A stretch of DNA of 37,359 nt, taken from positions 24,597-61,955 of the forward strand of contig NIVC01000603.1 in the NCBI GenBank assembly GCA_002269645.1. The letters run 5' to 3'. The notes below the pieces were generated by a model. The model saw only the letters and a program-made list of their open reading frames with translations. It ran no database searches and had not been told where the DNA came from. A program made the position numbers and the translations under genes. Shown here piece after piece: positions 1 through 37,359 of this stretch. Source of the DNA: Macrostomum lignano (taxonomy: Eukaryota). Each line of letters opens with the position of its first letter. Within the stretch, counting starts at the first letter, position 1.

Positions 1-308
1 CAGGGTATGTCAACTAAGTCCGGAAAGGGAAACGGATTGTCAAAGGGGTGGTTTCTCTCTCGACGCCATTATTGGATCCACCAACCAGTGTAGAACGATC
101 GATGGAGATGGTACATATTCAAAATATTCACATAGACTTTTGCACTCAAATGATGTGGAGTAACTTCTATTCATCTTCGGTACGGTATTCAATACGTATC
201 GATCCACGGCCTAAATAGGTTTGAAAAATCATAAAAAAACCATCAGATAACTGAAAAGCTTATTGATCGAACTTGATGAACTCCATTCCCTTTTTAATAT
301 GCTCACAG

Positions 309-1166
309 ACCCGCCATCAAGCGCATCAATTTCTGTACTCAATCTGCCAACCTGCGAGAACTCATCCGACGTATTGGTACAGTTCGCATCGTCTGCATCT
401 CTACCAGTGCCCGAGCACAGATGCAGCGCTGTTGGTGGCGGATTGGAAGTGCGAAACCTCACGCAGCTGTCATTTGTGAGTCGCTTGCATTTTGCACTTT
501 CACACTATGAGTGACTACGCGCTGACATGCTGACCAGCGAGCTTCATCAATTCCAGAGCTCGAGCGGCGACGGTTGGGTCAGCACGTGGGCACTGGCGAT
601 CGGAGGGAAGCTGAGCTCAGAGTGGCTTGTGGGCCTCATCGAGTGCAGCGCAGTGCAGAATCTGCCGCCGGAGATCCGGTTCAAGGCTGAGCACAGGGCC
701 TCAGCTTGCTACAGCTGCGGCAATCACAAAGGTCTCATCAAACCTGATGTGCAGTCCTTACGCATGTACATTTCACAGTTCTTGTACGGATTTCTAACAG
801 CAACTGCTCTGCTAAGTGTGCTCTTGCTTGTCTTGGTCTCGGTGAGTAACCCCTCTCTCTAAATGATATTTTCCGTCTCTGTGCTCTAAACTGCCGTGTT
901 GCATCTGCTAAATTCAGTTTTCAGTCATCAAATTCAGAGTAAATAAGTCGTGGACAAAACAAACTATTCCAATGGTAAGCTTTGGTTTTCTCAATCTGTA
1001 CAGTCGACTCAAACTGTGACAGCTAAAGTTCGAACTCTTTGCGCTTTAGTCTGATCGATCCACGACGCCTGGATCTGGAGCACCGGTTGCTGCCGCTTCT
1101 GCTGCCATGGAGTATGAGAACTCTGGTTACAACCTGGAGGATGCTACTGGTGTCTACGTGACCTGA
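309..1166 (+). CDS. Receptor copy A, coding exons 6-9 (third Ig-like domain, TM helix, Tyr-rich tail); exons 1-5 lie upstream of the window
   Basis: Exons 309-475, 557-841, 918-974, 1050-1166, all with AG/GT boundaries and compatible phases (1/0/0/0). Translation: PPSSASISVLNLPTC...GLIECSA...FLYGFLTATALLSVLLLVLVS|FSVIKFRVNKSWTKQTIPM|SDRS...MEYENSGYNLEDATGVYVT*. Exon lengths are identical to copy B. Confidence 0.8.
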
Positions 1167-1185
1167 GGGTTTTCAAGCTGGCAAA

Positions 1186-2404
1186 GTGATCCTGATCCTG
1201 ATCCTGATACCGATCCTGATCCTGATCCTGATCCTGATCCTGATCCTGATCCTGATCCTGATTCTGATCCTGATCCTGATCCTGATCCTGATCCTGATCC
1301 TGATCCTGATCCTGATACCGATCCTGATCCTGATCCTGATCCTGATACCGATCCTGATCCTGATCCTGATACCGATCCTGATCCTGATCCTGATCCTGAT
1401 CCTGATCCTGATTCTGATCCTGATCCTGATCCTGATCCTGATCCTGATCCTGATTCTGATCCTGATCCTGATCCTGATCCTGATCCTGATCCTGATCCTG
1501 ATCCTGATCCTGATTCTGATCCTGATCCTGATCCTGATCCCGATCCCGATCCTGATCCTGATCCTGATCCTGATCCTGATCCTGATCCTGATCCTGATCC
1601 TGATCCTGATCCTGATCTTGATCCTGATCCTGATCCTTATTCTGTCCTGATCCTGATCCTGATCCTGATCCTGATCCTTATCCTGTCCTGATCCGATCCT
1701 GATCCTGATCCTGATCCTTTTCCTTATCCTGTCCTGATCCCGATCCTGATCCTGATCCTGATCCTTTTCCTTATCCTGTCCTGATCCCGATCCTGATCCT
1801 GATCCTGATCCTGATCCTGTCCTGATCCTTTTCCTTATCCTGTCCTGATCCCGATCCTGATCCTTATCCTGTCCTGATCCCGATCCTGATCCTTATCCTG
1901 TCCTGATCCTGATCCTGATCCTGATCCTGATCCTGATCCTGTCCTGATCATTTTCCTTATCCTGTCCTGATCCCGATCCTGATACTGATCCTGATCCTGA
2001 TCCTGATCCTGATCCTGATCCTGATCCTTTTCCTTATCCTGTCCTGATCCCGATCCTGATCCTGATCCTGATCCTGATCCTGTCCTGATCCTGATCCTGA
2101 TCCTGATCCTGTCCTGATCCTGATTCTGATCCTGATCCTTTTCCTTATCCTGTCCTGATCCCGATCCTGATCCTGATCCTGTCCTGATCCTGTCCTGATC
2201 CCGATCCTGATCCTGATCCTGTCCTGATCCTGTCCTGATCTTGATCCCGATCCTGATCCTGATCCTGATCCTGTCCTGATCCTTTTCCTTATCCTGTCCT
2301 GATCCCGATCCTGATCCTGATCCTGATCCTGATCCTGATCCTGATCCTTATCCTGATCCTGATCCTTATCCTTTCCTGAGCCTAATTCGATTTATTGTTC
2401 TCAG
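1186..2404 (+). other. Probable 3'-UTR intron of copy A, almost entirely filled by the hexamer array
   Basis: GTGATC donor 19 nt after the TGA. CCTAAT branch-like motif at 2381-2386, then a pyrimidine tract and TCTCAG ending at 2404. The same signals flank the array of copy B. Confidence 0.5.
1187..2379 (+). repeat. (GATCCT)n degenerate hexanucleotide array, about 1.2 kb
   Basis: Direct reading. Variants include GATTCT, GATACC, GATCCC, GTCCT and TTTTCCTTATCCT. Confidence 0.98.
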
Positions 2405-2636
2405 TTCATGAGGATGTGTTTTATCCCAGAGCTAGATTTACCGTACACATAGGCCAATATATTTTATTTTACTGCGCTTAATACACATAAGAAATAATGA
2501 CGCAACACTCCCGAATACTGTAAAGCAGTTTTGAAGCCGACAGTTCAATTACCAATATCACCTGATCTGTTTGATGCGGAAGCAAAATTCTTTTGATAGC
2601 TTTTTTCAGAATTTATTCACAATTTACTTTTTTTCC

Positions 2637-2642
2637 AATAAA
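2637..2642 (+). terminator. Candidate polyadenylation signal (AATAAA) of copy A
   Basis: AATAAA about 230 nt after the putative 3'-UTR acceptor, conserved at the homologous position in copy B (20885-20890). Confidence 0.45.
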
Positions 2643-2834
2643 CCATATGATATATAGTATTAGCCAATGCTAAACATAGCTGTGCCTTAAGCTACATCAT
2701 ATCTAGCCTAAAGTCTAAAAGCTAAGCACTGCAGGTCATTTGATGTTTTCAACAGTTTAATATTGGTCCAAGACTTTTTAAAACAAATTTATATTACCAT
2801 ACCTAATTTCATACTAAATTATATTAAAAAACAA

Positions 2835-3635
2835 CAATATACACCTCTTGCCGGCCACAAGTGGTCACAGAGGGGGGAGGTGTCAGAACACACGTCATTG
2901 GGCCGCACTTCTCAAAAATTCATCTCCTCCAGTCAGAGTCGGAACGGGGGTTCTCGCATCCTTCAGAAGCAGCTCGGGGTAGCGCGTCGTTTGCCATTGG
3001 CTTCGTCTCCGCGGACCCTACGCCGTTGACGTAGCGTTGACGTTGACCTAGCAGGTCGTGTAACGGCTCACGGCAGCGACTCTTCGACCGGATGACGTGG
3101 CCAGCCAGCTTGAGCCAGCTTGAGAGCGCAGCATCACAGAGTGCTCGGCGTAGAGCAGAGAACAGTCTCGACGACTGCCCGAAACAGCTGAGCCCTGGTC
3201 GCGTCATCCAGAGCCTCAGATCGCAGCACTGCGAGTGCACCGAGCGTAAGGCGTCTCCTCAAGTCACGGCGATATCAGGCACGAGTTCGCCGAGGTATAC
3301 AAAATGTGTGGAAGCGGGGTCTCATTCCTGACAGCATCTCGGCAGGTCCAGCGGCATAGTGAAGACTTCTGCGCGTGCAGCGTGAGAGGCCGACCATCGC
3401 TGCCGCTTTCGTCAAGCCATCCAGCAGCCGTTGGGCGCCTTCGACTGTTGAAGACACTGCAACGCTAGGTCATCCACGTAGCCGAGCACACAAAGACGCT
3501 TCTCCGGATGCCTCCGACTCATGCGACGTCTAAGCATGAAGCCATTGCCATCGTCCGACTCAGGCAGTCTGGTTCTCAGCACCCAGTACTCGTACGGTAC
3601 CAGCACAAATAGAAAAAGCGCCAGCGTGTCAACCT
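2835..3635 (-). mobile_element. 5'-truncated, decayed non-LTR retrotransposon (RTE-clade-like RT C-terminal region)
   Basis: Minus-strand frames give LFVLVPYEYWVLRT...GFMLRRRMSRRHPEKRLCVLGYVDDLAL (YADD-type motif), then STVEGAQRLLDGLTKAAAMVGL, FVYLGE and LKLAGHVIR, broken by frameshifts and stops. Absent from the homologous B-C spacer. End coordinates are approximate. Confidence 0.8.
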
Positions 3636-3977
3636 AAAGTAGTAATAATCTGCAGTACATGTACAAAGACAAGTAAACTGAGACAGTGTACCATTAAATT
3701 CGCATCTGGATTTTTGCACTTCCGAATTCCAAATAGAGCTCTGTCAGGCGAAATTTCAGCTGTTCCTGTCTGTTTGAAATTATTGAGTTATAGTTTAATA
3801 AAAGTTTCATCATTAAGCAACGATGCATTGCATAAATGCAAAAGAAAACTCTATTTCAGCAATTCCTATACTGGAGTTAAATTGGAGGAGTAAGTGGGCG
3901 CAGGGCCCAAACCGATATTTAATGGTATTTATACCAGACATTAACTTTGGGGGTTGAGCCCAGAATAATAAGGAGAG

Positions 3978-4008
3978 GGGGGCGGAGGGAGACTGGAGAG
4001 CCAATCAG
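3978..4008 (+). promoter_or_regulatory. GC box plus CCAAT box, possible promoter element upstream of copy B
   Basis: GGGGCGGAG at about 3978-3987 and CCAATCAG at 4001-4008, about 720 nt upstream of the ATG. Motif match only. Confidence 0.25.
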
Positions 4009-4056
4009 AAGGCGGCGAGGGAGACAGAGATAAGAATAACAAGATTGAGCTAGACA

Positions 4057-4320
4057 GAGGGCCTTTTCATATTGCTTGTTCTGGTTCCAGAACCAGAACC
4101 AATTTGTGAAGTATAACTTTTTGTCTCCATAACTAGAGGGAGATACGTGCTATAAAGTTTTTATTATTGAATGACAATCGCCAAGAAGAAAGTGAAAAAT
4201 TGTGCTAAGTGAGGTTGTTAAGGCAGTCAAACATTCAACAGAGTTAAATAGTTATACTGCTGTTTTTCTTGGAAGATCCGAACCGATTCTGATTCTGGAA
4301 TTGGTAATATGAAAAGCCTC
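4057..4320. mobile_element. MITE-like element with imperfect terminal inverted repeats
   Basis: CTTTTCATATT (4063-4073) is the reverse complement of AATATGAAAAG (4306-4316). Inner CCAGAACCAGAACC pairs imperfectly with GATTCTGATTCTGG. AT-rich non-coding interior. Confidence 0.5.
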
Positions 4321-4727
4321 AGAGAGAGAGGTGAACTAAGAAATGACTAGGAAAGTCGCGACACCTGCAGAGTCAGAGACGGCCAAGCAAACTCAGTCCC
4401 CATCGGAGCCAAGAAACCCAAATATGATTTTCGTCGCTTATTCAAACCAAGTTCAGTTTGGCCAAGGACTTCTATTATCTAGAAGTCCTTGGTTTGGCTA
4501 AGCTGCAGCCAGAGAGTTTGTAAACATTTTATTTCAACTTGCAGTCTTATACACAGATGGAACTTGTAGTCACCACCTGCCGGAACAGAACTTGCGACTG
4601 CAGCCCTGCATCAATGGTTTCTGCAGCCAAATACAAAAGCCATGACACAAGATCAAAATGGATTCTTTTTTGCTGCGCTTGTTGTACTAACGACAGAATT
4701 GCTTTGAAGTGATCAGCAAGTGTCTGC

Positions 4728-6949
4728 ATGATGGAAGCTGCAGCGCTGATATCCCTGTTAGGGGCTCTGCTCTGCATCGCTACCTGTCTCTGCGACTGTG
4801 AGTGAAAGCTTTTTAAACCCTCCAGGGTGTTTTTTCAAGCGAAATGGATTTCTAACTTCTCAAGTTCCTATGTTGCAGGTGGGGTGCCGATTCGCAACAA
4901 GACTGTACTCAACGCCTGGCAGTCCTCTTATTTCTATTCTTGCTTTCACGAGAGAGACCAGCTGAATGAGAGCAATGTTCTGAACACAAGCCAAAGTTTT
5001 CAGTTCATTCACAGCAATGACAAAAAGCATTTTAACGATAGCGGATTTCACTGGTTCGCTGTGCAGCTGAGTGAGTCAGTGCTCATCGGTTCTGTGACAG
5101 TGAAGGGCAGCGAGGGTGAGTTACACCACAGACCAGTTTTATGAAGCACTGATTGACTAGTTGGTTAACTTACTTGACATAGCTTCAGGGAGTCCGGGCA
5201 TCCGGATGCAGCGAGGCGTCGCCGCCCATTTTGCGAACCCCTGGCGACCAGGGAAGCTGGTGCTGCGGTGTTCTGCAGGGAGATCCGGTGGTGCCAGTGT
5301 CCGCAGCGCGGTAGCCCTTAGGTAGCGGACGAGCTGGCAGAGATTCTCGGGCCTGAAAACGTCGGAGAGGTCCGAGTTTGGGCTGAGGTAGGTGAAGCCT
5401 GTCCTGAGTAAAGGCGGAGCATTCACAGATGAAGTGCTCCGCATTCTCGACACCGGAGAGGCAGAAAGGGCATCATTCCTCGCTACGGATTTTTCCTGAA
5501 GGTAACGATGCCTGGCAAAACAGCCATGACCCGAGAGGTCCATGGTCACGGCCCTGATGTCCCTGCGGTTGAGTCCAAGCAGGACTCTTGGCTAGTTGGT
5601 TGATTTCATAAAAAACAGCAGCTGCTTTTTATTGACTGTCTAAGCTGGATGCTGTAATTTAACCCTAAAGTCATCGGTTCGCTTATGAAACTAAATCACT
5701 GCAGCATTCCTGAAACCCTCTTTCTTCCGGTATTTTTACAATCTCGTTGATCTGGCAATAATTTCAGTCTTCTCGGATGCTGAAATGTTCCGCAGCTCAG
5801 CTGGCATCGAGATCTGGACTTCGAACTCAGAGGAGCAACTGTTTTCTGGCAATCACTGCAACTCAAAAAATATGAGCAAACAGTTTAATAAGTACCTGAG
5901 CAGTTGGAAGCGTTGCGGTGTCACTACAAATAGGTCGATGAGTAGCACACGTAATGGGCTCTACATGGTGGACTGTCTTGCAGAGGTGAGCATTGATGCT
6001 ACAGAGATTATGTGCTTAATTAGTTCATCTCACCCGGATCTCAAAATGTTGAGTGCAACATCCCAGGTCCGGTATCTGCTCCTCAGGAGAAACGTGAGCC
6101 TGAGCTTCTCAGCCAGAGACTACGGCTATCTGAGCGTCTCAGATCTGACGCTGCAGACAGTGCGCCTGGGTGAGGCTGTGGACTTTCCCAAAGCACTTGA
6201 AGACCAGAGAAGCCTCAAAAGTGGCATGAAAATATCTGATAATATTGTGGGCTTTGGCCTGACTTTCTAGTCATCAGGCTTGTGCACTCTCTGTGCATTG
6301 GGGCTGGCCTTCATGGGTCATGAATGACACGAGAACTCCCACGGTAAATAGCATTATAGCATTAAAGTATAAATTTATATGACTTGATTTGCAGTACCAT
6401 CGACAGACCAACTTGTTGCTGCAAACGAAAGCTTTAACGTGAGCTGCTCGTGCATTCTATGCAACGGCACGGAGTTGAGCACGAACTCAAGGCAGCTGCA
6501 GCTGTGCCAACCAGACGGAAACTGCACGAAAACCTGGAAGCTGTCGGTTGTGAAGGCACAGTCGCAGCACTCTGGCCTCTACACCTGCCAGCTTGGCTCT
6601 GCCGCAGAGTCAACTTCCGTCACAGTGCTGTGTGAGCTGAGTGTCATTGCTTGTCTCCATATTTAAATACAATTAATAGACAAAAAGCAACCATAACGTG
6701 TTGAATTTTCAGCATCCTCGCATGCGCAAACAGCAGCCGAGAACGACAGTTTTGCAGTGAGCTGCACGCTGTACTTCAATGGTTCGGAGATCATTGGTAA
6801 CAACACAAGCGGCATGCAGCTGTGCCAACCAGATGGGAACTGCAGTGCGGGCCCGGAGCTGCGGATCAACAGGGCGCTGCGGCAGCACTCCGGCAGCTAC
6901 ACCTGCCAGGTGAACTCCACTCGAGTTTCAACCTTCGTTACCGTGCTGT
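4728..6949 (+). CDS. Receptor copy B, coding exons 1-5: signal peptide, F-type-lectin-like domain, Ig1, Ig2
   Basis: Exons 4728-4797 ([23 protein letters not shown], signal-peptide-like), 4879-5115, 5768-6169, 6395-6631, 6713-6949, all introns phase 1 with GTGAG donors. FTP motifs: AWQSS, ESNVLN, FIHS, HWFAVQL, IGSVTV, GIEIW, RYLLL, YLSVSDL. Ig F-strands: HSGLYTC and HSGSYTC. Many N-x-S/T sequons. Confidence 0.82.
5157..5601. mobile_element. GC-rich insertion of about 435 bp in intron 2, flanked by a 10-bp direct repeat
   Basis: CTAGTTGGTT at 5157-5166 and 5592-5601 brackets a GC-rich block in an otherwise AT-rich intron. No TIRs are visible. The same insertion is present in copy C. Confidence 0.45.
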
Positions 6950-7084
6950 GTGAGTTTCATTTCAATTTGAAATTGAATGGATAAAGAAAGGCCCTTTAAC
7001 TCATCTGAAATGTTTGTTATAGCCCAACAGAAACTTAGAAAATAAGTTTCCACTTGACTAAATAGCTTGTGATACAGATGATGA

Positions 7085-7140
7085 TGTCGTTGTGTTGTTG
7101 TTGCTGCTGCTGTTGTTGTTGTTGTTGTTTTTTTTTTGTT
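7085..7140. repeat. (TTG)n/(CTG)n/poly-T microsatellite
   Basis: Direct reading. The homologous stretch in copy C (about 26965-27007) is shorter and more interrupted. Confidence 0.85.
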
Positions 7141-7153
7141 GTGCTTTTAAACC

Positions 7154-9368
7154 TGATGTAACCGCCCTTGTCGCCTGTCCGCTCCGTAGAGAGACGAACG
7201 AGGGGGGGGGGAGACGAGAGAGGGGGCAATGACCGTAGGCTGCCTATGACCGGGCAATGACCTGACGGACCTCCAGCACCAGACTGTCCCGTCCACATGA
7301 TTGATAGCTTTGGTAGTGCTTCGTGACCAGAGGGCCAAGGACCCACATGGACCCCACCTGCAGCCAAGGTGCAAAACCTGCAGCAAAGGCTGCCACCACT
7401 CTATGTGACCTGGCGCACCTGGATCTTTCTACCAGACCTCTCGAGGCTAGAGCCCCGCCTGGGGTGGTTACCAGGAGATTTAGGCTAACAGGGGAGACAC
7501 ATGCAGCCGAGTACAGGGACTCTGCTTGGGGCATGATCGGGAACTCTGGGCTCAATCTGGAGGATTTCTCAGCAGGGGATCCTTTGTGGCTGTGAGCGAG
7601 GCTGACTTGCGACTTTGATTACTAAGAGTAGTATGAGGCGAACATCTACTGTCTCTAGTTTAGATTGCTCAGGGCGAAGGGACGCGTCAGCATGGGGGTT
7701 GCAACCTTCCTACTGCCATTCTGTGCCAAGACTCGCTAATCCCTCTACTGCACGCACACACGGCCCCGCAGCACGCACTCACAGACGAGCTTTGCACGGG
7801 GAGAGGCCATTAACTTACCCAAACTTCCCTATGCTTTGCCACCCCGGGAGAAAGGCTTAGCAAGCCATGAGTGAAATGATGGTGAAAGAGTGAATAATGA
7901 TGAGGTTAGTTAATAGTTAATAATTAGGCCCTTAGGCAAATAACCAGGCAATTAGGCGGCTTCACTATTGAGTAAAAATACAGCAAAAGGTACGGTATCA
8001 CAACTGGCTCAGCCCTCTAATCAGACAATGGAAAATAGGCAAACCCCGGATAAGCAAAGGCAATTAGAGCACAAATCAGTAACAGGAACTTACCGGCAGC
8101 TGCACAGAGAGAGAGAGAGAGAGAGAGACGGAGTGACCGAGGGTGGCTGTAGGCTGCAGTCAGGCGGACAGTGAAGCGGCGATGCGCTGAAGCGACGAGG
8201 CGCTGGTGTAGATCAGGCGAAGCTGATGATGCTGGGCGGTGTCAGACCGCTGGCCAATAGGCGAGCTCACTTGGGGAGCTGAAGATAACTTGGCGGTATC
8301 AGACCGCAGACCGGCAGGGATTCGTCTTATAGACGAATGGGTCAGAACTCAGTCTGACGGCAAGTCTAAAGAAAGACTAGGAGCCCGAAGGTGGGCAAAA
8401 GTTGAGTCTTCTCATGCCGAAAACCGCCTCCTTTTATAGCCTTCCCAGCCGCCGCTCCAAGGTCGTTTCCATGGCTCCCTCTCTCTGATTGGCTGCCGGC
8501 CGAATGACGTCAGAATGAGTCATGATGAGAAACATGAGACCGGCATAGCAACATGAGAAATAGGGAAATTGCGCAATCCGGAGGTGGGGTGGGGGGATAA
8601 TTGGCGCAGCGGGTGGTCGCGAAAGTGTTGCGCAAGCAAACATTGAGAACAATAGGGCTGGGGTCGAGAACAAAGGAATTGGAAATCGGGGATAATTGGG
8701 GAGAATCGAGAACAATAGAAAAGCAAACATTGGAGAAAAGGTGATAATTAGGTGCGAAAACGAGAACAAAAGAAAGAGAAAATCGGAGAAAATGTGATGA
8801 TTGGTGGGGTAAAGAGAACAAAAGAATCAAAAACGAGAACAATAGAAGCGGAGGTGGGTGGGTGTCGCATGAGAAATTTGGGGAGGAAAACAATAGCATG
8901 AGAAAAGGTTGCGCAAGAGAGGGGATGAGTCATCGATGAGTCATCGAGGGGAAGAAGGGGTCACACGACTTGCGTCACCGTTTGGGAGTTTGGGAAGGGA
9001 TGGGAGGTCGATGAGCACACAAAATACTGTAAGTAGACGCAGAGAAAGAGGGGACAGAGCAGGAAAATAGTGCAGAGAGAGACAAAGAGAGGGGGGATGG
9101 GGAAAGTACAAGAAGACTAGGGTGGAGCGCAGGGGAGATAAGGTAGAGGGGAGGTACAGAGAGGGATAGGGAGCTCCGGAAAGGCAGGTGTGGCGGCAGG
9201 GGAGACGGAGCCAAGGCAGCAGGAGGGTGCAGCAGAGCGGGAGTCTCCAGGCCTGGCCGGAGACCTAACCGAGTCTCGACAGCTCTGCGCAGGGGAGGTG
9301 CACGGGATAGGAGGCACCTTCGAAAAAGTTCCCATGCCCTATCCCGCGACCAGAGCGTGGTTACATCA
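7154..9368 (-). mobile_element. Solo-LTR-like element (Gypsy-type ends), 2215 bp
   Basis: Perfect 10-bp inverted termini TGATGTAACC (7154-7163) and GGTTACATCA (9359-9368), i.e. TG...CA. 4-bp target duplication AACC at 7150-7153 and 9369-9372. Internal minus-strand Pol II promoter motifs and no recognisable coding domain. Confidence 0.75.
8431..8522 (-). promoter_or_regulatory. LTR promoter: TATA box, CCAAT box, CRE and AP-1 sites, oriented antisense to copy B
   Basis: Minus strand TATAAAAG (8438-8431), CCAAT (8492-8488), TGACGTCA (8505-8512), TGAGTCA (8516-8522), with further TGAGTCA at 8926-8932 and 8937-8943. Confidence 0.6.
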
Positions 9369-9389
9369 AACCAATGAGATATAGTCAAG

Positions 9390-10460
9390 TCAGTTGGCAC
9401 GAGACGGGCAGGTTCGAGCCTGGCCAATCCAAACCAAGAAAGTTCGACAGAGAGAGAGTTGGAGCGCGCTAACCCGGCGAGACAAGCCATGCACAGCCGC
9501 CCTTGTATCCGAATCCCGAACAGATAGGTAGCGAAACACCGAGTTGTCCTTCCAGTCACCCAGCTTCTTGATGATCATCAGCAGTGGAACACCGAGCTGC
9601 ATGGCTGCTGTAGCGCCGCGCCGCCGCAGCCTGTGGCTAGTGAACTCACGTGGTGACAAACCCGCCGATGTGTACAGAGTGCGAAGCCGGCCATCAAACC
9701 TGCTAGCCGTCAGAGGCAAACATCCCGTTGCCGACCACGTGGAGAACAGGTGAACCGGACGCGGCGCCTGGCCGATTCGGTTTGTCCGTAGCTGCCGCTC
9801 GAGCGCACGGAACGGGCACAGGACACCCAAGCTCCCATCAGGCAGTTTCGGAAGAAACACTCGCTGAACTCGGTCGCCAAACTGGTTGGTCTTTGAATGC
9901 CGTACGGTGAGCTCACAGTCGCACTTTGAAAAGACGATGTTTGATGCCGCCAGGTTGCACCACAGATCTAGCCGCTCCGATTGCATCCGATCACATTCGC
10001 TTTCCGCAGCATACCCCACCAGGCTGCCAGAACAGCTGCCCAGAACGCGATGTCACTCTTCTTTCGTTGGTCCAGGTGGGCGTTCAGCTTGAGGAGATCT
10101 GCGATTCTGAGGGGCTCCCTTGAGCACTGCTACCGACTGAGACATCAGCGAAGACCACAGACCACAACGCACCAGCTTAACCATCGGCGACTCACACGGG
10201 TCCGGCCGACCGAGGGCTCTGAAGTACAGCGAGACCGCGTTAGCGTACGCCTGGCAACTCCGAAAGACTGACAGCCGGTGAACAACTCGGCCACTTACAC
10301 GGCCACGTGCACCGGCTGCGCGCGCACCGGTGTCAAGTGCTAGGAGTTGCAAAAACACAGCCAGGACGCGAGCTGCGACCGGTAACTCCGCTTTGTGTGG
10401 GGCCAGCAGGGCCGAACGGAGACAGCAGGGCAGAAAGCATGGCTGGCGATTTCATTAAAA
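9390..10460 (-). pseudogene. Tyrosine recombinase of the YR retrotransposon (frameshifted)
   Basis: Motifs across frames: TKRSYRSQ..WLCFC, YANAV..GRPDP, FWAAVLAAWWGMLRKAN (box I Arg near 10005), HSKTNQFG, LCPFRAL, FTSHRLRRRGAT (H-x-x-R), LGDWKDNSVFRY (catalytic Tyr 9528-9530). Confidence 0.9.
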
Positions 10461-10467
10461 CAGCAGT

Positions 10468-12014
10468 TTACAGTGCCATACACTCAAAATAAAAATCGCG
10501 CATCTTGCCTACCGCGTGCAGCCGAGAGCACGGGTCCGCAAAAACGAGGCACCAGCCAGGCATATGAAAAGTGCGCACCTCAACCCCACGCCTAACAGCA
10601 ATGAGCATGGCAGTCTGGAACAGCGGCTGCAACTCAGGCTGCCGGCAGCAACCTCTGTTATCATACCAACAGCCGCGACTACGACCGTAGTAGACCACGA
10701 CCGAACCGTCATTTAAAAAGACACTCCAGCGAACCATAGCCAATAGCGGAACAATAGCGTCTTTGTACGTGATATGCTTGTCTTTAAACTTTCCTCCAGC
10801 ATCCAGATCCCAATTGACATACAGCCAATCCATCATTCCGCTACCATTGCGCAAAATGGCACCACCACCAGCACTGCTGGCATCGGTTTCGATGATCCAG
10901 CCGTTTGTGCGACTTCTCCAAAGCTGAAAATCAGGCAGCTTCAGAAGGGCACCGCGCCACCAGAGTAAAATACGCACAGTGTCAGCGGACACTCGTACTT
11001 TGTGATGTGGCTTTTCCAGGGCATTAGGCAAGTCGAACAGGGGCCTGAGGAAGCAACTCCCAGCGTGCACCACTTGGACGACCCAGCTGAGCTTGCCACA
11101 AAGCGACGAAAGCTGGCGTTTCGAGAGACGCCTGCTCTGCGAGAAATTAAGCAGTGTGGTGCGCATTTCCTCACACTTTCCCGCCGGCACACTAAGAACT
11201 CCACGGACAGTATCAATCTTCACACCGAGATACACCAAGCATTGCGTAGGTTCAACCACTTTGTTCCAATTGACACCAAAACCCAACTGGCGAACCAACT
11301 TCATCAGTTCTTTCAGGGCATCCATACACTCCTCCTCGCTCTCGGCCGCAACCAGAAAATCATCCAGGTAGACCGAACTATTGGCCACACCGGTCGCACC
11401 ATCATCCTCTTGACCGCTTGAGTAAGCCGGTAGAAAATCTCGACCGAGGCGCAGCTACCAAAGGGTAGCCGGGTGTCGATTAGCCATGTCAGATCACGGT
11501 TGCCTTTAAAGCGCTAACCAATGCCAGTCGCCTGGTAATCATCCGGATGAATCGCCACACTTCTGTAAGCTTGCGACAAATCAAGCTTTGCCATGAACCA
11601 GCCCTTGCCGATAGAGGCTGCAGCCTTCTTGACGGACTCAAACTTAGGGCTCAGCTTCCTCGTATAAGTGTCTTTTACCGAGTAGCCCGGAGGCGTGCTG
11701 CAGTCATGAATAAGTCGAACCTTCCTGTTATCCTTGGGAATAGCTCCCAGAGGGCTGACCATCGTCGGCTTCTCAGGCACCACCACGTATCTGCCATTCT
11801 CAGTCTCTTCCTTAATTTGCAGCTTCGCAGAGTTCAGTTCTTGTCGAATGGTTCGCCTCATGGTGGGCCTCAAAACAGATACGGCAAACATGTCGGAATT
11901 TGCAGCTTGAAGTGCAAGTAGATCTCTAGCCCGTCTGCCGTTCTGAGGCTCTTGGGGTCTATTGGTTTTGAAAACGCTGCTGCCATGGCTGGGGCAATGA
12001 CTTGCTGACTCCAT
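10468..12014 (-). pseudogene. Reverse transcriptase / RNase H of the YR retrotransposon (stop plus frameshift)
   Basis: SPLGAIPK, RLIHDCSTPPG, MAKLDLSQAYR, then TAG at 11514-11516, then DTRLPFGS, a frameshift near 11391, YLDD (11359-11370), KVVEPTQCLVYLG, LCGKLSW and the RNase H motif IETDASSAGGG. Confidence 0.92.
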
Positions 12015-12912
12015 GGTTTGCTCGAGTTTCAGTTCTGATTAAGTGCTTAGCAACGAGTTGGAAAGACTCCTTGCCCCAGCACATACCAGTTTCAGCTTGC
12101 CTAGTGCGTTAGTCCTCTTCAAAACGGTTCACCTGAGCAAGGCCGAAGCCCGCGTCAAACAGCTCGCCTATCTGTATTGAGTAGCGTAGGTGATTCATCA
12201 AATCAGTCGTGTCGGCAATTCCATTCCTATTAGTCACCAGGGCACCATCCTTGATCATTTGCATCATCAGCCTGCCATTGCCTACCAAATACTGCGCTGC
12301 TGTGATGCTATTATGTTTTCTGCTCTTGTAAGTGATTCGGCCACCAAAATCATTAGCCAGCACCTCTTTCTGCTCAAAGCCGTCAAGGAAATCACGAATC
12401 AGGAGAGCCTTACGCCTGCCCGAACACTCCATCCGTTCATTAGCCCTGTTCCGTGACAACAATCTACCAAGCAGCTCATTGCCATTATCTTCCTGGTCTA
12501 ATCCAGCATCATCCCACACTTCAGGAAAGCAACTGGGGGCAGCAGGCTTGGCACACTCACCGCGATTCATAGGATGGACACTCGCGTTGCAGATCTCCGA
12601 TCTCCCTCTTGAGTTTAGCGGCTTCCTTGTGTAGCTGCAACAGTCTGATCTCCTCTTCCACCTTCGCGATGTCCTCGTCCAGGCCCGCCGCCGACTCCCG
12701 AGCCGCCTCCGTACTGATGTTGTCGTCTGCATCGGCTTCTTGCTCATATTGCTCCATGTTCTGCAATAGCGAGTCTGTTCACGACTGGTCTGGGGCCGCG
12801 AGCAAGGCGCTGACAAGGTCGGCCTTATTGCCCGACTGCTTACATTAGCGTGGGCACACAAGGCTTGCAGAGCCACCTTGCTCAGGTGCATGAGTTTCAC
12901 GCGGTCCGCCAT
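11850..12912 (-). pseudogene. gag-like ORF of the YR retrotransposon (stops and frameshifts)
   Basis: ITAAQYLVGNGRLM, HLRYSIQIGEL, FEED*RTRQAETGMCWG (TAA at 12109-12111 where Tyr is expected), and a C-terminal Cys/His knuckle CKFRHVCRICFEAH (11863-11904) overlapping the RT start. Confidence 0.7.
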
Positions 12913-13262
12913 TGCAAAAAGAATCGATACGCACTTGGCAGGCCATAGGCAGCCCGCCCCACATTAAATAAAGGCACATAAACCGGGGGCACGGGACCAA
13001 AGGCCCGGCCCACCACCCCCCTGCACCAACGCACAAGAGCCACCCCCACTGGTTTAACACCCAACCAAGCTACGCCCGGCCGGACCAGTTATTATTTAAG
13101 CTCAATCATCCCTCTTATTTGCAAAAAAGTTGCTGTGCAAACATCTGCTGTGCAGAAGTCTGGCCCAGCCAAATTAACCAATAAATCCGCCTTAATTCGA
13201 TAACTGAAAAGCTTATTGATCGAACTTGATGAACTCCATTCCCCTTTTTAATACGCTCACAG

Positions 13263-14120
13263 ACCCGCCATCAAGCGCATCAATTTCTGTACTCAATCTG
13301 CCAACCTGCGAGAGCTCATCCGACGTATTGGTACAGTTCGCATCGTCTGCATCTCTACCAGTGCCCGAGCACAGATGCGGCGCTGTTGGTGGCGGATTGG
13401 AAGTGCGAAACCTCACGCAGCTGTCATTTGTAAATTGCTTGCATTTTGCACTTTCACACTATGAGTGACTATGCGCTGACATGCTGACCAGCGAGCTTCA
13501 TCAATTCCAGAGCTCGAGTGGAGACGGTTGGGTCAGCACGTGGGCACTGGCGATCGGGGGGAAGCTGAGCTCAGAGTGGCTTGTGGGCCTCGTCGAGTGC
13601 AGCGCAGTGCAGAATCTGCCGCCGGAGATCCGGTTCAAGGCCGAGCACAGGGCCTCAGCTTGCTACAGCTGCGGCAATCACAAAGGTCTCATCAAACGTG
13701 ATGTGAAGTCCTTACACATGTACATTTCACAGTTCCTGTACGGATTTCTAACAGCAACTGCTCTGCTAAGTGTGCTCTTGCTTGTCTTGGGCTCGGTGAG
13801 TAACCCCTCTCTCTACATTATATTTTCCGTCTCTGTGCTCTAAGCTGCCGTGTTGCATCTGCTAACTTCAGTTTGCAGTCATCAAATTCAGAGAAAAGAA
13901 GTCGTGGACAAAACAAACTATTCCAATGGTAAGCTTTGATTTTCTCAATCTGTACAGTCGACTCAAACTGTGACAGCTAAAGTTCGAACTCTTTTCGCTT
14001 TAGTCTGATCGATCCGAGACGCCCGGATCTGGAGCACCGGTTGCTACCGTTTCTGCTGTCATGGAGTATGAGAACTCTGGTTACAACCTGGAGGATGCTA
14101 CTGGTGTCTACGTGACCTGA
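13263..14120 (+). CDS. Receptor copy B, coding exons 6-9: Ig3, TM helix, Tyr-rich tail (continuation of 4728-6949)
   Basis: Exons 13263-13429, 13511-13795, 13872-13928, 14004-14120. Exon 5 (phase 1) joins to give VL|YPPSSAS. The joined CDS is about 1809 nt (602 aa plus stop) with no internal stop. Confidence 0.8.
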
Positions 14121-14139
14121 GGGTTTTCAGGCTGTCAAA

Positions 14140-17100
14140 GTGATCCTGATCCTGATCCTGATCCCGATCCTGATCCTGATCTTGATCTTGATCTTGATCC
14201 TGATCCTGATCCTGATCCTGATCCCGAACCTGATCCTGATCCTGATCATGATCCTGATCCTGATCCTGATCCTGATCCTGATCCTGATCCCGATCCTGAT
14301 CCTGATCTTGATCTTGATCTTGATCCTGATCCTGATCCTGATCCTGATCCCGAACCTGATCCTGATCCTGATCATGATCCTGATCCTGATCCTGATCCTG
14401 ATCCTGATCCCGATCCTGATCCTGATCCTGATCTTGATCCTGATGCTGATCCTGTCCTGATCCTGATCCCGATCCTGATCCTGATCTTGATCTTGATCTT
14501 GATCCTGATCCTGGATCCTGATCCTGGATCCTGATCCTGATCCTGATCCCGATCCTGATCCTGATCCTGATCCTGATTCTGATCCCGAACCTGATCCTGA
14601 TCCTGATCCTGATCCTGATCCCGAACCTGATCCTGATCCTGATCATGATCCTGATCCTGATCCTGATCCTGATCCTGATCCCGATCCTGATCCTGATCCT
14701 GATCTTGATCCTGATGCTGATCCTGTCCCGATCCTGATCCTGATCTTGATCTTGATCTTGATCTAGATCCTGATCCTGGATCCTGATCCTGGATCCTGAT
14801 CCTGATCCTGATCCCGATCCTGATCCTGATCCTGATCCTGATTCTGATCCCGAACCTGATCCTGATCCTGATCCTGATCCTGATCCCGAACCTGATCCTG
14901 ATCCTGATCTTGATCCTAATCCTGATCCTGATCCTGATTCTGATCCCGAACCTGATCCTGATCCTGATCCTGATCCTGATCCCGAACCTGATCCTGATCC
15001 TGATCTTGATCCTAATCCTGATCCTGATCCTGATTCTGATCCCGAACCTGATCCTGATCCTGATCCTGATCCTGATCCCGAACCTGATCCTGATCCTGAT
15101 CTTGATACTAATCCTGATCCTGATCCTGATCCTGATCCTGATCCTGATCCTGATCCTGATCCTGATCCTGATCTTGATCCTGATGCTGATCCTGTCCTGA
15201 TCCTGATCCTGATCCTGATCTTGATCCTGATCCTGATCCTGATCCTGATCCTGTCCCGATCCTGTCCCAATCCTGTCCTGATCCTGATCGTGTCCTGATC
15301 TTGATCTTGATCCTGATCCCGATCCTGATCTTGATCTTGATCTTGATCCTGATCCTGATCCTGATCCTGATCCTGATCCTGATCTTGATCTTGATCTTGA
15401 TCCTGATCCTGATCCTGATCCTGATCCTGATCCCGATCCTGATCTTGATCCTGATACTGGTCCTGATCCTGATTCTGATCCTGATCCTGATGCTTATCCT
15501 GATCCTGATCCTGATACTGGTCCTGATCCTGATTCTGATCCTGATCCTGATGCTTATCCTGATCCTGATCCTGATCCTGATCCTGATCCCGATCCTGATC
15601 CTGATCCTGATCCTGATCCCGATCCTGATCCTGATCTTGATCTGGATCTTGATCCTGATCCTGGATCCTGATCCTGGATCCTGATCCTGATCCTGATCCC
15701 GATCCTGATCCTGATCCTGATCCTGATCCTGATTCTGATCCTGATCCTGATCCCGATCCTGATCCTGATCCTGATCTTGATCCTGATCCTGATCCTTATC
15801 CTGATCCTGTCCCGATCCTGTCCCAATCCTGTCCTGATCCTGATCGTGTCCTGATCCTGATCCTCATTCTGATCCCGAACCTGATCCTGATCCTGATCCT
15901 GATCCTGATCCCGAACCTGATCCTGATCCTGATCTTGATCCTGATCCCGATCCTGATCCTGATCTTGATCTTGATCCTGATCCTGATCCTGATCCCGATC
16001 CTGATGCTGATCCTGTCCTGATCCTGATCCTGATCCTGATCTTGATCCCGCTCCCGATCCTGATCCTGATCTTGATCTTGATCCTGATCCTGATCCTGAT
16101 TTTGATCCTGATGCTGATCCTGTCCTGATCCTGATCCTGATCCTGATCCTGATCCCGCTCCCGATCCTGATCCTGATCTTGATCTTGATCCTGATGCTGA
16201 TCCTGTCCTGATCCTGTCCTGATCCTGATCCTGATCCTGATCCTGATCTTGTTCCTGATTCTGATCCTGATCCTGATCCTGATCCTGATCCTGATCCTGA
16301 TCCTGATCCTGATTTTGATCCTGATCCTGATCCTGTCCTGATCCTGATCCTGATTCTGATCCTGATTTTGATCCTGATGCTGATCCTGTCCTGATCCTGA
16401 TCCTGATCCTGATCCTGATCCTGATCTTGTTCCTGATTCTGATCCTGATCCTGATCCTGATTCTGATCGTGTCCTGATCCTGATCCTGATCCTGATCCTG
16501 GTCCTGATCCTGTCCTGATCCTGATCCTGATCCCGCTCCCGATCCTGATCCTGATCCCGCTCATGATCCTGATCCCGCTCATGATCCTGATCCCGCTCAT
16601 GATCCTGATCCCGCTCATGATCCTGGTCCTGATCCTGTCCTGATCCTGATCCTGATCCCGCTCCCGATCCTGATCCTGATCCCGCTCATGATCCTGATCC
16701 CGCTCATGATCCTGATCCCGCTCATGATCCTGATCCCGCTCACGATCCTGATCCTGATCTTGATCTTGATCCTGATGCTGATCCTGATTCTGATCCTGAT
16801 CCTGATCCTGATCCTGATCCTGTCCTGATCCTGATCCTGATCCTGATCCTGATCTTGATCCTGATCCTGATCCTGATCCTGATCCCGATCCTGATCCTGA
16901 TCCTGATCTTGATCCTGATCCTGATCCTTATCCTGATCCTGTCCCAATCCTGTCCTGATCCTGATCGTGTCCTGATCCTGATCCTCATTCTGATCCCGAA
17001 CCTGATCCTGATCCTGATCCTGATCCTGATCCCGAACCTGATCCTGATCCTGATCTTGATCCTGATCCCGATCCTGATCCTGATCTTGATCTTGATCCTG

Positions 17101-20100
17101 ATCCTGATCCTGATCCCGATCCTGATCCTGATCCTGATCCTGATCCTGATTTTGATCCTGATGCTGATCCTGTCCTGATCCTGATCCTGATCCTGATCTT
17201 GATCCCGCTCCCGATCCTGATCCTGATCTTGATCTTGATCCTGATCCTGATCCTGATTTTGATCCTGATGCTGATCCTGTCCTGATCCTGATCCTGATCC
17301 TGATCCTGATCCCGCTCCCGATCCTGATCCTGATCTTGATCTTGATCCTGATGCTGATCCTGTCCTGATCCTGTCCTGATCCTGATCCTGATCCTGATCC
17401 TGATCTTGTTCCTGATTCTGATCCTGATCCTGATCCTGATCCTGATCCTGATCCTGATCCTGATCCTGATCTTGATTTTGATCCTGATCCTGATCCTGTC
17501 CTGATCCTGATCCTGATTCTGATCCTGATTTTGATCCTGATGCTGATCCTGTCCTGATCCTGATCCTGATCCTGATCCTGATCCTGATCTTGTTCCTGAT
17601 TCTGATCCTGATCCTGATCCTGATTCTGATCGTGTCCTGATCCTGATCCTGATCCTGATCCTGGTCCTGATCCTGTCCTGATCCTGATCCTGATCCCGCT
17701 CCCGATCCTGATCCTGATCCCGCTCATGATCCTGATCCCGCTCATGATCCTGATCCCGCTCATGATCCTGATCCCGCTCATGATCCTGGTCCTGATCCTG
17801 TCCTGATCCTGATCCTGATCCCGCTCCCGATCCTGATCCTGATCCCGCTCATGATCCTGATCCCGCTCATGATCCTGATCCCGCTCATGATCCTGATCCC
17901 GCTCATGATCCTCATCCCGCTCACGATCCTGATCCTGATCTTGATCTTGATCCTGATGCTGATCCTGATTCTGATCCTGATCCTGATCCTGATCCTGATC
18001 CTGTCCTGATCCTGATCCTGATCCTGATCTTGATCCTGATGCTGATCCTGTCCTGATCCTGATCCTGATCCTGATCTTGATCCTGATCCTGATCCTGTCC
18101 TGATCCTGATCCTGATCCCGCTCCCGATCCTGATCCTGATCCCGCTCATGATCCTGATCCCGCTCATGATCCTGATCCCGCTCATGATCCTGATCCCGCT
18201 CATGATCCTGATCCCGCTCACGATCCTGATCCTGATCTTGATCTTGATCCTGATGCTGATCCTGATTCTGATCCTGATCCTGATCCTGATCCTGATCCTG
18301 TCCTGATCCTGATCCTGATCCTGATCTTGATCCTGATGCTGATCCTGTCCTGATCCTGATCCTGATCCTGATCTTGATCCTGATCCTGATCCTGATCCTG
18401 ATCCTGTCCCGATCCTGTCCCAATCCTGTCCTGATCCTGATCGTGTCCTGATCCTGATCCTGATTCTGATCCCGAACCTGATCCTGATCCTGATCTTGAT
18501 CCTGATCCCGATCCTGATCTTGATCTTGATCTTGATCCTGATCCTGATCCTGATCCTGATCCTGATCCTGATCCCGATCCTGATCCTGATCTTGATCTTG
18601 ATCCTGATCCTGATCCTGATCCTGATCCTGATCCCGATCCTGATCTTGATCCTGATACTGGTCCTGATCCTGATACTGGTCCTGATCCTGATTCTGATCC
18701 TGATCCTGATGCTTATCCTGATCCTGATCCTGATACTGGTCCTGATCCTGATTCTGATCCTGATCCTGATGCTTATCCTGATCCTGATCCTGATCCTGAT
18801 CCTGATCCCGATCCTGATCCTGATCTTGATCTGGATCTTGATCCTGATCCTGGATCCTGATCCTGGATCCTGATCCTGGATCCTGATCCTGGATCCTGAT
18901 CCTGATCCTGCTCCCGATCCTGATCCTGATCCTGATCCTGATCCTGATCCTGATCCTGATCCTGATCCCGATCCTGATCCTGATCCTGATCTTGATCCTG
19001 ATCCTGATCCTGATCCTGTCCCGATCCTGTCCCAATCCTGTCCTGATCCTGATCGTGTCCTGATCCTGATCCTCATTCTGATCCCGAACCTGATCCTGAT
19101 CCTGATCCTGATCCTGATCCTGATCCTGATCCTGATCCCGAACCTGATCCCGATCCTGATCCTGATCTTGATCTTGATCCTGATCCTGATCCAGATCCCG
19201 ATCCTGATCCTGATCCTGATCCTGATCCTGATTTTGATCCTGATGCTGATCCTGTCCTGATCCTGATCCTGATCCTGATCTTGATCCCGCTCCCGATCCT
19301 GATCCTGATCTTGATCTTGATCCTGATCCTGATCCTGATTTTGATCCTGATGCTGATCCTGTCCTGATCCTGATCCTGATCCTGATCCTGATCCCGCTCC
19401 CGATCCTGATCCTGATCTTGATCTTGATCCTGATGCTGATCCTGTCCTGATCTTGTTCCTGATTCTGATCCTGATCCTGATCCTGATCCTGATCGTGTCC
19501 TGATCCTGATCCTGATCCTGATCCTGATCCTGATCCTGATTTTGATCCTGATGCTGATCCTGTCCTGATCCTGATCCTGATCCTGATCCTGATCCTGATC
19601 TTGTTCCTGATTCTGATCCTGATCCTGATCCTGATTCTGATCGTGTCCTGATCCTGATCCTGATCCTGATCCTGGTCCTGATCCTGTCCTGATCCTGATC
19701 CTGATCCCGCTCCCGATCCTGATCCTGATCCCGCTCATGATCCTGATCCCGCTCATGATCCTGATCCCGCTCATGATCCTGATCCCGCTCATGATCCTGG
19801 TCCTGATCCTGTCCTGATCCTGATCCTGATCTTGATCCTGATGCTGATCCTGTCCTGATCCTGATCGCGATCCTGATCCTGATCTTGATCTTGATCTTGA
19901 TCCTGATCCTGGATCCTGATCCTGGATCCTGATCCTGATCCTGATCCCGATCCTGATCCTGATCCTGATCCTGATTCTGATCCCGAACCTGATCCTGATC
20001 CTGATCCTGATCCTGATCCCGAACCTGATCCTGATCCTGATCTTGATCCTAATCCTGATCCTGATCCTGATCCTGATCCTGATCCTGATCGTGTCCTGAT

Positions 20101-20654
20101 CCTGATCCTGATCCTGATCCTGATCCTGATCCTGATCCTGATTTTGATCCTGATCCTGATCCTGTCCTGATCCTGATCCTGATTCTGATCCTGATTTTGA
20201 TCCTGATGCTGATCCTGTCTTGATCCTGATCCTGATCTTGTTCCTGATTCTGATCCTGATCCTGATCCTGATTCTGATCGTGTCCTGATCCTGATCCTGA
20301 TCCTGATCTTGATCTTGATCCTGATCCTGATCCTGATCCTGATCCTGGTCCTGATCCTGGTCCTGATCCTGATCCTGATCCTGATCCTGATTTTGATCCC
20401 GATGCTGATCCTGTCCTGATCCTGATCCTTATCCTGATCCTGATCCCGCTCCCGATCCTGATCCTGATCTTGATCTTGATCCTGATGCTGATCCTGATTC
20501 TGATCCTGATCCCGCTTATGATCCTGATCCCGCTCACGATCCTGATCCTGATCTTGATCTTGATCCTGATGCTGATCCTGATTCTGATCCTGATCCTGAT
20601 CCTGATCCTAATCCTGATCCTGATCCTGAGCCTAATTCGATTTATTGTTCTCAG
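14140..20654 (+). other. Probable 3'-UTR intron of copy B filled by the hexamer array
   Basis: GTGATC donor 19 nt after the TGA. CCTAAT at 20631-20636, then TTTATTGTTCTCAG ending at 20654, the same signals as in copy A. Confidence 0.5.
14141..20629 (+). repeat. (GATCCT)n hexanucleotide array, about 6.5 kb, with higher-order duplicated blocks
   Basis: Direct reading. A landmark containing GTCCCAATCC recurs near 15266, 15822, 16943, 18419 and 19031. An 18-mer GCTCATGATCCTGATCCC is clustered near 16560-16740, 17720-17925, 18140-18220 and 19730-19795. Confidence 0.98.
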
Positions 20655-20884
20655 TTCATGAGGATGTGTTTATCCCAGAGCTATATTTACCGTACTCATA
20701 GGCCAATATATTTTATTTTACTGCGCTTGATACACATTAGAAATAAGGACGCAGCACTCCCGAATACTGTAAAACAGTTTTGAAGCCGACAGTACAATTA
20801 CCAATATCACCTGATCTGTTTGATACAGAAGCAAAATTCTTTTGATAGTTTTTTCAGAATTTATTCACAATTCACCTTTTTGCC

Positions 20885-20890
20885 AATAAA
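20885..20890 (+). terminator. Candidate polyadenylation signal (AATAAA) of copy B
   Basis: Homologous to 2637-2642 in copy A. Confidence 0.45.
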
Positions 20891-21164
20891 CATTGTATTA
20901 TATACAATAGTAATAGATAATGCAAAAAACCTATCTGTTCGAAGCTACATTACTACATCATATCTGGCCTAAAATACAAAGGCTAAACACTGAAGGTCTC
21001 TTGATGTTTTAAACATTTTTTTCATTAGACTGACTTTTCATTTGATCAAATTTATAACACCATACCAAAATTTGGGATATAAAATTTGGTAAATTTATTT
21101 TATATTAATTAATAATTAATATATTAATCTGACGTTGCTTTTGTGATCCGGCAGCGTACTCTGT

Positions 21165-21184
21165 TGTTGTTGTTGTTGTTGTTA
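21165..21184. repeat. (TTG)n microsatellite
   Basis: Direct reading. Confidence 0.85.
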
Positions 21185-21794
21185 TATTATTCTATACATA
21201 TTATATATATTTATTTATTAAATTTTATTTTTTAATTACTCAACTTACTTTTTATTAACATAATACCAAATTAACAATGCAACAATGCCAATTGAAGGCC
21301 ATAGCAGTAGAACCGGTTTAAAAAATGCTAAAATTACATCATAACCTGCAGTACATGTAGAAAGACCACAAACTGAGGCTGTTTAAAATTAAATTCGCGT
21401 CTGTTTGTTCGAGGCAATCAAGCAAAGTTTCGAATAAAGTTCAGCTGTTCCTGTCTGTTTGAAATAATTAGTTTAATGAAGTTTCATCATTAAGCGAAGA
21501 TGCTTAAAAATAATGTAACATACCTATTTGTTCCTAGCTAAAATCCTACCGATTAATCCCCTAATAGTCTACTTTAAGTAGCGTTGACTGCCCCAAACTA
21601 TGATTCTTTCCTACAAATCTCTAGTTCACGCGGTTTTCTTAAAAGAGCCTCGTGATAGCGTTTAGTGCCCGAGCGGTTCCCTAACTAAGTCCGAAAGTCC
21701 GAAAGTTTTCCGAGGATCAAGGGTGTCCAACGATAGCCCCCTATTGCCTAATTCCTTAGCGCCTAATATCTATTATTAGCTTGTACGGCTTTCT

Positions 21795-22040
21795 TAGGGT
21801 CTGCACGACCTCTAGTTTCCCCTATCTCAGGCTCCTATTCTGGGTCTCCACGACCTCAAGTTCTCCCTACTCCAGACTCCTATTCTGAGTCAACAAGACT
21901 TTGATTTGCACTATTTCTGGGTCAAGACGACCTCGATTTACACTTATTTCTGGGTCAAGACGACCTCGATTTACACAATTTTCTGGGTCAAGACGACCTC
22001 GATTTACACAATTTTCTGGGTCAAAACGACCTCGATTTGC
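21795..22040. repeat. 33-bp minisatellite (about 4 near-identical units) preceded by older degenerate 45-bp and 33-bp units
   Basis: TTTCTGGGTCAAGACGACCTCGATTTACAC.. at about 21914, 21947, 21980 and 22013. Related GGGTCT.CACGACCTC units lie near 21797 and 21842. Confidence 0.9.
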
Positions 22041-22507
22041 CTATTTCCCCTATTCGTCTGTAAAGAACTAAGCCTTAAACGCCAAGCTAGAAGATTCCCT
22101 TTTCTTGCCTTTCAATTTTTAGGCCGAACGAGAGTTAGCAGAACTTGCCTCAAGTCGCTTGTATTTATACTAACTTAGAAGGGGTTGGGGAGTTCATATT
22201 AACAAAAAGGAAAATTTAAACAAAAGATGAAATTAAAACAAAAGAGATTATTCAAACAATTTTAAACGGGGAATTTTGTGATTAGTTGGGAAAATAGATG
22301 CTAGGTTAGCTACTTACGAGTAATATAGTTAATATGTATGCACCCTACTTCAATAATGCAAAGGAAACTCTACGAGTATTTTAGCCATTCCTACTCACTC
22401 ACAAGTAAGCTGTGAACCCAAACACAACGGTGAACTGCTCACTGCATACTGCAACGACTCAGAGTTCAACAGCAATCTGCAGCTCTGTCAACCCAGTCAC
22501 GGCAGCA

Positions 22508-22760
22508 GGGGAGGCCGCATCCTAGTGGTCTCTCATGTGCCAGCGGCCCAGGCTCGATTCCAAGTGCAGTCACATCAAATTTGGGCTAAATTGGAATCTC
22601 GACTTGGCTCTGCTCGTGCAATTTACGCCCTTGAGTGCCAACCCACAAGGCACAGTGAAGTGTAAATGCCTGACGATAAATAAAGTTAGGGCCGCTGTAC
22701 ACTCCTGTGTGAGTGTGTGCCTGTGCGTATGACTGCGTACGTATCCGCGCGCTTGTGTGC
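22508..22760 (+). mobile_element. tRNA-derived SINE-like insertion splitting the relic Ig exon
   Basis: A-box-like CCTAGTGGT (about 22521-22529) and B-box-like GGCTCGATTCC (22551-22561), followed by an unrelated body and a TG-rich tail. Boundaries are approximate. Confidence 0.45.
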
Positions 22761-22950
22761 CTGCTCAGGGGAGTCAGCGGAATGGGCAGAAATGCCTCTC
22801 GCCGGTTGTGTGACAATGTCGCTTAAAGTGCGTCAGGGTGCCCACAGCCGCCTCTCTACAACTGAAAGTCGCAGCACTCGGAACACAGGACGCGACACTT
22901 GCCAGCTGGGCTCTGCTAACAGCTCACCCTAGAAGACATTGGCTTGTTGA

Positions 22951-23287
22951 TTCTTAGCAGATCTTGTCTATCTTCTTGGGTTGCTGCGCAAGTACTTGCA
23001 AGAACGTGCAAGATCTTCGCTATAATAATACTTAGGTAAACTTACCAGATCTGTGCGACTTGCTACATCGTACAAGATCTTAGCTTTTATATTTTTTATA
23101 GCTTCGAATCGCATATTTTCTTAAATTTATTGTCCCATTTTGTAATAAAATAAAATATTAGTTCAGCTAGAACACTTTAGCCACATGAATAACAAAACAA
23201 ATGTACCTCCCATCTTAGAAGATCCTGCAAGAACCGAGCAGATTGAGAAGATCTGCTAAGAATGGCACAGAGACAAGATCTGCTAAG
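22951..23287. mobile_element. MITE-like element with 17-bp inverted repeats
   Basis: CTTAGCAGATCTTGTCT (22953-22969) is the exact reverse complement of AGACAAGATCTGCTAAG (23271-23287). A second AAGATCTGCTAAGAA lies at 23248-23262. AT-rich interior with further AGATCT motifs. Confidence 0.65.
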
Positions 23288-24665
23288 TTTGAGAAACAGA
23301 ATGTTCTCTAGGGCAGCTTCTGTCACTGTTGCTGAGTGAGATGTTTATCGAGCAAGAGGCCGATCCCTGTTTTGAGAGCATTCTGTGTTCAACTGTGAAG
23401 CAATTACCGATTTGGCCTTCCTATGCAAACCCTCCGTCGAACTTGTCTATCACTGTGTTGAGGCCGAAGACCTGCCAAAACCTGTCTGAAGTGACGGCGA
23501 CTCGAGCTGAACTTGGAACAGAACAGCAGCGTGTGCAGCTAAATTGCAGCCGACTTCGCAATTCTTTGAAAGCCACACAGCAAGCAGCCGCAGATGAAGA
23601 ACCTCAAGATGCTGGCTCCGCCATGGTACCTACTGATGGTACATACGGATGCGTATCATTTAGGCTCAATTTTCTTGTTGGTTTAAGCAAATACAAAGTG
23701 CCTATTTGGTATCTGGAAAGCTCAAACAATTTCGTAACTTCGTTTCCCAAAAGTTCATCCCCAGCAACCCCTTGAGCCCAGCAACCCCCTGGAGTACAGC
23801 TATGCTCAGAGCTTCCGGCTGCGCTTTCGGTCTCAACGATTAACTGGGAATCTGAGAGCGAGTGCACCGTGTAATTGATAATGAGGCCAATTTCAGTGTG
23901 ATGACATGTGATTTGTGCTGGTGCGTTTGAAGGCGGCTTAAACGACCCCCAACTCATCTGGGCTTACAAACGCGGGCTGTACATGCCTGACGATCAGACA
24001 CCTTGTGAGAGCGCAAGTGTAACTGTGAGAATACATGAATCCGTGTACGTGCGTATGAAAGATTTTAAACTTAATCAATAGCCGAATATCGATAATTCAT
24101 TCCAATTTGTCCCTACGCTTGTATCAATGCTTTCTCTTCTTTCTAAACTGATTAATTGAAATCAAATATTCTTTTTGAATGATATTTCAGTCTGTTAACA
24201 GTAAAAGTTTGTTAAATTTAATCGGATTTTCCGAGTCTTCATCCAGATCATTTCTCATCATACTTCATATCCATTTTTCTTGAAACAAAAGAATATGTTC
24301 AAGTGGTGTCATTTGTTAAATTACATAATGCGACATTTGTACCTGCAGAGACGGCCAAGCAAACTCAGTCCCCGACCCATCGGAGCCAGGAAACCCAAAT
24401 ATGATTTTCGTCGCTTATTCCAAGCCAAGTTCAGTTTGGCTAAGCTGCAGCCAGACAGAGAGTTTGTAAACATTTTGTTTCAACTTGCAGTCTTATACAC
24501 AGATGGAACTTGTAGTCACCACCTGCCGGAACAGAACTTGCGACTGCAGCCCCGCATCAATGGTTTCTGCAGCCATATAAAAAAGCCACGACACAAAATG
24601 GATTCTTTTTGCTGCGCTTGTTGTACTAACGGCAGAATTGCTTTGAAGTGATCAGCAAGTGTCTC

Positions 24666-26834
24666 ATGGAAGCTGCAACGCTGATATCCCTGTTAGGGGC
24701 TGTGCTCTGCATCGCTACCTGTCGCTGCGACTGTAAGTGAAAGCTTTTTAAACCCTCCAGGGTGTTTTTCTCAAGTGAAATGGATTTCTAACTTCTCAAG
24801 CTCCTATGTTGCAGGTGAGGTGCCGATTCGCAACAAGACTGTACTCAACGCCTGGCAGTCCTCTTATTTCTATTCTTGCTTTCACGAGAGAGACCAGCTG
24901 AATGAGAGCAATGTTCTGAACACAAGCCAAAGTTTTCAGTTCATTCACAGCAATGACAAAAAGCATTTTAACGATAGCGGATTTCACTGGTTCGCTGTGC
25001 AGCTGAGTGAGTCAGTGCTCATCGGTTCTGTGACAGTGAAGGGCAGCGAGGGTGAGTTACACCACAGACCAGTTTTATGAAGCACTGATTGACTAGTTGG
25101 TTAACTTACTTGACATAGCTTCAGGGGGTCCGGGCATCCGGATGCAGCGAGGCGTCGCCGCCCATTTTGCGAACCCCTGGCGACCAGGGAAGCTGGTGCT
25201 GCGGTGTTCTGCAGGGAGATCCGGTGGTGCCAGTGTCCGCAGCGCGGTAGCCCTTAGGTAGCGGACGAGCTGGCAGAGATTCTCGGGCCTGAAAACGTCG
25301 GAGAGGTCCGGGTTTGGCCGAGGTAGGTGAAGGCTGTCCTGAGTAAAGGCGGAGCATTCACAGATGAAGTGCTCCGCATTCTCGACACCGGAGAGGCAGA
25401 AAGGGCATCATTCCTCGCTACGGATTTTTCCTGAAGGTAACGATGCCTGGCAAAACAGCCATGACCCGAGAGGTCCATGGTCACGGCCCTGATGTCCCTG
25501 CGGTTGAGTCCAAGCAGGACTCTTGGCTAGTTGGTTGGTTTCATAAAAAACAGCAGCTGCTTTTTGAAACAAAATAACTGAGGTAGCAGCATTCCTGAAA
25601 CCCTCTTTCTTCCGGTATTTTTACAATCTCGTTGTTCTGGCAATAATTTCAGTCTTCTCGGATGCTGAAATGTTCCGCAGCTCAGCTGGCATCGAGATCT
25701 GGACTTCGAACTCAGAGGAGCAACTGTTTTCTGGCAACCATTGCAACTCAAAAAATATGAGCAAACAGTTTAATAAATACCGGAGCAGTTGGAAGCGTTG
25801 CGGTGTCACTACAAATAGGTCGATGAGTAGCACGCGTGGTGGGCTCTACATGGTGGACTGTCTTGCAGAGGTGAGCATTGATGCTACAGAGATTATGTGC
25901 TTAATTAGTTCATCTCACTCGGATCTCAAAATGTTGAGTGCAACATCCCAGGTCCGGTATCTGCTCCTCAGGAGAAACGTCAGCCTGAGCTTCTCATCCA
26001 GAGACTACGGCTATCTGAGCGTCTCAGATCTGACGCTGCAGACAGTGCGCCTGGGTGAGGCTGTGGACTTTTCCAAAGCACTTGAAGACCAGAGAAGCCT
26101 CAAAAGTGGCATGAAAATATCTGATAATATTGTGAGCTTTGGCCTGACTTTCTAGTCATCAGGCTTGTGCACTCTCTGTGCATTGGGGGCTGGCCTTCAT
26201 GGGTCATGAATGACACGAGAACTCCCACGGTAAATAGCATTATAGCATTAAAGTATAAATTTATATGACTTGATTTGCAGTGCCATCGACAGACCAACTT
26301 GTTGCTGCAAACGAAAGCTTCAACGTGAGCTGCTCATGCATTCTATGCAACGGCACGGAGTTGAGCACGAACTCAAGGCAGCTGCAGCTGTGCCAACCAG
26401 ACGGAAACTGCACGAAAACCCGGAAGCTGTCGGTTGTGAAGGCACAGTCGCAGCACTCTGGCCTCTACACCTGCCAGCTTGGCTCTGCCGCAGAGTCAAC
26501 TTCCGTCACAGTGCTGTGTGAGCTGAGTGTCATTGCTTGTCTCCATATTTAAATACAATTAATAGACAAAAGCAACCATAACGTGTTGCATTTTCAGCAT
26601 CCTCGCATGCGCAAACAGCAGCCGAGAACGACAGTTTTGCAGTGAGCTGCACGCTGTACTTCAATGGTTCGGAGATCATTGGTAACAACACAAGCGGCAT
26701 GCAGCTGTGCCAACCAGATGGGAACTGCAGTGCGGGCCCGGAGCTGCGGATCAACAGGGCGCTGCGGCAGCACTCCGGCAGCTACACCTGCCAGGCGAAC
26801 TCCACTCGAGTTTCAACCTTCGTTACCGTGCTGT
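24666..26834 (+). CDS. Receptor copy C, coding exons 1-5 (exons 6-9 are not in the window)
   Basis: Exons 24666-24732, 24815-25051, 25653-26054, 26281-26517, 26598-26834, with the same phases and (exons 2-5) the same lengths as copy B and an open frame. About 10 aa differences from B by eye. Confidence 0.8.
25093..25536. mobile_element. Copy of the intron-2 insertion with 10-bp direct repeats
   Basis: CTAGTTGGTT at 25093-25102 and 25527-25536. Near-identical to 5157-5601. Confidence 0.45.
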
Positions 26835-27050
26835 GTGAGTTTCATTTCAATTTGAAATTGAATGGATAAAGAATGGCATTTTAACTCATCTGAAATGTTT
26901 GTTATAGCCCAACAGAAACTTAGAAAATAAGTTTCCACTTGACTAAAAAGTTTCGATACAGATAATGTTGTCGTTGTGTTGTTGGTATTGTGTTTTTTAT
27001 TTGTTGTTTAAAACTCAAACAACTCTCTTATTTGTAAAAAAATGTTGCAC

Positions 27051-30000
27051 AAGCATCGAACTTGGATCTGGCTCAGCCCGATTAAAGCATTGAACTTGGA
27101 TCTGGCTCAGCCCGATTAAAGCATCGAACTTGGATCTGGCTCAGCCCGATTAAAGCATCGAACTTGGATCTGGCTCAGCCCGATTAAAGCATCGAACTTG
27201 GATCTGGCTCAGCCCGATTAAAGCATCGAACTTGGATCTGGCTCAGCCCGATTAAAGCATCGAACTTGGATCTGGCTCAGCCCGATTAAAGCATCGAACT
27301 TGGATCTGGCTCAGCCCGATTAAAGCATCGAACTTGGATCTGGCTCAGCCCGATTAAAGCATCGAACTTGGATCTGGCTCAGCCCGATTAAAGCATCGAA
27401 CTTGGATCTGGCTCAGCCCGATTAAAGCATCGAACTTGGATCTGGCTCAGCCCGATTAAAGCATCGAACTTGGATCTGGCTCAGCCCGATTAAAGCATCG
27501 AACTTGGATCTGGCTCAGCCCGATTAAAGCATCGAACTTGGATCTGGCTCAGCCCGATTAAAGCATCGAACTTGGATCTGGCTCAGCCCGATTAAAGCAT
27601 CGAACTTGGATCTGGCTCAGCCCGATTAAAGCATCGAACTTGGATCTGGCTCAGCCCGATTAAAGCATCGAACTTGGATCTGGCTCAGCCCGATTAAAGC
27701 ATCGAACTTGGATCTGGCTCAGCCCGATTAAAGCATCGAACTTGGATCTGGCTCAGCCCGATTAAAGCATCGAACTTGGATCTGGCTCAGCCCGATTAAA
27801 GCATCGAACTTGGATCTGGCTCAGCCCGATTAAAGCATCGAACTTGGATCTGGCTCAGCCCGATTAAAGCATCGAACTTGGATCTGGCTCAGCCCGATTA
27901 AAGCATCGAACTTGGATCTGGCTCAGCCCGATTAAAGCATCGAACTTGGATCTGGCTCAGCCCGATTAAAGCATCGAACTTGGATCTGGCTCAGCCCGAT
28001 TAAAGCATCGAACTTGGATCTGGCTCAGCCCGATTAAAGCATCGAACTTGGATCTGGCTCAGCCCGATTAAAGCATCGAACTTGGATCTGGCTCAGCCCG
28101 ATTAAAGCATCGAACTTGGATCTGGCTCAGCCCGATTAAAGCATCGAACTTGGATCTGGCTCAGCCCGATTAAAGCATCGAACTTGGATCTGGCTCAGCC
28201 CGATTAAAGCATCGAACTTGGATCTGGCTCAGCCCGATTAAAGCATCGAACTTGGATCTGGCTCAGCCCGATTAAAGCATCGAACTTGGATCTGGCTCAG
28301 CCCGATTAAAGCATCGAACTTGGATCTGGCTCAGCCCGATTAAAGCATCGAACTTGGATCTGGCTCAGCCCGATTAAAGCATCGAACTTGGATCTGGCTC
28401 AGCCCGATTAAAGCATCGAACTTGGATCTGGCTCAGCCCGATTAAAGCATCGAACTTGGATCTGGCTCAGCCCGATTAAAGCATCGAACTTGGATCTGGC
28501 TCAGCCCGATTAAAGCATCGAACTTGGATCTGGCTCAGCCCGATTAAAGCATCGAACTTGGATCTGGCTCAGCCCGATTAAAGCATCGAACTTGGATCTG
28601 GCTCAGCCCGATTAAAGCATCGAACTTGGATCTGGCTCAGCCCGATTAAAGCATCGAACTTGGATCTGGCTCAGCCCGATTAAAGCATCGAACTTGGATC
28701 TGGCTCAGCCCGATTAAAGCATCGAACTTGGATCTGGCTCAGCCCGATTAAAGCATCGAACTTGGATCTGGCTCAGCCCGATTAAAGCATCGAACTTGGA
28801 TCTGGCTCAGCCCGATTAAAGCATCGAACTTGGATCTGGCTCAGCCCGATTAAAGCATCGAACTTGGATCTGGCTCAGCCCGATTAAAGCATCGAACTTG
28901 GATCTGGCTCAGCCCGATTAAAGCATCGAACTTGGATCTGGCTCAGCCCGATTAAAGCATCGAACTTGGATCTGGCTCAGCCCGATTAAAGCATCGAACT
29001 TGGATCTGGCTCAGCCCGATTAAAGCATCGAACTTGGATCTGGCTCAGCCCGATTAAAGCATCGAACTTGGATCTGGCTCAGCCCGATTAAAGCATCGAA
29101 CTTGATCTGGCTCAGCCCGATTAAAGCATCGAACTTGGATCTGGCTCAGCCCGATTAAAGCATCGAACTTGGATCTGGCTCAGCCCGATTAAAGCATCGA
29201 ACTTGGATCTGGCTCAGCCCGATTAAAGCATCGAACTTGGATCTGGCTCAGCCCGATTAAAGCATCGAACTTGGATCTGGCTCAGCCCGATTAAAGCATC
29301 GAACTTGGATCTGGCTCAGCCCGATTAAAGCATCGAACTTGGATCTGGCTCAGCCCGATTAAAGCATCGAACTTGGATCTGGCTCAGCCCGATTAAAGCA
29401 TCGAACTTGGATCTGGCTCAGCCCGATTAAAGCATCGAACTTGGATCTGGCTCAGCCCGATTAAAGCATCGAACTTGATCTGGCTCAGCCCGATTAAAGC
29501 ATCGAACTTGGATCTGGCTCAGCCCGATTAAAGCATCGAACTTGGATCTGGCTCAGCCCGATTAAAGCATCGAACTTGGATCTGGCTCAGCCCGATTAAA
29601 GCATCGAACTTGGATCTGGCTCAGCCCGATTAAAGCATCGAACTTGGATCTGGCTCAGCCCGATTAAAGCATCGAACTTGGATCTGGCTCAGCCCGATTA
29701 AAGCATCGAACTTGGATCTGGCTCAGCCCGATTAAAGCATCGAACTTGGATCTGGCTCAGCCCGATTAAAGCATCGAACTTGGATCTGGCTCAGCCCGAT
29801 TAAAGCATCGAACTTGGATCTGGCTCAGCCCGATTAAAGCATCGAACTTGGATCTGGCTCAGCCCGATTAAAGCATCGAACTTGGATCTGGCTCAGCCCG
29901 ATTAAAGCATCGAACTTGGATCTGGCTCAGCCCGATTAAAGCATCGAACTTGGATCTGGCTCAGCCCGATTAAAGCATCGAACTTGGATCTGGCTCAGCC

Positions 30001-33000
30001 CGATTAAAGCATCGAACTTGGATCTGGCTCAGCCCGATTAAAGCATCGAACTTGGATCTGGCTCAGCCCGATTAAAGCATCGAACTTGGATCTGGCTCAG
30101 CCCGATTAAAGCATCGAACTTGGATCTGGCTCAGCCCGATTAAAGCATCGAACTTGGATCTGGCTCAGCCCGATTAAAGCATCGAACTTGGATCTGGCTC
30201 AGCCCGATTAAAGCATCGAACTTGGATCTGGCTCAGCCCGATTAAAGCATCGAACTTGGATCTGGCTCAGCCCGATTAAAGCATCGAACTTGGATCTGGC
30301 TCAGCCCGATTAAAGCATCGAACTTGGATCTGGCTCAGCCCGATTAAAGCATCGAACTTGGATCTGGCTCAGCCCGATTAAAGCATCGAACTTGGATCTG
30401 GCTCAGCCCGATTAAAGCATCGAACTTGGATCTGGCTCAGCCCGATTAAAGCATCGAACTTGGATCTGGCTCAGCCCGATTAAAGCATCGAACTTGGATC
30501 TGGCTCAGCCCGATTAAAGCATCGAACTTGGATCTGGCTCAGCCCGATTAAAGCATCGAACTTGGATCTGGCTCAGCCCGATTAAAGCATCGAACTTGGA
30601 TCTGGCTCAGCCCGATTAAAGCATCGAACTTGGATCTGGCTCAGCCCGATTAAAGCATCGAACTTGGATCTGGCTCAGCCCGATTAAAGCATCGAACTTG
30701 GATCTGGCTCAGCCCGATTAAAGCATCGAACTTGGATCTGGCTCAGCCCGATTAAAGCATCGAACTTGGATCTGGCTCAGCCCGATTAAAGCATCGAACT
30801 TGGATCTGGCTCAGCCCGATTAAAGCATCGAACTTGGATCTGGCTCAGCCCGATTAAAGCATCGAACTTGGATCTGGCTCAGCCCGATTAAAGCATCGAA
30901 CTTGGATCTGGCTCAGCCCGATTAAAGCATCGAACTTGGATCTGGCTCAGCCCGATTAAAGCATCGAACTTGGATCTGGCTCAGCCCGATTAAAGCATCG
31001 AACTTGGATCTGGCTCAGCCCGATTAAAGCATCGAACTTGGATCTGGCTCAGCCCGATTAAAGCATCGAACTTGGATCTGGCTCAGCCCGATTAAAGCAT
31101 CGAACTTGGATCTGGCTCAGCCCGATTAAAGCATCGAACTTGGATCTGGCTCAGCCCGATTAAAGCATCGAACTTGGATCTGGCTCAGCCCGATTAAAGC
31201 ATCGAACTTGGATCTGGCTCAGCCCGATTAAAGCATCGAACTTGGATCTGGCTCAGCCCGATTAAAGCATCGAACTTGGATCTGGCTCAGCCCGATTAAA
31301 GCATCGAACTTGGATCTGGCTCAGCCCGATTAAAGCATCGAACTTGGATCTGGCTCAGCCCGATTAAAGCATCGAACTTGGATCTGGCTCAGCCCGATTA
31401 AAGCATCGAACTTGGATCTGGCTCAGCCCGATTAAAGCATCGAACTTGGATCTGGCTCAGCCCGATTAAAGCATCGAACTTGGATCTGGCTCAGCCCGAT
31501 TAAAGCATCGAACTTGGATCTGGCTCAGCCCGATTAAAGCATCGAACTTGGATCTGGCTCAGCCCGATTAAAGCATCGAACTTGGATCTGGCTCAGCCCG
31601 ATTAAAGCATCGAACTTGGATCTGGCTCAGCCCGATTAAAGCATCGAACTTGGATCTGGCTCAGCCCGATTAAAGCATCGAACTTGGATCTGGCTCAGCC
31701 CGATTAAAGCATCGAACTTGGATCTGGCTCAGCCCGATTAAAGCATCGAACTTGGATCTGGCTCAGCCCGATTAAAGCATCGAACTTGGATCTGGCTCAG
31801 CCCGATTAAAGCATCGAACTTGGATCTGGCTCAGCCCGATTAAAGCATCGAACTTGGATCTGGCTCAGCCCGATTAAAGCATCGAACTTGGATCTGGCTC
31901 AGCCCGATTAAAGCATCGAACTTGGATCTGGCTCAGCCCGATTAAAGCATCGAACTTGGATCTGGCTCAGCCCGATTAAAGCATCGAACTTGGATCTGGC
32001 TCAGCCCGATTAAAGCATCGAACTTGGATCTGGCTCAGCCCGATTAAAGCATCGAACTTGGATCTGGCTCAGCCCGATTAAAGCATCGAACTTGGATCTG
32101 GCTCAGCCCGATTAAAGCATCGAACTTGGATCTGGCTCAGCCCGATTAAAGCATCGAACTTGGATCTGGCTCAGCCCGATTAAAGCATCGAACTTGGATC
32201 TGGCTCAGCCCGATTAAAGCATCGAACTTGGATCTGGCTCAGCCCGATTAAAGCATCGAACTTGGATCTGGCTCAGCCCGATTAAAGCATCGAACTTGGA
32301 TCTGGCTCAGCCCGATTAAAGCATCGAACTTGGATCTGGCTCAGCCCGATTAAAGCATCGAACTTGGATCTGGCTCAGCCCGATTAAAGCATCGAACTTG
32401 GATCTGGCTCAGCCCGATTAAAGCATCGAACTTGGATCTGGCTCAGCCCGATTAAAGCATCGAACTTGGATCTGGCTCAGCCCGATTAAAGCATCGAACT
32501 TGGATCTGGCTCAGCCCGATTAAAGCATCGAACTTGGATCTGGCTCAGCCCGATTAAAGCATCGAACTTGGATCTGGCTCAGCCCGATTAAAGCATCGAA
32601 CTTGGATCTGGCTCAGCCCGATTAAAGCATCGAACTTGGATCTGGCTCAGCCCGATTAAAGCATCGAACTTGGATCTGGCTCAGCCCGATTAAAGCATCG
32701 AACTTGGATCTGGCTCAGCCCGATTAAAGCATCGAACTTGGATCTGGCTCAGCCCGATTAAAGCATCGAACTTGGATCTGGCTCAGCCCGATTAAAGCAT
32801 CGAACTTGGATCTGGCTCAGCCCGATTAAAGCATCGAACTTGGATCTGGCTCAGCCCGATTAAAGCATCGAACTTGGATCTGGCTCAGCCCGATTAAAGC
32901 ATCGAACTTGGATCTGGCTCAGCCCGATTAAAGCATCGAACTTGGATCTGGCTCAGCCCGATTAAAGCATCGAACTTGGATCTGGCTCAGCCCGATTAAA

Positions 33001-36000
33001 GCATCGAACTTGGATCTGGCTCAGCCCGATTAAAGCATCGAACTTGGATCTGGCTCAGCCCGATTAAAGCATCGAACTTGGATCTGGCTCAGCCCGATTA
33101 AAGCATCGAACTTGGATCTGGCTCAGCCCGATTAAAGCATCGAACTTGGATCTGGCTCAGCCCGATTAAAGCATCGAACTTGGATCTGGCTCAGCCCGAT
33201 TAAAGCATCGAACTTGGATCTGGCTCAGCCCGATTAAAGCATCGAACTTGGATCTGGCTCAGCCCGATTAAAGCATCGAACTTGGATCTGGCTCAGCCCG
33301 ATTAAAGCATCGAACTTGGATCTGGCTCAGCCCGATTAAAGCATCGAACTTGGATCTGGCTCAGCCCGATTAAAGCATCGAACTTGGATCTGGCTCAGCC
33401 CGATTAAAGCATCGAACTTGGATCTGGCTCAGCCCGATTAAAGCATCGAACTTGGATCTGGCTCAGCCCGATTAAAGCATCGAACTTGGATCTGGCTCAG
33501 CCCGATTAAAGCATCGAACTTGGATCTGGCTCAGCCCGATTAAAGCATCGAACTTGGATCTGGCTCAGCCCGATTAAAGCATCGAACTTGGATCTGGCTC
33601 AGCCCGATTAAAGCATCGAACTTGGATCTGGCTCAGCCCGATTAAAGCATCGAACTTGGATCTGGCTCAGCCCGATTAAAGCATCGAACTTGGATCTGGC
33701 TCAGCCCGATTAAAGCATCGAACTTGGATCTGGCTCAGCCCGATTAAAGCATCGAACTTGGATCTGGCTCAGCCCGATTAAAGCATCGAACTTGGATCTG
33801 GCTCAGCCCGATTAAAGCATCGAACTTGGATCTGGCTCAGCCCGATTAAAGCATCGAACTTGGATCTGGCTCAGCCCGATTAAAGCATCGAACTTGGATC
33901 TGGCTCAGCCCGATTAAAGCATCGAACTTGGATCTGGCTCAGCCCGATTAAAGCATCGAACTTGGATCTGGCTCAGCCCGATTAAAGCATCGAACTTGGA
34001 TCTGGCTCAGCCCGATTAAAGCATCGAACTTGGATCTGGCTCAGCCCGATTAAAGCATCGAACTTGGATCTGGCTCAGCCCGATTAAAGCATCGAACTTG
34101 GATCTGGCTCAGCCCGATTAAAGCATCGAACTTGGATCTGGCTCAGCCCGATTAAAGCATCGAACTTGGATCTGGCTCAGCCCGATTAAAGCATCGAACT
34201 TGGATCTGGCTCAGCCCGATTAAAGCATCGAACTTGGATCTGGCTCAGCCCGATTAAAGCATCGAACTTGGATCTGGCTCAGCCCGATTAAAGCATCGAA
34301 CTTGGATCTGGCTCAGCCCGATTAAAGCATCGAACTTGGATCTGGCTCAGCCCGATTAAAGCATCGAACTTGGATCTGGCTCAGCCCGATTAAAGCATCG
34401 AACTTGGATCTGGCTCAGCCCGATTAAAGCATCGAACTTGGATCTGGCTCAGCCCGATTAAAGCATCGAACTTGGATCTGGCTCAGCCCGATTAAAGCAT
34501 CGAACTTGGATCTGGCTCAGCCCGATTAAAGCATCGAACTTGGATCTGGCTCAGCCCGATTAAAGCATCGAACTTGGATCTGGCTCAGCCCGATTAAAGC
34601 ATCGAACTTGGATCTGGCTCAGCCCGATTAAAGCATCGAACTTGGATCTGGCTCAGCCCGATTAAAGCATCGAACTTGGATCTGGCTCAGCCCGATTAAA
34701 GCATCGAACTTGGATCTGGCTCAGCCCGATTAAAGCATCGAACTTGGATCTGGCTCAGCCCGATTAAAGCATCGAACTTGGATCTGGCTCAGCCCGATTA
34801 AAGCATCGAACTTGGATCTGGCTCAGCCCGATTAAAGCATCGAACTTGGATCTGGCTCAGCCCGATTAAAGCATCGAACTTGGATCTGGCTCAGCCCGAT
34901 TAAAGCATCGAACTTGGATCTGGCTCAGCCCGATTAAAGCATCGAACTTGGATCTGGCTCAGCCCGATTAAAGCATCGAACTTGGATCTGGCTCAGCCCG
35001 ATTAAAGCATCGAACTTGGATCTGGCTCAGCCCGATTAAAGCATCGAACTTGGATCTGGCTCAGCCCGATTAAAGCATCGAACTTGGATCTGGCTCAGCC
35101 CGATTAAAGCATCGAACTTGGATCTGGCTCAGCCCGATTAAAGCATCGAACTTGGATCTGGCTCAGCCCGATTAAAGCATCGAACTTGGATCTGGCTCAG
35201 CCCGATTAAAGCATCGAACTTGGATCTGGCTCAGCCCGATTAAAGCATCGAACTTGGATCTGGCTCAGCCCGATTAAAGCATCGAACTTGGATCTGGCTC
35301 AGCCCGATTAAAGCATCGAACTTGGATCTGGCTCAGCCCGATTAAAGCATCGAACTTGGATCTGGCTCAGCCCGATTAAAGCATCGAACTTGGATCTGGC
35401 TCAGCCCGATTAAAGCATCGAACTTGGATCTGGCTCAGCCCGATTAAAGCATCGAACTTGGATCTGGCTCAGCCCGATTAAAGCATCGAACTTGGATCTG
35501 GCTCAGCCCGATTAAAGCATCGAACTTGGATCTGGCTCAGCCCGATTAAAGCATCGAACTTGGATCTGGCTCAGCCCGATTAAAGCATCGAACTTGGATC
35601 TGGCTCAGCCCGATTAAAGCATCGAACTTGGATCTGGCTCAGCCCGATTAAAGCATCGAACTTGGATCTGGCTCAGCCCGATTAAAGCATCGAACTTGGA
35701 TCTGGCTCAGCCCGATTAAAGCATCGAACTTGGATCTGGCTCAGCCCGATTAAAGCATCGAACTTGATCTGGCTCAGCCCGATTAAAGCATCGAACTTGG
35801 ATCTGGCTCAGCCCGATTAAAGCATCGAACTTGGATCTGGCTCAGCCCGATTAAAGCATCGAACTTGGATCTGGCTCAGCCCGATTAAAGCATCGAACTT
35901 GGATCTGGCTCAGCCCGATTAAAGCATCGAACTTGGATCTGGCTCAGCCCGATTAAAGCATCGAACTTGGATCTGGCTCAGCCCGATTAAAGCATCGAAC

Positions 36001-37359
36001 TTGGATCTGGCTCAGCCCGATTAAAGCATCGAACTTGGATCTGGCTCAGCCCGATTAAAGCATCGAACTTGGATCTGGCTCAGCCCGATTAAAGCATCGA
36101 ACTTGGATCTGGCTCAGCCCGATTAAAGCATCGAACTTGGATCTGGCTCAGCCCGATTAAAGCATCGAACTTGGATCTGGCTCAGCCCGATTAAAGCATC
36201 GAACTTGGATCTGGCTCAGCCCGATTAAAGCATCGAACTTGGATCTGGCTCAGCCCGATTAAAGCATCGAACTTGGATCTGGCTCAGCCCGATTAAAGCA
36301 TCGAACTTGGATCTGGCTCAGCCCGATTAAAGCATCGAACTTGGATCTGGCTCAGCCCGATTAAAGCATCGAACTTGGATCTGGCTCAGCCCGATTAAAG
36401 CATCGAACTTGGATCTGGCTCAGCCCGATTAAAGCATCGAACTTGGATCTGGCTCAGCCCGATTAAAGCATCGAACTTGGATCTGGCTCAGCCCGATTAA
36501 AGCATCGAACTTGGATCTGGCTCAGCCCGATTAAAGCATCGAACTTGGATCTGGCTCAGCCCGATTAAAGCATCGAACTTGGATCTGGCTCAGCCCGATT
36601 AAAGCATCGAACTTGGATCTGGCTCAGCCCGATTAAAGCATCGAACTTGGATCTGGCTCAGCCCGATTAAAGCATCGAACTTGGATCTGGCTCAGCCCGA
36701 TTAAAGCATCGAACTTGGATCTGGCTCAGCCCGATTAAAGCATCGAACTTGGATCTGGCTCAGCCCGATTAAAGCATCGAACTTGGATCTGGCTCAGCCC
36801 GATTAAAGCATCGAACTTGGATCTGGCTCAGCCCGATTAAAGCATCGAACTTGGATCTGGCTCAGCCCGATTAAAGCATCGAACTTGGATCTGGCTCAGC
36901 CCGATTAAAGCATCGAACTTGGATCTGGCTCAGCCCGATTAAAGCATCGAACTTGGATCTGGCTCAGCCCGATTAAAGCATCGAACTTGGATCTGGCTCA
37001 GCCCGATTAAAGCATCGAACTTGGATCTGGCTCAGCCCGATTAAAGCATCGAACTTGGATCTGGCTCAGCCCGATTAAAGCATCGAACTTGGATCTGGCT
37101 CAGCCCGATTAAAGCATCGAACTTGGATCTGGCTCAGCCCGATTAAAGCATCGAACTTGATCTGGCTCAGCCCGATTAAAGCATCGAACTTGGATCTGGC
37201 TCAGCCCGATTAAAGCATCGAACTTGGATCTGGCTCAGCCCGATTAAAGCATCGAACTTGGATCTGGCTCAGCCCGATTAAAGCATCGAACTTGGATCTG
37301 GCTCAGCCCGATTAAAGCATCGAACTTGGATCTGGCTCAGCCCGATTAAAGCATCGAAC
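27051..37359. repeat. 34-bp tandem satellite (GCATCGAACTTGGATCTGGCTCAGCCCGATTAAA)n, about 303 units, running off the window end
   Basis: Direct reading. The only variants seen are C>T at 27091 and single-G losses near 29103, 29476, 35765 and 37158. Confidence 0.99.

Follow-up and report, generated by a model that had tools for sequence, protein, structure and literature searches.

A predicted tandem-duplicated receptor gene of Macrostomum lignano with a divergent F-type-lectin-like head, an Ig stalk and a tyrosine tail

Positions 4728–14120 of the window (the whole 37,359-nt stretch of Macrostomum lignano DNA analyzed, contig NIVC01000603.1) probably hold an intact 10-exon gene, predicted to encode a 575-aa receptor-like glycoprotein and repeated in tandem, with three or more copies in the window. 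The sequence of this gene, copy B, supports a product that would be a type I membrane glycoprotein with a signal peptide, a lectin-like head, two Ig domains, a β-sandwich, a membrane-spanning helix and a three-tyrosine tail.

Copy B lies on the forward strand, starting with an ATG at 4728 and ending with a TGA at 14118–14120. All junctions are GT–AG with compatible phases, giving 18/18 canonical splice sites and 10/10 open exons. Exon 1 (4728–4797) carries the start codon and the signal peptide (aa 1–23) and ends in phase 1. Exons 2 (4879–5115; WQSS ... FIHS ... FHWFAVQL), 3 (5768–5985; IEIWTS ... C ... C ... VDC) and 4 (6067–6169; ... LTLQTVRL, ending in phase 1) encode the first part, middle and end of the F-type-lectin-like domain. 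Ig-like domains 1 and 2, of 79 aa each, are encoded by exons 5 (6395–6631) and 6 (6713–6949), both single 237-nt exons with phase 1 on either side. After the 6.3-kb intron 6 (6950–13262), exon 7 (13263–13429) encodes the first half of the membrane-proximal β-sandwich ("Ig3-like") domain. Exon 8 (13511–13795) encodes its second half (VECSAVQ ...) and the transmembrane helix from 13733. Exon 9 (13872–13928) completes the helix (to 13889) and adds the basic stop-transfer sequence IKFREKK and the juxtamembrane tail; an alternative acceptor at 13879 was rejected, and the acceptor at 13872 preserves the frame. Exon 10 (14004–14120) encodes the cytoplasmic tail, including the three-tyrosine motif EYENSGYNLEDATGVYVT at 14064–14117.

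The initial annotation had described nine exons joining into a stop-free protein of about 602 aa, and these nine pieces do give exactly 602 stop-free codons. However, its exon 5768–6169 could not be kept as a single exon. It contains an in-frame, stop-free 81-nt GT–AG intron (intron 3, 5986–6066), so that the nine-exon model retains an intron and places 27 spurious residues within the lectin-like domain. Because this intron is spliced out of P0004 and P0035 (MVDCLAE|VRYLLL), two annotated paralogous copies present in UniProt as fragments, the model with 10 exons and 575 aa is preferred, and its length after splicing agrees with paralogue P0002. The junctions of exons 2|3, 3|4, 4|5 and 5|6 were also observed in P0004 and P0035, which were annotated independently, and the exon 6|7 junction, whose split codon Y gives VLYPP, was also observed in paralogue P0001. 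In the window, two more copies, nearly identical to this one, have open visible exons and intact splice sites, and divergent paralogues occur elsewhere in the M. lignano genome, which argues against a chance arrangement of open frames.

Upstream of copy B, copy A (309–1166, forward strand) comprises exons 7–10 of a tandem paralogue with 95% DNA identity. Downstream, copy C (24663–26834, forward strand) comprises exons 1–6 of another, with 94% DNA identity and 10 differences in 367 aa. Both retain open frames and splice sites. A divergent M. lignano locus, L001 (NIVC01002544.1), holds three or more family genes in tandem, and in two of them the order of head, Ig, Ig and Ig3-like domain is the same. 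The suggestion of a lineage-specific receptor was borne out: the family forms tandem clusters at two or more loci, and its members are M. lignano proteins apart from one environmental contig. UniProt contains near-identical fragments of the copy B gene, uncharacterized and inconsistently named. Divergence between copies was about equal in exons and introns (2.4% vs 1.9%), and dN/dS was 0.21–0.38 in three folded regions, a range based on only 2–6 substitutions per class.

The head (aa 24–209) is best supported, from sequence profiles and a structure model, as a divergent F-type-lectin-like domain with a galactose-binding-like jelly roll. The family profile of the head, A5, was compared with 177,635 PDB sequences and gave six matches at E ≤ 10, all six of them F-type lectin domains (3cqo, 1.9e-4; 3le0, 7e-4; 4gwi, 1.3e-3; 1k12, 6.5e-3; also 2j22 and 2j1r). 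This upholds the F-type-lectin-like N-terminal domain proposed from the letters alone. The exon 2 segment is the best-conserved block of the family and aligns with the WWxVDL and SVTI strands of PDB F-type lectins. The copy B head had no Pfam match even at E ≤ 10, and paralogues matched F5_F8_type_C and F5_F8_type_C_2 weakly. An AlphaFold2 model of the head reached a pTM of 0.69 with a mean pLDDT of only 62.9. With this model, all 50 listed Foldseek matches were galactose-binding-like, including CBM32, IFT25, XRCC1-N, SUN and neuropilin b1, and no F-type lectin structure was among these top 50. The "xxHS" match of the initial annotation does not correspond to the fucose-binding His. Copy B lacks both the fucose motif HX24RXDX4(R/K) and the calcium motif h2DGx, and the equivalents of eel lectin Arg79 and Asp81 are Ser and Val. 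Because of these substitutions and the missing calcium motif, "lectin" may misname the function of the head. Sugar binding may persist in parts of the family, since paralogues P0002 and P0020 retain both Arg positions of the fucose triad; P0002 also retains R-x-D.

Three Ig-like domains had been proposed, and the first two are solid. Ig1 matched the Ig domains of DPR1 and DPR4 in PDB, and Ig2 (aa 287–361) matched Pfam Ig_2 at E = 1.9e-5 (25.2 bits; cut-off, 27). With the family Ig profile, 258 PDB sequences scored E ≤ 1; among these, the 60 entries listed all belong to the IgSF, and Robo2 was the best at 9.6e-8. On this sequence evidence, Ig1 and Ig2 are taken as true Ig domains. The third domain lacked a significant sequence match and any Ig signal at sequence level, and the structure model of its P0001 homologue gave weak fold matches (E about 0.01, TM 0.3–0.48). 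It is modeled as a probable membrane-proximal β-sandwich of Ig-like topology.

The other expected membrane-protein features were recovered in the corrected model. The strongest hydrophobic window falls in exon 1, at aa 4–22, consistent with a signal peptide, and paralogues P0001, P0002 and P0016 likewise begin with signal-like peptides. The predicted transmembrane helix spans aa 498–524 and is followed by REKK. All 18 N-x-S/T sequons lie in the ectodomain, compared with 6.5 ± 2.2 in shuffled sequences, and a count of 18 was reached in 0 of 2000 shuffles. The 51-aa cytoplasmic tail contains the three expected tyrosines, Y559, Y564 and Y573. Across paralogues of 37–40% identity its final 18 residues (YENSxYxLExAxGxYxx) hardly vary, with the consensus (D/E)YENS(G/E)Y(N/K)LE(D/N)A(T/A)G(V/I)Y(V/I)x and 12 of 18 positions invariant, whereas the juxtamembrane tail has diverged. 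This motif contains a YxN site. No ITIM, ITAM or ITSM occurs in the copy B tail; the tails of paralogues P0002 and P0027 have TxYxx(V/I) motifs.

This architecture leads us to infer a receptor that acts at the cell surface in recognition or adhesion and signals through phosphotyrosine. The protein would reside on the cell surface, with the Ig stalk keeping the lectin-like head away from the membrane and the head binding an extracellular ligand. With its canonical fucose triad and calcium site incomplete, copy B would more probably recognize a non-fucose glycan or a protein than classical L-fucose. Ligand engagement would be signaled inward through the conserved tail tyrosines, which are assumed to be phosphorylated and to recruit SH2 adaptors; the YxN site would suit a Grb2/Drk-type adaptor. 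On this reading the protein would serve as a receptor for recognition or adhesion, in a family that duplicates fast.

A tentative but serious alternative keeps the same architecture and takes the head as a generic galactose-binding-like or discoidin-like module that binds protein (or lipid), making the product a homophilic or heterophilic adhesion molecule, comparable to receptors of discoidin or neuropilin type, instead of a glycan sensor. The nonconserved triad and calcium site of copy B fit this reading, as do the protein-binding IFT25, XRCC1-N, SUN and neuropilin b1 among the top Foldseek matches and the about equal matching of paralogues to F5_F8_type_C and F5_F8_type_C_2. A precedent exists in Drosophila Furrowed and CG9095, two membrane proteins in which the F-type lectin domain has lost residues of the triad (PMC5712786). 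However, the profile similarity is specific to F-type lectins, and the triad Arg pair kept in P0002 and P0020, with R-x-D in P0002, leaves room for sugar binding in parts of the family. A chimeric model is very improbable. Here exons 1–6 would encode a secreted lectin-like/Ig protein ending by read-through, and exons 7–10 would come from something else; P0004 does read past the exon 4 donor to a stop, P0035 past the exon 6 donor, and 6.3 kb separate exons 6 and 7. Yet both sides of this junction are in phase 1, VLYPP is identical to the VLYPPLSVSISV of P0001, and P0001, P0011 and two L001 genes also combine these parts in this order. Neither a start codon nor a signal peptide belongs to exons 7–10 themselves, and without its insertion intron 6 would measure only about 215 nt.

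It is unlikely, though less so, that copy B is a young nonfunctional duplicate, unexpressed or decaying as a pseudogene too recent for its frame to have broken. The copies are only about 2% apart with exons as diverged as introns, a retroelement-bearing insertion and a microsatellite of 6.5 kb lie in intron 6 and just after the stop, respectively, a decayed family relic occupies about 22400–23800 between copies B and C, and a full-length annotated protein of the copy B locus was not found. Against this, every exon and splice site is intact, and the copies differ by 0 indels in 1,728 coding nt, whereas their 1,294 intronic nt show 66 gap columns. The dN/dS of 0.2–0.4 in folded domains (2–6 substitutions per class), the intronic and antisense position of the insertion and the retention of the architecture in paralogues of 30–55% identity likewise argue for an intact receptor gene.

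The initial annotation did not recognize this arrangement of head, Ig stalk and transmembrane helix, and a combination of F-type lectin domain, Ig and transmembrane helix was indeed absent from two reviews of F-type lectins and a survey of lectins; no description of the copy B family was found in the literature searched. F-type lectins or fucolectins (eel agglutinin AAA, 1K12; striped bass MsaFBP32, 3CQO; and the F-type lectin domains of Streptococcus lectinolysin and SpGH98) are the sole PDB proteins detected by the head profile. They share with the head the elements A-x-QSS, F-x-H-S/G, W-W/F-x-V-D/Q-L, SVT-I/V and R ... EI and the jelly-roll, galactose-binding-like superfamily, and the paralogue consensus retains both triad Arg columns. 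Unlike copy B, with its Ig, helix and tyrosine tail, they are mostly secreted single or tandem domains, and copy B lacks their fucose and calcium motifs and Pfam match. Their domain measures about 140 aa (PMC5712786), compared with about 185 aa and longer loops in copy B. Furrowed and CG9095 are likewise type I membrane proteins with an N-terminal F-type lectin domain, reusing the lectin fold in a surface receptor. However, their stalk consists of a C-type lectin domain and many CCP/sushi repeats instead of Ig; no sequence similarity was seen beyond the head, and the tails are unrelated.

Gastropod VIgLs are secreted proteins. Their Ig is N-terminal and their lectin domain C-terminal, whereas copy B has the reverse order, a membrane anchor and a signaling-type tail, and the VIgL lectin domain belongs to the fibrinogen, C-type, galectin, C1q or H type and in no case to the F type. 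This lophotrochozoan multigene family (FREP, CREP, GREP, QREP, HREP) resembles copy B in combining IgSF and lectin-type domains in one polypeptide, and FREPs, GREPs and CREPs are described as confined to gastropods (PMC8878817). Siglecs, CEACAMs, Fc receptors and Hydractinia Alr share with copy B an Ig ectodomain, one transmembrane helix and conserved tyrosines in a short tail, and with its family tandem clusters of recent duplicates and a variable Ig number. Their membrane-distal domain is a V-set Ig, whereas copy B has a jelly roll and a tail lacking ITIM, ITAM and ITSM. The discoidin or F5-8 type C domain receptors DDR, neuropilin and Caspr are also type I membrane receptors tipped by a galactose-binding-like domain. 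F5_F8_type_C is the commonest weak Pfam match in the family and neuropilin b1 is among the fold matches, but copy B lacks a kinase, CUB, MAM or laminin-G domain, and the PDB profile favors F-type lectins over discoidin domains.

Homology of copy B to the other copies ends at 7100 and restarts at 13199, marking an insertion of about 6.1 kb in intron 6 that copies A and C lack in their aligned sequence. It contains a degenerate DIRS-like retroelement (9390–12912, reverse strand) antisense to the gene. ORF fragments for a gag-like protein, a reverse transcriptase and a tyrosine recombinase were identified, with Pfam matches to RVT_1 (E = 1.2e-6) and Phage_integrase (E = 5e-5) that both fall slightly below the curated cut-off; terminal repeats of the element were not found. 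The 6.5-kb microsatellite begins 21 nt past the copy B stop codon.

We modeled the gene at window positions 4728-14120 (copy B) by three-frame translation and inspection of splice sites. Copy B has 10 exons on the forward strand, all with GT-AG introns, and encodes a product of 575 aa. Exon 1 (4728-4797) precedes the three exons of the N-terminal F-type-lectin-like head (exon 2, 4879-5115; exon 3, 5768-5985; exon 4, 6067-6169). Exons 5 (6395-6631) and 6 (6713-6949) encode Ig1 and Ig2, respectively, and exon 7 (13263-13429) opens the third ectodomain. Exons 8 (13511-13795), 9 (13872-13928, with 13872 being the acceptor that preserves the frame), and 10 (14004-14120) complete the coding sequence, which ends with the TGA stop codon at 14118-14120. 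For exon 8, an alternative acceptor that is also in frame lies 15 nt upstream of 13511. The initial annotation had joined nine exons into a protein of about 602 aa. This model was reproduced to the base, as retaining the 81-nt in-frame intron at 5986-6066 gives exactly 602 aa from nine exons, but the same segment is spliced out in near-identical copies. UniProt fragment P0004 (UniRef A0A1I8H5Z6) equals the copy B protein across exons 2-4 except for its own first residue, and P0035 (A0A1I8ITB8) is a near-identical copy spanning exons 2-6 with the same junctions. Both span the intron as 'MVDCLAE|VRYLLL', and the length of the paralogue P0002 agrees with that of copy B once 5986-6066 is removed. 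Based on these fragments and this fit, the intron is to be excised, leaving 575 aa. Copy B is very probably a real gene with the architecture described here, and we predict that this copy is itself expressed and functional, which we consider likely.

The head (aa 24-209, exons 2-4) matched no Pfam family at E <= 10, and phmmer with the single copy B protein against the PDB returned only two weak DPR Ig matches, none of them for the head. Its similarity to F-type lectins was seen with a family profile only, not with the single protein. A profile built from 13 family members was searched against all 177,635 distinct PDB sequences and produced six matches at E <= 10, every one of them an F-type lectin domain. 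These were MsaFBP32 (3cqo, E = 1.9e-4), lectinolysin (3le0, E = 7e-4; 4gwi, E = 1.3e-3), eel agglutinin AAA (1k12, E = 6.5e-3), and pneumococcal fucolectin-related protein (2j22, E = 0.041; 2j1r, E = 0.14). The F-type lectin motif blocks recognized by the initial annotation were recovered in alignment with the PDB F-type lectins, namely, WQSS/ASQSS, F-x-H-S, HWFAVQL/WWxVDL, SVTV/SVTI, and R ... IEI. Among the 13 family members, Pfam F5_F8_type_C was matched by 4 and F5_F8_type_C_2 by 3, all below threshold. The best paralogue scores, to PF22633 (E = 0.002) and PF00754 (E = 0.0026), were both under the gathering score.

An AlphaFold2 model of the head was built on P0004 with eight sequences. 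As P0004 and copy B do not differ over aa 26-209, the model is effectively that of copy B (pLDDT 62.9, pTM 0.69). Its best 50 Foldseek matches in the PDB were all galactose-binding-like jelly rolls (E from 2.7e-4, TM 0.3-0.64), including IFT25, CBM32, XRCC1-N, the EndoS CBM, SUN, and neuropilin b1. F-type lectin structures were absent among these best 50, and the predicted fold is therefore supported at the superfamily level only. We place the head, as a divergent member, in the F-type lectin/discoidin branch of the galactose-binding-like superfamily, and its sequence is nearest to F-type lectins. Homology to the F-type lectin domains themselves is likely.

F-type lectins bind fucose through the motif HX24RXDX4(R/K) and calcium through the motif h2DGx (PMC5712786). 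A regular-expression search found no HX24RXDX4(R/K) in the copy B protein, and [VAI][VAI]DG[NDS] was absent from aa 24-209, where the region aligned by hmmalign to 'AIDGN' of AAA is an unrelated loop. In the same alignment, AAA Arg79 corresponds to Ser in copy B (KGS-E-V) and to Arg in paralogues P0002 and P0020, and AAA Asp81 corresponds to Val in copy B and to Asp in P0002. AAA Arg86 is replaced by Ser, with an Arg one column before, and is retained as Arg in P0002 and P0020. AAA His52 is replaced by Lys, with a His one column after, and is not conserved in the paralogues. P0002 thus retains R-E-D ... R and lacks a His in the His52 column. With these residues replaced or absent, copy B would have an F-type-like fold but is unlikely to bind fucose and calcium in the canonical manner. 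Carbohydrate binding of any kind by the head is a tentative prediction that we hold to be somewhat doubtful. The 'xxHS' motif matched in the initial annotation does not hold the sugar-binding His. The conserved 'FIHS' His of the family was rejected as the fucose-binding His, as hmmalign placed it on the upstream 'FYHG/GHHS' His and not on 'CTHS'. The same kind of motif loss is described for Drosophila CG9095 (PMC5712786).

The stalk begins with Ig1 and Ig2 (aa 210-367), each encoded by one exon of 237 nt (79 aa) that is phase 1 in and out. Both carry a B-strand Cys and the F-strand motif 'HSG-x-Y-T-C', and C18, G61, Y63, and C65 are invariant in the family Ig alignment. Pfam matched Ig_2 on the copy B protein (E = 1.9e-5; 25.2 bits, where the cut-off is 27), and the ig, V-set, I-set, and Ig_3 models fell on that segment too. 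All Pfam matches of the protein were of this kind, Ig and sub-threshold, and neither the head nor the third domain gave any. A six-sequence family Ig profile (A7) gave 258 PDB matches at E <= 1, the best 60 of which all belonged to the immunoglobulin superfamily. Robo2 ranked highest (E = 9.6e-8), and DPR4, titin, VEGFR1, contactin, and Fc receptors were also matched. Ig1 and Ig2 are true Ig domains. The initial annotation had counted three Ig-like domains, and its first two stand on the Pfam and profile evidence, but the third (aa 368-497, exons 7-8) gave no significant sequence match. This domain matched no Pfam family, and its profile returned only noise from the PDB (JAM-A, E = 0.47). Its structure was modeled with AlphaFold2 on the homologous domain of P0001 (about 40% identity to copy B) rather than on copy B, giving eight strands (pLDDT 72.6, pTM 0.67). 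The best Foldseek matches of this P0001 model were VH/VHH domains, and they were weak (E = 0.008-0.03, TM 0.3-0.48). Given the null sequence result and the weak fold matches, an Ig-like third domain is plausible but not established.

Two hydrophobic peaks are present in the copy B protein, at aa 4-22 (signal peptide) and aa 498-524. The second is the transmembrane helix, FLYGFLTATALLSVLLLVLGSFAVIKF, and is followed by REKK. The protein has 18 N-glycosylation sequons, all in the ectodomain, against 6.5 +/- 2.2 expected. The signal peptide, abundant sequons, and helix with basic residues that had been reported were thus all recovered. The tail is 51 aa long. In an alignment of copy B, P0001, and P0011, its membrane-near part is divergent, and the last 18 residues are near-invariant, reading (D/E)YENS(G/E)Y(N/K)LE(D/N)A(T/A)G(V/I)Y(V/I)x. 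All three of the Tyr residues noted in the initial annotation lie inside this segment. The copy B tail was scanned for ITIM ([SIVL]xYxx[IVL]), ITAM (YxxL/I-x6-12-YxxL/I), ITSM (TxYxx[VI]), YxxPhi, and NPxY, and none was found; an ITIM or ITAM reading of the tail was therefore rejected. The tail contains a single YxN, Y559-E-N, a motif known as the consensus for ligands of Grb2-type SH2 domains. Signaling of the tail through phosphotyrosine is putative, and we regard it as possible rather than probable. ITSM-type TxYxx(V/I) motifs occur in other branches of the family, in P0002 (TVYLEI) and P0027 (TEYLDI).

All named homologues come from the free-living flatworm Macrostomum lignano. An exhaustive search of 1.84 billion representative proteins with the head profile returned 23 matches at E <= 1e-3. 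Among the 19 strong or family-like matches, 18 were from M. lignano, and the remaining one, P0014, was from a JGI metagenome contig. P0023 and P0024, two of the weak non-family matches (E ~4e-4), bear F5_F8_type_C/F5_F8_type_C_2 domains. Among named proteins, the head-domain family is limited to M. lignano. A second locus of this species, on an unrelated Mlig_3_7 contig (NIVC01002544.1, GCA_002269645.1, 10001-21231), contains three or more family genes in tandem, which differ in Ig number. The only annotated family gene there, P0002, consists of head, transmembrane helix, and tail and has no Ig domain. Its two neighbors consist of head, Ig, Ig, and Ig3-like domain, the first also with a short tail match, and the opposite strand bears a family fragment at 2083-2196. 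The only family relative found outside M. lignano is on an AT-rich environmental contig of 1598 nt (JGI metagenome 3300040801, contig Ga0450804_0569779). This contig carries tandem head-domain exons and then an Ig exon ending in 'VTVVCEF', in the same donor context as 'VTVLCEF' of copy B. The presence of head and Ig exons places the family in at least one other organism. A metagenome scan with family alignment A2 and the pattern FHWFAVQ found no relative.

The automatic UniProt names conflict among the UniRef entries for P0004-P0010, P0012, P0018, P0019, P0022, and P0026. They include fibrinogen C-terminal, MATH, CUB, SRCR, Sushi, ricin B, Pep_M12B_propep, IRS-type PTB, and coatomer zeta. None of the named domains was reproduced when the tested family members were scanned with Pfam. 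The current UniProt names of the family fragments are unreliable.

Three tandem copies of the gene are present in the window, with 94-95% DNA identity. Upstream copy A is represented by its 3' end only (exons 7-10, 309-1166, forward strand) and downstream copy C by its 5' part (exons 1-6, 24663-26834, forward strand). In all three, every visible exon is open and every splice site is retained. Between copies, exons contain no indels in 1,728 nt, against 66 gap columns in introns. Substitutions were uninformative as a test of constraint, at 2.4% in exons vs 1.9% in introns. Nei-Gojobori dN/dS between copies was 0.56 overall, 0.26 for the head, 0.21 for Ig1-2, and 0.38 for the third domain, and exceeded 1 in the signal peptide and the transmembrane/juxtamembrane region. 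All of these ratios derive from very small counts and for that reason support constraint weakly. The stronger argument for constraint is the architecture conserved in divergent paralogues. At 37-45% identity, P0001 and P0011 share with copy B the succession of head, Ig3-like domain, transmembrane helix, and tail. The two genes on NIVC01002544.1 with head, Ig, Ig, and Ig3-like domain add to this argument. P0001 additionally carries one Ig domain, and the codon split at the exon 6|7 junction yields 'VLYPP' in both P0001 and copy B.

We compared this architecture with known lectin and immune receptors. Two reviews list the partner domains of F-type lectins as CTLD, pentraxin, CCP, transmembrane, and FA58C, without Ig (PMC5712786, PMC12221842). 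In gastropod VIgLs, by definition, Ig lies N-terminally and a fibrinogen, C-type, or galectin domain lies C-terminally (PMC8878817). More broadly, the lophotrochozoan Ig-plus-lectin families FREP, CREP, GREP, QREP, and HREP place Ig N-terminally and use other lectin types (PMC8878817). Against FREP, CREP, and GREP, copy B reverses the domain order, differs in lectin type, and has a transmembrane helix. Furrowed-type receptors combine F-type lectin, C-type lectin, CCP, and a transmembrane segment, whereas copy B has neither CTLD nor Sushi/CCP by Pfam. Copy B likewise differs from ITIM/ITAM/ITSM immunoreceptors in lacking these tail motifs. Literature searches on Macrostomum lectin/Ig, on F-type lectin with Ig-like and type I transmembrane, and on the paralogue locus tags retrieved no description of the family or the architecture. 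The parts are known; in the literature covered, their combination and the family are undescribed.

We propose that copy B encodes a receptor or adhesion molecule of the cell surface. The jelly-roll head would bind a ligand outside the cell, and the conserved tyrosine tail, once phosphorylated, would couple to SH2 adaptors. A far more ambitious reading, which we consider improbable, is that of an unrecognized and possibly Macrostomum-lineage-specific family of membrane 'lectin-head on Ig-stalk' receptors. Such a family would combine fast-duplicating tandem copies, variable Ig number, diversified recognition (immune non-self, allorecognition, or gamete/partner), and signaling by a private three-tyrosine motif. 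If true, it would be an independently invented flatworm counterpart to the VIgLs of gastropods and the Alr receptors of cnidarians. M. lignano is an outcrossing hermaphrodite and a model organism amenable to genetic work by RNAi and transgenesis. To our knowledge, the innate recognition receptors of flatworms are poorly known. A divergent F-type-lectin fold fused to Ig and bound to the membrane would be a new architecture among lophotrochozoan VIgL-like lectin-plus-Ig molecules. It would also enlarge the small set of F-type lectin domain proteins known to be anchored in the membrane (Furrowed, CG9095). The 18 conserved residues of the tyrosine tail offer a concrete handle on the downstream adaptor. 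With its role being putative, copy B at present counts as a well-defined candidate and not yet as a discovery.

Repeats and an insertion were noted in and around the copies. Inter-copy homology stops at 7100 and restarts at 13199, and intron 6 of copy B therefore holds a 6.1-kb insertion, without which it would measure about 215 nt. Inside the insertion, in copy B only, lies a degenerate antisense DIRS-like retroelement. Its frameshifted gag-like, RT, and tyrosine recombinase ORFs are at 9390-10019, 10468-11388, 11514-12014, and 12109-12912 on the reverse strand. RVT_1 and Phage_integrase were matched slightly under the Pfam cut-offs, and no terminal repeats were detected for the element. The insertion also contains a purine-rich block at 8655-8854 with five degenerate 31-nt repeats. 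A 34-bp minisatellite (AAGCATCGAACTTGGATCTGGCTCAGCCCGATTA; about 303 copies, 99% identity) at 27051-37359 occupies intron 6 of copy C and extends past the window end. By eye, copy B shows a short degenerate trace of it only (~13100-13230). Hexanucleotide (TGATCC)n arrays begin 21 nt past the stop codons of copies B (14141-20633, ~1090 units) and A (1187-2383, ~203 units). The first AATAAA/ATTAAA downstream of each stop is past the array, at 20885 for copy B and 2637 for copy A. Either the 3'UTR crosses the microsatellite or the poly(A) signal is non-canonical. Between copies B and C, a decayed relic of the family (~22400-23800) gave weak tblastn matches to Ig/Ig3-like exons at 22450-22494, 22849-22917, and 23431-23493, with ORF fragments reading '...DTCQLGSANSSP' and 'ANPPSNLSITVLRPKTCQNLSEV'. 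The same spacer has a 33-bp tandem repeat (~5 copies, 21883-22047) in an AT-rich stretch (GC 0.35). The spacers at 2809-4374 and 21072-24346 are homologous at their ends only, where 2301-2809 resembles 20550-21072 and 4374-4799 resembles 24346-24734, both at ~85%. As the middles of the spacers differ, the repeat units were remodeled after duplication.

What the first reader, a model, noticed from the sequence alone, without database searches (positions are those of the whole stretch)
26990..27120. Birth of a satellite caught in the act: the 34-bp monomer has a single-copy homologue in the sister paralog's intron
Seen: C intron 5 aligns with B up to CTCTTATTTG.AAAAAA..GTTG. B then continues GTGCAAACATC-TGCTGTGCAGAAG-TCTGGCCCAGCCAAATTAA (13159-13177 for the last block). 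C continues GCACAAGCATC-GAACTTGGA-TCTGGCTCAGCCCGATTAA and repeats it about 303 times. The 19-nt block matches at 16/19 at the same intron position, and ATCGAACTTG also occurs about 40 nt further on in B (near 13220). Inference: the satellite arose in situ from ordinary intron sequence after the B/C duplication, a rare case with the ancestral seed preserved next door.
Basis: partly seen in the sequence, partly recalled or inferred. Interest (0 to 1): 0.7.

Follow-up and report, generated by a model that had tools for sequence, protein, structure and literature searches.

The report
Paralog-specific 34-bp intron repeat expansion
One copy of a duplicated immune-receptor-like gene carries at least 10 kb of near-identical 34-bp repeats in an intron, at the spot where its sister copy has one diverged copy of the same short sequence, so the array was probably built in place; this kind of event is already known from human intronic tandem repeats.

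Summary
A 34-bp array (27051 to the window end; 303 units, 298 identical) starts inside intron 5 of Ig-receptor-like gene C. With a 5.9-kb DIRS-like retrotransposon removed from paralog B's intron 5, B and C align up to the array. B 13139-13177 then matches one in-phase monomer (6/7 plus 16/19; 0 of 20,000 random host segments score as well). The next 31 nt of B do not match. B 13209-13230 (AAGC..ATCGAACTTGA) supplies the part of the monomer the first block lacks.

Building the array in place from resident intron sequence is the best reading (about 0.55). The direction (seed to array, or array to relic in B) is not settled. "After the B/C duplication" says little. B and C are 97-100% identical only across a converted tract (exons 1-5). 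They are about 74-86% identical around the junction, which is the level the seed shows.

Spread across the genome, the far junction and read support could not be tested. No eukaryotic genome collection was available, and the window ends inside the array.

This is not a rare kind of event. It parallels lineage-specific intronic VNTRs such as the CACNA1C 30-mer (single copy in chimpanzee, 3-30 kb in humans). Verdict: new member of a known kind, moderate to low interest.

The parts
27051..37359 (+). 34-bp tandem array (AAGCATCGAACTTGGATCTGGCTCAGCCCGATTA). It has 303 full units plus 11 nt and is cut by the window end.
   Evidence: TRF. Monomer parsing gives 298 identical units, one CpG>TpG substitution in unit 2, and four 1-nt G deletions.
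27013..27050 (+). C intron-5 'island' just before the array. It is homologous to B 13099-13138.
   Evidence: Pairwise alignment: 31 matches, 5 mismatches, 6 gap columns. MAFFT agrees.
26841..27012 (+). First part of C intron 5. It is homologous to B 6956-7153: 97% for the first 100 nt, then 90% of aligned positions with many gaps in a GTT-rich stretch.
26582..26840 (+). C exon 5, an Ig-like domain ending ...VTVLC followed by a GTGAGT donor. B's copy is at 6697-6955.
   Evidence: Open frames; Pfam Ig_2/Ig_3; B/C identity 99-100%.
13139..13177 (+). Single-copy homologue ('seed') of the monomer in B intron 5: AAACATC (6/7), a non-matching 13 nt, then TCTGGCCCAGCCAAATTAA (16/19).
   Evidence: (0 of 20,000 random segments score as high).
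13209..13230 (+). Second monomer-like block in B: AAGC, then TTATTG, then ATCGAACTTGA. It matches monomer positions 1-16, the part the seed lacks, and lies 33-54 nt upstream of the putative exon-6 acceptor.
   Evidence: (7 of 20,000; phase chosen after seeing the data).
256..277 (+). Copy of that second block in gene A's intron 5. A/B homology starts at 246.
13099..13138 (+). B intron-5 island between the transposon end and the seed.
13125..13162 (+). 15-bp x 2.6 microduplication found only in B. It overlaps the seed and probably explains its non-matching middle.
   Evidence: TRF at low threshold. C lacks it.
7155..13096 (-). DIRS-like tyrosine-recombinase retrotransposon inserted in B intron 5 and absent from C. 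Boundaries are accurate to a few nt.
   Evidence: ORFs; Pfam RVT_1 and Phage_integrase; alignment break points; terminal inverted arms.
13263..14120 (+). B exons 6-9: stalk or Ig-like exon, transmembrane exon (...FLYGFLTATALLSVLLLVLGS), and a tyrosine-motif tail ending GVYVT then stop. They show that the seed lies in an intron. A's copy is at about 309-1165.
   Evidence: Open frames and splice-site motifs. Exon limits are inferred from the sequence, not from transcripts.

Best explanation
The array is a paralog-specific intronic minisatellite (VNTR-type) expansion built in place from sequence already present at the 3' end of intron 5 of an Ig-domain receptor-like gene.

Shown: the ancestral intron was about 365 nt. 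Gene C's copy now starts a run of at least 303 near-identical 34-bp units about 120 nt upstream of where the exon-6 acceptor should be. Gene B keeps the unamplified state.

Inferred:
- The unit was created by a small local rearrangement, either slippage or template switching at ATC/AAGC microhomology, or duplication of a segment of roughly 70-90 nt followed by internal deletion. This fused two intron stretches that lie 31 nt apart in B.
- The unit was then amplified very recently by unequal sister-chromatid exchange or replication slippage.
- The 38-nt island next to the array, and the seed, are as diverged as unconverted DNA elsewhere in the duplication. The two large heterologies (transposon in B, array in C) probably shield them from the gene conversion that keeps exons 1-5 at 97-100%.
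For: - Collinear homology of C with B continues from the flank through one in-phase monomer and then ends. The island has 31/36 aligned matches. Monomer 1 against B 13139-13177 has 28/32 aligned matches. Monomer 2 against the next B sequence is at background.
- Significance at the pre-defined site: 0 of 20,000, 1-12 of 5000, 3-4 of 1464.
- A second B block, AAGC..ATCGAACTTGA, lies in the right order and orientation within 92 nt. With it, about 30 of the 34 monomer positions have a B counterpart.
- The array edge is sharp, and the only substitution is in unit 2.
- The gene model places the site in an intron.
- The identity profile shows a conversion tract ending near 26940.
- The locus is prone to tandem repeats in general: (TGATCC)n of 1.2 kb versus 6.5 kb downstream of A and B, other minisatellites, and a B-only 15-bp microduplication.
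- A documented precedent of the same kind exists.
Against: - Only the near junction is visible, because the window ends inside the array.
- No genome-wide search for the monomer was possible. The available collections hold no eukaryotic genomes, and the scans found nothing.
- The seed is only about 70% identical over all alignment columns and differs by a 4-nt net indel. The middle of the monomer has no counterpart in the seed itself.
- The route from two blocks to one 34-bp unit needs at least two unobserved steps.
- The phase for the second block was chosen after seeing the data.
- A 12-mer of the monomer also occurs in the neighbouring transposon.
- The near-perfect homogeneity could partly be an effect of assembly consensus.
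Confidence: 0.55

Rival explanations
1. Old array, lost in B. A short or long 34-bp tandem array already existed in intron 5 before the B and C intron lineages separated. B contracted to one (possibly up to about three) decayed units, and C kept the array and recently re-homogenised it. The origin is still in place, but the polarity is the reverse of 'birth caught in the act'.
For: - B has two monomer-like segments 70 nt apart, close to two unit lengths. MAFFT and a gap-tolerant local alignment lay B 13139-13236 over about 2.5 consecutive units.
- The second block is also present in A, so it predates the A/B split.
- The seed's divergence equals the old local divergence, which leaves ample time for array turnover.
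Against: - B's three would-be units do not resemble one another above chance.
- TRF finds no 34-bp periodicity in B even at low threshold.
- The would-be middle unit is at background.
- The array has no degenerate units at its edge, unlike typical old arrays.
Confidence: 0.2
2. Imported repeat. The 34-mer belongs to a satellite or transposon-borne tandem repeat dispersed in this genome. It inserted into C's intron, for example through extrachromosomal circles or a Helitron/MITE-type carrier, at a site of partial similarity.
For: - Most documented satellite sources are other repeats, especially transposable elements (review PMC12692304).
- Insertion of euchromatic satellites at sites of similarity is described in Drosophila (PMC7403614, listed).
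- A 12-mer exact match to the monomer lies in the DIRS-like element at 8004-8015.
Against: - The similarity to B covers a whole in-phase unit plus a second block, far more than junctional microhomology.
- The 12-mer is within chance range (0.11 expected in the window) and its flanks do not match.
- The monomer is unrelated to the other tandem repeats in the window.
Confidence: 0.13
3. Assembly artefact. The join at 27051 is chimeric, or the array length and homogeneity are products of long-read consensus at a contig end.
For: - The window ends inside the array.
- 298 of 303 units are identical, and four of the five variants are 1-nt deletions in a GG run, a typical long-read error.
Against: - A random misjoin would not place the array where the paralog carries a homologous unit, in phase with the array start.
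- The one substitution is a CpG>TpG change at the array edge, which looks biological.
Confidence: 0.07

Closest known systems
CACNA1C intron-3 30-mer VNTR ('TRACT') and other ab initio human-specific VNTRs
   Same: - A unit of about 30-34 bp lies in an intron.
- The homologous locus holds a single copy of the unit, and the expanded locus holds a head-to-tail array of several to tens of kb. Chimpanzee has one 30-mer and humans have 3-30+ kb (bioRxiv 10.1101/311795).
- The class of 467 unique, non-retrotransposon human-specific VNTRs has a median unit of 34 bp and is 61.5% intronic (PMC8327921).
   Different: - Here the single-copy comparator is a paralog, not an ortholog, and it is much more diverged (about 70-88% against near identity).
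- The unit looks like a fusion of two nearby intron stretches.
- The array is far more homogeneous than the human arrays, which carry many unit variants.
- Polymorphism, uniqueness in the genome and any regulatory effect are unknown.
Satellite DNA arising from short euchromatic 'seed' arrays (satellitome / library models)
   Same: The idea that long arrays grow from short or low-copy local tandem repeats by local amplification (review PMC12692304).
   Different: - Those seeds are usually short arrays, often transposon-derived and dispersed at many loci.
- Here the only visible precursor is a single diverged unit in a gene intron.
- Abundance and chromosomal distribution, which define a satellite, are untested.
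Satellite-filled giant introns of Drosophila Y-linked fertility genes
   Same: Tandem repeats make up the bulk of an intron of a protein-coding gene. This rests on general knowledge and on PMC8794474, listed.
   Different: - Those are megabase-scale arrays of simple satellites that are abundant across the genome.
- No local single-copy progenitor is known for them.

Membership tests
Lineage- or paralog-specific ('ab initio') intronic VNTR/minisatellite expansion | Head-to-tail array of a unit of roughly 7-100 bp | tested here: met
   34-bp unit, 303 copies, 99% matches. 298 units are identical.
Lineage- or paralog-specific ('ab initio') intronic VNTR/minisatellite expansion | The homologous locus carries the unit once, not in tandem | tested here: met
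   B 13139-13177 aligns to one in-phase unit (0 of 20,000 by chance). The next 31 nt do not align. There is no 34-bp periodicity in B. The comparator is a paralog; orthologs are not available.
Lineage- or paralog-specific ('ab initio') intronic VNTR/minisatellite expansion | Located within an intron of an otherwise intact gene | tested here: inconclusive
   C exons 1-5 are open and 97-100% identical to B. B and A have exons 6-9 downstream of the homologous site. C's exons 6-9 lie beyond the window end, if they exist.
Lineage- or paralog-specific ('ab initio') intronic VNTR/minisatellite expansion | Unique to one genomic location and not part of a transposable element | not testable with these tools
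   No eukaryotic genome collection is available. Scans for the monomer 24-mer in the metagenome, prokaryote-genome and viral collections found nothing. Within the window there is only a 12-mer match to the DIRS-like element.
Classical satellite DNA | Long arrays (tens of kb to Mb) with high genomic abundance, usually at several loci or in heterochromatin | not testable with these tools
   At least 10.3 kb is seen, cut by the window end. Abundance and distribution are unknown.
Transposon-derived satellite | The monomer is homologous over most of its length to an internal or terminal part of a transposable element | tested here: not met
   Against the only element in the window (DIRS-like, 7155-13096), just 12 of 34 nt match and the flanks do not. 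Other elements of the genome could not be tested.

The most novel reading that the evidence does not exclude
A true de novo birth. The 34-bp unit exists nowhere else in the genome. It was created by a template-switch fusion of two stretches of unique intron sequence 31 nt apart, inside a 40-100-nt island that two large insertions shield from gene conversion. It has only just exploded to more than 10 kb, with the unamplified progenitor state kept in the neighbouring paralog. That would give a locus where the first steps of satellite formation can be reconstructed base by base.
Probability: 0.3. Interest if true: 0.5.

Novelty: new member of a known kind. Interest (0 to 1): 0.33.

Why it matters
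If confirmed with reads and a genome-wide search, the locus is a clean natural example of how a long tandem array starts from ordinary, non-transposon sequence. One junction is already resolved at base level, and the paralog serves as an internal reference.

It also illustrates two secondary points:
- Large heterologies (a transposon in one copy, an array in the other) can fence off a short stretch from gene conversion and so preserve old divergence next to 97-100% identical exons.
- A single roughly 365-nt intron was disrupted independently in all three visible paralogs.

The general phenomenon, a single ancestral unit expanding into a multi-kb intronic array, is already well documented in humans. 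The gain is therefore an additional example rather than a new principle.

Tried and rejected
1. External searches:
   - The monomer 24-mer was not found in metagenome, prokaryote-genome or viral contigs.
   - The exon-5 peptide was not found in metagenome contigs.
   - The concatenated Ig exons gave no protein hits.
   - The transposon's reverse transcriptase gave one 31% hit from a Logan contig.
   - These collections evidently lack this eukaryote, so the species was not identified and genome-wide spread of the monomer remains untested.
   - The monomer string was not found in the paper library.
2. 'B holds three decayed monomers' was rejected as a positive claim. The three B segments are not similar to each other, there is no 34-bp period in TRF at low threshold, and the middle segment is at background.
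3. A relation of the 34-mer to the window's other tandem repeats (33, 45, 52, 27 and 18 bp) was not significant.
4. Two 9-mer matches at 23437 and 23509 were inspected and are chance matches.
5. Hairpin-driven slippage: three tandem units fold as an imperfect hairpin, but only modestly better than shuffles (z -1.5 and -2.2). This is weak and was not used.
6. Rfam gave no hits in 1-27300.
7. I first took 246/13199 for a duplication boundary. I dropped that once exons 6-9 were recognised. It is where A's intron homology is interrupted by unrelated sequence.

Full report
WHAT IS IN THE WINDOW

The window is eukaryotic. CpG observed/expected is 0.7-0.8 throughout, which does not fit a globally methylated vertebrate genome. 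It holds a tandemly duplicated gene family.

A self-comparison gives these matches:
- 246-2386 = 13199-15365 (91%)
- 1190-2809 = 19362-21072 (84%)
- 4374-7100 = 24346-26984 (94% including gaps)

Open frames, splice motifs and Pfam hits give the gene model:
- Exons 1-5 encode a signal peptide and Ig-like domains. In C they are at 24666-24732, 24815-25051, about 25952-26055, about 26282-26510 and 26582-26840. B's copies are at about 4700-6955.
- Exons 6-9 encode a stalk, a transmembrane segment and a tyrosine-motif tail. They are at about 13263-14120 in B and about 309-1165 in A.
- A (TGATCC)n array starts just after each stop codon.

Gene A is therefore seen only from the end of intron 5 onward, gene B is complete, and gene C is seen up to intron 5.

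THE OBSERVATION

TRF reports a 34-bp array at 27051-37359 with 303.3 copies and 99% matches, cut by the window end. Of 303 full units, 298 are identical. The exceptions are one C>T substitution (CpG>TpG) in unit 2 at 27091, and four single-G deletions in the GG of TTGGATC.

In B, exon 5 is followed by about 200 nt of intron. Then comes a 5.9-kb insert (7155-13096) encoding, on the minus strand, a gag-like protein, a reverse transcriptase and a tyrosine recombinase. This is a DIRS-like retrotransposon that C lacks.

With that insert removed, B and C align through to the array:
- CTCTTATTTG is at B 13112-13121 and C 27025-27034.
- B AAACATC (13139-13145) lines up with C AAGCATC (27051-27057, the first bases of the array).
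- B TCTGGCCCAGCCAAATTAA (13159-13177) matches C 27067-27085 at 16/19.
- ATCGAACTTG is at B 13219-13228 and, in the A copy, at 266-275.

IS IT MORE THAN CHANCE?

In a blind scan of the window, the 16/19 block is only the second-best hit. A 12-mer exact match inside the transposon (8004-8015) scores one point higher, and 0.11 such 12-mers are expected by chance.

The location, however, was fixed in advance by the flank alignment. Three tests apply at that location:
- B 13136-13240 against tandem monomers is equalled by 3-4 of 1464 real background windows, all at the 12-mer site.
- It is equalled by 1-12 of 5000 Markov sequences.
- An in-phase global alignment of B 13140-13177 to one unit is reached by 0 of 20,000 random host segments.

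The next 34 nt of B are at background (16,327 of 20,000). B 13209-13246 is again monomer-like (7 of 20,000), although that phase was chosen after seeing the data.

The two B blocks match complementary parts of the unit:
- The seed covers unit positions 1-7 and 17-34.
- The second block covers positions 1-16 (AAGC, a 6-nt extra, ATCGAACTTG, A).
- Together about 30 of 34 positions have a B counterpart within 92 nt, in the right order and orientation.

WHAT THE IDENTITY PROFILE SAYS ABOUT TIMING

B and C are 97-100% identical in every 100-column window from 4374/24346 to 7055/26940, introns included. Identity then falls in steps:

| Segment | Aligned positions identical | All columns identical |
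|---|---|---|
| GTT-rich stretch | 90% (many gaps) | 66% |
| 38-nt island before the array | 86% | 74% |
| Unit 1 against the seed | 88% | 68% |

Intergenic matches between the duplicated units are 74-86%.

The near-identity of exons 1-5 therefore reflects gene conversion, not a young duplication. The seed is as diverged as unconverted DNA. I infer that the transposon in B and the array in C act as heterologies that stop conversion, leaving the short island between them at its old divergence.

'After the B/C duplication' is thus true only in a weak sense. What is clearly recent is the present amplification, or a homogenisation to the very edge: one substitution in 10.3 kb.

MECHANISM

Shown: homology with the paralog enters the array, covers one unit in phase, and stops. 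The array edge is sharp. The locus is in an intron about 120 nt upstream of the expected exon-6 acceptor.

Inferred:
- The unit was assembled from resident intron sequence by a small rearrangement that joined the two stretches.
- Two routes are possible. One is a templated insertion of GAACTTG(G)AT, copied from about 75 nt downstream with ATC as microhomology. The other is duplication of a segment of roughly 70-90 nt followed by loss of the 31-nt and 6-nt spacers.
- The unit was then amplified by unequal sister-chromatid exchange or replication slippage.
- The non-matching 13 nt in B's seed coincide with a B-only 15-bp x 2.6 microduplication (13125-13162), so part of the seed-to-unit difference arose in B.
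- The single strand's own hairpin potential is only marginal.

RIVAL EXPLANATIONS

1. An older array that B lost. This is favoured by the 70-nt spacing of the two B blocks and by alignments that lay B over about 2.5 units. It is weakened by the lack of any internal periodicity in B and by the absence of decayed units at the array edge.
2. Import of a dispersed or transposon-borne repeat. Most satellite sources described are other repeats (PMC12692304). The match to B is much longer than junctional microhomology, however, and the transposon match is a lone 12-mer.
3. An assembly artefact. The window ends in the array, and four of the five variants look like homopolymer errors. A chimeric join would not land in phase on the paralog's homologous unit.

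The decisive data for all three are outside the window and outside the available collections. They are a genome-wide search for the monomer, spanning reads, the far junction, and other paralogs and orthologs.

COMPARISON WITH WHAT IS KNOWN

The closest documented case is the CACNA1C intron-3 30-mer. [quoted passage not shown] It belongs to a described class of human-specific VNTRs that are unique and not retrotransposon-associated. That class has a median unit of 34 bp, is 61.5% intronic, and includes rare 'ab initio' cases (PMC8327921).

Our locus works like these and meets the features that could be tested: unit size, tandem array, and a single unit at the homologous locus. Intron integrity in C is inconclusive, and uniqueness in the genome is untestable here. 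Calling it a 'satellite' is not yet justified, because abundance and distribution are unknown.

It differs from the human examples in three ways:
- The comparator is a diverged paralog.
- The unit appears to be a fusion of two nearby stretches.
- The array is extremely homogeneous.

VERDICT

- Observation: confirmed.
- Interpretation: partly supported. An origin in place is likely, but polarity, timing and rarity were overstated or are untested.
- Novelty: a new member of a known kind.
- Interest: moderate to low. It is a neat, well-resolved example that would become more useful if the array proves unique and the far junction matches the prediction.

Noticed in passing
1187-2383 and 14141-20633: (TGATCC)n hexamer arrays begin about 25 nt after the stop codons of genes A and B. 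They differ about 5-fold in length (1.2 kb against 6.5 kb; 85-88% matches). This is a second tandem repeat that has changed size between paralogs.
   Followed up: partly
7155-13096 (minus strand): A DIRS-like tyrosine-recombinase retrotransposon lies in B intron 5. It has a gag-like ORF (12109-12912), a reverse transcriptase split over two ORFs (10468-12014), a tyrosine recombinase (9390-10019) and short inverted arms (7238-7257 / 12935-12954). A possible imperfect 7-bp duplication (TTTAAAC / TTTAAGC) flanks the insertion site.
   Followed up: partly
1-245: Gene A's intron-5 homology to B stops abruptly at 246. The sequence at 1-245 matches nothing else in the window and ends in an A-rich stretch. 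It may be the end of another insertion. If so, the same roughly 365-nt intron is disrupted independently in A, B and C.
   Followed up: no
4374-7055 vs 24346-26940: B and C are 97-100% identical across exons 1-5 and introns 1-4. They are only 74-86% identical just outside this tract and in intergenic DNA. This is a sharp-edged gene-conversion tract in a tandem receptor gene family.
   Followed up: yes
22357-22929: A degenerate Ig-exon relic ('NLQLCQPSHG', 'DTCQLGSA') sits in the B/C intergenic region. It resembles exon 4 of the family and is probably the remnant of another paralog.
   Followed up: no
21797-22047: Two adjacent minisatellites (45 bp x 2.1 and 33 bp x 5.1) lie in the C-specific intergenic segment. 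They are not significantly related to the 34-mer.
   Followed up: yes
13125-13162: A 15-bp x 2.6 microduplication found only in B (TGCTGTGCA repeated) overlaps the seed. C has a single copy of the motif.
   Followed up: partly
8004-8015: A 12-nt exact match to the monomer (CTGGCTCAGCCC) lies inside the retrotransposon. About 0.11 such matches are expected by chance in the window, and its flanks do not match.
   Followed up: yes
whole window: CpG observed/expected is 0.69-0.82 in host, transposon and intergenic DNA, with GC of 40-54%. This points away from a jawed vertebrate with global CpG methylation. The source species was not identified.
   Followed up: partly
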